Notes under the pieces: generated by a model | Told to the model about the DNA's origin: nothing | Seen by the model: only the letters and a program-made list of their open reading frames with translations | Database searches by the model: none | Assembly: GCA_017499595.2 (NCBI GenBank) | Contig: CM039007.1 | Location: 124,001-188,000, forward strand | From: Psilocybe cubensis | Lineage: Eukaryota | DNA length: 64,000 nt | Direction of reading: 5' to 3' | Shown here: one piece after another, positions 1-64,000 of the stretch | Layout: each line of letters starts with the position of its first letter | How positions within the stretch are numbered: the stretch's first letter is position 1 | Program-made: the position numbers and the translations under genes

Positions 1-834
1 TGGGTTTCCCCGTGGGCGGTGAAAACGCGGAGCCGTGCTTTCCCGTCAACGCGGATCCGTGCTTCCCCGAGGTGGGGACGGATGTCCGTTCAGCCGCCTT
101 TCCCTTGCCCTTGGGATTGTTTTCTTGATTTCTTGGAGGCCCAGAGGTGGATGAACTTGCGCCCTCCTTAGCTTCTTTCCTCTGATTGTTTAGCCGGAGT
201 ACCTCTTGTTGGTATTCAGGCAGAACCACCTGGTGGGAAGGACGCAAATCAGATATAATCCACAGCAATAAAAAAACATACCTTGTTCCAAAATTCTCTT
301 GCTTGCGATTCAACGGTAACAAAGGCAACTTGCCACTCATCGCCTTCAGCAAATCCGTCCCTCCACCAATATCCCCAGCTCTTGGTCTGATTTAAAATTT
401 CATCATCTTCCCATGCTGACCAGCTTTGATTTAGAGATTCAAATAGAACAGCTCGATGGTGGGGAGTTCGGTTCAAAACGGCATGTACGCTCTGATTGAG
501 AATTTCTGATATAAAAAATGGAATATCGACTTGGAATCCATTGACATAGCAGTATCCGAGTACTCTCAGCAGTATAGCCTATCGAGCAGTTCTCAATGCA
601 AGATATAATAGTTCAAAATTACTGTCTTACCACCTCTAGGTCAAGCAAATACATCCATTTTTGGCGACGCACGGAGGAAACAGAGTCTCCGTTTGCAATG
701 AACAAACGGTATCCGGCACGGATCCGTGCACCACAAATATGGACATGAACTTTGGCCAGAGCACGTCGCTCATCATAGGTAAGGAGATGATGTTCGTCCT
801 CGACAGGAGGTTTACAAAGCCGCGGTAAGTGCAT
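1..834 (-). CDS. Hypothetical protein, probable KDZ-element accessory gene (3' end beyond window start)
   Basis: ORF pieces 619-903 and 249-476 join in frame through two 52-nt GT-AG introns (579-630, 230-281): MHLPRLCKPP...LLDLEV|AILLRVLGYC...REFWNK|VVLPEYQQEV... The frame stays open to position 1. Start codon is uncertain. Confidence 0.65.
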
Positions 835-878
835 GAATTCAACAAGATGAGATACAACAAGAATGTTCAAAGAACTGG

Positions 879-3800
879 TTAATCTGTAATTATAAATCTC
901 CACACGGACGGATACTCCGGGTTAATTTGACGGAAGACCTTATCCGCGGCCCGCCCCAGATCATTCCACATGGCAATCTGCTTTTGAGCATTTGCCCTGT
1001 GACCAACTAACCTGTCAGGAACAAAATCATGCCGTGCACGCCATGTCTTTGCCATATACACATAAAATCTGACAGTCCATTCCATTTCCTTTTTTGTCAA
1101 GGCCAGCTCCTCTTGCCATCTATTCCTCTGAGCTCGCGCGCGGAGCCAGTTTAGCCTAAAGACTAAGAAGCCCTTGAGAAAAAAATTAGAAATACAAATA
1201 GCAGTACTCACACTCATTAACGTATAATTGATTATCATTGTCCAGGCCCTGACGGGATCTCCAAATCCAACTTAGACGGTCCGAGCTTCCTCCGCGAATG
1301 TTCGGATCCGACACGGCATTACTATGCTTGCAATCATGGACTTGCAGAATGGGATATTGTTTCCGAATATTATCCTCGTCTCGCACGCCAGCAGATAAAT
1401 AGATCATCTTCTGACGGTTTGTGTTGTAGAGTCGCCGGTGCAATTTCCAGGAAGCATTCAAAAGCTTGACGCCATCCCAAGCACGAGTCCCCATATAGAC
1501 GGAGTCGGCGGTCCGAACCTGATATTTATACTGCCAAGAAAGCTGGATCAAGGCTGACCGGACCGCTTCCAGACAGTCCTCTGCGTGGCCATGTCTTATT
1601 TGAAGTTCAAGTTTGCGAAGCCCTTTTAAAATGAGGTTTGTTCCCGCGTCAAGGCCGTCAAAGAAATCTTGTTTGACGGCGGAGGGAAACGGAAGCGGCT
1701 GTCGTTCCGGATCCGCGCGGGTAATGTTGACATTTCCAAGATCAGGATCGTTGTTGTCACTGACTTCATAGTCAAGTATGGGAGCGATGTCCCCTTGAAT
1801 ATCCTCCAAGACATCTTCGCCCATGAAGGTCATAGCGGATCGACAGAAGGCTTCAACGCGGGTCCGCATGGAGCGACGTTTATTGACCAAGTCAAGTTTC
1901 TGCGCGGTGGAAGGATGCTTTCCGAGCTTTCTGACATGGTCCCTGAGCTCCAATCTAAAAACATGTTAAATTCTGTAGGATGCAATTGAAATAATCGTAC
2001 TGCGCTTGCTCCAGTTTTAAGCCGGATGATATCCATGCTGCCTTTCCAGTAGCACCATTAGATGTAAGTTCCATATTTGAAAGATGCAATTCAATTTCTT
2101 GGCGTCCAGCAGCCGTTTTCACTTTGCTTGCCATTACCTTGCCAACAGCGTCGGCCACACCTTGTTCTCGGTCCGCTTCTGCTTTTGAAATTTCATCTTC
2201 CCAAGTGTTGATGAGCCCGGAATCTTGTTGATCCGTGATACCCCTATAAAATCGGTCTGTGATTCCGGACTGTTCCCGTGCCCGTTTGAACTTTGCAGCA
2301 ATTGTTGCAGCCATATTAATGGTCTTCTTCCAGTTGGAATCCCCCATGTGGTCGTCCAAAACCTCTGCTCGATGGGCAGTGGTAGCGGAACGTGTACTCC
2401 GGGATGTGTCATTTAACACGGACCACAACGGCTCCAGGATTTCTCCGTCAATGATTCCCACACCCGGGACATAGGTGGATGCGTAGTTGTAAAGACATTC
2501 CGTCTTGTGCCCGTGGACGTGAAATAAACCAATTGCAAAAATCATTTTAACAGAAGGTGGCCAATGCATTTTTGTGGACTCTGAGAGACGCCTTGCCAAG
2601 TTAACGCAATATTGACAGTTTATATCGTAGATTTCCAAATGTTTTGTGATTCCCTGTGTGTTGGTAGTTTCCCTGGCCTGAGTCAAAGACCAATCCATGT
2701 GCATCTGCTTTTCACCTTTGTCAAAATCGACAACGCTGGATGGACAGAAGCATCCGTGCCTAGCGCAAGCGTGTGCCCCAATTCCACGTACTCTCTTACC
2801 CGGGCTGACTCTGTTTTCAGCTTTCTGGGCGTGGTAGTTATGACATGTTTGTTCCTGATATTTTTTGACACGGAAAGTAAGCATCCGCCGTAGAAGATTT
2901 TGACACGGAGCGTAAGCATCCGCCGTGAAAGATAAATCATGGTAGATAACGCACCCGTTTATAACGTGGAGCAAGAGAAATTGCTTCCTTAATGTGCTCC
3001 TTGTAAGGGCCCGGAGCAGTCATGTATCCTTCTCCAACGCTCAACCAAACATCGTCTCCCTCGTTTTTCTGATTGAGGTGATCTGCTTTGAAATTACCAT
3101 CTGCAACATAACTACGTATGTACAGATTGCTACTTGCTGTTAATTGCAGTCACCCTTGAAGAATAACTAAAACTTGCCTATCAGCATCATCAATCCAGGT
3201 ATCAGGTAGGTTTATTCCAGGCTGTGGACAGGCGGGGCAGAATAAGGCCAACTTCCCTCTCCTATCTTCAACTTCGGGATGATCCTCGGTCCGCGTCATT
3301 TGTGGTACAGGCGGACCATCTAATCCGCCGTGTCCCAGAGACGGGTCCGTTGACATTCCGACTTCTTGAGACGGACTATCAGATCCGCCGTCAATTGGAT
3401 CAGATACATTAATACCCATCCTCTCTGGTGATGAATCATGGCAATGACGATAGTAAGGGACCACCGCTTCTCTTGTATGCCCTTCTCCGTATTGTCGTCT
3501 CAGGACAAGGTCCCTGTATTCTCTACTAAGCCTTCTCAATTCACGATAGCGGTTCAGCACCTTTTTTGGAAACGCTGGCGAAGTCAGTCTTCGCAACTTT
3601 TGGTAATACTGATAAGCCGACGTTTTGCACTCGAGGTTGTCCATCCGAAAGTCCTCAAGGACCTCAACTGTGAACACAGTTTGAACGTTTTCAAAGCTGG
3701 CTGCAAATAATCCCATCTCCAGATACTGTAAATCGATAGACGGAAGGCGGACGGACCGGCATGTGCATGTTCGCACGGGCAGATAATGGACTCCGGAGGT

Positions 3801-4762
3801 GTGCACAATTGCCTTGAAAGGAATTCCATTGTTGTCTGCTGCCTTTGGACGAGGTTGGTCCAGATAGGTTGTATCGACTTCCTCGAATAGATCATCGTCT
3901 TCATCGTCTCCATCGTCCAGCTCAACCAAATGGGGTACCTCCGGGTCCGCCAGAAGCTGAGCCGTAAAGGATTCTTGGTCATTGCTCGCAGGAAGCGGAT
4001 CCAGGTCCAATCCGTGTTCATCTTCAAAGACGGGCGAATTGTTTCCGCCGTGCCCATGACTCCCGGATGAATTGTTTCCGCCGTCCCATCCTAGGTGGCT
4101 CGGATCCGTGGGATAAGGACAACGTTTCCCATTATGACCCAAATACAACTTGACACCCACTTCCCACAGAGCTCCCGGACGGAAATATAGACCCGTCCAC
4201 TTCTCAACGCGGTGGAAAGGTGTAAATTGATGGTTTCTTCGCAGGCATTCAGAACACAAAATTCTAGAGCCAAAGCATTGGCAACATCTCCACACTCCAG
4301 ACATTCCTTGACATTGCTGACACTGTCCATTCAGATCCGGATCCGGGGCTTCTCCTCCAATCATTGTTCCAAGATACACCTCTCGTTTCGGGAGCCATTC
4401 CCTCAGGTAATCATTTTGAGACTGGATAGGTAAAGTCATCCTGATCATTCTACTGAAAACATGTTAAAACATACCTTTCCTCCCGTTCTGTCGTCATCTA
4501 GCTGTCTCAGGTTATCAAGTACCTGCTGATCAGTTAGATCTCCCGGATAATGAGGTATTTCTTCTTCCAGAATGTTGTGTTCATGGTTTTGGAAAGAGTA
4601 AGTCGTTGTTTGAGGGAGGTTTGTTGATGATGATTCTGCAGGAAGTTTGTGGATCCTCGGCCGCCCTCTCTTTCGTTTCTTGGCCCCACTAGACCAGGAG
4701 GCCTCCCGAACATTGGGAAACTCCTCATCCGATCCCCTATCAGGTACTTTCTTGAAGCCCAT
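879..4762 (-). CDS. CxC2-domain KDZ (Kyakuja-Dileera-Zisupton) transposase, ~1195 aa
   Basis: Six exons (4762-4475, 4421-3178, 3129-2955, 2854-2001, 1954-1212, 1162-879) sum to 3588 nt in frame; intron 3130-3177 is GC-AG. Motifs: Cys/His knuckle CQQC..WRCCQC..CSEC..H..PFHRVEKW; CxC2-type HTSGVH..CTC..GLFAAS..VFT; LALFCPACPQPGINLP; catalytic-region motifs ADGNFK, CARHGCF, KGEKQ, YDINCQY, FHVHGH, DGEILEPLW; C-terminal WLRARAQRNRWQEE. Confidence 0.93.
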
Positions 4763-5641
4763 GGATGTTGGAAACAAAGAGTCTGACAGCCTGTGAGCGC
4801 AGATCTAAATGTAGTATAACATGTTTATTTCTGTAGATAAATTTCCCTCAATTATGCCGTTTTAAAGAGGAGAAAAATAGCTTTCATATGACTTATCTTG
4901 CAGCATATTTGGATGAGTGAGTGAAATGTTATGAACAAAACTTAATCCAGAGATGCACAAAATGGACGTGATCCCATCATAAATGTACAATATGATGCAG
5001 AACGACCCTTTCAGAACCACACTTTGGAGTGTTTTTGAAATATCTTTTCACTGGCTGGCCCCTCATTCCTCCGGCGTATATCATATGAAAGATATTTTTA
5101 ATAGCTACCGAATGACATTTTTTGTAGAATGTGAATCCTCGTATTTAAGGAGATATTCTCAATATACTAGAAAATGTGTCAAAATGAGCTCACTGGGATC
5201 ATTATATTTTTTGAAAAAAATTATGCATTTGAATACCTCTCATGGTCTCTGAGATGACTGCCGTTTTGGGTTTCACAAGTTTTGGGTGAGAAGACGTGAA
5301 TTTGCATTTTGTGTTTCTGTATCTTTACAGCCATCTGACAAGAATTTAAAACCTTGTAAAATTATCTTTATATAAAGCGCTAAATGTTTACAAAATTCCA
5401 TGTTTATTGATTGAATGCAGAGGGAACTATTGCAAAATCATGAGGTCAATGTATGTGACAGCGACCAGCATGCTTTGATCATCGTGGCCGACGATGAAGC
5501 GGGATTACCTGATTGGGAAAAATATGACATCACATCATTTATTTAGTATGATCGGAAGCTTATTTTATCTCCGTATGACGTGAGATTTGACCAGATCACA
5601 CAGATACTCATCGATAAGCTACTTGTTACATCACTGCAATT

Positions 5642-7952
5642 ATGCCCACCAATGCATCCCCCGACGCGGATCCGCTTCCTTCTACCGCAAATGCCACAAC
5701 CCACAACGGACCCAGAAACGGACAGACGGCGGAGGGTGACTTTCCGCCGGAAGAATCAAATATTTGGACAACAAAGGAAATGCGCGTGTTGAAAAAGCAT
5801 GTACAGCCCTACAAAGATACATCAAAGTCATCCAAAGCAGACTACATACAGAACACTGTCATACCTGAGCTGCAAGCTACATGGGATCACAGATACTCTA
5901 GACGTGCTAGGAAGGAAGATAAGCAACTACACAAAGAATGGAAGGTGAAGAAGCATGTGAGCTCGTTGTTTCTTTGAAAATTTTGTTACACACATAAACC
6001 ATCACAATAGCGAATATTTAATTGGTTTAGAAACCATGCGTCAAATCGAATTGGTGTAAAATTGGAAGGATTGAACTCCCGTATAACCTTTCAGACGGTA
6101 TTCCGTGAGGAGAAGTCGGCAGAGATTGACTCCGAGGTTGCGCTTCTATCAGGGAATGCTGCTCGTGGAAGTAAAGATTGGATGAAGTTTTATCAACAAG
6201 GACGTAAGCAGGTTGAGGCCAGATTGACTCAGGAGGAGCGGGACAGGTTCATGGAGATCCTCGAGGAATGGAATAAGAAAGGTGTTTCAAAATCAATGAA
6301 GGCAAAGTGAGTCGGTGGAACTTGTTTCCGCCGTCAATCTGACATCTGCAGGACTGCTGCCAGGCAAGGCAGAAAAATACTTCGACAAATGGAGAAACTT
6401 AAGTGGCAGAGAATGGGTATGAGGTCCATTACCTTTGAGGGGCATTATGATATTGAGGGTAAAATCGAATACTCAATGTAAGTGTTAAACACGGCATGAA
6501 CAAGTTCCGCCGTGAATGCTTACGGCGGAAACTTTATCCGCCGTAAACACCCTACGGCGGATAAAGTTTCCGCCGTAAGCATTCGCGGCGGAATAATTTG
6601 GCCCGTATTAATGTTGACTGATGGGCATTGAAGGACCCAGACAAGCGATCTAGCACTCGACGATGTCAGAATTCCTTCCTTTGGGCAACTCTTTCCATCC
6701 GAGTTGGCCGCTTTTCGCAGAGCGTTTGTTCAATACCTCGTCCACATTTCAGAAATAGAGAAGGGTGTGGCCAATCCAGCACTGCCAGATGCATCGTTTC
6801 ATGAAAAATCCCTCAAGTTTAGCAGCAATGGATTTCCAATAGTACCTAGTCCTATCTATGGCTCAACTGGGAGAGAAGTCGCTTATGCACAAAAGTCAAT
6901 TATTAGAATTTACATGAACAAGGTTTATGGTGTGTAATTTGTCTATGTCCTCAACAAACTTGCTAACTATGTATACAGCTTTAGCCAAGGACAGGCCTGG
7001 TTCAAGTGTTCCTTGGGATGCTCTTGAAAGGCGTTCTGCAGAAATGATTGATCCAGAGTATTGGCCAAGTTCAATCCCCGTGACGGATCCGAGCCGGCTC
7101 CGCCTGGAGTCAACCTCTGCAATTCTCAAGCTATGGAGGGACCGTCAAGCCCAAGGAGACATCCCCTTTAAATTTTCAAAGGTTTTTGGAAATGGCTATG
7201 ATATTATGGAACCTCTCTATCCGTCCAACTTGTTTGACGGCCTAGAAGCCCACCCGATACCTCCACCTCCTGCAGCAATAACCAAACGTCGCCTGAGGCA
7301 AAAAGCTATACGACTTCAAACCCAATCTTCAAGCGACTCTGAATCATCCAATCTGTCAGAGTTTGATAATGGACGGGGCAGTCCGGCATCCGCGATGCCA
7401 CGCACTACTGCCAGATTTGAAGTCACGCCAGAGACGGATGAGACTCCTACCGACGCACCTTCAAGATCTAGCGAGCCACCCTCTCTACCAAGTAGATCCA
7501 GCCCAACAATTGTCAATCCATCATCCAGCCCAACTCCAGAGGTTGAGGAGGCGCCTCCCAAGCCAGCTAGAAAGATTATGCCAAGAAAAAGAACAAAGCC
7601 ATATGTCGGAACGGCGGAAATGGACGGACCCGATGAAGAGAGTTCTGTACCGGCCCCAGTTAAGCCAAAACCAACTAGAAGGATTCAACCTAGGAAAAAA
7701 ACAAAGCCCTACTCAGATCCACTTGACACAGTGGAAGAAAGTGGAGTTCAGACAGGAACAACCCAAGACACGGATAATACACGGGCCGGCAGGGATGTGA
7801 CTTGTGATGCCTTTGTGGAGACAGTAACAAGTCCAGATACGGATGAAACACGGGCCCGCAGGAATGTGACTTCGGATGCCTTAGCACTTCAGGAAGCAAG
7901 TCTGCTTGTTGTAGCAGGTAAAAGACAAAGAAAAAAAACTTTGAAAGCCTAG
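5642..7952 (+). CDS. Hypothetical nuclear protein with homeodomain-like (RIFNWFRNH) and HMG-box-like segments, ~668 aa; probable KDZ accessory gene
   Basis: Five exons (5642-5956, 6011-6306, 6352-6477, 6634-6929, 6979-7952) total 2007 nt in frame with GT-AG introns. It has a WFxNH motif, a LTQEERDRFMEILEEWNK segment, a VPW...DPSRL...LWRDRQ..PFKF block, and an S/P/T-rich tail with basic NLS-like clusters. Confidence 0.8.
6505..6593. repeat. Nested inverted repeat (41-bp arms, 1 mismatch, 7-nt loop) inside intron 3 of the 5642-7952 gene
   Basis: 6505-6545 TTCCGCCGTGAATGCTTACGGCGGAAACTTTATCCGCCGTA is the reverse complement of 6553-6593 except for one base. Each arm is itself built of alternating TCCGCCGT/ACGGCGGA units. 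Confidence 0.95.
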
Positions 7953-8217
7953 CTGCTGAAGTAGATTCATAATACCTATTGAATGTGATGCTTTTCATTC
8001 TTATCTTGATGTTTCTCAAACATGTTTTCACACAAAATCAAAACAGAAAGCGGGTTCATTAAAAATCATCAAGTGCTACTTTTTGGGAGAGATATAAAAC
8101 AGATGAGCACATGAGAGTAAAAACTATATACAGTCCAAATATTAAAAATTGTACAATGCAATCTATGAGACAAGGCAAAAAAGGAGACCAAAAAAAGTTA
8201 CAAAGATTTGAAATACA

Positions 8218-10795
8218 CTACTTTTTTTGGGCCTTGGGTTTTTTGGGCGAGCGCGATGCTTCAGCCAGAGTCGTTTCCGCCTTTCGCTTCCGTCCAGCCC
8301 TTGTCTTTGTGGCTATGTTCGACGCGGGCAGCGTGGACGCCACGATCTCAACATCCTCCTCCACAATTTCAACCTCGTCGCTGTCCGAGGGATCAGACAA
8401 CTCCGATGAGTGTCCATTCCCGGATGGCCCAGCCTTGGAGGATGGCTTAGCCTTTGACAATGGCTTAGCCTTTGAGGATGGGCCGGCCTTTGACGATGAC
8501 GATGGCGCGGCCTTTGACGATGGTGCACCCTTTGACAACGGTGCGGCCTTTGACGTCGAACTTCGAGGACGTGGAGCTGGGAGAGGGGGTGGTGGAGACA
8601 GGGAAAGGACGGGTGGTACCGGTGGGAGCGAGGGTCGGCCAGCTGGGGGGGGCGAAGGCGCTTCTGGAGTCGAACCGGGCAAGAATAGCTCTGTTGGTGG
8701 CGCAGACACGGCAGGGAAGACGGGTGCGGGTGGAGGTGGGGGTGGGGAAGGGAGGACAGGTGCTGGCGGTGGTGGAGGAGGGGAAGGGAGAATGGGTGCT
8801 GCTGGAGGTGGAGGTGGGGAAGGGAGGGGTGCTGGCGGTGGTGGTGGGCTGGGGGATTGTGGCGCAGAGGTGGGTTCACGGGTCCGCGACGGACCCGATT
8901 CTTGTTCGACCTCCGTCTTGGAGGGTTCTGCTGCCTGTTTGGGGGCGGGATTCCTTTGTTCATCCTGCTCCAGCAAAACCCCGACCACGTACTGAACGTC
9001 CTGGATCGCCTGCTTGATGTTGTTGAACATCGTGACGGAAAGCGAAGTGTTTCCTGCCACTTGTTCTTTTGCCGTGGTCCACTCGGCCTTCAGCTCTTGG
9101 AAGCTGTCCTCGACGGTCTTCATCCTCTTCTCCACCGCCAAGTTTGTCTCGGCGAACGTTGCAATCCGTGCGTTTATCGCCGTCATGGACGCGGAAAGGC
9201 CATCCATCCGTTCCATCAGTCGGCCTTGTCGCTCAAACAGCTGCACAAGCAGCTCTCCCACATCCTCGGGGAACGACCCTTCCCCGGCCTTCCCCTTCGC
9301 CGGAACATCCTCTCCCTCCTCCAACTTCAACACCTCCCCGTAACTTCCCAGCGGCGTCGAGAGGTTGAATTGCCCGGCGACAGTGTTGCGTCCCGGGTAG
9401 AAACGTCCCGGGTAGAAACTGCAGTGAATCTTGCGAGACTTGCAAGACTCGCAAGATTGGTGCTTTACGGGGACGAGAGGCTCAGTGCCTGTCTCTCCCT
9501 TGACATGGCACGGCACCTTGAATTTGGTGCATCCCGTGCACCTTTCCACCATATCCACCATCCCCTCCGGCACCTGGCGCGCTTTCTCGGATCTCGACCG
9601 CGCCTTCCTGATGGGGGGGATATTGTCCTGGTTGGCGTCCTTCTTTGCAGACCGGGTGAGCATCTTCCGGGTGGGGGTGGTAGGCGGGGCCTCTTGGTCA
9701 TCGCCTTCGTCGTCCTCGTCGACGTCGGCGTCCGCGTCTTCGTCCGTGTGGCTTCCTATGATTGCTTTGCTCTTGAACTTCCCCTGCTTGGACTTCGCCA
9801 ATCTTTCCAGCTTCTCCCTGTACGCTGGGTGACCAGGCATGTTGGAGGCGGTGATGTGGGGAATGATTTCCCCCTTCCTTGTCCGTGGGCCCCTGTAGTC
9901 CGCTGGAGCCAACTGAATGGACTCCACGGGGTCCGCCGCTTTCCGTTTGCCCTTGTCTTTGTGGGCGTCTGTCACGGGTCCGTCTTCCACCGGGGGTTCG
10001 ACTGCCTTGCCCTTGCCCTTCTCGGCCCGTCTCTTCTCCGTCTCCTCCTTGTTCCTCTCCTCGTCTGTCTCCTGCTCCTGCTCCTGCTCCCTCTTCCTCC
10101 TCTCCTCCGCCTTCTGCCTCTCCTGCTCCCTGGTCTTCCTCTCCTGCTCCCTCTTCCTCCTCTCCTCCTTCCTCCTCTCCTCCACCTTCTGCTTCTCTTC
10201 CTCCCTCTTCCTCCTCTCCTCCTCCCTCTGCCTCTCCTCCTCCTCCTCCCTCTGCCTCTCCTCTTCCTCCTCCCTCTTCTTCTTCTCCTCCCTCTTCCTC
10301 CTCACCTCCCTCTTCCTCCTCTCCTCCACCCTCTGCCTCTCCTCCTCCTCTTGCTCCTCCTTCTCCCTCCTCTTCTCTTGCTCTTCCTCCTCCCTCCTCT
10401 TCCTCTGTGCCTCCTGGCCTTGCTGGTATGCCTTGAAATTTGCGACTTGATGATGCAAATTTGCCCAGTCGACCTCGAACCTTGCTACCTGCTTGCCGTC
10501 CTTGCCCTGGCTGGTCTTGTATGAATACACGACAGGGCTTGCGACATAATCCACGAGGCGGAAGTTGGCCGCGTCCCTGACGTGTTCTTGACACAGTGGA
10601 ACCTATTTGGATGAATTTTTTTTGTTCAGTAAGTCTTATGCTCAAGGGATATCGATTACTCACCAAGTCCCTGTAGAGCTGCTCCAACTGAGCGTTGAAC
10701 GCGCTTTCGCCATTGCGGTAGCACTCTGTAAAGGTTTTTTCCCAGTCAGCAAGGCGTTGGGCGAAGGTGGCGGTGGTGGAAGATGAAGAGGCCAT
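8218..10795 (-). CDS. Zn(2)-Cys(6)-like fungal zinc-cluster protein with E/R/K-rich helix, coiled coil and Pro-rich tail, ~838 aa
   Basis: Exon 10795-10664, a 61-nt GT-AG intron (10603-10663) and exon 10602-8218 join in frame. It contains CTGCTKFKVPC-x-CESCKSRKIHC (C-x2-C-x6-C...C-x2-C-x6-C), a long EEEERQR-type charged tract, a heptad-like segment LMERMDGLSASMTAINARIA and poly-Pro runs. Confidence 0.85.
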
Positions 10796-11099
10796 TGGGA
10801 AAGCGTTTTTTTTGGGGGGGAAGACGCGTTAATGGGTGAGGCACGGTAGAACGTGGGGTGGTGATCGTGGTTGGAGTTAGTCTAAAAAAAGTCTAAAAAA
10901 AAGCGGTCCCGCAAAACAAAACCATACACAAACATGTACAATCTGAGTCATGTGATTTCTTCACCAGATCCAGTTTGTGCAAAAGTTGCTAAGTTCGATA
11001 CACGGGTGAATCTATTTCCGTGTCATGGAGAATCCTCGGATAGTATTGTATTCCGTGAGATATATAAACAAGCCCACCCAGTTGCACTTTCTGGACTGT

Positions 11100-12529
11100 A
11101 TGTCCTCCTACAACTTTATTCCCACCTCTAGCAAAAATTCCCCCATTGACTACACCAGTCTCAACAATCTTACCAGGCTTCTCGAAAAACTGAAGGAACC
11201 TCCTCCCGTAAAACCTATAAAATGTAAGACTAATTGCATTAATTCAAGTAAATTTAAATTGATTTCTGAGCATCAGCAATGTCTTCAAATATTAGCAACT
11301 CTAAGGAAAGCAAACGCACAGCAAGGACGGATGACCTGGCTCCGCCGCCAATGCCAGTCATTCCAGATAACCTGGCTCCACCCCCTATGCCTGTTATTCC
11401 AGCTAACCTGGCTCCTCCCCCTATGCCAGTCATTTCATCTAACCTGGCTCCGCCCCCTATGCCAGTCATCCGGAAAGACCTGGCTCCGCCGCCAATGCCA
11501 GTAATTCCAGCTAACCTGGCTCCACCCCCTATGCCAGTAATTCCAGCTAACCTGGCTCCACCCCCTATGCCTGTTATTCCAGCTAACCTGGCTCCGCCCC
11601 CTATGCCAGTCATCCGGAAAGACCTGGCTCCGCCGCCAATGCCAGTAATTCCAGCTAGCCTGGCTCCGCCCCCTATGCCAGTCATCCGGAAAGACCTGGC
11701 TCCGCCGCCAATGCCAGTAATTCCAGCTAGCCTGGCTCCACCCCCTATGCCAGTCATTCCAGCTAACCTGGCTCCGCCGCCAATGCCAGTCATCCGGAAC
11801 GACACGGCTCCGCCGCCAATGCCTGTCATCCGGAACGACTTGGCTCCGCCGCCAATGCCAATCATTCCAAATAACCTAGCTCCTCCCCCTATGCCTGTCA
11901 TTCCACCTACCCTGGATCCTCCCCCTATGCCTGTTATTCCAGATACCCTGGATCCTCCACCTATGCCTGTCATCCGGGATGATGCGGCTCCGCCGTTGAT
12001 GGCAGCACATGTTTCATACACGTCTGTCGTCGACAAAATCATTATGGACTCTCGTCCAGCTATTTCCTCTGAGAGGAAGCAAGGTCGCTATTCTCCACCC
12101 CCTGAAGCATGCCACCTGCTCCTTCAAAACCCTTATTTTCGAACCTACGGCAGGTTTGATCCCATGGGCGGCTACCCCGGTTCGCCTCCCACCCAGTCTG
12201 ACATTGAGTTCGAGAATGTAACAGATCAGACGGCGTATTTTAACCCTCCTTTTCTATATGTATGTACTCAGATATTACCAAGCACTAGATACTGACAACT
12301 ATTTTAGAATTATACCGAGCAGCAGCTACGGGCAACATACGACCAAATAATTGACAGTTCCGTCGGCGACAGTAGTTATGACGGAAAGGTTACAACGTTC
12401 AAGAACCTCCGGCTGCATCAGCTGCAGTCAGAGATTCTGACTTATAATGCGCTGGAGGAAATTGACGCTGGGCTGGCAGGGATTGAATCGAGTTTGGAAA
12501 AGCATTTGTATACCGGTAGAGATGAATAA
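11100..12529 (+). CDS. Pro-rich tandem-repeat protein, ~442 aa; probable KDZ accessory gene
   Basis: Exons 11100-11223, 11277-12259 and 12308-12529 total 1329 nt in frame. TATATAAA lies at ~11061. It has 18 copies of xxLAPPPMPVI(P/R) followed by a unique C-terminal domain. Confidence 0.75.
11330..12000 (+). repeat. 36-bp coding minisatellite, ~18.5 copies
   Basis: Unit of type AACCTGGCTCCGCCGCCAATGCCAGTCATTCCAGCT repeated in frame; variants include AN/KD/AS/ND-LAPPPMPVIP/R. Confidence 0.97.
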
Positions 12530-12972
12530 ATTATTTTTGGAGCCCTTGTGCTCATTGACTTGCAATACCCCATAAATAACCCTCCCTCTCTGGGAAGACA
12601 CGGGTCAAATGGGTCCGTCTGACAGCACAACACGGGTCAAAACGGATCCGTCTGCTTGCAATACACGGGATGTAGATGGACCCGTCCGGTTCATTTGCGG
12701 CCCGTGTTTTTCCCGTGCAGCCCGACACGCGGATCCCGCATGCCACCCGGCGGCTCCATTTAGTGCTAAATGGCACGTCATGTACGCTATGATTTGCCAG
12801 GATAAATCACACGTACATCACGCTAATCTCCTAATTAGGTAGCGGGAGTAAATCCACCGTGTCTCACGTAATATCCTTATTATTAAATCTTAGGTAATGT
12901 ACGTTATAAATAAACTGTCTTATGTGGGACGCATGGGTGCTCGCTGACAAGTGTGATCAGTTATGCTTATAA

Positions 12973-13529
12973 TCAACAATGAAATTGTTGTGAAACCGGC
13001 TCACCTTTCCAACTATTCAGCCCCGATATCTCTTCCTCCGTGAAGGGATAGGAAGAGTGCCATGGATCGAGTGACTGTATCTCTTCTTCAGTCGTGGGAT
13101 GGAATAAGGTGGCATCAGTGGACGATGCTGATAGTGGTGGATATGACGCTGAAATGGGTGTTCTATTGGACATATCTTGCTACTGTACGCAATTCAAAGA
13201 CTTACGATCAAATTTGGCAGTGGCGGAGCTTTCACCATCCAAACCTGATGACGACGAGGATACCGGTTTATAGGAGTCGGATGATACCGCCACCGTATTT
13301 GGATCACATTGGAATTGAGGCAGATATCCAAACCCGCTGTATTCCTGTCCCAGTAGTTGTTCCGAGAGTGATTCCGGTGCTACTATGGCATGAAGAGTCG
13401 ATCAACATCAAGCTTTTGTCCCTAAAATTGTCTGCAATGCTCACATTCTGCGTCAAACAGGGAATCAAAGGATCCTGGATGAAAAGTGTTCGAAGGGATA
13501 TCAAAGGATTCTTCTTGGTACTGGGCCAT
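12973..13529 (-). pseudogene. Small S/P-rich hypothetical gene with one in-frame TAG
   Basis: ATG at 13529 (MAQYQEESFDIP...), GT-AG intron 13380-13444, then an open frame to GTA CAG TAG CAA GAT ATG (stop at 13180-13182). The frame continues into ORF 12973-13173. Confidence 0.4.
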
Positions 13530-14967
13530 TGGGATATACACAAAGGAGGATGGTGCGATAGGAAGGAGAGAGAATAGTATGAGGGAAGGAACAGAATTTT
13601 TCCCTCAAAACATAGGAATCGAGTGGCGACACACACAAAAAAATCCCAGGCTCATTACCTAGTACCGAGTGTCGAGCTTCTGACTCACTATTTAGTCGTG
13701 TATCAGCGCTGCTGCTGTCAAAATCAACTTTTCTCCCACACATACACACAATGAGGCAATATACCTCCTCTTATTTTGCGCCACTCGGATTTGGGGCACC
13801 ACAATGGAACCTCATGGCGAGCAACATAGTCCTTCTTTTAACCTCGAGGCCGAGTGACCTGTCTGTTATCTATTGTGCTCTGACATTTCTTGCCAACAGA
13901 TTATGTGTACAACAGATAACATAAATGAAGTGTTATTACATCGTGAGTGTGTATCCTAGGTTTGTTGAGTCCCATCGATTACTATCACAAGTGCTCAGAC
14001 ACTATGCCTAAACAAGAAGAAAAAGATTTCTTCTCGGCAATGTTGTTCCATTGTTCTTCTCTCATTTGTGAAAAAGACCGGTGCTACCGATTGTCTCCTT
14101 GCCCACTCAAAGATACTAAAATCTTATTAGACAATGTGCTCTGTATCACTATGTCTGAGGAAAGAACAGGGTGTAGAAAGTGTACCACCAGACAGCTCCC
14201 CAGGCTAGGTCAGTCCGTCTTATCAGATTTCTCGGGTTGACACGGGATCAGGTGTCAGACGGGGCTTATAAGAACGTCATACAGGATGTTCGTTCAAGAG
14301 ACACACTTTTTTGCGTGCCAGTCAGCATGTAACAGCCGTGTCAACAGCTTCACAATTTCCTCGTATATTATTTAAACATAGATTGGATGCCGTCATTGTA
14401 TTCACGTATGTGCGTCTATCAGATATTCTGAACGAGGGCCTCTTCACGTAGAGTGCTCTCACACAACACCCTCTGTGCTATTAATATTACACATGACTCC
14501 GTTTGATCCGTCCTCCGCTATATGTTAGGCGTTGAGATGCCCCACGGAGGTCTTGTTGGTTGAAGCGTCTGTTTACATGAGTAAGTGCAAGACACATAGT
14601 CGAGTTGTCTGAACGTGTGCGCTGAACATGTGCCTGTGCAGGCGCAATACTTTAACTTTAACTAAATGCCTGTGCCGGCCGATTTACATAATTCAATTTT
14701 GGTTCTCAGCACGGGTTAATCCGATTCGGATTCTTTCGACAGGGGCAAATACATCGTTAGCCACGTCCTTCATATCCAGCAACGACACTCGACTCACTGG
14801 AACATTTGGATTGGGGCATCGGATTACATAGTTACCTTGACCCCTACCAATTGTGCTCATGCTTGTCATGCAGACCAACGACACTGAAGGAAGCTTAATG
14901 GTCGTGTCGCTGCCTATTTGCCTTTCCATGACACGTCGTGTTCACTTCATCCTTCGTCACACCGGGT

Positions 14968-15462
14968 TTAGGGGCAGGCGACAACAGTCATGGTTCTCCT
15001 TCTTGCGCTGAACAGTAACAGCAGCGCAGATGCGTCTGACCATAACCCACATCTCCGAGGACCATTCCGAGCAGGACACCATGGGAGTTTTGGAAAGTAA
15101 CGGTGCCAGTAGTAGCCACTGTACCGCAGATATCCTGGATCCAAGGATTTTTGCCCAAGGCACTGACATCTGTTTAAGGGATAGACGCACTTCTTCGGGT
15201 GACGTGGCAAGAGAGGATGAGGACGCCCAGAATAATGAAGTATCTTCGTAAATTTTGCTGTGATTTTACAGTTATAAGCGCCCGTTTGTCATGCAGCGCG
15301 TCAGCTAGGGAAGGGTGCTGTGCTGTGCCTGTGAACGTACTCTTTAATGAAAAGCTTTAGGAACAGCCGGTAAACATCTCGCACCAGTGACGCACATCTT
15401 CCGTGATATCAATTTATACCATTTCCGACCCTTCCTGTCGACTTCACTCCTCTCCTCCTTGT
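14968..15462 (+). pseudogene. Degenerate duplicate of the last exon and 3' flank of the 19244-20664 membrane-protein gene
   Basis: Colinear with 20349-20863 through shared blocks AGCAGCGCAGATGC, CCATAACCCACATCTCCGA, ATATCCTGGATCCAA, GACGTGGCAAG, GTCAGCTAGGGAA, AAACATCTCGCACCAGTG and CCCTTCCTGTCGA. It has indels and no upstream exons. Confidence 0.85.
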
Positions 15463-15791
15463 ACAGCTGTATACACAGACCAACGCCTACAATGTTTAGT
15501 TGGTTTAGAGAGGATTGATTCTTGGTAAGATTTTACCAGTTGTTAAATAACTTCTTCGAAGTTCAAGTATCAAGTATAGAGTAAGTTGGTCAGTTATATG
15601 CAGTGTAGTTAATCAATTTTCAAATGAATTCCAAGAGTTCTCTTGCAAGTGTGAGCGTACTACGACAACAGAGCACAGAAATCAATTTTTTGGCTCTTTA
15701 CTCCTTTTCACCAGGAATTACTTGCTTTTTCGTCCGCTTTTGTACACAGCTCACACCTGTCCTGCTATTTTAGATCTTTCTGATGTCGAGA

Positions 15792-15982
15792 ACGACTTCT
15801 CCTCTGTTATTCTCCATCCCCGTGTAGACCGCATCGCTTACTTTTCATGAAAACATAACTGAAAATAGATTGTTGCTGAACAATGCCGGGGAACCCAAAC
15901 AGACCGGGCGGTTATGATGATCATGAGGAAAAGTGAGCGATGCAGTCCACACGGGGATGGAGAACAACGGAGAAGAAGTCGT
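15792..15982. repeat. Imperfect inverted repeat (55-bp arms, 81-nt spacer)
   Basis: 15792-15846 versus the reverse complement of 15928-15982 match at 49/55 positions; all six differences are transitions. Confidence 0.9.
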
Positions 15983-16093
15983 GTGCTGCATACGGCCTAT
16001 AACGATGGCATCGGTAAGTTGGGGAACAGTCCTGTTCAAGAACGTAAAGCCAAGATATATGAAAGCGCCCCTTGCACAGGAGTGGATGACAAA

Positions 16094-16718
16094 AAGAAAG
16101 GCTGGAGACAGTATGAGACACAGGCGTGGCCACTTAGGACATTCCAATCTCTAATGATACATGATATTTACCCCAACAATATTTTTTTTCAGCGGGGAAG
16201 TCCTCATTCTCACGGTACGATTCAGAATTGGCAGAGCATGCGTACCCTTTCTAGCTGTATAGCTAATTAATTTGATGAATCCAAGCACATGCTCATGTTT
16301 AAGCTTATGTTTACGAGATTACCAAACATCCCTCAACAGAGCCTCCCGGTGCGTAGAATCAGAAAGGGCCCAATACCTTGTCCTGCATAAATCATTATGG
16401 TGCAAGAAAGGCTGGAGCGAAAATATGAAACACAGGCGTGGTCACCTAGGACTGATACATGTTATTTGCCCCAGCGATAATTTTTCAGGCGGGGAAGTCC
16501 TCATTCTCACGGTACGATTCAGAATTGGCAGAGCATGCGTACCCTTTCTACGGGATGTTGTTGTATAGCTAATTAATTTGATGAATCGTAGCACATGCTT
16601 ATGTTTAAGAATATGTTGTACGAGATTACCAAACAGCGATCAACAGAGCCTTCCAGTGCGTAGAAGCAGAAGGGCCTCAATACCTTCCTTCCTTCACCTA
16701 CATAGGTCATCATGGTGC
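16094..16718. repeat. Two-copy tandem duplication of ~310 bp
   Basis: Units start with AAGAAAGGCTGGAG at 16094 and 16404. They share the identical core GCGGGGAAGTCCTCATTCTCACGGTACGATTCAGAATTGGCAGAGCATGCGTACCCTTTCTA and end in ATGGTGC. Confidence 0.92.
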
Positions 16719-17040
16719 ATGCAGTTGTGTCACGGACGACAAGAACATATCATGTCCTGCATCCGGCTCACTGGTTAGCGTCTATAATGAGTTCAAGTTG
16801 GTTGATGCCAAGTTGATGCGACCGATATAACTTGCACCAGTCGATGATAGCGGACTTTGAGAATGTTGTTCATTAATATGCTGTTTTCTCGAACACAAGA
16901 GTACATCATGATCAACTTCACTGGCTAAAGATGGGTCTACCACTAAAAAAATAATCAAGGACGACAACTATAAAGGGAGACTCATGGATCACCACTAGAG
17001 CAGGCTTTCAGGAAACAACAATTCAACAGCCTTGTTTCCG

Positions 17041-17539
17041 ATGCACTTCAACTCTCTAGTACTGTTCACCATCGCTGCAGTATCCGCTATTGCTGGCGCA
17101 GTTCCTGCATCGGTGAGGCAACCTTCTTACCTCACCACTCATCATCTCACAATATATGCAGGCGAACAATGGCGGCATCATGTCGCTCGAAGAAATGAAA
17201 GCATTCGTCAATACATTACCTCCCGACGAAGTGACTCTAGTCGGGGACCCGTTTGGTACCCTCTCGTCGCGCGCTGCACTGTCGGTCACCGTCACATTCT
17301 GCAGCACCCGGTCGGCGGACATATGCACCGGTCCGTGCACAGTCAGGACGCTCCCGGGTGGTACATGTATCGATACGCCAAACACCAACTGCCTCGCCGC
17401 CACGGGTCAGGTTGTATTCTGCGGTAGTCCTGCGTGTGGTGGAATCTGCAACTTGCTCAGCACGTGCGCGGGGCACCTGGAAAACAATTTCTGCTTTACG
17501 CCTGCAACCAAGTCGATTGGTGTTCCCGCTGGATCTTAG
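17041..17539 (+). CDS. Small secreted cysteine-rich protein (10 Cys), ~149 aa
   Basis: Signal peptide MHFNSLVLFTIAAVSAIAGAVP; GT-AG intron 17113-17161; a pro-region ending ..LSSR; then a domain with 10 Cys. TATAAA at ~16969. Confidence 0.88.
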
Positions 17540-19243
17540 GAAATTTTAATGTTTAGTGGGTACAGGTTTTCTAGACCGCGGATAGCCTCACATGCCATTG
17601 TTTGCAGTGTTACAAACCGTATGTCAACAAGAAATTGCTTCAAATGAGAGAAAAAAGACAAAAATAAAGGACTAGCACTGAGTAACGGGAAGCCATTGAT
17701 GTCAAAGATATTATTGTAAAAAAGAGTAAAAAATGTAGAGAGGCCTTGATAGTCAATGCTCTCGGTGTTAATGTCCTCTTCCCACGCTAAGTTTTGTAGA
17801 TGTGTCTCCGACGCCTGTTTTTGAGAATGCTTTTGGCGCGCTTCCATCCGGCTGACAGTTCCTGCGCAAGCTTCAGTACCATATGTTGTATACTCTACTT
17901 ATCCACGAGGTCCACCAGTCCCTGTGTTCACGTCATCAATACCAGCAGCAGCAGCAGCAGCAGCACCATTCATATGGTTACCAGCAGACAAAGCTGAAGC
18001 TGAAAAATAAGATAGCGCATCGTGTACGGGAATGAGGTGTCCGTAGCAGTCGTAAACGTGTGTGTAGCGTGGAAAGAGCAAGGGTTCAGTGGCGCTGGAG
18101 AGCTTGAGGTCTGAAACTAGGAAAGGCGCAGCACGTGCATCATTCCACGCGTCCGTGATGATGTCATCGCTCGCTTACCAGTGCGCGTCATAGCATAAAT
18201 GCTTATGCCTAGGAATGTATAGCGACGTTACTGGTCACTTTAGTTATTATATATCTTGTAACTATTTTGATTATATGACCAAATATCGGACAATCATCAT
18301 GGAACTAGAAGATGGAAAAAAAGATCATATCATGATGTATACCAGATGGCCGTGCAGATGGACATTGCTTGCTACTTGATACTAACATAGGGTTCAGATT
18401 ACAACTCCAAATTTATCCGACAGGATACAATCACCGTTGTCATTAAGCATATATCAAGAATACACGACGGAAGCCGAGATGGACGTCCAAAACATAACAA
18501 ATGCCAAAAATGCAGTGACCGAGAGTTTATAGTCATGAATGACATGTGTCTTGCTATCGTGGATGTAGACATGTTATATCGCCACGAGCCTTCTCCCTCC
18601 CCAGACAGCAATCATACACTTTTCAGCCACGTATTTTTAGTATATTATGATCATTAACAAAACCAATAGGTTTCCGTGTCATTTGTAAAGTCATGGATAG
18701 TGATACATCAAAGTTCGGTCTCCTCGTCTCCAGGACAGAACTTCCGTTGTTAAACATGGGAAGTCTATTGAGAAAAACACCTTCGTTGCTTTATCCGTAC
18801 GATACGCAACAAAGACGGCCTTGTCCTCTCCGCCGCGAACCGCTTAGTGAGGCTGTCAGCAGAGACAGCATTCCATCAAGACAATCAAGCCTTCTCCTGG
18901 CTCCATAACGTTGACGTTGAATAGATTAGGAGGTATTGCAGGAGTAAGAGGTCATATGCGTACAATTCCTTGTTATAACTGCAATTGGTTTCCTAGAGAC
19001 TCATTTTGTGGAGATCGTCGCCAATGACTTTATTCCAGGGATTCCGATCAGAACAGGTTACCCTTCAAGCTTCAACTTCATCAACGGCGTTCACCGCTTC
19101 CCAACGGAAGATCCTCTTGTGCGAATTGAGGTGTGTAGATCTTTATGAACACAAATATACGTTTATTAATGCTATAAAACGGCGCCAGCACCAAAGGCCA
19201 TCCTCATCTATCCAACCGCAGTAACTGCCCACTACACTGAACT

Positions 19244-20664
19244 ATGTCCATTTCTGATATGCCCACCCCAGCTATCGAGGAGGACTACATAATTAGTGGA
19301 AACTTAAACGGGCCAATGTTGTACAATTCCTTGATGGGTACGTATTACAACACGCTTCAATTCCGAGTTCGATGCAATCCAATTGATCCACATTCTATAG
19401 GGGTGTATACCGTAGTTTATGGAAGCACAATTTACGTGTATAGTATGTTTAATTTCGAAAGCACGGTGAAGTAAACCAATCAACAAATGTCTCTTCAGTG
19501 TCAAGGGCAGCGTCAAATACACGCCGATGTATAGTTTTGACCACAATCTCGGTGCTGTACCTTCTCGCACTCTGCAATCTAATACTCAATTGGTACTTCC
19601 TCGACCAATCGCTTGTAAAAGATGGCGATACCCGCGATACCACGTTTGCCTCGATGCTATCTACACCGTTATGGTTCAATGCAATGTTTGCGTTTTTACA
19701 AAATATGTCCATTGTGATTTCAGACGGACTCTTGGTAGGTTATCTACAATATCTCCATGATGAAAAATCCTAACAACGGGTTGTCTATAGATTTGGCGAT
19801 GTTATTATGTGTGGGGACGATGTATAAAAGTTACAAGCATTCTATGTCTTCTTCTAGTCACCGAATTCAGTATGTGCACTTCCTGCTTGAAAATAAGAAT
19901 TAAGCTGACATAAAACCTTTTCAGTTCTCTCCGTCACGGACACAGTCTTCTACGGGCTAAGCAGTACCTACTCCAGCATCTCAAACGCCGCCCTATCTGA
20001 AAACATCCTCATCGCACTAACTTTCATCTCAATGGGTACCACCGTCTCCACAACCACTCTCATCGGATACAAAATTCACACCACCTCATTCCCCTCTACC
20101 TCGCCCTTACCCTTCAAGAGCGCCCGGAAACCAATATACACACGCTACGCGCGAATCGTGTCCACCATCGCCGAGTCCTCCGCGGTATACTCTCTCGTTG
20201 TCGTGCTATACGCAGTGACAGTCGTCGTCCCAGCGTTCTACTCCATAACATCCGTCTTTACCGAGGTATCGTACTACATCCAGGCGGTTCTCCTTATTAT
20301 ACCGGTATGTATTGGCCTACTCGAATTTGTACTCTGAGCATCTCGATCTTAGGGGCTGGCGACAACAATCATGGTCCTCCGGCTTGCGCTCAATAGTACG
20401 AGCAGCGCAGATGCCTCAGACACCATAACCCACATCTCCGAAATAAACTTCGACCATTCTGAGCAAGACACCATCGGATACTCGGATTATAATAGCAGCG
20501 GTGCCAGCAGCAGCAACCGTTGTACCTCTAATATCCTGGATCCAATAACTTTCTCCCAAAGCGCATGCACCGGCAGTTTCGATAGACACGCCCACTCGTT
20601 TGACGTGGCAAGGCAGGATGAGGACGCACATGATAGTGAGGTAGCATCACAAAGTTGGCTGTGA
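19244..20664 (+). CDS. Multi-pass (7TM-like) membrane protein of an expanded agaric family
   Basis: Hydrophobic exons joined by short GT-AG introns. Family-type motifs ISDGLL|IWRCYYVW, TTTLIGYKI, IAESSAVYS and GLATTIMVLRLAL; stop TGA at 20662-20664. Confidence 0.82.
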
Positions 20665-21609
20665 TACACGGTTCTAGGTGCCCATTTTTCATGCGGTACG
20701 TCAGCTAGGGAAAGGTGGTGTGCAGTTTCTGTGGGCGGACTGTTCCAAGAAATATGTTGAGGAGCTGACCGCAAACATCTCGCACCAGTGTGACAGGCAT
20801 CTTCTGTAATACTAGGATATATCATCTCCCTCCCTTCCTGTCGAATTCACCTTCTCCTCCTTGCCCAACAATGCGCACAAACTGACACCTATCATACCAC
20901 ACAATGACGCGCACAAATTCAAAACATGCGCAATTCCCTGCTGCACGATGTCCCTCAACGAGTCTTATCCGCCCAAAGTCAAACCGCTTAAGGTTATCTG
21001 CGATCTAACACATACTTTAGCGCCCGTTGATACGCAGTGCAGCTCGCTAACCACGGAAACCGCGCACGCACAAGTCCATTTTCCACGCTTCACATAACGC
21101 CGGAACATCAATACACCACCGACCTCCCCTACCGACACCGATATTCCTCGCTGCCGGTTCCATTACTCATCTGTCTCTAATCTCCATTCTATTTAATATA
21201 CTTCGTCGTAATATATTCACAATTTTTCTTCATTTTAGAATCAGACTTTCGCATATAGCAGTGGCTTTTCATTTCACCCACACATTCCGAGCAGACATAT
21301 TAGATATAATTCAAGCTTACAAAACTTACATGCTCCTTTTGTAGAGCCAGTGCTATCTCGAGAGACAGATGAGTGATAATAATAACGATTTACAGTCTTG
21401 TGTATTGATGAAATGTCATTTCCATCACACTACTCATTTCACTTTAAGGTTTTAAAACAAATAAAAGCAGAGAACCAAACATGGTGTATTGTTAATTATT
21501 GATGAGACACGCTTTAATATTCACTTTATCTATAACCTCCTCCGCATATCTGTCTTTAAAATCCGTTCCCAGAATCGATTTCCCATTACGTCTGATTGTC
21601 GAGAGTCGA

Positions 21610-22119
21610 TCACAGGACGCAGTTAAAGAAGCAGGCTAGAACACATCCAGCATATGCACCACTGCCACCATCTTCCCAGTTGCTAGGATCATACTGGGAG
21701 CATTCACCCAGACACGAACCATACCCTTCAGGGCACGCCGATAGATTAATTGGCGCCGCCTTCTGCTGCTGCGCAGCAGATCCAGGTGCCCTAAATCAAA
21801 CACACACACGCAGCGTCAACTTAAAATGTCCACAACATGACACTCCCATTGCACAACAAACAACTTACTTTGCACTGTGCTTCTTGACATGGGCAGCGAA
21901 CGCAGCTGCCAGTGGGTCCTGCGTCTTCGGCGCGTTTGATGAGACGGCAGGTTTGGTGTGTCCGACGTCGCTGCACGCGACTTCCATGACTTTGCACATC
22001 GCGTCGAGGCGGGTTTGTGCGGATGCACCACCGACGTTGGTATCGGAACAGGCGGCTACGAGGAGCGCAGAGCTCAATATAACAGAGATGCCGAAAAGGA
22101 TTGCGCGGAAAGCGTGCAT
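21610..22119 (-). CDS. Small secreted protein with C-terminal 6-Cys domain, ~143 aa
   Basis: Signal peptide MHAFRAILFGISVILSSALLVAA; intron 21791-21868 (GTAAGT..TAG); exon 2 reads ..NLSACPEGYGSCLGECSQYDPSNWEDGGSGAYAGCVLACFFNCVL*. Confidence 0.8.
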
Positions 22120-25013
22120 TCTCGAGTAAAGTGTGATATGAAGAGAAATTTGTTTGAGTCCTGTACAGGGAGGAAATCTGCTTTGTTTCTGGGGAAAGAA
22201 TGGTCAATACTACGAGCTTATATACCTTTCAGCCAGCAAATTATTTATCAAGCAAGCCTCCTTTTAGACATTGTTATTGAACGAATGTTTTTTTCCTACT
22301 TCCGAGATATGTTTGAGATATGTTTTAATGTCACTAGTTAGACTTGGCATCACTTCGGAACAGCTGAATTCCTGGCTGAGAACATTACAGACGTCAACGT
22401 ATCCTCATTATCCGGTCTAGGTCGTTGTTAACCCTTTTATCGAGTGTCCGTATTATATTCCAGATAGGATTGAAGACGGTGTAGTACAAAGCACATATAA
22501 CGAGGAGAGCTCTACGCCGGGCATTTGGATCAATGTGTCCGGGTTACACCCCTCGGCAGCATACGGCATGCAACCCAGTGTTAGCGCCCAACAGTGTTGG
22601 GCACAGCCGAGTGTGCCGCTTCCTTCGGCATTGTCTGGCGTTGTTTGTTTTCAACCTCCGTATAAGCAATTCAGGCACCCGATCGTTCTTGGCCCGCGAT
22701 ATCAGATTGCCATAATCATTTACGCTGCCACAGGACTGTAATGGGAGTAAGGGGCATTGAGCGCTCTTTTTCAAGGTAATCTACGGCGCTGTATCATACA
22801 GTGCAAAATATTTCTAATCCAATCTTCAACAACAAAAACCTGGTGCTGGACTTCGGAACTGCCTACCCAAATGTTCATATTTTAATTGTTCAAGTTTAGT
22901 GCAAACGTCGGCATACCTACACGACACGCGCACCGTCTAAGCATGATAACAAACTAATGTTCTCCGAGTAGTACCAGACGTGTGAACATTTGTCCCGTAA
23001 TACTCTAACAGGCGGTGTCAGTTTTAGACTAGTTTTAAAATTTATATGTCAGGGACTCACTATCGTTATTTTGTGGTCATGCATAGCCCGTGCTAATGTC
23101 GTAAGATTGTTGTCCGACTATCTCATGTATTCATGGTCTGATATTATGGCTGGAAGGCAGACATTCAGACTGTGAAATTACTGCATCAAATCCGTCAATG
23201 CAATCGTCATGCGCATTTTTTTTGACTGACAAGTTGAAAATGCCAAATGTACTCAGTGAAGTCATGTATGAGCGGACGTAGACAGTGTGCATTCGCCCGT
23301 GCGTACTAGCTAGATTATTTAATTCACGAGAAAGAGCAAATTGCGAGAAACGTGGTGGTACTCACAAGAGGTCTGACAGTCAAACACCAAAAGACTGAGA
23401 ATCGCATTGATCAAAATAAATTGAACCGATTTGAAAGGAAGGTTTTTTTTTTTGATGACATCATTGCTACCACTATCTGACTCCGGTGTATTTAACAATG
23501 TTTAATATTTGAGGAACTGGCCAGTGCTCAGGACATCAAAATATGTATAACCTATGTGAATATTTATAAAGGCAATATATGTGCTCATTTAATGAGATTC
23601 AAGAACTAGTGTAACACATTTAGGCATGGTATATATGTCGCTCCAGCGACGCAGGCTGGGAGAAAATTAAGCGGGAGTTATGACGGGGCTTATACTGCTA
23701 TAGTTGCAACTTGTATAGCTTGATAACAGAGTTGTCGGAGCATGCCGCTTTCAATACCGAGGTGACGTCGACTCGAAGAACCCTCTCATTCAGTCCAACG
23801 TCTGATCATGTGGTTCGGGTTTGAGGCTGGTATAGCTCGGCGTTTAATATTGACACACTTCCAAGAGGAGTCTTCCCACAGCCACCACATTTCTCGGCCG
23901 CTTGCATTAACTCTGTCTTAATCGAGACATCTCAAGAACTATCACCCTTTTTCTTATTCAATTGAGAACATTCCAGAAGGCAAGCAATGCGCAAAAGGCA
24001 GCGAAATCTGTGTAATTACATGGTTCGGTTTTCAAAGAATTAGCCCGAGTGATTCCCAAAACACAGCAGACATTGAAGATCATAGATCATCGGTTGGACC
24101 ATGGACGGGTTTGATGGGCAGTGCGCTCATATGCTTAGCTCTGAAAGTTGCACACTTCATCCAAATCCATATCTGCAAATCGCCACCTCGGTCCCATATG
24201 CATAATTCTCACAGCTAGTTCTTCTCTGTACAACTGAGAGTTATATAGAAACATGCAAGTATGAGCTCTGACGAGCTTTGTTACTCTTGGCACTGTGCTT
24301 CAATAACTGAACTGCTTGGGTGTAGTGAGGTAATATAATTATACCATGGAATCGAACAATTTTTACCACGTTTCTGCGGAGTTATCGGTGCTTCCGCCAT
24401 AATCATCTAAGCTACAAAATTCTCGCAGAGTCTGGTCGCTGTACGTGAATATCACTATAACTTTGCTCGAACACCTGCAGCCACCTTATATCCTTACAGC
24501 TCGTCCTTACATTGGTCCTGCCTAAGGTTATTTACAGTGGTGTAGAGCGCCACGGATTCTGCGCGAAGCATGTGTAAGCTTGGACGTAAATGACGATGTA
24601 AATGCCCTGAATTTGACTGAAGGAGTGGCGGGGCGGAAGGGCCGGCCGGCCCTTCTTGCCGCAAAGCTGTCGAAGTTTTGTCACCCAATCCTCCTTATGA
24701 TTGGTGTGATATGTAGTTTAACTTGATTGTACTATAACTAGCCCTTCAAAGCGCAATCGTTGCCTATGGTACAGTAGTAAATAAATTACACAAGTGAAGC
24801 TCCAATGCTATTGTTGCACCGGATACATCAGGAAAACAGGCGAGGATTAGAAGAGATATAAGATATAGAAGGGATAGTCCACATAATGTACCATTTTCTA
24901 TCTAACAATTTTTCTCTAAATGTTATCAACTACATGAAAATTTCCTATCAAATCCTATTCAACGAATTTTTTTCCATGTTTTACAGGGGTGAGTTATATT
25001 TCTATCAAGTCCA

Positions 25014-25100
25014 GAAAAACGATGCTCGTGCAGGATCGAACGCGTAACCTTACAAAAAAGGTCATTACAACTGTCAGACATAACCGCCACACCACAAAGG
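25014..25100 (-). pseudogene. tRNA-derived relic (degenerate tRNA or SINE-like head)
   Basis: The minus strand has an A-box-like GTGGTGTGGCGGTTA, a B-box GTTCGATCC about 45 nt later, and then TTTTT. The stems do not pair properly and there is an internal T6 run. Confidence 0.4.
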
Positions 25101-26424
25101 TGACACAAACTATTAAATGTTTAACACCCAAATTATCCCAACAACGCGGTCACGACACAAAATCAAGCCGATAAACGACTCATCACCAAGTTGAATGCGA
25201 AACCATAGCCTCGCGAGCCAGGCCTTCTGTGAATCTCGTCTCTTTTCTAGATAAGGCAGGTACCGAGTGATATGTTTGTACAAATGTTGTCTTTATTTAT
25301 GTCGTCAAACATTGATCGGAGTGCGAAAAGAGAGAGATTCACAGAAGGCCTGGGACAAACGGTTCGGATTTGAGGGAATCCTCGTTTTGTGACTCGGACT
25401 TAGTGAAAAAAACGCGATTTGCCTCAACAACAACCTTCCACAACTTAAAAAAAAAGTTGTCTACAGAATCATTTAGATAGGTTTCTTTTACAATAAAATT
25501 CATTTTTACAAGGTCACGAAAAAAAATTTTTTTGAGAAAAAAATGACTTGTAATTTGAGCCGAAAAATCATATATCATGGCGCAGGTGAACTGCGTCTAA
25601 GATTAGATGGCAGGTCCGGGCGGTTAATGAACCCAGTCTCTGCAGATGAAACAGACAATGAAAGAGACATACCTGCACATCCCACCTCCATCAAAAGTGA
25701 ACCTCTGGATACCCAGATTGTCCCAAATGCAGTCTCTACATCCTCTGTAGATTCAAATCATGCTTCAGCTTCAGACAGTATGGGCGAGTCTAGCATGCAG
25801 GGTTTGACCTTGACATGGATCTTGAGGAAATAGAGGAGGAGTACGATGTTATTGAGGATTCAGAGGATTCAGAATTTGAGGGGGAGGGGGACGGGTAGTG
25901 GTCGCAATCGGCGTAGTTGTTCGAATTTCAACAAGTCCGACGTGACAAAGCGTGACTCTGCCAAAACCGAACCGTTTGGCCCAGCCGTTTCTGACGAAAC
26001 CGAGCGGAGCTCGAAATATGCTGAGTCAGAAACGACTGGTGTACGAGCCTAGCGAAACCAGATTCAACTACGGATACAGCAAAATGACCCCGACAAAGCG
26101 CAGCGGGTATGGATTGCTCCTCCGTTGGAGGAGCACTTGTCGGATTCATCTCTCCGCGGACTTGGCGCGGCCGAAATATTTATTCACCCGACAAGTGATC
26201 CGATTTAATTTTTCGATCAAATGTTCAAACTCCGACCTACAAGCCATCCCGCGTTTTTCACGTTTAACACAAGTCCCAACTTACCACCATCTCCTACGTA
26301 TGCACAACCGTCGCAACACAATGAAGACACGACTCGGACGACGCCTGATGCAACAACACGATGTGTTCACCGCAGCTGTAAACATGACAAAGGGCGCGTG
26401 AGAGTCGTGAGGGGAGGCCAACAA

Positions 26425-26690
26425 GGTACGTGCATTCCTTCCACCTCCCTCAACTTGCCACCCTACTCCTACAACTACAGATGACACCACCGCCGTCTCT
26501 GCTCGGCTGCAAGTGAGGTACGTGCATTCTCCACCTCCCTTAACTTACCACCCTACTCCTACAATTACAGATCGCACCACTGCCATCTCTGCTCGGCTTT
26601 GAGTGAGGTACGTGCATTCCTTCCACCTTCCTAACTACCCCACTCCTACAACTACAGACAACACCGCCGCCGTCTGCTAGGCTGTGAGTG
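26425..26690 (+). repeat. Three tandem ~91-bp units, each an intron-like segment plus a 37-nt exon-like segment
   Basis: Units start at 26425, 26517 and 26607: G|GTACGTGCATTC..CT(C/T)AAC..CTACTCCTACAA(C/T)TACAG| followed by ..CACCAC(C/T)GCC(G/A)TCTCTGCTCGGCT..AGTGAG. Confidence 0.88.
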
Positions 26691-29185
26691 TTATTGTTCT
26701 TGTTGATATTGCTCGCTGACATGTACTATTGTAGCTTCAGCAAAACCTGATTAGCTTTCTAGCTATCCTCGCCCGTTGTCAATTCATGCCACCCTTCCAG
26801 GAAACTGTTAATCAGAATTGTCTTTGTAGACATGCTACGCTGTCCGTAAAACAGTGTGCAAGTGATCCCAGAGTGACTGGTTTGTTCACATAAGACACTG
26901 ATCTTCTCAATCGATATGTATTCAAATTTCGCCGACACCAAAACAACTTTCAAAGATCTTTTTGAAGCCGGGTTTTGCCTTATTGCCCAGGCCCCAGACT
27001 AAATTAAGCGCTGTTGACATACGCCGCCATCTTTGTCATTTTTACTTACCGGTTCATGCAAGATATCCCGATGTTGGTCGAATAAACAACTCTCATAGAT
27101 GGAGCGCATGTATCGATCGTTTCCCTGTGACCTAATTTTACATACCAGGATGGAGACAAATAATTAGCATGCTGTGACGGTCTGTACGGTTCCAATACTG
27201 GTTTGCCTTTACTGTTAAATAGGGCATTACTCCAACAATAGCACGTTCAGACTCCATATTTAGCATTGGATGGATTAACTATTCTAAATGTTTAGTTTGA
27301 TAAACTTGACAAACATCCTGCATACTGTACTGCCATTTCTTTTTAGACATGAGATTGCTCAAGTAACCCGGGCTTCCCGGCTTGTCAATGGAAGATGTTT
27401 CACGGTGTTCTTTCAGAAATATACCGGCAAGTTATCTCACTACAGATGATATTGTTTACTGGTAAGTCCTACAGATACTCTATAATCAGTACTACAATCA
27501 AGTATAGTGCGCTCTGTCCGTCTACATACCCAGATTAAGGTTTAAAACCATTTCCAGAATCTTATTAGAGACCGGATTCAATTCAATTCAAACCCTTTGC
27601 TGGAATAACTTATCAAATCATGTTTAATCAATGAAATTGTATCCAAATGAAATCATGGACAAAGTGATTAAAAATAAATTAATCCATCTGCTAATGATTA
27701 TCGCCTGTTAGAAGCTTTCATATTCATCACATACACATCATGGAGCTACTAGGGAAGAGCGGCGAATCAATGATTCAAAGCATAAGTCAACCTTTCTTTT
27801 AATACATGTAGTTTTTAATATTAGAGAGTATCATTGTATAATGATTAATGTTTTGTTTGATGACTTGTTCAGCTCTAAAAGGTGTGATTATTTTGCTACA
27901 GTTATATCTTCAGCGCTCTGTAGAGATTGTTTGATCGGATGTAATTACCCCTATTGTTTCTTAGATACATATGTGTGCACACTCATTCGTAAATTAGTAA
28001 CCATTGTAGCTATCCCACTGAGATGGCATTGCGTTAGTGCCTGAAGCTTGAATAAGCATGGGCATACTATAAATTTCTATGCCCTTATTCCCAGTTGATT
28101 CTCATTTTATTAATAAACGACCGATTCTCAGTACGCTCCTTCAGGAAGCATACCAATTTTCAATCTATGCAATAATTTAGACCCACCAACAAGATCACGA
28201 GTTTGGGCAACACAAAAATCGACTTCCATGTGGCACGGCAAGCAGCTTACTGTTACCTCGTTTCTGCAGCGATGGTGATCATACCACTGAATCCATTCTC
28301 GGTTTTCTTTTACGTTTTCTGGTCTGTTCAATATTATTGTGATGTATCTTGCTTGATTTTACGCTATCCCAAGAAGCACAATGTATAGTTTAGATGGTCA
28401 GGCAAGTGACCACCCTTCTTTTAGCTAATTTCTGTCACTTTAACTTCCTTTCGGTGCTACAGTCAGTACTATACATATACAAGTAGGTAAAGCAGCCACA
28501 ATGCTCATAATATTGGAGGTCCCAGTAAGAGTAAGCTTGATAAACTCCAACCAATTATTCCAGAGGGTCGCACTGATGAAAAACTGATAAAACCCCTACA
28601 GATTTTCGCATTTTTTCATTGATCTGTGGAACATAAATTTAGGCGTATATCTGTATAGCTAGAAGCGGTAGTTCTCTACTCAGTTGCTCCTGAAATGTCC
28701 TCGGAGATGGCCAATAGATCCACGCAGAACCGTTTAAGGCCATCTCTAACTAAATGTTATTACACATAGTTGCACTTACTGTAATATCGTGCCACAGCAG
28801 ATATGGTTTACACCAGGAGACAATGGCATAAATTTGGATACCTCAGCCATGGTGTTCCCTGCGGTAACTGCCGTCGCCTTTGGAGACACGATAAAGAAAT
28901 CACGACGGTGATATCATACAATATCAAACATCATTTTATTTTGTTGATAAGTAACTGACTTATCTTACTTGGGCCCTGCTTTGGCTTCACATGGCTAGAG
29001 GCTTGACTGTTTACGTCTACACACATATATATATAATCAAGCGTCTGAGAAGTCGGTCTCCGCGTTTTTGGAAACGGAGGGGACCGCGTATCTTTGCATG
29101 GTATTTTGCCTACTAAATGCACTAACAATAAAACAGAATATAAAATGTGGCTGTTTGTTAGCTCCTGTATCGGGTATTAGTACTA

Positions 29186-29865
29186 CAGTTGAACCCCTCT
29201 TAACCCATACCTCTCGGTGGACGGCTCAGGGTATGGGTTATCAGGGGTTATGGGTTTAGGGAGGTATGCTAAAAAACAGGCGTGAAAATTGGCGAAAAAA
29301 TCGTTAAAAATACTCAAAAAATTCCACGATGATAAGACGGATACCAATTAGATACATTTAAGGTACTACTAGCTATGATCTAAAATAATCAGACACTACA
29401 GTGTCTTTATTGTTCTGGTCACTTCAAGGTGCAGTTTTCTATTTAATGAGTCCAAAAGTGTTTCAATTGTACGGGCAGTAGGATTGTTCATGTCGCTGAT
29501 GTATTTGGTAATAACAGAGCGGGGTTGAAAAATTCCTTGCCGAATGATTGCCGAAGTTTCCAAGCAGTGTGTCGAGCCTCCGGCGAAAATTTTTCATTTT
29601 TTGTAGCTACGAGGAGTTTTCGGTGGTACATTACCCAAATAAGCCACCGGCGTACTAAATTTTGAAACAAAAATAAAGGTCCCAGCCTATATATGGTAGG
29701 TCAAACCTATGGGTTTTGAGAGCGAAGGGGTATGGGTTATGGGTTATTGGTGACTTATGGGTTATGGTGTGCAATTTCCTGCGAACCAACTTGGTGGACA
29801 GCCGGGGCTATTGGTTATGAGGGATTATGGGTTTTGAGAGGTATGGGTTAAGAGGGGTTCAACTG
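29186..29865. mobile_element. 680-bp MITE, Tc1/mariner(pogo)-type
   Basis: Perfect 30-bp TIRs CAGTTGAACCCCTCTTAACCCATACCTCTC (29186-29215 and 29836-29865), with TA on both sides (29184-85, 29866-67). Multiple internal TATGGGTT repeats; no coding capacity. Confidence 0.95.
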
Positions 29866-31116
29866 TACTTGTATTCTTCAACTTGGCCTACATCATACTG
29901 TATTACTATGCTCGTATATTTCGCACGTTTCAAGAAACTTTGAATATCATTTTTGGTACCATTGGACATTCCCACCAGTGAATGAGGATTACGTATATAT
30001 ATATGCCTTTAATCAATAAAACTCTACCGTCCATGAATGTAATGTAGAACTATAATTTGTGTAAATTATCTCATTTTTCTCCAGTAATTTCCATTTAAAT
30101 ATGAACATCGGGTCGGTCCTACAACGGCTTCGGGTGATACAAGACTTATTAAATGAATGCTTCTCATGAATGCCGAGGTAAAAGTTTTCAGTCCTGTCAC
30201 GCTAAGTGTAGTGAAATCGACATTCCCACCAGTGAGAACGCATAGGTATCAATTCGCAAATCTGTCTCTATGCAATTGGCCATCCGAATGCAAGCCATTT
30301 GAAGTAAATCTTACCCATGCGAGCTTTAATGTCATTACACCACTCTCAGGCCTGATATCATGCACATTGGTTTTCCCAGACCACCTTAAATCTACCCGCA
30401 TAGGGTCAAGCTATATAAAAGCAATATTCTTTGTCTTAAATTCAATAGCACTGCATATGGATGAATTCAATGGCATTTTGGATAGCTGCACATCATCTTG
30501 CGGCTATAAAAAAATCCTGCTGGAAGCAAATGATTCCTGGATAAACCAGAAGGAACATAGCAAACGCCGCGGATTTCATCGTGGAATTTATTTCACGCTT
30601 TGTAGAAAAATATTATAGGAAACTGTATCCCATCGCACGGACAGATGAAGCACTGGCTATTTCTTTCCAACACAGAAAAGGGGGTGGCCGCAGTCGAAAT
30701 TCGAACTTGCTTCCTCAAGTATGCATTAGGAAAACTATTTAGGGTGTTTAACATTTGATGTTGCACACGTGGCTCGTTTCCCATGCCTCTGAAAGACCTG
30801 TGAACTCCGTTAGGTGTTCTGTGGATGACAAAAAAGATCCGAAGATATTGTTAGCAAGAAATAAAAAGTTTGAATACAATATATCGTGAACCACTACGGC
30901 TCTTGAGTGCTCCCCGATTGCTCAGCTTCGCGGAACGGTGCGCAACGTAGCGACGCACAAGCCATTCGGGGTAAAGCTAACATATTAGAAGACATTTTTA
31001 ATATGTCGATCCAACCGAATATCGTGAGATTCAACTGTCTACAAGAAAAGAGTATCCGAGAGACCTTGTGAATTATAATGCGTGAACTAGGAAGGTCATA
31101 TTTGGGAGGACGAATT

Positions 31117-32648
31117 TTATCGATATTCTGCCCCACAATCGCCTATTGACGTAATAATAGTTCTGCCATTGGAACGATCTAGGACTGTCTCTATGACGGC
31201 ATTATCTTGGGGAGTCAAACGGAAGCCGAATATTTGTCGGTTTTCATCAGGATGCTCCGAAAGTCCCAGTCGCGCCCCTAAAGTGATCGGTCAATGCGAA
31301 AACTATCTCTCAGACGAAGGCATACCTATGATGACGGCCCCGACAAAAGAATGATCTAGCACCCAACGAGTGGCAACATTTGCAATGCTTCTGCCGTGAC
31401 GATCACCGATCGTGCGCAATACAACCAGCAGCGACTGAAATAACTCCCAAGTTCCCCACGCTTTCACTATCATGTCCAGATACTGTTCAGTCCGTCAGTC
31501 GAGCAAAACCCTGAAGCGGAGGAAGGACCGCGAAAAGAACCTTTCGCTGAGAGGGCGTGAGATCTCCGGAATACAGATCAGGCTCAGGAGACCCCAGCCA
31601 TTTATCTGATAAGAAGCCGCCACACTACAAATAGTCAATTTTTGTCGGGCTGAAGATGATGACGCACACGTACCAATGTCCCATATGTTAGAAGCTTGAT
31701 TCCATGTTTGTGACAAACATCAGCTAATCCGTGTAGAACTCTGGTGTCTATTATCGAGAACTTCGAGAAGAGATCGTTGTGATATGAAATTTGTCGAATA
31801 TTGGCGTTTGCCTACCTGAACTTGGTTCGAAACGATGACCCCAGGGCCTAGCTCAGTGCATATTTCATCTGTTCTGATTGCATCGAAGTTGCACAAGCCT
31901 ATGGCTGAAATTTTTCCCTCGTTTCTAAGGTCTGCGAGGTGTATCAGTGCAGTGATGTAACCCTTGTCAGAATAGTCGCCCCAATGAAACTGAACGTGCA
32001 TTTCTCAGGATATGGGCTAGATTATGTGAATAGATTGCGTACTTGCAACAAGTCAACACTGGTTGTTCTCATGCGCACCATGCGCTCTTCGATGGCAGAC
32101 TGGACGAAACTTCGAGAGGGAGACACATTCTTGTCGAAAACACACCATTTTGTCGCACCGATGACTTTTTCTGGTGAAGGTAAAGACGCTCGAAACTGGC
32201 CCTAGAGTATAGTTGAATGCATGCACATGCAGCCTTAATTCTATAAAGTGACTTACGAAGATCAGTTCTGCACTCCCGTAATGGTCAGCTAGAACAGCAA
32301 ACCATTAGTACATCATGGAGTTAGCACAACACGAGTGAGTATACCCTTTGAGCAACCAAGAACGCAAGGTATGTCAGATACGCGTTCAAAATCTAAATAT
32401 ATGCGACTGCACCATATCTACATATCCAACGCGTTGTAAGCAAACCGTGTAGTAGTGTAGTACGGACGAAAAATATACATACCAAAGGCCGTATAACCCA
32501 TATCGACATGGCGTCCCATTCCCTGGCGTACTTTTGAAACTGGTGCACTACCCCAAGCATTGCTGGAAAGCTGCCATAGGCCAACCCAGACTCTTGGGGC
32601 AATGAAAGGTCCTAGGCGAAAGGTTTCTTGAGGAGAAAGAGAAGACAT
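31117..32648 (-). CDS. Aldo/keto reductase family protein
   Basis: Spliced model includes GLWQLS, D(M)ADHYGSAE, ATKWC, VDLLQ|FHW, GKISAIGLCNFD, SNQVQ|FSIID, LLTYGTL|CGGFLSDKWLG, VATRWVL and IGDCGAEYR*. Confidence 0.9.
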
Positions 32649-33219
32649 TTTGGTATGAAGCTACAAGAACTCCATTAGAGGTTCTTATAACGCCAAAGAA
32701 TCAATTGACCGGAGCGCGTTCATAAGCTGACTACAAATAAGCCGGAAATGGTCGTGAGGAGACTGGGTTCGAGGCTTCAGCAACTTGCTCATGTCCAAAT
32801 GGACATGCCAGCGTGACACGGCAAACTAAACGCGACAGGAAACAGACTTTATTCATATTGATGCGGCAGGGTCAAATCTGGTGTAATTCAAGATTAAACA
32901 GTCCGCCTTGCGCTACCCGATTTATCGTCCCGTATGCTTCTGGGGAATCGCGCATTCTATGTGCTTTGGCGGCTACGAGAAAATATACCGGCAAACTTCA
33001 ATAGTTCCGCGGAATCAAATTCGATTACCTTATATTCGAATCTACAGATCTCATACGTTATCCACCCCTGAACCACATTCTTCGAAAGCATAGACATGGG
33101 CTCTATATAATGTCGAGGTAAGATAAATACGAGGGTATATCGCACAGTTTTCAAGACATCTTTCCCTAAACCAAAAGTCTCTCAGACCACTTCGTTTCAA
33201 ACCGACCCTAACCGACGCC

Positions 33220-34002
33220 ATGCCTGCACCCGACGCCACGTTTCGCCATATCGACTCAAAACCTGCCCTTGGACATGTGTATGTCTCTACTGGAGTTTAC
33301 TTCGACGTGTATCACTAACCTCGTCCAACCAGAAACCTAATGGTTGATACATTCATTGCCAACGCGACTGCTGATGAGTACGTTACCGTTTTGTGTCGCC
33401 ACGACGTCTGCTCACGTCGCTTTTCTTAGCCTACGTTCTATTGTGAGAAACCTGCTTGCAACAGGTCCCCCAGGAATTACTCCAGCGTTTGCCAATGCAG
33501 CACGCCTCCGTCTACGTCAGACAAGCACGAGACCGCTCCCTGACTCCTATTCACTTTTCCACGCGGAGACACGAGATTCACCTGCATCCCCACTACCTCA
33601 TCTTCACGAAGTTTTGACGCGTGCTCGGTCCATGTACGGTGCTGGACTAGGCTTCTCTAGTCTTGCTATCCTTGCTTCTATAGTGCGCGCCACTATAGGT
33701 CTCCGATGGGAAGACGACGGCGATATGGCGGATATCCTCGCCGTCATCGACGCTGACATTGGTCAAGCCATACAAGTGAGTTTCTTATCCCACACGAATA
33801 TAACACCCGACCTTATCAGACGCCTTCTCAGAGTTCGAAAGAAGAAATCCAAGGAAGTCGAGTCTTGGACTTTGCATCAGCACGTGAAGCGAGGGAAACA
33901 CTTCGTTGTGCAGTTCGCGACAGTATGGATGATGTGAAAACCTGGGGGGGAGAATTTCCTTTCGAACGAGCTAGCGCCAGTCTAGAGCATTGGAAAATAT
34001 GA
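33220..34002 (+). CDS. Hypothetical alpha-helical protein divergent from the AKR
   Basis: Four exons join in frame via GT-AG introns: MPAPDATFRHIDSKPALGHV|NLMVDTFIANATADD|LRSIVRNLL...IGQAIQ|SSKEEI...EFPFERASASLEHWKI*. Confidence 0.75.
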
Positions 34003-36944
34003 ACTGGGAAGTTCATCGTGTATACCTTAGAGAGCCACGTCACCATCTTGCCCAACTGAATACAGTTATGGTGTCTTGTATGTAGCTTTAAAAGTCGTTT
34101 GGTTGCTCAATAACTTATGCCTGCTGTGACAACATTGTCAAAAAAGTCAAGAGGGAAGAGTCAAAGAAGCCAAGACAAAACCTTTTCGCCTACTGCGTTC
34201 GTCGAACAGACGTATCTCCTTCAAAACGTCGAATACAGAGCACACCAGTTTCGCCAGAGAGCTCCGGAAAAACCAATTAGCGATGTTCACAGATATTAGC
34301 GTACCGTGTACATAAACCCGAAGAACGGCAATTATAGACACGTTTTGGAAGTTACCAGGGCGAGAACCACCTGGTGGAGAACAGAGAAGTTACATAGGGC
34401 AATGTCGGAAGCGGTTCTCTAAAGCGACGGGAACTCAAACGGGGGCTATGTGCTGCGAGGCACAAGCCTGAGAGGCTGAGACTGCCGGAGGCCGGGCCAT
34501 TTGATGGGGCTTGGAATCGATATCACCGTTTCAGTGGGTACCGCGGTGCAGGTGATAAACCCAATGCAACTCCATGGAAGTCGTTCCAGAATATGCTTGA
34601 CCGAAGAGATGCATGGTGTATATAGCGTTCTTCTTTCCCTGTTCTTCGATACTTCATGGGATGGGGTCAAAGGTCGGGGACGGTCGCAATAAGTGTTACT
34701 CGGGATCCCGTAAACTTGTCGTAATCAAAACTTCAATTCGATCTCGAATGTTGTTTATTTGTAAATAAACCAAAAAACAAATGTCAAAATTTTTGTGGCA
34801 TTCAATCGCCGCATCGTTTCAATTGGAGCTCAGTTAGCGGGGTATTCCGGCAGAAGCCTGCCGTCGGAGAAATTGGGACAGTGTATCCCAACATTTGGCG
34901 CTCGGAAGCAACAATGGCTACGTGAAGTCCTTTCTTTACCATGACGCCTTCCCATGTCGTTCAGTGTTGTTTCTCATGAGTGTGCGATACACTGTAATTG
35001 TAAAGTCAATGATAAGTTGCTTACGCTACATCTCCTATAAAATCCTACATACCAGGCTCCGCGTAGAGCCATTAGAATTTGACATCCCAGTCGTTAGTCA
35101 GTAAGCTATTGATACCGAGTAGGGTGTTCCCACTGAATAAGTGACATTGCTGAATTAAATTCTACAGGAGAACTTTGCTTATTTAGATGATTCCGCATCA
35201 ATTCGAATGAAGAAAATAAGAAGTCCTTCCCTGTTCTGACAGTGCAACATTGAATATAAACTCTTCCTATGTTAAATGTATGAGTATTCAGCTCCGTAAG
35301 GACTCTGTGTAGAGCCTCTCCATAATTCATCCTAGCTGTTTAACATCTCATGTATACTACATCCCTGCATAAGTTGGTTGCCACGTGGAAAGCTCTGGGT
35401 ACGAATCTAGATGATTATTCCGCCAATAAGCGTTTTACGTCGGTAACGATACGTGTGATTCATGAGAAATACTCTGCGGCTCTGCGGGACGCTCGCGCGT
35501 CATTTTCCATTTGTTTCTGGTGCATCATTGCCTTTGAAAACTTGTCAATGATTAGCATCCAAGATATAGAGATGGGCGTCTGAAGCTTCGGGATTGTTTG
35601 ATGAGCCGGATACAACCGATGCATGTCGTGTCTAGACGCCCGTCCATACTGCATTTTGAAGGTCTTGGCGCTTTCCAAGAGGATTGGTGACTGACCAGTG
35701 TAGTAGATTTCTCACGTGAAGATAAAAAAAGAAAAGAAAATACGGTCGGGGCCGAGCTTGACTTGTGCCACCAGGGGTAACAGTCTTAGTCAAAGCAACA
35801 AGCTGTACTACGTGTACGATGAGATATATCCCGGTTACTTGGTAAATTACCTCACTTCGCTCGTTTTATTGAAACAAGGTTATTATACGCGCGGAACTAC
35901 TCGCATACGTTATTTTCATGCAAGTATTCTCGGTATGGAAACTTCGTGAGATCCCAAAATGCTCAGCTTAATGACGTTTGCTGCGACGATCTCTCATAAT
36001 TCCCAATTACAAACATATGTACAACAAGGAACATTCCCCCAACTCGCTTGCTACGCTTTTAAGAATAACTTTCCTGCTTCTCATTGCCCCTCGTTGCCGT
36101 GAAAATCAAGATCATTTTAAGTATATATAGATTATAGATTCTATCATAGAAATCTTGTCAGCGAAGACCTCTTAGCCCAAGATAGCCTGGGGGTGTAACT
36201 CGAAGAGCACTTCTTTTTTGACCGCCGTCAGACAGCTTCGGTGTTTGTAGGAATGTTCACGAGGAGATCGTAGTAAGATCTGGCTTAGCCGCTTAACGAC
36301 ATGTAGACGATTAGGATCAAGATAGATATCTGCTGCCCTAATACTGCCCTTACTTCTCTCATACACTTAAATGTCGTTCTCATGTTAACCTTCCGAAGCA
36401 GTCTGAGCACCTCGTATTAGGTGTTTGTGTTTCAACCTGGACTTGCATAGACGTTAAGAAACAAATACTATTCTATTAATTCACTCATTAGTCTGCGGTA
36501 TGACGCATTGAAATAAACCAGAGGTTGCCTTGCTGCTCATCAAGCTAGAGAAGCTAGGGAGCATCCAAATTCGCATTCGCAGTTGTTGCAAAACCTTTAA
36601 CCTTATCAAGCGGACTTTGATTATGATGATTTTTACGGTATATGCCGTGATTATCTGATAAGATAAGCTCCATAAATTTACGGCTATCTACGGAAAACCT
36701 GGAGTAAAGTACAACCGGTGCACCCAACTTTGAACTTCCTCCTCTCCACCACATGCAAATTATTAATAAAATCGTCATGACATTCGTGGCTCCTCGTGAG
36801 ATTACCACTCATTAATGCGATTGCAAGAGAGTGCACCCGAGCTTTTCACTTTACCTTGTCGAAGAACACCAACACGATCTCCTAAGACACGACTCGGAAC
36901 CACCTTCGGGACTGGGAGCTCCTACGACGAATAACAGCGTGTTC

Positions 36945-39093
36945 ATGGGAAATACGAAAGCTGGGCTTCTCGAACCTTCTGAAAAGGACCGTGAGAGGAC
37001 AATTCAAAATTCTGCGTCAAGTTCTTTCCAAGTAGACCTAGACGATGCTGAAAAACCTCAACATCTACCAAATCCCAGGAAGTGGGTCGCAGTGATCGTC
37101 ATCAGTTCCGCAGCCTCATGTGTAACTTGTGCATCCTCGATGGTGAGCACCTTTCTCCAGTACTTCTCTCTTTCAGCCTTATACACCATTCATATCCAGG
37201 CAGGGTTCGCGGAGAAAGGGGTCTCGCGCGACTTCAACGTCAGCCAAGAGGTGGCGATACTGTCCATTAGTCTTTTCATTGTTGGACTGGGAATAGGGCC
37301 TTTGCTTTTCGGACCCCTGTCAGAAGTTTACGGTCGGAATGCAGTATACAGAGTTTCATATGCTCTCTTTTTCATTTTCACCTTTCCGGTCGCATTCGCC
37401 CCACACGTAGGCAAGTCCCTTTGTCATTTGATCAATCATTATTCTTTTGTATACTTATCAATCTTCTGAAGCTGTATTTTTAATTTTTCGATTTATGAGC
37501 GGGTTCTGTGGGTCTGCCTTCCTTAGTGTGGCTGGTGGAAGTGTCAGTGATCTATTTGACGATCACACTGTTGCAAGGTTAATCAGTCTCAGATAACACG
37601 TTAAGTTTAATTTACAGATCTTCATTGCAGCCCTATGGCCGTTTACACGATCTCTCCATTCATTGGACCGGTTCTTGGACCACTTCTCAGTGGGTAAGTC
37701 GCAGCTATCCGGAAACTTCAAATGACTGCGAAATGAGTTCAAAGTTTCGCAAATAAGGTTTATCAATCAGGTAATCAAAATGCAAGATTTATTTTCCGTA
37801 AACTGATCCCTTTACAGAATCTTCAATGGCGATGGACATATTACATATTGCTTATCTGGTCTGGGCTTGAACTCGTCGCGCTCATTTTGGTACGTTTACG
37901 TACGCCATCAATTTTCTGAGGTTGTGACTAACGTTTGGAACATGCCAGCTAGTGCCGGAAACCTACGTCCCGCTGATTGTGAAACGAAAGGCAATCAGGT
38001 ATGGCGCATTTTTCCCATGCGTTGAAATATCAAATAATGTATGGTTGAAAGGCTTCGCTCAGAAGGAGAATCGCGATACTGGGCACCTCTAGAACGACAA
38101 GAAACAAATTTATCAAGAGCTATTATGATTTCATGCTATAGACCATTCCGTATGTTTCTGTCAAATCCAATTTTAATACTTGTAATCATACATAACTATC
38201 TTTTCAGAATTACTTTTGTTCGATCAAATGGCGTTGCTGCTAGATTTATGGTATGTTTTCTATTAAAATTTGATTGATAATCGGGTCTGAGAGTAAAGGG
38301 AATCCGCCTACTTTAAGGAATGCTGTGATACTCGGGATATTATATCTCAGTTTCCAGGCCTTCCCTTTCATTTTTGGGGATGTGCATGGATTCAATACAC
38401 AGGAGACGGGGATGTCATTCTTGGGTATCGGTCTCGGAATGATAATTGGTTTATCTACTCAACCATTCTGGAATAGGTACGGTTTGTCCATCACTGGTGG
38501 AGATGGTATCGAGTGCAGCTCATAATTCATTGTGAAGGCTTTACAAACTTGAGGCAGAGAGGAATGAAGGTCGCCTTCCACCCGAGGCACGCCTGATCAT
38601 GGGCAAATTTGGAGGGATATTGGTACCCATCGGTGAGGTCACATCTTTCTTCTAAACATAGATTGCAAATCTGATTATATCTACAAGGTCTTTTCTGGTT
38701 GGCATTCACCACATACAAAGCCGTTCATTGGATTGTGCCTATTATCGCATCCGTGCCTTTTGGCACTGGGATATACTTTGTCTTTACATCAACGTTCTCA
38801 TACATGGTGACCGCATATAGACCTATAGCAGCGTCAGCTATGGCTGCCAATAGTGCAATGCGCTCGTCATTCGCGGCCGTGTTTCCACTATTCGCAGGAG
38901 CTATGTACCATCGACTGGGCACTGTTGGGGCAACTGCTCTTCTCGCTGGATTGATGGCGCTTATGACCCCATTACCGTGAGTTGCCATGGGTCTTGCATG
39001 TGAATCATATCTCATTACCCCTGCAGATTCGTGTTCTATCGCATTGGGGCTGACCTTAGACGAAAATCACGATTCGCATATCATGACCAATAA
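36945..39093 (+). CDS. MFS transporter, DHA1 (drug:H+ antiporter) family
   Basis: Motifs GPLLFGPLSEVYGR, FRFMSGFCGSA, GGSVSDLF, GPVLGPLLSG, WRWTYY, PETY, PPEARL and AASAMAANSAMRS across a multi-intron model. Confidence 0.92.
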
Positions 39094-39260
39094 TATATTC
39101 AGTATTCGATATTGTACACCAAGGTTCCATCCATGGGGAAAAGCCTTACTAATCTCCTGTTTCCCTTGAATTACGACAAGATCATATTGACAGACACGTA
39201 GGTAAGTTGGGTTCTCCAAACATATCGAAGAATGGTCTGTGGGTGAGTTTCTGAGGTATA

Positions 39261-39589
39261 TCACAATGTAGTTTCGGTAGATGGATATAATGTGGAAGAG
39301 GGGTCATCCGTGGGCCAGCAAGTCGTTGTTCCAGGATCCTCCGAGGTCGAAGAGGGAGCGGCGGTGGTAGTTATACTCGGTCCATAGATGGATGGACTAG
39401 AGGTTGTATATGTGGCTTTAAACGTTGTCGTCGAGGAAAGGGAGGAAGAAAACTTAGTAGAGTGCACAAATTAGCTATTGTGTATTTTAGGCGATAGAAT
39501 CTACTTACCGTTTGGTTTCCCGAACCTAGAGCACATACGGGGAATACTAGTCCTAGTGCTGGAATAAAGGCATATAACACTGTTCTCAT
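39261..39589 (-). CDS. Small secreted Ser/Thr-rich protein
   Basis: Signal peptide MRTVLYAFIPALGLVFPVCA, one GTAAGT..AAG intron and an S/T/P-rich exon 2. TATAAATA lies ~35 nt upstream. Confidence 0.7.
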
Positions 39590-40164
39590 TTTGACTTGCG
39601 TATTCCTAATGCTCGGAAACCTATTTATAATTCTTTGATCCCTACGTGAAACATGAGCCAGGACCTAATAAGCACATTTAACTTACAGCGTTATCGTTTT
39701 GCGAGAAGGCGGCGAGAATTTTCCAAGGTTCTTTCTTCTTATCAATTTCAATGAATTAGGAAAACGCTTCGAGAAGTTCATTTTTTGACATCATTAAATG
39801 GACCTACACGCACAAACATCCCATTCTCGACGTCGTATATCCTCAAACGCCTTGGTTATGTCGCTTCAACAAAACCAGGCGCTTTAGAGCTACCAACAGT
39901 ACCTTCAGTACCAAGCTGAAATATCCGTCAGCGTGATACGCATCTACAGCTTTAATCCGATTCCAATAACCCGAGCCGCATTATATCCCTATTCTATGTA
40001 CTCATCAATAGTTGACTTGGATATTTTGAAGTCACGTTGGAACTAATAGCGAATAACCTAACACAATTGTCATGTTTTCAATGGGTTCTCGGAAAAAATG
40101 TTATCACAATTGTTACATCAAGTTCGACGTTGATAGTTAATCTGTTTAAACTTATATAACTACA

Positions 40165-40793
40165 CTACGGAATCAGCGTAAAGGTCGCCCTGGGAGTGCC
40201 GGAGGTAAACGAGAGGGTGCGGGTTCCGGTAACTGTTGTCGTTGAGAGTGATCGAGTCGTAACAGTAGGGAATATATAAGAAGAGGAAGAGGAAGATCCA
40301 GTAGATTTTGAGGTGGAGGATGAAGACTTGGTCGTAGACGGTGGCGCAGACGTGGTGGGCTTAACAGAAGTGGTGGGTTTAACCGAAGTGGTGGGCGTGA
40401 CCGAGGTGGTAGGCTTGACCGAAGTGGTGGGCTTGACTGAAGTAGTAGGCTTAGCTGAAGTGGTGGGCTTGACTGAAGTAGTAGGCTTGATTGAAGTAGT
40501 AGGCTTCACAGTCGTGGTAGGCTTTACGGAGGTGGTGGGCTTCACGGTCGTACTTGGCTTGACTGAGATGGTTGTCTTTATCGTTGTGGTTGGTTTAATT
40601 GGTGTTGTAGGGGGCTTCACGGACGTTAACGTCGGCTTGATGGGCCCCGATATAGTCTGTTGATCATGATTAGCTCAATATACCACTCCACGCATTATCT
40701 ACTTACCGGTATCGGAATATTTGCCGCAGGTGCACAAACAGCAGGATAGACCAATGCTAAAGCGACGAATAGAACTTGTAGGTTAAGCTTCAT
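40165..40793 (-). CDS. Secreted mucin-like protein with VKPTTS repeats
   Basis: Signal peptide MKLNLQVLFVALALVYPAVCA, intron 40657-40706, and about 12 copies of an 18-bp (V/I)KPTT(S/T) repeat. TATAAATA upstream. Confidence 0.85.
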
Positions 40794-43700
40794 GATTGCT
40801 TGAAGGCCTATAGACAATTTCGAGGAATATTTATACTGTTTATTCGTCCTTGGTACACTCACTAGATAGAACCATCTCGCTTATCCCTAGCTCTTGGCCG
40901 CGAAAAGAATACGACTATTCTCCAGCGTCCAAGAGCATCAGTTGTGGCGATGCAAATTGCTTCCCACTCAATTTTGATGCGAATGGATCCATAGATGTAC
41001 ACAACAGTGCTCATCCATGACAATTTAAAGACGAAAGAAAATCTATTTCTGCTCTTTGACGCTCTCCAGGCCTGCTAGCCAGGTAGGTGTGCCAATTCTC
41101 CGCCTCTGATACTGATCTTGCCTTGATTTTTGAGATCATTTGCCCAGACCCGCCTTATTTGCGTGATCGTATGGATATCGGTCAGTCTCGCACAGGTACA
41201 CCCGTAATAGAAACAAACGATGTGCAAAAATCGGTATTTTTCTCTTTAAAACAATCGCGAGGTTAATCGCAATTGATATCAAAATGGCGACCTATATCTG
41301 TACTTTCCACGAAGTTATTCCAAAAAGTTGGGGTACTATCTCTCCTGGAACTCTACATGACTGCGCAGACGTGGTGCCGTATTTCAGATGGCTAGAACCT
41401 CAGAGATCGGAAAGACGATAGAACGTATGGGAAGAGTAAAACTAGGGTTCATAAATGGTGAACCAATTCTAGTTCCATTCATTTTCATAAACACGACCAC
41501 GGGTTCCTTTCGAAGTTCCTCAGCATCGTAGTCTCCACCAATGAAACGAGCTCGACTAAATGCCCACAAGGTAAAAAGTAGTCATTATGATACATGGAGA
41601 ACCGGTTATCTATACTGGCTGGCTTCCCTTGTCACATACCAGGTGCAAAGGGGTACGAATTCAATGTGAGAACCTGGGCAATGGCGGAAAACAGAATGAC
41701 AAAGTACAGCATGTCTCATGCTCTCATCGATATGCACAACTTTACGTTTCACAATATGTATTTCGTACAGACAGTTCGTGTGATAGGTTTTATAAGTAAT
41801 GAACACTTAAATTTAGCGAGGGCAACGTCGGAGGTAAGTAAACCGACAATTGAGGCCGAGAGCAAAAATGTTATGACGGTGTACACCAGACTAACTATTA
41901 AAGGAATAAAATGCAGGGTTTTGGACTATCAGATCCCCGCGCGTCCAACTAAAACTGAGAGATTGCCGCTGTCTCCCAACCGTGGCGTTCTGCGGCGGTT
42001 CATGTTTTCGCCGTGCCAGAAATGAGTTGCCAAAAGTTGATTCCCGGTTTCCTTTCATTAAGGCTGCAAAGAGTAACATAGGAGCATTATGTTCTGCACT
42101 ATAAATATTCGTGGGGTACGGGGTCACCCCTGAGTCCTTAAGTAGGCCATCATGATCACCATTGACAGTGCCTTTACGCCGTGTATCAGCGTCGGGTCGT
42201 AATGGAAGGTTCTAAACAGAACATCAAGTTGCAGCACATTGCATGCGGTCCGACCGTTTTTGTGATGACGCCTGCTATAGCCTGCGCCGCAATGATTGAT
42301 ACAATGATAAGGACGATGATAGTTACTTACGGTAGTGCGTCAAAATCAGAACACATTAACTAGAAGACGCGCCTTTCCCAGCATTCAAATCAAAAGCCGG
42401 ACAACTGACACAAAAGGTACATTTTCCATTTGTGATACTGTTAGAAGCGGATACGGAAGACCGACATATCTTAAGTTTTGTTTTATTAAGCTAATTCATT
42501 CGTCGCAAGATGGTCAAGAAGGTCAACTGTGAAAAATTCGACATAGATAGTACCAAATGATTTAGGCAGACTGATGTAGACATAAACTGGAAATACTATC
42601 ACCAAAAAACCTACCTCCTTGGAGACAAAAATAGTCCCTAAAAACCCCCAAAGTCCACTTCATGCGACATAGTTGCTCAAAGTTGCCAGGCCTGTTATCG
42701 GTTGGTTCTCGGACCACCAAAATGGTAAGGAGCTCGAGAGATATTCTGATTGCATTATATTCCCATTTGTTCCAAGTTAAATATACAATAGCAGCAGAGT
42801 GTCCCCATCTAAAAATTGTGCTGAATATACTCGCTCGGTTATGTAAACACCAAGCGAGACATATAGGCAAAAGACGGTAATCCTGACCCATTACTTGGGT
42901 GCACTTCATATTGGAAGTATCCAAAGCATTGCGTCACTGACAAAACAATCATGCAGAAGGCGCCGATCAAAGGCTCTTTGAAGTTACAGAACAGCTCAAG
43001 TATATATGTAGGTCAGAAAGCTTATAACAGAGCCTTCCCCTACGATGTTTAAAAAGAGAGGCTTTGCTAACTCGTACGAGATGTGACAAGAATCCGTAGA
43101 ATATCCGAAGATTAACCCACAGTGTCCGAGATATTGTCTCCCAAAGCGTTGCAAGAAGAACAATGATCCAAATACGACGAAATAGTACAACGGCATCTGA
43201 AGAAGAGTTCAAGCGATGTGAAAACTGGCCCAGGGTGCTTAGAACATGAAATAGCTTGTACCAGGAATTTGGTGTACTTTCTTGTTCTTGCTTTTCGGGT
43301 TATTTTATCACAAGCCCAAGGTTGACAGTATTCAAGAAGATTCCAATATATTTCAGACATTTCAAGAGACCGTATGATATGCCCCGAATCGCCAGGACTG
43401 ACAAGCGGCTGCCATGATTTACCGTTGGGGGCCCGTATGTCTGGTAGCGGCGGCAGGTCTGTTAAAAAAGACTAATTGAGCCGGAGTACATGTAAATCGT
43501 ATTTTCTGGTTGCCGGAATGGTTTCAGTATCATGGAGCTTACCCGATGGTATATCAATGTGACCGTTCTGGAGGAGCATGATGAAAAGGACCAAAATGCG
43601 GCGACTCGGAATTGCAAGTCATTCTCGAAAATTTTAGAATCAGGTGATATATATGAGTCGTGATTGATAGTGTAAGCATATCCCGTGATATGATCAACCA

Positions 43701-44717
43701 ATGAAACAAAAGGCTCAGGTAGATTATTCCAGATGATCCCACGCCACATTTTTCGCACAAAAGCCTCACATATCATCTTGCTTTTCTCCCTCATGCACCC
43801 ATCCAACTTCTGCTTCAACTCTTCGCACCTCCCTCCGCTAAACGTTTCTTATCTATCCTGCTTTCTCACTGTGCCGTGCTTTTTGATATCATTCGACATC
43901 ATCGAGCGTGCGCCCCTCTAGATCTTGGATTTTCTGCGCGTAGCGCATTGAAGGGCTCTGTGATTCCATGAAGGCTATCTTGCTTGAAAATCTTGGAGGC
44001 CGAATCTGTGATCTTAACTATGCCAGCGTTGGGTTCTATCCACTCCATTTATCTTGTTTCTTCACTGGGACTCGGGTCGATGGAAGGTTATGTGGGAGCG
44101 CAGTCCTCACGAACCATTTCCTTCCATACGCTCACCCGAGCCATGCCGACATTCTTTATTGCGGGACGCTATCTTCTAACCAACGTGTCCACCTTCGAAA
44201 CTGTACTGTTCTACCTCACGTTTACGGCGGCGTCGCAATGGCTTGACATTTGTTTTGCTTATCTCCATGTTTATTGTTGGCTAGTCTCCTCATGGACCCC
44301 GCGTACTGTTGACTCGGGGTATGGCTCGGGAACGCGACCTATCCGCAGCACCGTTGCAACGTCTTGCGACATATCTGGGCAGTTCTGGAAGTCCATCAGA
44401 ATCTACGGAGTATATCAGGCGCGGTGCGGATGGACTACCCCTCCATCGGCATGCTCGGCCATCCTGTTTTCGAGTCTCTTGACAGGTTCTCGACCATCGT
44501 TGCCCATTTATTTTTCGTATCTTGTGGTTTCGTCGTCGTTGCTGAAGTATTCGTGCGATGAAGCGGTAAATACGTATTCGGCATGCTTCGGCACTTGATA
44601 AGCCCGATATAGACTAGTGGACCGCCACGGACCGTGCCTGTTGTGTACCATTGTTTGCAGGGTTTTTCCGGTTGTTTCGTCGACACAATTGTGCTTTCTC
44701 TTAGCCACTAGCACGAC

Positions 44718-45394
44718 ATGTCGGCCGTCACTCTGCAGCTAGTCTTTGCGCTTTCCCTCCTCAACAAGTTCGTCCTAGCAGATAATGGCATGGATATGAG
44801 CATGGATGGTGCCATGTCGCTCACGGCTGGCCACATGATGCTACCATACCTCCATTTTACACCTGGAGATACCATATGGTTTTTTGGATGGGTACCACAA
44901 AGTAAAGGGGCGATGGTCGGGGCATGCATTGGGCTATTCCTTCTCGCTTTAGTTGATAGATGGCTGGCGGCTATTCGAGCCATGGCAGATAGTTACTGGC
45001 GTCAGAGGTGTGAATACACTTTTCTGTAGGACGTTGGCCTTATTGACTCTCTGATTAGAGGTCGAGTTATTGCCAGCAATAGACTTAATTCGGCCAAGAC
45101 GAGCGATGCCCAGAAATCAGTGCTTAACCGAGCTCTTCCTTTCCGATACATCCCTCCATTTATCCTCTCTCACGACGTTGCAAGAGGTATATTGCATGCC
45201 GGGCAAATGGCTTTGTCGTTTGCGTTCATGTTGGTCGTGATGTAAGGACACTGGTTATACCTCTCATCGGTGTCAACGGGACTGAGTGATTTTACAGGAC
45301 GTATCAAGTGGCTTTCATCTTATCTATTGTAATTGGTTTGGGGGTCGGAGAGACTTTATTTGGTCGGTATGGTAGTGCTGCAGCTGCACATTGA
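44718..45394 (+). CDS. Ctr-family copper transporter
   Basis: Met-rich N-terminus MDMSMDGAM..HMM, YLHFTPGDTIWF, a TM2 MxxxM motif (MLVVM|TY) and a TM3 GLGVG; two introns. Confidence 0.92.
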
Positions 45395-45445
45395 ATTGCT
45401 ACGAGGCTCTAAGTCCTAGTGATATTCTTTCTACTCGCAATCGAC

Positions 45446-45453
45446 TGAGCAAA
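45446..45453 (-). promoter_or_regulatory. Possible Mac1/Cuf1-type copper-responsive element TTTGCTCA
   Basis: TGAGCAAA on the + strand, ~240 nt upstream of the reductase ATG, matches the yeast CuRE core. It is a single copy and could be chance. Confidence 0.3.
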
Positions 45454-45691
45454 CCATCGTAATGTAATACCAATAAAATTCATGAGAGTGGTCGTCGACG
45501 GTCGGGATGGACAAAAAGTTTTTCTGACTTGCCTATTTTAGTCATGACCGTGACTAATTTCTCACCGTGACCAGTCACACTGAAAGGACCAAGTCGGTCA
45601 GAGCGAACCTTGTCCTCGAACGCTCTCCATCTACCGCTATCGATTTTTTATTGGCGGTACTACATTCTCAAGGGCCAGGGAAGAGTTGAAA

Positions 45692-48017
45692 ATGGCAAAT
45701 ACAGGGACTCCTCCCGTTATTCCAATTGAATTTCAACAATACAAGTCTGTCATATCTGCTTCTCTGCCCATCTTAATGAAACGACTAAAATTCCTTTTGT
45801 AGCTCATATGTTGTTGATCCACAGTGGCAACGAAAGTTCTCGATAATCTGGCCTTGTGTTCTTGCTGGATTTATCTTACTGTCACTACCGCACCTTGTGC
45901 GATCAATCAAGAACGGTCGCGCGTACTCGACATTCTTTGGAATATCGGAAGATTTATCCGGTGTCGAATATTCGGCTCTTGCTCTGGCCGCTGACCATTC
46001 TATGAAGAGGCGGCCATCGACGTCCATTTTCACTAAGCTTGAGAAGCTATTTGGACTTCTAGGGTCTTTTTTCTATTGGACTCTGCCTGGATTCGCGTTG
46101 AATGCCGGACAAAGTAGGTTGTCTGGCGAAACCTAACGTTTTGGTTATCTCATCACGCTCTTGTCACGCCTACAGTTGTTATCGTCACAGCCTATGTGGT
46201 GACAGTAGTGCTATGTATTGTTCTTGATGCGCCGCTCATCAGCAACTCGAATCGCGCCGGTAGGCCGTTTCCTAGCCCAAAGCCATGGATGTACTAACTT
46301 CAATCGGTCTAAAGGTTTCATCGCGCTCGCGCAATTTCCCGTTGTTTTTTTGTTTGCCACTAAGAATTCCGTCGTTTCCCTGCTTTTGGGTCCCGGAAAC
46401 GGTTATGAGAAGCTGAATTTCATCCATCGGTGGTCCGGGAGAATAATGTTTCTCGGAGGCCTTCTGCATGGATCCTTATGGATTCGAAACCATTTGCAGT
46501 ACAACATCCCTATCATCGGTCAGCAAAAGGAGACTTCTGGAATTGCTGCTTTCGGGCTGTTGAGCGTAATCGTTTTAACCTCGCTTAGACCCGTTAGGCG
46601 CTTTTGCTACGAGGTCTTCTACATTCTACAGTAAGTCCATATGATTGGTAACGACGTTGTTTCACTAAATGGATTATGCAGCATGCTCTCATTTATCGCA
46701 TTTTTCGTAACTATTTGCTATCACACGATCTACGCGTCACCTTGGATATTCCCTCCACTTGCTTTCTATGGCTTTGACATCCTACTGCGAATGTTCCGCC
46801 ACCGAATTAAGGACGCCGTCCTGGTCCCAATAGACAGTCAGATGACACTGGTATGATCTATACCTCTACAGTTCAATTCGACACAATGACATATCTTTTC
46901 TAAAATGCAGATCCATGTTCCTTATTCAACGTCTGGTTGGATAGCAGGCCAACATGTTCGTCTGCGCGTGTTCTTCTCGGGCCGGATCTTCGAGTCCCAT
47001 CCCCTCACCATATTCTCCGCACCACCTGAGATATCCTGCATTACGTCGATGCCTCAAGGAGTCTCTTTTGGCGTCCGAGCGTGTGGCGACTGGTCCAAGG
47101 CGCTCAACCGATATGCGATGCAGGCAGTTGCCGAGCTTCAAGCGGAGCTTTGCGAAAAGCCCTCGTCTAAACAGGAGAGCGAAAAGTCTGCACCGACTGA
47201 GGCGCCCATCCAAGTCATGCTCGATGGCCCATACGGTGGGTGCAGCGTCGATCTCGGAAATTACGAGACTGCGTTGTTATTTGCTGGCGGAACAGGCGTG
47301 ACGTTTACGCTAGGGCTACTTGATGATATTGTTGGGCGGTGCGTCAGGCTGGGGCGCAAGAACGGCGAGATCACCAGGCGCATCGAGTTCACATGGTGTA
47401 TACGGTCATTCGGTGAGTATCTTTATTTTTTGGTGCCTTGAATGCGCTCATGCGCACTCGCATATATTATTTCTCCTTTTCGCTTCTTCAATGCTTAAAT
47501 TTCTTACCAAATCCCATGATGTTATCCAGGATCGATAGAATGGTTTGCCCCTGCACTGATGGATATCGCCAATATGGCCGCGCTTTCCTCCAAGTCGGCC
47601 AATCCAATAGAACTTCACATTTCAATATACGTTACGTGTTTGTGTAACCCGGAGGCAATTCCTCCCATTCCCAACTGCGACGTAACGATTATTCGCCCTT
47701 CGGTATATCGCATCCTCGCCGATATCACAACACCTCCGCGTCTTTCGTCTACGGCGAAGTCGGAAACTGGCGATGAATTGCCGCCCATAGATGTTGAGAA
47801 GAGACAGTCTGCGGTCACGGAGCCGGACTCCGAGATTGGTGAAAGTTTGGGATCCAAGTTGTCATGGATAGAGAACGGGGGTGGTCTCGCGGTGTGTGCC
47901 AGTGGACCACAGAGTTTGACGCGAGAGGCGTCAAATGCAGTGGCTCGACTACAGATGTCAGGTCGTGGACTTCAGATCGGAAAAATCGGTTTCCACTCTG
48001 AAGTCTTCACGTTATGA
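45692..48017 (+). CDS. Ferric/cupric reductase (FRE family, NADPH oxidase-like)
   Basis: Heme His motifs (IHRWSGR..LLHG, ..ICYH), FAD motifs AGQHVRL and HPLT, and NADPH motifs DGPYGG, AGGTG, ASGP and terminal HSEVFTL*. Confidence 0.93.
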
Positions 48018-49427
48018 ATGTGAGGATCATACCCTGTTCTCCAATGCTTCAACTACTCTCCCGATCCATATTTCCTACTTGACAATCTCTTGTGTACAAT
48101 TATACGCCACCATGCAATACGAAACGATTTCATTTAGCTATTTATCTGTTTTCCAGAAAGTTGAGAACGAACTGCTTCAATTGACTTATTATGAATGACT
48201 TCCGGACAGCGCTTCACTCCATCGCTGACTTTTCTGAGTGTATATTCATCCTGTTCAGACAGTGGTGCGAAGTGGCGCTTCGGACGCAATAAACAAAACT
48301 TGTCCTCCGTGCCGAAGACCGGCTTGGGAGAACCAAGGTCACAGGCCCTGCGTTCGAACCCCTGCGTGAACCGAAGTTTCAACTGCACCAAACTTTGTTC
48401 TCCCCCCTCCCATTCACCTCATGCTTCCCTTTTCCACACATAATTGGTTCTCTCTTTCAATTTTTTAAGCCATAGTTCATACTCAGCCTTCCAAGACATC
48501 ACGACGATAAACCACTGTGGGTATGATCGTACGACGCATCCGGTTCCGGAACTCGTCGGGTGGGCTTGGGTCCTGGGACGGTGTGGCTACTTGTACTCTG
48601 GACAGAGTATAAGTCTTAGCCATATGCCCGATTTCTCACAGAGGGGTTCCACCTTGTGCATAGGAGTGTGATAACTAGAACGCATCGCAGGTTCGTCATC
48701 TTCTATGTGTTCTATATCTCCCTATCTTTCCCCTTGCCATGGCTAATGAAGCTGCTTAATAGCAGCCGTTCTTGTTCTTATGAGCAGAAATGCCTAGATA
48801 TCGTTTCATTATACGTCCTCGTGTCCCATTCTGGTTGATTCAGGAAATCTGCTAGGGCAGTGAATGACATGTGAAATCCATTTTTGGCGCAGTCGCTGAT
48901 GAAGTGAATGCGAGAGCCTTCGACCACCACTAATCAATTTTGAAGAATCTCCACGGTGCAGCTGCTCTCTATCTCATACACACCATGAAAGTCTTCTGGG
49001 CACATTAAGACCAAATCACCTGGCGAAAATCGTGTAACTCGACTACCTAAACCAGAAACATCCCTGTTTTGAACTCCAAATCTCGCATTGGCGTGGGCCG
49101 TATCACGCATTACAGAGTGCTTTTTGCCACACCGAGCGTAACTTGCATGGTGCGGAATCACCTGTGTCCGACATGGTCTTTATTGGAAACAGGTAAGCAC
49201 AAGTTTTTTCCAGCGCGGGTGTACATGTTAAGAATCAGGCTGGGCTGGCTAATGTCTGGAAGTATATCGTCATTCGTGTCTCTTGCTCTCTCATCTACCG
49301 TCAATTTCTGCTCCTGTCTCGCTTTCATATCGTATAAGGCTCGTACCATTTCTGTGGGTCATTAGTCCAGTTATCTGTCTTCTTTTGATAGCCTAATTTA
49401 TCCTCGCCTCAGTGACACAACCGACCA

Positions 49428-51068
49428 ATGCCAATCGCTACTTTCAATTCCCCAGTGCGATTTAGCACATTTTCGAAGAGGCGGTCGAAACTCTCACCAG
49501 TGATTGGATATCCAGACGCATTACCTCATCCGCAGCATCACCATCAACATCAATTGGCACACAATCGGCGCCTTCCAGCCCTCCAATTGTGCTCAGACGT
49601 TCTTGAGTACATATTCCTGTTGGCCGCGGAACGGGAATACACAACGGATAACCCTCGTCGAACCATCATCTCCTATTCTCACATATGCCACGACTGGCGT
49701 GCCATCGTTCTGTCGCTCAAAAGGCTCTGGTCACGCCTTGTCGATTTCGAAGAAGCTTCATGCGAATGGAACTTAGAAATGCTGCGTAGATCGCATCCTC
49801 TGCCTATTCGCGTGTCCTACAACGCCACCCTTGCTCCACGCAATGCACAGGTGCTCAAGCTGCAAATGGACTGTCTGGACAGGATCCGCAGCTATACCCT
49901 GTGCTGCCCGGACACGGACTGGGACCTCCTTGTCGCGCTGCTGGACAGCAGACCCGCGCCCTCCCTGGAGAAGCTCTCCATCACATGTTGTCGCTCGTTT
50001 GGCGCGATCGGCTCCCGGCCCGCCCTGCTTCCAGTATCATTGTTCGGTGGATGTGCGCCCAACCTCAGGCGCTTGTATCTCAACGAGTGTGGGATTGATT
50101 TCCGAGCAGCACGGTTCTTGAGATCCCTGACATCGTTACAGGTCGTGGATCTCAGCTACGATATTGCGCCTACGGCTCTAGAGTGGTTAGATATCCTTCA
50201 GGATATGCCGAAGCTAACTCAATTATCACTTCAAGGTGCTATATTACCCTCTCAGTATCGACCACAACGACTTGCCCGAATCAACGGCGATCAGGATGGG
50301 TACACTGTGCCCATAATTACCAACCTTAACCTTGATGGGTCTCTTTCTGATATTGCTTTCGTAGTGGATAACCTCGTAATGCCTCCTAGTTGTCATTGGA
50401 CATTGACATGCTCCGATTGCATACCTGGATCAAGTCTCGATCTTCTTATTGACTCTCTCACAAAATTCATTGACGACTCGACGTATATACCCGCAATTTC
50501 GACACGCCACCTCTCAATAGCAGCGCAAACCTCTAACATATTCCTGACCAGCGAAATAGCTTCTCCTGGTTCTAACAAAGAGGCTCCAGTGGGATTCTAC
50601 ATCAATCTTCGCACACGCTCCCATACTCAATGGGACACCCTCTTCCCTATAGTCGCATCCGGACTATCAGAAATCATTCCCATCATTACATCCCTCGAAC
50701 TCGCTCTCCCAATCGCTCATCCATCTTTACTCCCTCTTCTCCGCCGAGCCTCGTCGCTGGACATGCTCATGAGACTGTCAGGGAAACTGTCAAAGACGTT
50801 ACTTCCTGCGTTCCAGTCGCTCACTCCCACGGGTGGCCTACTGCTCCCTTCATTACGCAGCATCGTCTTCACTGATGACTCTTTAGTCTGGGGGGAAAGT
50901 TACCGCAACCTTCTGTCGTTCCTGAGGTGGCGATCTCAGATGGGCGCTCCGATCCAGCGTGTGTTCTTCTTGAGATGCTTTGTCCTCGAAGCCGTCGTAA
51001 AGGAACTTAATTCGTTGGGTGTGAGCGTTGAAGGTGCATTGGAAGGACTTCGTTGGCAGAACCTATAA
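49428..51068 (+). CDS. F-box / LRR-like protein, 546 aa, intronless
   Basis: F-box-like LCSDVLEYIF...SHICHDWRAIV...LWS followed by LRR-like units (APSLEKLSI, APNLRRLYL, LTSLQV, MPKLTQLSL). Confidence 0.85.
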   Translation: MPIATFNSPVRFSTFSKRRSKLSPVIGYPDALPHPQHHHQHQLAHNRRLPALQLCSDVLEYIFLLAAEREYTTDNPRRTIISYSHICHDWRAIVLSLKRLWSRLVDFEEASCEWNLEMLRRSHPLPIRVSYNATLAPRNAQVLKLQMDCLDRIRSYTLCCPDTDWDLLVALLDSRPAPSLEKLSITCCRSFGAIGSRPALLPVSLFGGCAPNLRRLYLNECGIDFRAARFLRSLTSLQVVDLSYDIAPTALEWLDILQDMPKLTQLSLQGAILPSQYRPQRLARINGDQDGYTVPIITNLNLDGSLSDIAFVVDNLVMPPSCHWTLTCSDCIPGSSLDLLIDSLTKFIDDSTYIPAISTRHLSIAAQTSNIFLTSEIASPGSNKEAPVGFYINLRTRSHTQWDTLFPIVASGLSEIIPIITSLELALPIAHPSLLPLLRRASSLDMLMRLSGKLSKTLLPAFQSLTPTGGLLLPSLRSIVFTDDSLVWGESYRNLLSFLRWRSQMGAPIQRVFFLRCFVLEAVVKELNSLGVSVEGALEGLRWQNL

Positions 51069-51256
51069 TTTATGCACCGATATTTATTCTTAACCTACAA
51101 TATATTTATCTGTTCTCAATGTTGTACAACCTTCACAGTCAAAATTCATATGACGAGTTCTTTCGGACAAGCGATCATCTCATGCATATAAGCCTAGATA
51201 AGTCTTTGGATATACGGAAGAGGTTAAGTTCGTAAGTTACTGTGGTCAAGCTTGTG

Positions 51257-53721
51257 TCATATAATGGAATAGTGCCTGCAGCATCGTATGACTACTATAG
51301 TAGCAAATGAACCCACAATACCACATAGCGTATGAATCAAGGCAATGAGGGAAGCCTGTTTAAAGTATGCAAATGCAGGCGCTGATTTCTGGAGTTCAAG
51401 CTCAAAATCATCCGCAAATTTGGACAAGTATCCCAAGAACAGTACTATCGAGAGTCTGACATGAGCAATATGGAAAGAAATTAAATGCGGTGGTAGTTCA
51501 AAATTAACTCGTCGACTCACATCAGCCATACGTGAACAACCTCACTCTCCTCATTCGACTCATTTGCTGTACCGGGTGCGATAGTAATGAATGGTTCATC
51601 TTCAAGAAAGCGTAATACGACATGAAAAACTATTTCGAGGAGTAGGTTCCATCCCCAGAAAAGGAATACAAACACCCACAAGAACAGATTTTCTAATGTG
51701 CCGCTTTCTCCGTTCTTTGAACCTGCATCAGCAAAAGTGACCAGACCCCCAAATGCCTTGGGAGCCTTATAAGGCATGCCAATGTTTTACGTGACACAGT
51801 AATGTCACACAAAACATTTGGGCAACATTTGGGAACACTCAAATCATTTGGTGGTCATTTGGAGGCCCCACAAACATTTTTGAAGCACAAAACAAGCACC
51901 AAATAATTTCTAGTAACTACAATTTACAAAAAAAAATTTGTACACTGTGCAACCTTGAAGGAATCATTTAACAAAATTAAAAGAGGTCACAAAACATTTG
52001 GTTTTACACTTCGGTTATGAGAAATGTTTACAGGACTTTCAAATGCTGATGAAATAATTCATCCACACCAAAATTTACTGGATATACAGCCACATTAGTT
52101 CTAATTAGAATTCTGTACAGTTGGTCACCCGGTCTGTACAATTTCTCGACTGTCAACGAAGTCACAATGCGATCAGCGTGAATCGGAGTGAATCGGAGAT
52201 CAAATATTTGTTTGTTTGTGCATAATAATCTCTTTCAACCCCCGTTTCTTTCTTTCCACATACTCTCATGTTCACTACTCCGGCGACGCTTGGTGGGACT
52301 TGGGCTTGGACTTTTCAACTTTAAGTCTTTGTATATCATAGCTGAATCTAACTCACAGGTAATTCTGCCACTTCCTTTCTGATTAGATTATCCTCAACTG
52401 ACCATGTATCTGCCTTTCCATAGACCGTTCTCCTTCTGCCTTAGATCTACTGGATATCCGGCTTGGTATATAATCATTCACTAGTTCCCGAACTTTTAGG
52501 TGAGTATATGCGCACTTCTGCACACACATCTTGCTTACATCATGCAACCAAAGTAGCTCCTATAATTCATGGCTACCATCTATTGATGACATCGTCTCAG
52601 CATCATTTTGTTATTTAACCACTTTCTCGTTTCTCTGTACCTTTTGGAGTCATGTTGTAGTATAAGTTTTCTTAATGCAACAAGTTCTTTTTACTTGCTA
52701 TGATAATCTGAGGGATCCACTAAATAATGAACCATATGAACTGTGTGAAACATTTAAATACTGGCAAATGTTTGCCAAATGTTTTTGGGACTTCCAAATG
52801 TTGCCTAAATGTTACGGACACTCTCAAATTTTAACCAAATGATTTGGCTATATTTAATACTACCTAAAACATTTGCTTTAAATAAACAATTCGAAGCCTT
52901 TCAGTCTTTGGAGTCTCTCGTTACGAACCGCACAATGCCTTTCGGGCATTGGGGCCTTTGGACGCCTCCAAATGCCTTGTCAAGGCATTTGGGGATCCGG
53001 GCACTTTTGCTGATGTGTGTGAACTTCGAAAGTGAAAACATTGCCAATGCACGGTCAGGCTATTGTGGATGGGTATCCTACGGGGCATCTTACTTACCTA
53101 TCATTATCACTATTGAAATAAGAAATAGAACAAATGTAAATGTATTGTTCCATGGTACGTCATATTCCACTGTGATGATAACGCACCTACTAGTATCCAT
53201 TGAATGCCACAAAGAAAAAACATTATTGATGATTTGAAAGCAAATTTACTGGTCCAGTGTATGATTCTCAATAAATGAGGATTGTGTTTTAGTAACCAAG
53301 GAAATGAATTTGGACATTCATTCTCATATGCAGATATCCAATAAGCTCTGCATGATGAATTAGATCGTCAGTGCATGGAATAAGGCGGAAAACTCCACTG
53401 TCAGCAATAGACGTACATAAGCGCCCAAGAAACTCCAAGAACACAGTCAAGGACAGTAGGCGCTATCGACCGTCCTTGCAGAACCAAGACAGTCTTGGAG
53501 ATTCCGATCCCCAAGATAAGTATCGTGTTTAAAACTCTCCACAGATTCACAATCACCGCTGGACTTGGTCGGTCTTCCGGAATTGAGCTCAAAGGTGAAG
53601 ACCTTAGTCCAATTAAGTACAACATAACATCCGTCTTGAAGAAAGACCTGAAAATATATCAGACGTACTCCAAGATAAGATCTGCGCGATCAATTTGGTC
53701 TTCAGGATCTAAATCGGACAT
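51257..53721 (-). CDS. Membrane protein paralog A1 (contains a 1,290-bp TE at an intron acceptor; may be disabled)
   Basis: MSDLDPEDQIDRADLILE|...VIVNLWRVLNTILILGIGISKT..APTVLDCVLGVSWALI|AYWISAYE..WLLKHNP; a 12-nt microexon at 53098-53109; the last exons lie at 51722-51257, beyond the TE. Confidence 0.65.
51726..53015. mobile_element. Non-autonomous TIR element, CMC/EnSpm-like, 1,290 bp (copy 1)
   Basis: Imperfect 35-bp TIRs beginning CATCAGCAAAAGTG, a 2-bp TSD (TG/TG), many subterminal CAAATG/CATTTG repeats, and no transposase ORF. Confidence 0.9.
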
Positions 53722-53790
53722 TCGAACTCGTGCTGTAGTGGGGTATCGGGGAAGTTGTTGGGAAGGTTGAATGACACTGACAGTATCTTT

Positions 53791-55080
53791 CATCAGCAAA
53801 AGTGACCAGACCCCCAAATGCCTTGGGAGCCTTATAAGGCATGCCAATGTTTTACGTGACACAGTAATGTCACACAAAACATTTGGGCAACATTTGGGAA
53901 CACTCAAATCATTTGGTGGTCATTTGGAGGCCCCACAAACATTTTTGAAGCACAAAACAAGCACCAAATAATTTCTAGTAACTACAATTTACAAAAAAAA
54001 ATTTGTACACTGTGCAACCTTGAAGGAATCATTTAACAAAATTAAAAGAGGTCACAAAACATTTGGTTTTACACTTCGGTTATGAGAAATGTTTACAGGA
54101 CTTTCAAATGCTGATGAAATAATTCATCCACACCAAAATTTACTGGATATACAGCCACATTAGTTCTAATTAGAATTCTGTACAGTTGGTCACCCGGTCT
54201 GTACAATTTCTCGACTGTCAACGAAGTCACAATGCGATCAGCGTGAATCGGAGTAAATCGGAGATCAAATATTTGTTTGTTTGTGCATAATAATCTCTTT
54301 CAACCCCCGTTTCTTTCTTTCCACATACTCTCATGTTCACTACTCCGGCGACGCTTGGTGGGACTTGGGCTTGGACTTTTCAACTTTAAGTCTTTGTATA
54401 TCATAGCTGAATCTAACTCACAGGTAATTCTGCCACTTTCTTTCTGATTAGATTATCCTCAACTGACCATGTATCTGCCTTTCCATAGACCGTTCTCCTT
54501 CTGCCTTAGATCTACTGGATATCCGGCTTGGTATATAATCATTCACTAGTTCCCGAACTTTTAGGTGAGTATATGCGCACTTCTGCACACACATCTTGCT
54601 TACATCATGCAACCAAAGTAGCTCCTATAATTCATGGCTACCATCTATTGATGACATCGTCTCAGCATCATTTTGTTATTTAACCACTTTCTCGTTTCTC
54701 TGTACCTTTTGGAGTCATGTTGTAGTATAAGTTTTCTTAATGCAACAAGTTCTTTTTACTTGCTATGATAATCTGAGGGATCCACTAAATAATGAACCAT
54801 GTGAACTGTGTGAAACATTTAAATACTGGCAAATGTTTGCCAAATGTTTTTGGGACTTCCAAATGTTGCCTAAATGTTACGGACACTCTCAAATTTTAAC
54901 CAAATGATTTGGCTATATTTAATACTACCTAAAACATTTGCTTTAAATAAACAATTCGAAGCCTTTCAGTCTTTGGAGTCTCTCGTTACGAACCGCACAA
55001 TGCCTTTCGGGCATTGGGGCCTTTGGACGCCTCCAAATGCCTTGTCAAGGCATTTGGGGATCCGGGCACTTTTGCTGATG
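53791..55080. mobile_element. Non-autonomous TIR element, CMC/EnSpm-like, 1,290 bp (copy 2)
   Basis: Same orientation and nearly identical to copy 1 (three substitutions noticed), with a different 2-bp TSD (TT/TT). Confidence 0.9.
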
Positions 55081-55436
55081 TTATAGGAGGGCAAGTACTA
55101 AATTTAGAACATGCACATTCCGCATCGCCTTGATATGCTAAATAGTTCGATCATATATAGGCGACAGAGAGTAAGCATGCTGTGTTACATGTATATAGAA
55201 TGGAGTAAGATTCTGGCACCATAAAGGAAGCAGCACCACATGTGTAGGTGCCCCGCAATCCCCCGGTTGGGTACTTGTAATAGTGAGTCTCGCGTTCTCT
55301 CAGATTCCCACTTGAGATGGAACTCTACATGTACTCACTTTTTTGACCTTTTGATTCCTTTCAGGCTCAATTTTTTGATGTGGTTCGCACTAATAATCAC
55401 CTGGGCCTTGCGTAGTTGTGTCACTAATTGGTTACA

Positions 55437-56561
55437 CTAGTGGTAAAATAGGCAGAAAACTATGAGGGAGAACATGGAGTTAAGCGCAGAAAATGGATCA
55501 AGCCTTACAAAGTATCCAAACAAGACTAATATTAACTGTATGGCTGCGTAAAATATAGCATCTTTTAAAAAGGCCGATGCTACTGTCAATGTGCCTGGAT
55601 GGCCCATTTGCTCTAATACTTCATACCAGTTTACGTAGATTTCGCAGATGTAACCACAGCGGGTGTTGTATACAATTGATACAATTGTGGCTACACTATA
55701 TGAGAGTCAATTTGGGAAATTTCAACCGGCGACATTGAACTCACATTGGAAAAGTATACATGGCATTATAGTCCTCATCGTAGGTCCACAGACTAATATG
55801 ATTTAGAAAAATGGTTCCTAGCCATATTAGAAGCATTGACGGGATACTTAGTACTGTATTCGATGTACCGCCTTCATCAGAAGATGAAAACATCACTGCA
55901 GTGGCACGGAATGTCAATGCGTTGTTCAAGAGAATATTCATAAGCACAACACATACGTATCAATACAACTGTTGAAAAAGCGCGATTTTGTGTGCGTGAG
56001 TAGGGTATGTTGTTATTACCGTCGTACTTTTATGGCTCACCTAGCCATTGGATTGAATATACCACGAGCAATGCAAATACTTTTGACGTATTGACGACAA
56101 CAAACCATGCTGCGTTTGCTAGTCGCGGGTTATGTTTCAAAAGCCAGGAACACGACTCTGGAGATTCAGCCTCAAATGCAGAGACCCAATAAGAGCTAAG
56201 GAATATCGTCAAACTAGGACGTGATCACAAATTTTAACATTGTACATACACAATTGCCCAAATGACACCGAGAGCCCAGTCAAGAATGGTTGGTGCTATT
56301 GTCTCTCCTTGTAACGCAGCAACCGTTTTCCAAATACCCAGTGCAATGATAAGGAGAGTGTTGAATATCCTCCAGATGTTCACAGTGACCCCTCGTCTAG
56401 CTCTAGATCCATCTGTCATCAAACGGCTGATAATTCTTTGTTCAAGCCTGAGGAACCAGCGTCAAGTCAGTGCTGCATTAGCTACAGAGTACGCTTGATG
56501 TTACATACAGAAAGGGTCTTGAAATATCGACATCTCTCCTCTGCTCATCAAATTCAGACAT
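55437..56561 (-). CDS. Membrane protein paralog B1
   Basis: MSEFDEQRRDVDISRPFL|..GVTVNIWRIFNTLLIIALGIWKT..APTILDWALGVIWAI|SYWVSAFEAESPESCSWLLKHNP.. ending ..LIVFCLFYH*. Confidence 0.72.
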
Positions 56562-57214
56562 CGTAAATGGTTGAAGCTTATGCTGGAAGTGTCACAGCAG
56601 GCATATGACAGAGACTTCCGAACGCAATCACGCGTAAATGACAAAAAGGGCAGTGAATTAGCCATCTTATATGGATTTCAAGGACAGCAATAGTCAGCAT
56701 CGCTAATGCATGTCATGTCCTTGGTCGTTGACGTAAAGGTCTGCGGAATCAAATGTTTCTATGTTTAGTACTGGAACTGTCAGACGAGTCTGGAAAACTC
56801 TCCATATTTCGCTGGATATTGTCAGTTCTCTAAGCATATCTTGTAGTCCGCCTGGAGCACCGAGCTTAGCAGCCATCGGGCAGCCGATGGACCTGGGGAA
56901 CCCCTACATTGGAACCACTATTCGTCTACCTATATGACTACTGGCCCAGAGTAGAAGCTACATCAGTATTGAGATCTTTAGGGTCCAATTCGGATATTCG
57001 TAGTAGTGCAGGGGAGATGCTAAATTTAGGACATTGAAGTTTGGCATCGCCTTGATAAACTACGTGATTCGATCATTTACAGGAGGTGACAGATAATCCT
57101 AATAGTTTGCAGCCTCTGAATTCATAGCTCAAATTGAATTTAAAGGCCTGGACGCTTTGACCAACCCTGTAAGTTTCATTTATTATGAAACATTTAAAGG
57201 ACTTGGACTCACAT

Positions 57215-57877
57215 CAACTGAACCCCCTCAATCCCATCAATTTCAACACGGTATCCAATAAGAAAAGGAAGATAATGTTCCATGCCATGAAAGTGCAAAA
57301 AAGTAGCAATGCGATCACCCAGCTTAATACGCTCCGGAGCGAAGCATCTTCCAATTTCTTCACACCTTTAGAAATCGTTAATTCAGTCGCACATTAACAA
57401 AGAGGTCGCCCCGCGAGTCGTTGTATGACGACTTACATATCCATACCACTAATCAAGGGTTGTCAAATATGTCAGCCGGTTAAGCGATTGGGTTTTTTCA
57501 AAGGGTTCACCTAACCAATGGATAGAACACAGAGAAAAAACGATAGATAATTTGACGACCCATTGTATTTTTCTCATCAAACCTGAATTATGTTTCAAGA
57601 GCCAAGGCCATGTATCCGGTGATTCACTCTCAAGTGCGGACACCCAATAAGCTCTGCGGTATAACCAGTCAGTTTCATAGTCTAAAAATGAGACATACTG
57701 TGCTACGTACGCAAGTGCCCAAGCAACTCCAAAAATGCATTCAAGGACAGTGGGTGCTACCGACTGTCCTTGAAGCACTAAAAGAGTTTTCGCAGTACCA
57801 ACTGCAAAGATGAGGAGCGTATTCAAAACCCTCCATGGATTCACAATGACCGCCGAGATGTTTTGCTCTTCCGTCAT
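57215..57877 (-). CDS. Membrane protein paralog A2 (shorter; 3' end uncertain, possibly truncated)
   Basis: MTEEQNISAVIVNPWRVLNTLLIFAVGTAKT..APTVLECIFGVAWAL|AYWVSALESESP..WLLKHN; a 12-nt microexon at 57437-57448 is homologous to that of A1. Confidence 0.6.
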
Positions 57878-58246
57878 TTCAAAAGTTGGATAGCTTCATA
57901 ACAACACGTGTGATCAATCTTTGAGTAAAATAGAGGCCTGGCATTCAACGCACTACCAAATTGCGACAGATGTATTTTCTTTTGATGGTAAACCTTTCTT
58001 GCAGCAGACTTATAAAAAGGGAGTAGAAAAGTCCGGTAAAGGTAGGACCTAATGACACTGGACAGCTATATATTGGGTTGGATTTTTTAAAATTAGCACA
58101 CATACTTCGGCGTGCCTGCTGGTGTCAGGAAGAATGTCTTGCGGAAGCAGTGCGGTGAACCCTGGCAATTTCGACCTTACATATTTACATATTGCCCTTG
58201 TCACGTCGTAAAACTAGCATTTTATATAACAAACGTTTTACATGAC

Positions 58247-59427
58247 TCACCAACTGCATGTAATATAGAATGTGATGAGTGAAAACTGTAAGTTAAGGGC
58301 AGAATAACCCTCAAGCTTTACATAGTAACCCGCTAAGGCTACCAGTAGCTGTATTGCTGCATATACTGCAGCGTCCTTCAAATAAGCCGGCGCTGCGACT
58401 AGTGCGCCAGGAGGATCTATTTGCTTTACAACATAATTGGTGGATTCCATCATCTCTCGTAATTTGTACCAACCTATGTAGAACTCGCAGATGTAGCCGC
58501 AGCGAATGTCGTATATAATTGCTACAATAGTGCAAGCTCTGTATCAAAAACACTCATTTGTTAGCCAGGTAATAAAATACCTTTGACTTCATAAACCAAC
58601 AAAGCAAACTCACATTGGAACAGTAAATATTTGATTGAAATCTTCAGCATAGAACCACATGCTGATATAGTTGATGAAAATGACCCATAGCCATATGAGA
58701 AGTAATGTTGTGACCCTTAACACCGTGATGAGCGTGCCGCCTCCATCAGGGATAGAGAACGTCCCTGGCGTCGGTGAAATTGTGAGTACAACGCTCAACA
58801 GTTTATTCATGGACGTGCACATACGTATTGATACAGCTACCAGAATTCCACGGTTGTTTATACATGTGAGAAGGTTTGATGCTATTTCAGTTTAAGATTC
58901 TGAGTCTCACCTATCCAATGGACCGAGTACACCATAAACAAAGCGGACATTTTCAAGGTGTTCAGGATGACCCACCACGTCGCTTTCGATAAGCGGGGAT
59001 TATGCTTTAAAAGCCAAGAACACGATTCTGGAGATTCGGTCTCAAATGCAGAAACCCAATAAGCACTGGAACATTGTAAGCATTCAAGGACGCCGCCACA
59101 AACGAAATAGCTATAGTCTGTCTTACACAATTGCCCAAATGACCCCAAGGACCCAGTCAAGGATAGTCGGTGCGATTGTCTGTCCTTGTAATGCGGCGAC
59201 TGTTTTTCCAATTCCTAGTCCGAGGATTAAAAGGGTATTGGACACCCTCCAGACATTCACGGTGACCCCTTGTCTAGAACTAGGCTCATCTATCATAAAA
59301 TGACTGATGTCCCTGACTTCAGGTCTGAGGGGAATAAGCTTGGAATCGGATACACGGCCATTAATTTGACGTACGAAGGAGGTTCAGTTATGTTATCATT
59401 GAGGTTTTGCTCTTCAATTTCAGACAT
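58247..59427 (-). CDS. Membrane protein paralog B2
   Basis: MSEIEEQNLNDNITEPP|..GVTVNVWRVSNTLLILGLGIGKT..APTILDWVLGVIWAI|AYWVSAFETESPESCSWLLKHNP; exon-by-exon similar to B1, including upstream GTTGACGTAAAGGTCTGCGGA. Confidence 0.72.
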
Positions 59428-59842
59428 GAAAGATTATCACCAGAAATTGAGAGAAGCGAACCACCTATCTTATATGGACTTCAAGGACGAGCATGTTGAG
59501 CGTCGCCTATACGTGTCATCGCCTTGAACGTTGACGTAAAGGTCTGCGGAGTCGAATTCAGTGTTGGGCTGTCAAAGTGCTGGGGGCTATGCATTAGGCG
59601 CCTCCACCTGGAGCTCTAATTGCATTCCTTCTTTTAAACTTCTTAATCGCGCTCTGTCAGAGCCGCAGACTTCCACATCAAGAAGCTTCATGTTAACAAT
59701 GTTAACAAAAGTGTACGCAGTTATTCACATCTAGTTGAGGTTTTGGGTTGGCCCTGACTTTAAATAGCTCTGAATATAATCAAAAGCGATGTCATAGTAT
59801 CGATTGAATGGCCAATACCCCAACGTACAAAAACGCCCATGC

Positions 59843-62800
59843 TCATCCGAAATACAAGATCTCAACTTGCTCAATCCGGTCGTCTTCATTCGTCTGCAAA
59901 AAAGAAGATGGCAACACATTAGCGTCAATACAGGCGATTACGGACAGAACATGCAAAATATAGAAAGGAGAAAAAACAGCGGGTTGAAGATGAAGCGAAG
60001 TAGAAACATGAAGGAACGAGGGATAGGAAAACATGATAGTGCTTGCAGATCATCGAACAAGGAAGTCGAAAATAAAAACGCTCGAAAGGGACAGGCACTC
60101 ACATAAACACCCACTACACGCTCCTCATCCATCAGCACACCATCAAAACCCCATTCCCTTTCGCTCTCCACCTGCACACACGGCAGTCCGCCCTCCACAT
60201 GTTCTGCGAATGCATCCGCTGGCTCAACGGTGTCCATACCCCTCAGGAGGCGCATGCGCGGGATCGGGTGAATCTCAGGGGAAGGTGGGGAAGAGAAAAA
60301 TTGATGGGTGCCGTGCATGAATGGAGAGGCAATTGCGAGGCCAGTGTGCTCCATCCCCATGGCCCCGTCAAAGTGCTCGCCGTCGCCTTCGGTGTCGGTC
60401 CACTGATCCTCGTCTTCGTCATCGTCCTCACCAACTCCGCCGATAATGTAATGGTTCTCCTCATCGTCGGAATCGTCATCAATGACGATCGCATAGTCAT
60501 ACCCATCTTCATGCTCGCCTTCGTCAGCTGTATGCCATTCTCCTTCATCTTCGGATGTATCCATTGCTATCTCTTCCTCGTCATTCGTCAGAGCATTGTC
60601 ATGGGCTTGGACGCTGGCACTGGTCCCTGCACCTTCCCCGGCATCAGCGCCAGTATCCATACGACTACGCACCCCTGCCCGTCGCCGTTTGTATTGCCTA
60701 TATTGCGGCTGACTTGGCAAATCTTGTTGGGTACTGTGGTCTTCGTGACCGTGTCCAACCTCCTCGCCATGCTCCTCGTCATCGTCGCGCACCCGCATTC
60801 GCAAGGGCATCCAATCAGAATGACGAACGAAAGGTTTGCTGCCGTTCTTCTCATCTTCCTCTTCGCCTGATTCGTCCTGTTTCCTCTTCCCCTTCCCCTT
60901 ATCTACCACCTCTGCCTCCCCACTCTTCCTTGCCATTTCTTCTTCTTCCTGTCGTTTAGCTTCAGCTTCAGCTTTCGCTTTCGCCTCCGCGGCATCGTAC
61001 ACCTTGGCAACTCGCTCTACGAACTCGGGCCGAAAATCAACAACGGTAAACGGCCGCATGAACCTCGGAAAGTCATCTGCCTCGTCCTCGTCAATATCCT
61101 CTTCATCCTCTACCTCCACCACCTCATCCTCCACTCCATCAGCATTCGCGTCGCCACCTTCTGGTGGTGTACGACTCCTCCGCCTTCGCCTTCGATTTCC
61201 ACCTAAACCCTCCCCAACCCAGTTATCTGGCCGATCCTCCATCCTCACCAGCCTCTCACCCGCAGAGACCGTGATCCAACGACTAGACACGCGATCCGAG
61301 TTGAACCAGCGCGTGATTGGAGGGCCCCAGGATGCGTACGGCAGCGTTGGGGGTGTTCGCTGTGTAGGAGGTTGTTGGGCGGGTTGCTGGGTTTGATTTT
61401 GGGGTTCATTGGACGCTGTAGGTTCGTTGGTCGTTGCAGTAGATGTTTCAGCATCCTCTCCCTCTCCAAACTCTCCACACTTCTCCACTAGCCGCACAAA
61501 CCCTTCCCGTCTAACGACAAACGTGAACCGGTCGCGAAACTCGAGTCCCATGTTCCACGCACCATGGTGGAGGTGCAACCGGAGTGCCAGAACGCGAATC
61601 TCGAAGAGGCAAATCGCAGAGGCAGGGGGTGGGAGGAATGGTCGAGTTGGGAGGGATTCTGTTGTGGCGCCGGGTTCAGTTGTAGTGGATGCTGACTCTG
61701 ACGACGCTGCGACTAGTCTCGCCGCACTCCGTGCCCTCTCGCCTGCCCACCATCCTTCTCCCACAGGATTCGGCTCAGCGCGACAGGTGATCCCACCCAT
61801 AACCCTCTCGTCGGCAAGCTCAGGAAGACGCAGGATCAGCACGGGCTGTGGAATGCCGAGGGTTGGCTTTTCGGGAATGCGGAAAATGTCGAGAGAGTTT
61901 GTGGTTGTGTTAGGGAGGAGGATAAGGTTGGGTGTGAGGAAGAGCAGGCCTGAATACGACCGGTGCGGGGCGAGAAACGACTGTAAAACAGAGTTTAAAT
62001 GAATGCTTGAGGCTGGCGTTTTGTATGCCACATGAAAAAGAGGAGAAAGGGAATATTCAGAAAGAGTCAGGCCCAGCACAAATATGACCATTGATGATGC
62101 AAGGGCACGCGTCAGAGCCATAGAGAAAAGGCACGTCCAAGGTTGTTGCTGGCCTCTCTCTTACTTTCATTGGGCAACTTTCCTGCAGGCGAAGGATGTA
62201 AGAAGCCCATCGTCAAAAGCCGTAGTACGGCTGTGAGATCCTGACCCGCATGGACATTTCTGAACTCAGACATCTTCCTACCTCAACACGGGACGCAAAA
62301 AATGAGAAAGAAGAAGAAAGAGCGTTACGTACAACTTTGACGACGTCGGACATCCAATCATATATGAACACACGGTCGTCCGTGCGGCCTCGATTGATGA
62401 ATGTAAGAATGAGTACGAGGTTCTCGCCGACGATCTCGATACCAATAGCGGGCTTCTCCCAAGGGGAGGACATGACGTGCGCGTTTTTGTGCACGGCGCG
62501 TGGGTGTGGCAGGCCGGTGGAAAACTGCAGGTACTGCATCTCAATGTCGTATAGTGGCTGAGATGGTGTCGATGCCCTGCTTGGTGTACTAAACAATGGT
62601 TCAGTTGAGTTGACAATAGTAGTAAAACTCGACGTACGTGCTCACGATCACAATAAGATCGTGTTCAAAAAGACAAAGCCCGATATCGATAATCGTTTTC
62701 TTCGACGATAATACGTGCCAGGTTGCCTGCCGAGCCTCTTGTTTGGTGGTTGGGAGTCGAAGATACATCAACTCCCTTCGAGCCGCATTGCTGAGGAGAT

Positions 62801-63116
62801 ACACGCCTCCAGAGAGGTCATACACGCCACACTGGTCCTCCGACACCTTGATACGCTTGGTAAATGTCGGGCTAAGCTTCGCCCATGCGCGCTCCGCGTC
62901 TCGCAACGCTGACAACTTGGAGGAAAGTGGTAATATCGAACACGGGTTGTCGACTGTCCCGGATGCAACTAACGCCGCACCATACTGCAGAACAAGAGAA
63001 TTGTGGACAATCGAGTTGAGAAAAGTACATGATAGTTGACAAGAAAGTAAATCAGCCGGTGGAAGAAAAGAAAAAGTTTGAATGAGGAGTTCGGGAGGGA
63101 GGTCGATGAGTCGCAT
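59843..63116 (-). CDS. F-box protein with long acidic low-complexity insert
   Basis: N-terminal LIDLPPELLIQTFSFL..DLLSCQLSC F-box; FSTGLPHPRA; long exon ending GVLMDEERVVGVY| and last exon TNEDDRIEQVEILYFG*. Confidence 0.85.
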
Positions 63117-63336
63117 TTTGGCGGCGTTGAATATTCAATACCGATGAAAGGCTTGCTGGCACCGCCACATAAACATCGTCTATCATCTAATCTGACCGGC
63201 AATTGCCGCATCTACTCCAAGTCAAATCGGGAATTCATAGAATAAGGCATCGAGTCAACAGAGATTGATTTTTTGACTGTGGCGGGTTCAATTTTACCAA
63301 GACAAAAATAAAGGAATCCCAAAAAGATAAAATCTC

Positions 63337-64000
63337 ATGAGCTTACAGGTGATTTTACCAAGTTCAGGCCAGTACATAAACGGAGGTACAGGACCTCTTG
63401 GATCATCTTTTGTTGCAGTAACAGATGGCTTCGGAGATTTGCCACCGTCTGTTGTGCTCGTCAATCCGCATGTGCCGTATAATGTAACCGTGCTCCTGGA
63501 TAACTTCTATGGGCTCCAATTTAATTCCATGAATGACCTCAAGATACATCCATTGTCCGGAGCAATCTTCTTCAGTGATGTCTCGTGCGTGAGCGCTATC
63601 TAGCATCGTTTTCTGAACCGACTGACTCTCATTTTACAGACTTCCAAATGAAATCAACATCCGCCCCACACCGTTGATGCCAAATCAAGTATACAGACTA
63701 GATCCATTAACACGAGCAGTGCGAGTCGTAGCTACTGACTTTGATCTCTGCAACGGCATTGCATTCAGCGCAGATGGAAAATCAGTATTTGTGTATGTCC
63801 TTCTTATGGTTGCTTACAAAATTAGGTATTCACCGGTTGATTCCACAGAACAGATAGCGGGGCGGCCACCTCAATCTCAGACGTGGACCAGACTAGACCC
63901 GCCACGATGTACGGTTCTCCATTGCGTTACCTTATTCAGTATTTACAATTCTTCAAATCAGCTATAAGTTTGACGCTGACATAACCTCCCAAGCATTTAC
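63337..64000 (+). CDS. SMP-30/gluconolactonase (lactonohydrolase-like) beta-propeller protein; 5' part apparently missing, runs off window
   Basis: INGGT, VLLDNFYGLQFNSMND, IFFSD, PNQVYRLDP, NGIAFSADG and |TDSG are joined in frame by GT-AG introns. Confidence 0.8.

Follow-up and report, generated by a model that had tools for sequence, protein, structure and literature searches.

The first 12,926 positions of the window, a 64,000-nucleotide stretch of Psilocybe cubensis DNA, very probably make up most of a high-copy cut-and-paste KDZ transposon that is Kyakuja-like, in a copy that is full-length and apparently autonomous. An earlier note on this DNA had put the element at more than 13 kb; an X1 contig with a word depth of 204 reaches 1,276 nt to the left of position 1, bringing the total to at least 14.2 kb. 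The part in the window contains the transposase gene T, two companion genes (A and B), ORF C, and the start of gene E (Table 1).

Table 1. Features of the transposon and its right flank, in window coordinates
Feature	Positions	Strand	Basis or remark
Transposon portion in window	1..12926	.	X13 depth mean 527 versus ≈25 in flank
Gene E, partial, same strand as T and downstream of it, leaves window	2..882	-	P0004
Transposase gene T, six exons, ≈1,195 aa	879..4762	-	Pfam matches, open spliced model
KDZ catalytic domain of T, spans intron 2954-2855	2333..3107	-	PF18758
35-nt tandem repeat in intron 3 of T, also with ACGGCGGA motif	2863..2933	.	repeat scan
CxC2 cysteine-cluster domain of T	3579..3812	-	PF18803, E 1.5e-21
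Gene A, five exons, 668 aa	5642..7952	+	gene model, AlphaFold2, fold matches
Palindrome in intron 3 of A, 41-nt arms, ACGGCGGA units	6505..6593	.	arms 98% complementary
Gene B, two exons, 838 aa	8218..10795	-	99% identical to JR316_0002971
ORF C, 338 aa	11279..12295	+	coding strand uncertain
Subterminal short repeats ACACGGGTC..., GGACCCGT	12598..12720	.	count varies among copies
Terminal 14 nt, right end	12913..12926	+	AACTGTCTTATGTG; loose ends 12926/12927
Candidate 7-bp target-site duplication GGACGCA	12927..12933	+	inferred from the Kyakuja 7-bp habit
Flank, an older, different repeat; copy inserted into or beside it	12927..15341	.	X13 depth

Positions 1-12,926 are one repeated unit that comprises the transposase, A, B, C, the start of E, and the spacers between them. 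Copy number was taken from raw reads of another strain (run X13) at a likeness of at least 85%. Summed depth ranges from 397 to 635 (mean 527) over 18 bins covering 1-12,673, with a low-complexity bin (depth 229) as the single outlier, whereas the reference flank at 17,343-20,000 has a mean of 25.1; the ratio of element to flank is ≈21 in X13, ≈14 in X1, and ≈23 in X7. All five genes and ORFs, E by its start, and all spacers lie at ≈17-24 copy-equivalents, including the spacer-rich bins 4670-5336 (575), 8005-8671 (445), and 10673-11339 (488). The accessory genes are therefore not single-copy, and depth and spacers bear out the view of the earlier note that they belong to the element rather than to the host. 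Their arrangement is likewise as that note described it, with T and A divergent, A and B convergent, and B and C divergent.

Contigs join several of these parts. X7 contig record 16 (4255-6534), with a word depth ≈25 times that of the flank, runs from the 5' end of T across the spacer and takes in three exons of A, and B, spacer, and C are bridged in a diverged copy (10638-11605; X1 record 5, X7 record 18); the A-B junction (8140-8218) is backed by read depth alone. No single contig covers the unit from end to end. The read loose ends show no heterogeneous, strongly supported break within 1-12,926, the only internal ones listed for X13 being 10087, which is low-complexity, and 12608, a subterminal variant with an agreement of 0.99. 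Depth is lower over B (397-445, ≈17x) than over T (567-635, ≈24x), and an X1 joint from 7522 to 12388 (depth 36.5) represents a copy without B, C, and the 3' end of A, so some copies are incomplete. The description of the element as young is a fair one because 24,631 of the 54,216 placed reads (45%) are at least 99% like the window copy.

The six-exon CxC2-KDZ transposase without stops holds up as an open spliced model with both Pfam domains above their cut-offs. Its exons on the minus strand (4762-4475, 4421-3178, 3129-2955, 2854-2001, 1954-1212, and 1162-879) encode 1,195 aa, or 1,197 aa with an alternative GT-AG intron at 3153-3112, and its C terminus is homologous to other KDZ proteins as far as the stop at 879. 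The CxC2 domain occupies residues 218-295 of ORF 3150-4463 and reaches 77 bits (cut-off 27). The KDZ domain scores 130.1 bits from one exon (E 1.2e-37; cut-off 26.6) and 140.6 bits in the database model P0004, over profile positions 6-217 of 217. The candidate D-D-E motifs ADGNFK (3104-3087), YDINCQY (2629-2609), and DGEILE (2449-2432) lie on the minus strand where they had been claimed, and the acidic residues themselves (D in ADGNF, D in YDINCQ, E in GEILE) do not vary across the seven aligned homologues. T has the KDZ domain, the N-terminal CxC zinc-chelating domain, and the acidic triad by which the KDZ superfamily is recognized.

The protein encoded by A differs from JR316_0010149 at five residues and belongs to a family with 280 representatives. 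Its AlphaFold2 model has pLDDT values above 90 across approximately residues 40-440 and is laid out as a homeodomain-like region (37-122), an HMG-box-like region (122-196), a GTF2I-like region (293-431), and a disordered tail. The fold matches are modest overall (VIA Z 4.7-7.0), and Foldseek gave no match to the model at E ≤ 0.001. The top two VIA matches are to the GTF2I-like region (Z 7.0 and 6.4), where 89 residues align and the targets are 90 and 114 residues long; for GTF2I, Foldseek probability reaches at most 0.77 with E ≥ 0.9, and a profile search finds the same region at E 0.18-0.23. The HMG-like region aligns with the HMG boxes of capicua, BAF57, and SSRP1 (Z 5.0-5.3; rmsd 2.4-2.8 over 59-63 residues), and 2 of 40 long homologues match HMG_box_2 weakly (E 2e-4 and 4e-4). 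The homeodomain-like region contains the motif NWFRNH, which may be compared with a WFxNxR-type third helix, and reaches Z 4.7-4.9 with MATalpha2, HNF1, and a telomere-binding homeodomain, a score equaled by many unrelated helical matches. The label homeodomain/HMG-like has modest support, and that at the level of fold alone; Pfam has no match to the A protein.

B is predicted to consist of a long E/R/K-rich helix, a cysteine cluster, further helices, and a proline-rich tail, in a model of poor quality (mean pLDDT 48.5). Zn2Cys6 binuclear clusters follow the form CX2CX6C-loop-CX2CX6C, in which the loop spans 5-12 residues. The cluster in B (CX2CX6CX18CX2CX6C at 9421-9540) has this spacing, but its 18-residue loop places it outside that range; in relatives, the loops of position-equivalent ORFs are 8, 12, 14, and 14 residues long. 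As a cysteine pattern, B deserves the Zn2Cys6-like designation it had been given, which Pfam does not support: Zn_clus (PF00172) matches only 14 residues at E 0.35, with 11.5 bits where the cut-off is 21. ORF C corresponds to the protein noted earlier for its 12-aa proline-rich repeat, an array at 11330-11973 in which a 36-nt unit is repeated 17.9 times; the opposite strand is likewise open (11254-12087), and the search for relatives of C found none. The database model P0004 fuses E to T, with its residues 1184-1428 falling in the E region. A scan for Tet_JBP at E ≤ 0.01 covered every ORF of at least 80 aa within 1-12,926 except one of low complexity (52 of 53) and gave no match, in agreement with the earlier statement that no TET/JBP gene is visible in this arm. 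By analogy with a related environmental locus, L066, such a gene may lie in the unseen left arm, which probably ends ≈2.9 kb beyond the left edge of the window.

Several short repeats of the element vary among copies. The T intron 3 repeat has an extra 25-nt unit in X13, X7, and X1, joints in X13 and X1 skip 63 nt of the palindrome in A intron 3, and loose ends fall within the subterminal repeats at 12608 and 12623. CGG-N2-CCG palindromes occur 22 times in the element, compared with an expected 2.1 ± 1.4 and with 4 in the remaining 51 kb of the window; 20 of the 22 are inside coding exons.

The right end is sharp and lies not at the previously proposed 12,950 but at 12,926, where the sequence reads ...CTGTCTTATGTG (= ...CTTATGTG). 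Loose ends comprise 664 reads behind 12926 (agreement 0.35) and 167 behind 12927 (0.41), and these 831 reads depart into many unlike sequences, which fits the terminus of a dispersed element. Beyond it, X13 depth steps down from ≈550 to 254, 158, and 75, and 198 reads of the flank repeat run on leftward with one consensus (agreement 0.88). Read in reverse, the terminus (CACATAAGACAGT) matches the 5' end of Kyakuja-1_LB at 12 of 13 bases and those of Kyakuja-1_AuPo and Kyakuja-1_SuBr at 11 of 13; 4 of the 14 Kyakuja consensus sequences listed start with CACATA. The related element in L066 terminates in the identical 14 nt, with similarity stopping exactly there, and this one locus hints at inverted termini of 13-14 nt in the subgroup. 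Kyakuja target-site duplications are 7 bp long (PMC12730594, section 3.2.1). With a Kyakuja-type 5'-CA...TG-3' terminus at one end, the right, and a dispersed multi-copy distribution (≈21x flank depth, heterogeneous flanks), the element, a member of the KDZ superfamily, looks like one of the Kyakuja clade.

Environmental (metagenome) loci place the companions in a wider setting. Of the 15 loci that offer 1,500 nt or more upstream of T, 13 have an A-type gene there in divergent orientation and the other 2 lack one; A-type genes persist in this place across transposases only 30-55% identical. A B-type cysteine cluster is found beyond the A-type gene in 4 of 7 loci; across 403 kb of loci the six-cysteine pattern turns up in just four ORFs, each of them upstream of A, and it is absent from the reversed or triplet-shuffled controls. 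Of 34 testable loci, 14 have E-like ORFs downstream of T. Tet_JBP is present in 5 of 12 long loci, and in four relatives it is downstream of T, on the arm outside the present window. Sequence relatives of B and C were found in none of 80 metagenome loci. A- and B-type genes thus recur beside the related transposases of other fungi and have the look of regular companions of this lineage rather than of picked-up cargo.

We propose that T uses its conserved D, D, and E residues to cut and join the element, as its sequence suggests, and that A and B, to judge from the predicted folds of the one and the cysteine cluster of the other, may be element-encoded DNA-binding helpers. They would recognize the element's own short CGG-containing repeats as putative targets, and this recognition would serve either assembly of the transposition complex or control of element expression or silencing. 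The family would have amplified recently.

In a rival reading the unit is real and amplified recently, but the family is now dead or silenced, the window copy only looks intact, and the companions are passengers that take no part in transposition. Decay among the paralogues in strain JR316 (P0003 and P0002 are truncated, and P0008, of 720 aa, carries deletions and R-to-W/C/Q changes) and the excess of C>T plus G>A (423) over A>G plus T>C (321) at X13 variant sites are in keeping with that reading, which we consider possible but unlikely. T, A, and B are nevertheless open over 1,195, 668, and 838 aa, the 45% of placed reads so close to the window copy speak against it, and functionless passengers would not last as long as the A-type genes retained beside such diverged transposases.

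That a transposase-only element merely adjoins unrelated repeats A, B, and C of similar copy number is highly improbable. The differing depths of T (≈24x) and B (≈17x) would suit such a mosaic, as would the scattered tags of the listed JR316 paralogues (0009870 and 0010027 for B, 0010149 for A, 0009878 for T), but the protein lists hold one representative per 90% cluster, which hides near-identical neighbors. Moreover, the spacers match the genes in read depth, T and A are joined by contigs of high depth, strongly supported heterogeneous breaks are lacking inside the unit, and the T-A arrangement recurs in the environmental loci. Segmental or tandem duplication of a non-mobile host gene cluster with a domesticated transposase could draw on the fact that a single end, the right one, is visible; heterogeneous flanks beyond 12,926 (agreement 0.35), a terminus matching published Kyakuja ends, and ≈21 copy-equivalents with graded divergence leave it scarcely credible.

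The Kyakuja-like transposon that we favor has its closest described counterparts in the Agaricomycetes Kyakuja families of Kojima 2025 (PMC12730594), among them the three named above. The text of that paper and part of its Table S1 do not name Psilocybe. As described there, Kyakuja elements share with the P. cubensis element a KDZ transposase, very large size (consensus 9.3-22.7 kb), a 5' end of CACATA..CAGT and a 3' end of ..TG, subterminal arrays of short G/C-rich motifs, and the same host group, and Tet_JBP is carried by relatives of our element. In contrast, the visible 12.9 kb are without a TET/JBP gene, A- and B-like companion proteins are absent from the main text of the paper, and Kyakuja-1_LB and Kyakuja-2_LB are reported there to have no terminal inverted repeats, whereas L066 hints at inverted ends of 13-14 nt.

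The Cryptococcus elements KDZ1, KDZ2, KDZ3, and KDZx1 (Huang et al. 2024 preprint, PMC11343200) are also large KDZ transposons (6.4-10.9 kb), whose transposase bears a CxC-type zinc domain and which have extra ORFs without known domains. Their mobility is proven, so multi-gene KDZ elements of this kind can jump. They belong instead to the Dileera or Zisupton clade, carry CxC1 or CxC4, make 8-bp duplications, have long inverted ends in the case of KDZ1-3, and are low in copy number, and the extra ORFs are uncharacterized in that preprint.

Two-protein transposons offer, by analogy, a model for the possible action of A or B. En/Spm is one of them, with TnpA. PIF/Harbinger, with its Myb/SANT protein (PMC12730594, section 3.1.4), is another. 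Like the P. cubensis element, both combine a transposase with a separate conserved DNA-binding protein and short repeated binding motifs, although the transposase superfamilies and DNA-binding folds are unrelated and binding by A and B is a prediction.

In another parallel, VANC is an element-encoded protein that recognizes short motifs across its own element and counteracts silencing. It belongs to VANDAL21 of Arabidopsis (PMC12730594, section 1). That element is of the plant MuDR type and its protein is unrelated to ours, and an effect on methylation would be analogy only; as an analogy, VANDAL21 with VANC may serve as a model for the CGG palindromes dispersed across the P. cubensis transposon.

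The transposase gene T of the element (window 1-12,926), described in an earlier note as intact-looking and bearing candidate D-D-E motifs, bears this out: its six-exon model is open, with five introns of 42-100 nt and a product of 1,197 aa, and all three motifs lie where that note had placed them. All 7 of the aligned homologues keep the D, D, and E, and the C terminus is homologous to other KDZ proteins as far as the stop at 879. Taking a GC-AG intron (3177-3130) as the second intron yields 1,195 aa and regains ADSNLYIRSYVADGNFK, matching paralogue P0005. The database gene model P0004 (1,691 aa), whose KDZ match extends over positions 6-217 of the 217-position profile, bypasses the stop of T (window 879-882) via small introns and so fuses T to the downstream gene E; this fusion is likely an annotation artefact. 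Gene models and ORFs likewise confirm the neighboring genes A, B, and C in the divergent and convergent layout first proposed.

Genes and open reading frame of the element in window coordinates
Feature	Coordinates	Strand	Description
T, transposase gene	4762-879	minus	single-exon Pfam hits to CxC2 (E 1.5e-21) and to KDZ (E 1.2e-37)
A, companion gene	5642-7952	plus	five exons, 668 aa; 880 nt from T, divergent
B, companion gene	10795-8218	minus	838 aa; convergent with A
C, companion ORF	11279-12295	plus (coding strand uncertain)	17.9 units of 36 nt; divergent from B
E, partial gene	882-2, downstream of T and running off the left edge of the window	minus (strand of T)	fused to T in P0004

We mapped reads and contigs of four public sequencing runs to window positions 1-20,000 at a likeness of at least 85%. 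In raw reads from another strain (run X13), depth over the element averages 527 and ranges from 397 to 635 (both orientations summed; 18 bins, 1-12,673; one low-complexity bin at 229 excluded from the mean), and bins dominated by spacers (575, 445, and 488) match those of the genes. Depth over the flank averages 25.1 (last four bins, 17,343-20,000), close to the single-copy expectation from ≈1.6 billion letters read and a genome that we take to be ≈46 Mb. The ratio of element to flank is thus ≈21 in X13, with individual values of ≈24 for T, 20 for A, 17 for B, and 21 for C, and the corresponding word-depth ratios of contigs are ≈14 in run X1 and ≈23 in run X7. Because genes and spacers all stand at ≈17-24 times flank depth in X13, the accessory genes are, as had been supposed, part of the element, and they are not single-copy.

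The contigs also join these parts physically. A depth-296 contig of X7 runs from the 5' end of T through the spacer into A, taking in three of its exons (4255-6534), and a diverged single-depth contig found in both X1 and X7 connects the 5' end of B, via the intervening spacer, with the beginning of C (10638-11605); no contig in the four runs spans the whole unit. A depth-204 contig of X1 extends 1,276 nt past the left edge of the window, so the unit measures at least 14.2 kb. Of 54,216 mapped reads, similarity to the window copy is at least 99% for 24,631 and 95-99% for 17,722, and ≈90% of the bases mapped to window 1-20,000 fall within the element. The family is not perfectly uniform, with coverage of B below that of T and with an X1 joint from 7522 to 12388 (depth 36.5) that marks an internally deleted copy. 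The family in P. cubensis is young and comprises ≈20 copies, and the original interpretation of a young, multi-gene KDZ element is supported.

Several side observations concern the wider family. Run X10 stems from a large mixed sample, and its word depth is 65.7 in the bin of the KDZ core (2002-2668) versus 0.3-9 elsewhere; further KDZ relatives are present there at a likeness of at least 85%, and the single-copy flank is uncovered. The P. cubensis paralogues P0008, P0003, P0002, and P0006 are truncated and carry many R-to-W/C/Q and E-to-K changes, a C-to-T decay pattern. Variant sites in X13 comprise 423 C>T and G>A changes versus 321 A>G and T>C changes.

The element had been expected to end near 12.95 kb; read breaks place its end at 12,926. 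Loose ends of X13 reads accumulate at 12926 and 12927 (664 and 167 reads), and their mutual agreement beyond these points is 0.35 and 0.41, which indicates many different flanks. By comparison, 198 X13 reads from the right flank share one leftward consensus with an agreement of 0.88, so the flank is itself an older repeat, uninterrupted elsewhere. Its depth falls stepwise from ≈20x to 3x over 12927-15341 and is single copy by ≈17 kb, and Pfam gave no match in the ORFs of this flank repeat (12927-15341). Part of the repeat (14968-15352) recurs 5.4 kb on, at 20349-20752, with 75-85% identity. Elsewhere in the window, a ≈300-nt tandem duplication with 87-96% identity occupies 16184-16686, across which some strains show a 340-nt skip (X13, 40 reads); at least 14 units of 18 nt lie at 40331-40618, inside ORFs open on the minus strand (40165-40674) as well as on the plus strand (40280-40663); and two 300-nt direct repeats, 100% identical and starting 2,065 nt apart (51726-52025 and 53791-54090), may belong to a small element, either LTR-type or recently duplicated.

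The DNA of the window is fungal. The product of A differs from JR316_0010149 at 5 of 668 residues, and that of B shares 99% identity with "hypothetical protein JR316_0002971 [Psilocybe cubensis]". Pfam assigned no family to A, B, or C at E ≤ 0.01, and Rfam gave no matches in window 1-16,000. The A family comprises 280 representatives at E ≤ 0.001, 46 of them at E ≤ 1e-10. An AlphaFold2 model of A, built from 44 aligned homologues, has pLDDT above 90 at residues ≈40-440; Foldseek returned no match to this model at E ≤ 0.001, and sequence searches of the PDB with A gave nothing significant. An exhaustive structural aligner ranked two GTF2I domains top for residues 293-431 of the model (Z 7.0 and 6.4, 89 residues aligned), matched many HMG boxes to residues 122-196 (Z 5.0-5.3, rmsd 2.4-2.8), and matched residues 37-122 to homeodomains (Z 4.7-4.9) alongside unrelated helical proteins of equal Z. 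Weak hints also come from HMG_box_2 in 2 of 40 long homologues, a GTF2I profile at E 0.18-0.23, and an NWFRNH motif. These predicted regions are best described as resemblances to GTF2I, the HMG box, and the homeodomain rather than as memberships; the original homeodomain/HMG-like label for A is supported at the level of fold.

B had been called Zn2Cys6-like: its cysteine pattern, CX2CX6CX18CX2CX6C, agrees with that label, and its Pfam Zn_clus score stays below the cut-off. The pattern is followed by helices predicted with low confidence at 490-594, a layout that would resemble that of Gal4-type factors, in which a coiled coil follows the zinc cluster. The AlphaFold2 model of B, built from three near-identical paralogues, has a mean pLDDT of 48.5, with values below 30 at the cysteine cluster, too low for a fold search, and a predicted homodimer (two copies of residues 395-600 plus zinc) scored 0.13 against a mark of 0.32. 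An Atlas search with a fragment of B reached a best score of 0.84 with no usable match and found nothing for C, an ORF for which no relatives were found.

To place these genes in a broader context, we scanned metagenomes with the transposase alignment, obtaining 80 environmental loci (403 kb in total) in which T was set to the plus strand. Of the 15 loci whose upstream sequence reaches 1,500 nt or more, 13 have an A-family gene directly upstream of T on the opposite strand, and L076 and L077 do not; counted as distinct elements, the figure is ≈11 of 12. Scanning metagenomes with the A alignment found no relative. On the other side, a relative of E lies on the strand of T in 14 of the 34 loci whose downstream sequence reaches 800 nt or more. 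No match to B or C was obtained by tblastn in the 80 loci. The six-cysteine pattern of B, which within the window occurs only in B, appears in four ORFs of the 80 loci, all upstream of A (L010, L041, L057, and L079, from the seven loci with 6 kb or more upstream), and in none of the reversed loci or five triplet-shuffled rounds used as controls. The companions do belong to the element, as first suggested: A-type genes and B-type cysteine ORFs recur near related transposases and look more like standing constituents of the transposon lineage than like captured cargo, with a homeodomain/HMG/GTF2I-like gene divergent from the transposase and a Zn-cluster-like gene beyond.

The visible arm was said to lack a TET/JBP gene, and indeed a Tet_JBP search that covered 52 of 53 ORFs (80 aa or longer) within 1-12,926 gave no match. 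Tet_JBP is present in five of 12 long environmental loci, and four of these five have it downstream of T, on the strand opposite to T. In one locus, L066, the order A, T, E, and TET is followed by an exact 14-mer, AACTGTCTTATGTG, at 11404, where similarity to the window ends exactly and next to which lies a CHAT-domain gene. This end lies on the opposite side of T from that of the window, so the subgroup, judged from this one locus, probably has inverted ends of 13-14 nt. If the P. cubensis element is built like L066, its other end would be expected ≈2.9 kb beyond the left edge of the window, in an arm that could hold a TET/JBP gene. Six long loci searched for inverted repeats at long range yielded no convincing terminal pairs.

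The element is further marked by dispersed CGG palindromes. The window contains 16 copies of the octamer ACGGCGGA versus 1.06 expected, all of them within 1676-11996, and in a systematic count this octamer is the most element-enriched 8-mer, followed by CGGATCCG and CGGACCCG. More generally, CGG-N2-CCG occurs 22 times in the element versus 2.1 ± 1.4 in dinucleotide shuffles (z 14.6) and four times in the other 51 kb of the window; the sites range from 28 to 12,643, 20 of 22 are in coding exons, and their consensus approximates ACGGRYCCGT. Two environmental loci show an excess with a different spacing: L066 has 22 CGG-N5-CCG versus 1.5 expected, with 22 of 23 sites in the inferred element, and L019 has 21 CGG-N1-CCG versus 1.5 expected, with its own dispersed palindromes, GTGCGGSCCGCAC, at 244-11843. 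No palindrome excess is present in 7 of 12 loci, and the excesses of CGG-N3-CCG in L062 and CGGCCG in L076 were rejected as dispersed sites, being tandem arrays.

As separate observations, CGG-N2-CCG palindromes and CGGCGG repeats are ≈7-10-fold over-represented in the element and nearly absent from the remaining 51 kb. The L066 sites span 856-10830 and cease at the inferred element end. An intron of A (6505-6593) holds a palindrome with 41-nt arms made of ACGGCGGA units, 63 nt of which are skipped in some copies, and an intron of T (2863-2933) holds a 35-nt tandem of such units, with an extra 25-nt unit in some copies.

Zn2Cys6 dimers classically bind CGG half-sites in inverted orientation, at a spacing that depends on the protein, and B is on these grounds a candidate for binding the palindromes. 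The case for the transposase is just as good, since similar ACGGGCCCGT motifs occur in subterminal parts of the published Pisolithus Kyakuja consensus sequences (PMC12730594). A lineage-encoded recognition system, in which a dimer of B, perhaps with A, binds CGG-Nn-CCG sites across the element with family-specific spacing and thereby marks "self" DNA, is a speculative and rather unlikely reading. Were it correct, A and B on the palindromes could bring in the transposase or shield the element from silencing, either in addition to the TET/JBP enzyme carried by relatives or in its place. The recurring A-like and B-like genes and the family-specific palindromes yield a testable hypothesis for self-recognition and protection of giant elements.

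P. cubensis is now bred and engineered for psilocybin. A young family of ≈20 copies is a likely source of strain-to-strain rearrangements and insertional mutations in this species, and it may serve as a tagging tool. A literature search, whose scope did not extend to Iyer et al. 2014 (reportedly an account of accessory genes), returned no paper on the element and none linking P. cubensis to KDZ or KDZ to an HMG partner.

Complete Kyakuja elements have been defined only recently, via their TET/JBP gene. Table S1 of Kojima 2025 (PMC12730594), in the portion compared, has entries for 14 Kyakuja consensus sequences, which are 9.3-22.7 kb long; 4 of them start with CACATA. The right end of the P. 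cubensis element reads ...AAACTGTCTTATGTG and is followed by GGACGCA, a candidate 7-bp target-site duplication. Section 3.2.1 of the same paper describes Kyakuja-1_LB and Kyakuja-2_LB as having 5'-CA..TG-3' ends and 7-bp duplications, without inverted ends. Reverse complements of the published Kyakuja 5' ends are absent from the compared portion of Table S1, which stops short of the 3' ends of the long sequences. Read in reverse, the element end is CACATAAGACAGT, which agrees at 12 of 13 bases with the 5' end of Kyakuja-1_LB (CACATATGACAGT) and at 11 of 13 with those of Kyakuja-1_AuPo and Kyakuja-1_SuBr, as given in that portion; the element looks like a member of the Kyakuja clade. According to PMC11343200, Cryptococcus harbors multi-gene KDZ elements of 6.4-10.9 kb with proven jumping and extra ORFs without domains; like the P. 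cubensis element, these are large and carry multiple genes.

Follow-up and report, generated by a model that had tools for sequence, protein, structure and literature searches.

An invariant 8-mer word at the core of a short repeat specific to one multicopy Kyakuja-like KDZ transposon

What does it mean when one 8-mer recurs through several kilobases of a mobile element and is missing from the neighboring DNA? We addressed this question for the word TCCGCCGT in a window of 64,000 bases (the whole stretch of DNA that was analyzed). A search of both strands gave 16 exact TCCGCCGT/ACGGCGGA matches, on the plus strand at 2884, 2919, 3324, 3384, 4044, 4077, 6327, 6506, 6537, 6569, and 11989 and on the minus strand at 1676, 5726, 6522, 6554, and 7611, all where an earlier sequence-only reading had placed them. 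All 16 lay inside the transposable element described below; the other 51 kb, which is host control DNA from a single window only, held no exact copy, as that reading had also reported. In dinucleotide-preserving shuffles (n = 100), the mean was 1.15 copies and the maximum was 5, with none reaching 16.

An exact word confined to the core genes of a KDZ transposon

TCCGCCGT resides in a Kyakuja-like KDZ DNA transposon, at least 12,926 bp long, that is truncated by the left edge of the window. Its parts are as follows.

Positions 1 to 4763 (off the left window edge), minus strand: KDZ transposase gene, with a CxC2 cysteine cluster and a KDZ catalytic domain
Positions 5642 to 7952, plus strand: companion gene 2, 668 amino acids, 5 exons, divergent from the transposase
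Positions 8218 to 10795, minus strand: cargo gene 3, low-complexity protein with a zinc-cluster-like Cys pattern; no TCCGCCGT
Positions 11280 to 12530, plus strand: cargo gene 4, 36-bp (PPPMPVIP-type) coding repeat, containing the chance site 11989
Positions 12598 to 12926, plus strand: right subterminal region and right end (...TATGTG), 33-bp repeats with CACGGG and GGRTCCGTC/CGGATCCG; no TCCGCCGT

The transposase matched Pfam KDZ (E = 1.2e-37) and CxC2 (E = 1.5e-21); tblastn of P0003 spanned positions 2 to 4762, and introns lie at about 4448 to 4470 and at 2855 to 2954. The transposase and the 5642-7952 protein are the conserved proteins of the element, and their genes are divergently transcribed. 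Among named proteins, those of Psilocybe cubensis are the closest. Read depth indicated roughly 10 to 15 genomic copies, which are very alike. The right end (...TG at 12926) was supported by 664 reads with heterogeneous loose ends after 12926 and by a fall in depth beyond it. The right terminal 319 bp had about twice the read depth of the remainder, so these 319 bp apparently suffice for carriage by a second element type; their lack of TCCGCCGT argues against the word being required for end recognition.

The word had been described as element-wide, a description that needs narrowing. Fifteen of the 16 sites fall within 1676 to 7618, in the two conserved core genes, and the cargo genes and right end otherwise lack the word. 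Site 11989 is a one-base chance variant, because it is located in a 36-bp coding repeat (11330 to 11973) and its degenerate continuation, the unit of which bears TCCGCCGC seven times. Merging sites less than 150 bp apart left nine clusters spread over 6 kb, compared with a maximum of six for any CpG 8-mer in 40 Markov-1 simulations. Exact TCCGCCGT is sharply preferred over near variants: positions 1 to 8000 contain 15 exact and 5 one-mismatch copies, against 5.2 one-mismatch copies expected from outside DNA. Other fungal KDZ loci provide a background of 21 copies in 478,359 bases, 12 of them in one family (L059/L060). The core is exact in local duplicates whose flanks show 11, 14, and 15 differences over 28 positions, a comparison that is biased since the sites were selected by their exact core.

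Sites occupy introns and hypervariable linkers as imperfect palindromes

Gene models of the transposase and gene 2 were based on the database proteins P0003 and P0099, the latter identical (100%) to gene 2 over the part compared. The sites and their surrounding units are as follows.

Positions 1676 to 1683, minus strand: 8-mer site in the transposase coding sequence, TCC GCC GTC, the S-A-V of a conserved PFPSA motif
Positions 2863 to 2933, plus strand: two 35-bp tandem units, each with TCCGCCGT (2884 and 2919), in transposase intron 2855-2954
Positions 3308 to 3391, plus strand: two imperfect palindromic units with sites 3324 and 3384, DGG/HGG, transposase hypervariable linker B
Positions 4030 to 4084, plus strand: two 33-bp units (GAATTGTT-TCCGCCGT) with sites 4044 and 4077, DGGNNS/HGGNNS, hypervariable linker A
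Positions 5726 to 5750, plus strand: ACGGCGGA-N9-TCCGCCGG palindrome in gene-2 exon 1, disordered N terminus
Positions 6312 to 6334, plus strand: unit TCGGTGGA-N7-TCCGCCGT in gene-2 intron 6308-6351
Positions 6491 to 6593, plus strand: palindromic array of five exact sites and one one-mismatch site in gene-2 intron 6479-6633
Positions 7611 to 7618, minus strand: 8-mer site in gene-2 exon 5, ACG GCG GAA, T-A-E, disordered tail

Eight sites are intronic: 2884 and 2919 in the transposase, 6327 in the first of the two gene-2 introns listed, and five in the second. The seven coding sites are read in three frames, as [D/H]GG (four), SAV (one), and TAE (two). Four of them lie in linkers A and B, the identities of which to the nearest relative, P0004, are 0.14 and 0.30, compared with 0.73 overall; the linker A segment is missing in P0006. 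The region of site 1676 has an identity to P0004 of 0.67. The three frames, both orientations, the introns, and linkers not conserved in relatives mean that coding alone is insufficient, as had been argued before, and TCCGCCGT acts at the DNA level. If selection placed the words solely where sequence is free, this would explain their presence in introns and hypervariable linkers.

Usually, TCCGCCGT forms the right half of an imperfect palindrome consisting of ACGGnGGA, an AT-rich spacer of 6 to 9 bp, and TCCGCCGT. An inverted partner (up to 3 mismatches) was located 5 to 9 bp upstream of 11 of the 15 sites and on the opposite side of site 5726; sites 1676, 2884, and 7611 had no such partner. 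In several copies, the right half is extended to GAAnTTGTT-TCCGCCGT. Position -12 is G in 12 of 15 sites, and G never occurs at -6 to -4. This is the layout expected for a candidate dimeric binding site.

Repeat arrangement also bears on a neutral explanation, in which a hairpin-prone unit of single origin was multiplied within the element by slippage, unequal exchange, and gene conversion, so that the words are functionless and their count reflects duplication history. Eleven of the 15 sites belong to tandem pairs (35, 33, and about 60 bp) or to the palindromic array, and the units at 4044, 4077, 6327, and 6506 to 6576 are similar over 17 to 24 bp. Unit number varies among genomic copies, as in neutral minisatellites: reads with the joint 2874>2861 carry 25 inserted letters that include TCCGCCGT, and some copies miss 63 bp of the palindromic array (joints 6504>6568 and 6522>6586). 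Nevertheless, the neutral explanation seems unlikely to us. It fits poorly with nine clusters that extend over 6 kb in two genes and occur on both strands, and with the scarcity of one-mismatch derivatives of a core whose flanks have diverged at roughly half of their positions. A third 35-bp-type intron unit in other genomic copies likewise has differing flanks and an exact TCCGCCGT.

The words might also work in RNA, through hairpins in the pre-mRNAs of the core genes that regulate splicing or intron retention or supply small-RNA production. The palindromic array has 41-nt arms that are 98% complementary, intron 6479-6633 is predicted to fold into a perfect 42-bp stem (-93.9 kcal/mol; z = -13.8), and retention of the transposase intron would truncate the protein ahead of its catalytic domain. 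In other families, moreover, the homologous transposase intron recurrently harbors arrays of repeats. All 15 sites are within the transcribed parts of genes, and no exact TCCGCCGT occurs in the 878-bp intergenic promoter region (4764 to 5641); however, with nine clusters, absence from this 13% of the core would arise by chance about 3 times in 10. We regard an RNA-level role as improbable, given that the transposase intron is unstructured (z = -1.1), orientation on the sense strand is mixed (10 ACGGCGGA versus 5 UCCGCCGU), and no Rfam family was found in positions 1 to 13000.

A second word and CGG pairs

The element carries at least two such words, TCCGCCGT and the palindrome CGGATCCG with its wider class CGGRYCCG.

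Positions 52, 719, 1303, 1708, 4101, 4338, 5667, 7084, and 12643 (range 52 to 12650), strandless: palindrome CGGATCCG, by word count

All nine copies of CGGATCCG in the window are inside the element (shuffles, mean of 0.64 and maximum of 3), as are all 17 copies of CGGRYCCG (mean of 1.83 and maximum of 7). Both also occur in the 33-bp repeats adjoining the right end. The related string GRTCCGT has 16 of its 19 copies inside the element, those in the right subterminal repeats included.

Zn2Cys6 dimers recognize CGG pairs, and Ume6 recognizes a CGGCGG-containing site. In the sequence-only reading, CGG-type sites were to be read by a Gal4-like Zn2Cys6 protein of the element (8218 to 10795). Inverted CGG pairs at fixed spacings are indeed strongly overrepresented in positions 1 to 8000 (N2, 15 versus 0.6 expected; N12, 16 versus 1.1 expected), and gene 3 has the pattern C-X2-C-X6-C-X18-C-X2-C-X6-C followed by a helical stretch. 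The proposed reader fared worse than the proposed sites. Gene 3 scored only 11.6 bits with Pfam Zn_clus (cutoff of 21; E = 0.31; 14 of 39 profile positions), and no zinc-cluster chain was among its PDB sequence matches. Its homologues were found only as same-species copies and in 0 of 80 related KDZ loci, many of which have words of their own. It also belongs to the cargo part, which some copies lack (joint 7522>12388). We therefore consider gene 3 a highly improbable reader.

Family-specific words recur in other KDZ loci

Among 38 metagenomic KDZ loci no shorter than 5 kb, 19 had a top CpG 8-mer, different from TCCGCCGT, that exceeded all 40 simulations; in 7 of the 38 it was at least twice the simulation maximum. 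The other 19 loci had no such word above simulations, and neither did any of four control chunks of the window (0/4). The words are also found within the span of the transposase gene in L012, L067, L069, L070, L063, and L076. In L012/L027, L022/L025/L040, L058, and L067/68/69/72, repeat arrays occur in the intron homologous to 2855-2954.

The word CCGATGCC occurs at 2.1 to 4.0 copies per kb in four loci that are 68 to 84% identical, compared with 30 copies in 443,148 bases elsewhere. L067 and L068 (79.5% identical) share 6 of 10 aligned CCGATGCC sites, versus 22% of all 8-mer windows. Family-specific words thus recur among KDZ elements and are kept through divergence. Both the recurrence in 19 of 38 loci against 0 of 4 controls and the persistence among relatives 68 to 84% identical speak against a neutral by-product. 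The presence of analogous maintained words in other KDZ elements favors self-marking with sites read by an element's own protein.

Readers other than element proteins can be imagined. The words, with two CpGs each, might recruit a host transcription factor or be critical targets of methylation or demethylation. TET/JBP genes are present in many related KDZ loci (19 by tblastn with the TET part of P0053), and Pfam Tet_JBP matches P0053 and P0082. In Kojima 2025 (PMC12730594), transposon TETs are proposed to counter methylation silencing. However, the same tblastn search found no TET/JBP gene in the visible 12.9 kb of our element, and 51 kb of host DNA without TCCGCCGT would be unexpected for a general host-factor site. 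The words also differ between KDZ families, which fits element-encoded rather than host readers. A host-factor or epigenetic role accordingly receives a low probability from us.

The companion protein as the candidate reader

From sequence profiles and a predicted model, gene 2 looks like a homeodomain, an HMG box, and a GTF2I repeat followed by a disordered tail; all of its fold and profile matches are marginal (E of 0.002 or weaker; Z up to 7.1). Against PDB sequences, the family profile matched the HMBOX1 homeodomain (E = 0.0022 and 0.0025) and GTF2I repeats (E of about 0.004 to 0.067). Pfam GTF2I was found in 8 of 40 family members at E ≤ 1 and HMG_box_2 in 4 of 40 at E ≤ 0.01, the latter mapping to P0099 residues ~145 to 199. 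The predicted model has a pLDDT of >90 over most of residues 40 to 445. In a fold search with it, GTF2I domains came top (Z = 7.1, next 6.5; rmsd of 3.6; 89 of 90 aligned), about eleven HMG boxes matched at residues 113 to 237, mostly 123 to 196 (Z = 4.4 to 5.4), and the HNF1 homeodomain matched at 39 to 123 (Z = 4.9), tied with unrelated helical bundles. Foldseek with the model gave TM scores by target of 0.40 to 0.57 for GTF2I and no matches at E ≤ 0.001. Of 19 loci that extend 3 kb or more upstream of the transposase, 11 have a gene-2 homologue in that region, in 10 cases in divergent orientation.

A short repeat with TCCGCCGT as its invariant core is private to a single multicopy Kyakuja-like KDZ transposon. 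We infer that a protein binds the words, and we give about an even chance to their being recognition sites for a sequence-specific DNA-binding protein encoded by the element, with gene 2 (5642 to 7952) as the most likely reader; the N-terminal CxC2 region of the transposase would be the alternative. Such words could address the element's own copies, and binding may serve to control the two divergently transcribed core genes, to assemble a transposition complex, or both. Of the original proposal, self-marking by protein-read sites is favored, with element specificity, a dimer-like layout, and KDZ analogues in its support, whereas the Zn2Cys6 reader is not supported.

Comparison with known systems

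Kyakuja/KDZ DNA transposons of Agaricomycetes were reportedly described by Iyer et al. in 2014. Our element shares with those in Kojima 2025 (PMC12730594) the KDZ catalytic domain with an N-terminal CxC cluster and a large, multigene, many-copy structure, related loci often having TET/JBP. The reported 5'-CA..TG-3' ends without terminal inverted repeats agree with the ...TG right terminus here, where no inverted repeat was found. It differs in that no TET gene was found in its visible part, and the left end and 7-bp target duplication are beyond that part. Internal family-specific words, intronic arrays, and a homeodomain/HMG/GTF2I-like companion are not mentioned in the available portions of PMC12730594, PMC11343200, and 10.1101/2025.05.19.654958.

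The central domain of gene 2 appears to resemble the repeats of vertebrate GTF2I (TFII-I) by profile, Pfam, and fold, but all its scores are below curated thresholds, and the fungal transposon protein has one such repeat only, combined with homeodomain-like and HMG-like modules. Gal4-type Zn2Cys6 sites are CGG triplet pairs at fixed spacing. Inverted CGG/CCG pairs at preferred spacings are likewise strongly enriched in the element, whereas no element protein passes the Zn_clus threshold and the companion protein is predicted to have other DNA-binding folds.

In En/Spm (CACTA), 12-bp subterminal motifs are bound by the element's TnpA. There, as here, many copies of a short word are present in both orientations, some of them as inverted pairs, and the same element encodes a further, noncatalytic DNA-binding protein (here gene 2, by prediction). 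The En/Spm motifs, however, lie within a few hundred bp of the ends, while TCCGCCGT is internal and absent right-subterminally, and the transposase belongs to another superfamily. In PIF/Harbinger, a 9-bp subterminal motif is bound by the Myb-like protein of Harbinger3_DR, which is also a partner of the transposase (PMC9710019). Myb/SANT there contrasts with the homeodomain/HMG/GTF2I-like modules predicted here, and subterminal motifs contrast with internal ones, but both systems combine a short repeated word with a conserved DNA-binding companion gene (here predicted) beside the transposase.

The element and its boundaries

The KDZ (Kyakuja-like) DNA transposon at the left edge of the window carries its transposase in minus-strand ORFs of 1-4763. 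The KDZ catalytic domain PF18758 was matched on ORF 1955-3019 (E = 1.2e-37, 130 bits against a cutoff of 26.6) and on P0003, the database protein behind the transposase model (E = 7.9e-41), and the N-terminal CxC2 cluster PF18803 was matched on ORF 3150-4463 (E = 1.5e-21, 77 bits against a cutoff of 27). Psilocybe cubensis is the source of all the closest named proteins: P0004, a relative of the transposase, with 81% identity, and P0099 and P0250, the proteins of genes 2 and 3, with 100% identity over the compared parts. The visible genes are as follows.

ORFs of 1-4763, minus strand: transposase
5642-7952, plus strand: gene 2, divergent from the transposase
8218-10795, minus strand: gene 3
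about 11280-12530, plus strand: gene 4, a proline-rich repeat

Read depth over 1-15000 was obtained from public reads (a raw-read run, both directions summed). Depth was about 390 to 660 over 1-12,500, with one low-complexity bin at 224, and reached 964 in the terminal bin, 12,501-13,000. In the flank it was 118 in 13,001-13,500 and 84 in 14,501-15,000, and two bins between these, at 281 and 192, imply that the flank is partly repeated. Immediately behind 12926, 664 reads turn into unlike sequence. Together with the depth profile, these reads place the end of the unit at 12926 and extend the unit past the left edge of the window. The element is a repeated, mobile unit with a defined right end; its left end lies outside the window. 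From a genome of ~40 to 47 Mb (contig totals) and ~1.63 billion letters read, we expected a single-copy depth of ~35 to 40, and comparison with the depth of the element gives an estimate of roughly 10 to 15 copies. In another run, a contig passes directly from 7522 to 12388, which means that genes 3 and 4 are missing from some copies.

At its right end, the element closes with ...TATGTG (12921-12926). Section 3.2.1 of PMC12730594 describes Kyakuja elements with 5'-CA..TG-3' termini, no terminal inverted repeats, and a 7-bp target duplication; the TG terminus fits these ends, of which the window holds only the right one. The flank (12927-15000) has many variant positions and a depth of 84 to 281, compared with the estimated 35 to 40 for single-copy DNA, and the element appears to sit within another repeat.

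An all-or-none word confined to the element

An exact search of both strands recovered all 16 sites of the 8-mer TCCGCCGT listed in the sequence-only reading and none elsewhere in the 64-kb window. In 100 dinucleotide-preserving shuffles, the mean was 1.15 copies and the maximum was 5. The excess is not due to GC content, as segments of the window outside the element with equal or higher GC hold no copies. In other fungal KDZ loci, the background was 21 copies in 478,359 bases, 12 of them in one family.

Fifteen of the sites lie within 1676-7618. The last, at 11989, lies where a 36-bp coding tandem repeat becomes degenerate and is treated as chance because the unit of this repeat contains, seven times, the one-mismatch word TCCGCCGC. 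Within 1-8000, we counted 15 exact copies of TCCGCCGT and 5 with one mismatch, against 5.2 of the latter expected from outside DNA; TCCGCCGT is an all-or-none word. Local duplication (35-bp, 33-bp, and ~60-bp pairs) accounts for part of the count, and nine clusters are left when sites less than 150 bp apart are collapsed. Around an exact core, the flanks of these duplicated sister units are unlike at roughly half of their positions, a comparison that is biased because the exact core was the criterion by which sites were selected. None of the 40 listed read differences (of 1,027) falls inside a TCCGCCGT site, and the copies are too alike for this to weigh.

Placement and architecture of the sites

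We placed the 15 sites using the gene models P0003 and P0099, with splice signals for the introns. Eight are intronic and seven are coding; the intronic sites are distributed as follows.

2884 and 2919: transposase intron 2855-2954
6327: gene-2 intron 6308-6351
five sites: gene-2 intron 6479-6633

The occurrence of TCCGCCGT in introns of two genes and in coding linkers, in both orientations, was thus borne out; 9 or 10 sites are on the plus strand and 5 or 6 on the minus strand, with inverted pairs present. The coding sites use three frames: four are read as xAC-GGC-GGA, encoding [D/H]GG, one as TCC-GCC-GTC, and two as ACG-GCG-GAx. Two linkers house the four [D/H]GG sites; their identity to P0004 is 14% and 30% (73% overall), and P0006, another transposase relative, lacks them. 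With three frames used and linkers this poorly conserved, no peptide motif explains TCCGCCGT, and the earlier statement that protein coding alone does not account for the copies is upheld. From its placement, TCCGCCGT is judged to act at the nucleic acid level.

The majority of the sites form the right half of an imperfect palindrome. In the flank logo, CGG occupies positions -14 to -12 (G at -12 in 12 of the 15 sites), followed by a G-poor spacer. Perfect versions, in which the inverted left-half partner is joined as ACGGCGGA-N7-TCCGCCGT, build an inverted repeat with 41-nt arms in gene-2 intron 3, with a predicted RNA fold of -93.9 kcal/mol (z = -13.8). An RNA-level role for the sites, through hairpins or intron retention, would draw on this fold; the transposase intron 2855-2954 is unstructured as RNA (z = -1.1), 1-13000 holds no match to an Rfam family, and we consider such a role very unlikely. 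According to the reads, the number of units varies between genomic copies: about one-quarter of reads have a third 35- to 39-bp unit at 2874, with an exact TCCGCCGT and different flanks, and other reads lack 63 bp of the intron-3 array.

CGG pairs at fixed spacing, as in the sites of Gal4-type Zn2Cys6 proteins, are also present in the element. In 1-8000, we found 15 instances of CGG-N2-CCG (0.6 expected), 16 of CGG-N12-CCG (1.1 expected), and 18 of CGGCGG (2.0 expected). As a universal KDZ signature, CGG-N2-CCG was rejected, with only 7 of 38 loci showing a ratio of at least 3.

A second word class, present also at the right end

The first 8 kb are broadly rich in words containing CGGA or TCCG. 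The palindrome CGGATCCG occurs nine times, always inside the element (shuffle mean, 0.64; maximum, 3), as do all 17 copies of CGGRYCCG and 16 of the 19 copies of GRTCCGT. Unlike TCCGCCGT, the CGGATCCG/GGRTCCGT class is present in the right subterminal 33-bp repeats: the tandem repeat at 12598-12669, next to the right end, has one CGGATCCG and its variant GGGTCCGT. TCCGCCGT is absent from 12000-12926, and none of its real sites comes closer than 5.3 kb to the right end (the left end being outside the window).

The terminal 319 bp (12608-12926) have about twice the depth of the rest of the element, and 287 reads show a sharp junction of their own at 12608 (consensus agreement, 0.99). The right end is therefore common to a second element type, either a second family or a deletion derivative. 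Because the shared right end contains the second word class and no TCCGCCGT, two roles are suggested, with GGRTCCGT/CGGATCCG as the stronger candidate for recognition of the end and some internal role for TCCGCCGT.

Private words in other KDZ loci

Scanning metagenome contigs with a KDZ alignment yielded 80 loci, with 34 to 65% identity in the best protein segment. Many of them have an over-represented CpG-containing 8-mer of their own, spread along the contig.

Examples of private words in KDZ-related metagenomic loci (locus, word, copies)
L060, ACCGCCGC, 32
L069, ATCGGCAT, 24
L079, CGGCACCG, 19
L067, CCGATGCC, 18
L064, CGGCCGAG, 18
L066, AACTCCGA, 13
L070, CCGGGTCG, 12

After collapse of tandem copies, the top-ranked CpG 8-mer exceeded all 40 Markov-1 simulations in 19 of the 38 loci of at least 5 kb and was at least twice the simulated maximum in 7 of the 38. 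The same test gave 9 against a simulated maximum of 6 for the window's element, and the simulations were not exceeded in any of four control chunks taken from the window. CpG-containing words would also suit host factor or methylation-related sites; the words differ from locus to locus, the visible 12.9 kb of the element yielded no TET/JBP gene (two TET-bearing queries, E ≤ 0.01), and we give this alternative little credence.

In several loci, private words lie within the span of the transposase gene. Repeat arrays recurrently occupy the homologue of intron 2855-2954, which follows transposase residue ~562-572; in many other loci, this intron is short and plain, or missing.

Expanded or word-bearing homologous introns (loci, length, content)
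L012 and L027, 856-912 bp, TTCGGTGCCCG-type repeats
L022, L025, and L040, 825-959 bp
L058, 674 bp
L067, L068, L069, and L072, 145-164 bp, carrying the family's own word

In the three expanded introns checked (L012, L022, and L040), the short repeats that fill the intron are confined to it within the locus; in L058, one word of the intron recurs elsewhere in the locus.

L067 and L068 are 79.5% identical, and 6 of 10 aligned CCGATGCC sites are kept, compared with 22% of all 8-mer windows. The word occurs at 2.1 to 4.0 per kb in L067, L068, L069, and L072, whose alignable parts are 68 to 84% identical; outside these four loci, 443,148 bases hold 30 copies. Such persistence through divergence is our main argument for selection on private words, an argument that is indirect for TCCGCCGT because the copies of this family that could be compared are nearly identical. 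The opposing view is that a hairpin-prone unit spread neutrally, with the local duplications and the variable unit number in the window's element as suitable material; we regard it as possible but unlikely.

The element has 3 copies of an extended word, TTGTT-N1-2-CCGCCG; L060 has 14 and L059 has one, with no copies elsewhere in the loci or the window. ATTGTT is the core of SOX-type HMG sites. We treat the possible link to L059 and L060 as a lead only.

Two side observations were also made. A tblastn search with the TET part of P0053, a TET-bearing protein, found a TET/JBP-like segment near the transposase in 19 loci (L060, L059, L028, L003, L029, L042, L004, L046, L064, L079, L002, L034, L073, L031, L050, L066, L005, L040, and L016). 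In the window, a unit of ~2,065 bp stands in two tandem copies at 51812-55941, each with eight copies of AAACATTT (often as AAACATTTGG). These units hold 16 of the window's 22 copies, two more being at 56751 and 57188, and may be another repeat-marked element; L031 has an array with a 20-bp period and 40 copies of AAACATTT.

Candidate readers of the words

The sequence-only reading had put forward a Zn2Cys6 protein, gene 3, as a candidate reader alongside the transposase. Gene 3 has the pattern C-X2-C-X6-C-X18-C-X2-C-X6-C; its match to Zn_clus (PF00172) is below threshold (E = 0.31, 11.6 bits against a cutoff of 21, 14 of 39 profile positions), and the PDB sequence search returned no zinc-cluster chain. 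Homologues were found only within the same species, and tblastn detected gene 3 in none of the 80 KDZ loci. The reader named was thus probably wrong and, the fixed-spacing CGG pairs notwithstanding, we judge a version with a Zn2Cys6 protein highly improbable. Gene 3 is highly charged and of low complexity, with proline-rich repeats besides its zinc-cluster-like cysteines, and gene 4 contains ~18 copies of a 12-residue PPPMPVIP-type repeat; both are lineage-restricted cargo.

Gene 2 was found in 13 of the 80 loci by tblastn. Of the 19 loci that extend 3 kb or more upstream of the transposase, 11 have it, 10 of these in divergent orientation as in the window. An exhaustive HMMER search gave 280 representatives at E ≤ 0.001, which makes this a large Basidiomycota family; no Pfam model represents this family, and an Atlas search with P0099 returned only unnamed Basidiomycota clusters.

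Evidence on its domains came from profiles and from a structural model, and every line of it is marginal. Against the PDB, a 104-member profile matched the HMBOX1 homeodomain (E = 0.0022 and 0.0025), with its WFxN recognition helix inside the match, and also hit four GTF2I repeats (E = 0.004 to 0.067); a 40-member profile gave identical GTF2I matches. Among 40 single members, Pfam GTF2I was found in 8 at E ≤ 1 (best, 0.013, below the cutoff) and HMG_box_2 in 4 at E ≤ 0.01, all on P0099 residues ~145-199, reaching the cutoff in one member, P0127 (22.4 bits). The AlphaFold2 model (104-row alignment) had pLDDT above 90 for most of residues 40-445. When it was compared with 48,161 chains by VIA-align, GTF2I domains ranked at the top (Z = 7.1, rmsd 3.6, 89 of 90 residues aligned; Z = 6.5). 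About eleven HMG boxes aligned to residues 113-237, mostly 123-196 (Z = 4.4 to 5.4), and the atypical HNF1 homeodomain to 39-123 (Z = 4.9), level with unrelated helical bundles. Foldseek gave no match at E ≤ 0.001 and listed nine GTF2I entries (TM by target, 0.40 to 0.57). Taken together, these lines make a three-module DNA-binding protein credible: gene 2 appears to join an HMBOX/HNF1-like homeodomain, an HMG-box-like module, and a GTF2I-like repeat. Along with the CxC2 region of the transposase, it is the natural candidate reader of the words. The presence of a GTF2I-like repeat in a protein of a fungal transposon may be relevant to how the vertebrate domain arose.

Interpretation and comparison with known systems

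Of the earlier proposal, self-marking of the element by DNA words gains comparative support and is plausible; the Zn2Cys6 reader is the part that is probably wrong. The reading we prefer, with the chances about evenly divided for and against it, is that the words are private recognition sites. An element-encoded DNA-binding protein would read them, they would be tolerated only where the sequence is unconstrained, and their use would lie in controlling the divergent core genes, in assembling the transposition complex, or in both.

A broader and distinctly doubtful extension is that KDZ elements carry address codes, family-specific short CpG-rich words in introns, linkers, and end regions. The conserved homeodomain-, HMG-, and GTF2I-like companion would read these words and steer the transposase, and in TET-bearing relatives a demethylase, to copies of its own family only. 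If so, KDZ families residing in one genome could tell self from nonself, and each would shield only its own copies from silencing.

Among fungal DNA transposons, KDZ elements are both giant and active. PMC11343200 attributes drug resistance mutations in Cryptococcus to them, and PMC12730594 describes Kyakuja-type elements as having no inverted terminal repeats. Full-text literature searches, and term look-ups in these two papers and in 10.1101/2025.05.19.654958, yielded no description of KDZ-internal family-specific words or of this companion architecture; supplements such as the Repbase-style consensus files of PMC12730594 may mention the words. Our analysis offers three handles: candidate recognition words for one KDZ family (TCCGCCGT with its palindromic partner, and CGGATCCG), evidence that private words are common across the superfamily and retained through divergence, and a conserved companion gene whose product resembles a three-module DNA-binding protein. 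Together, they make it directly testable how KDZ elements are recognized in cis, and by which protein.

In En/Spm, repeated words are bound by the element's own TnpA. PMC9710019 describes a Myb-like protein and a 9-bp subterminal motif for Harbinger. On paper, the element in the window is alike, with its word repeated in both orientations. In those systems the words are subterminal, whereas TCCGCCGT does not lie within a few hundred base pairs of the visible right end. The element also differs in belonging to the KDZ superfamily, in the internal location of its sites in introns and linkers, and in having another kind of companion protein.
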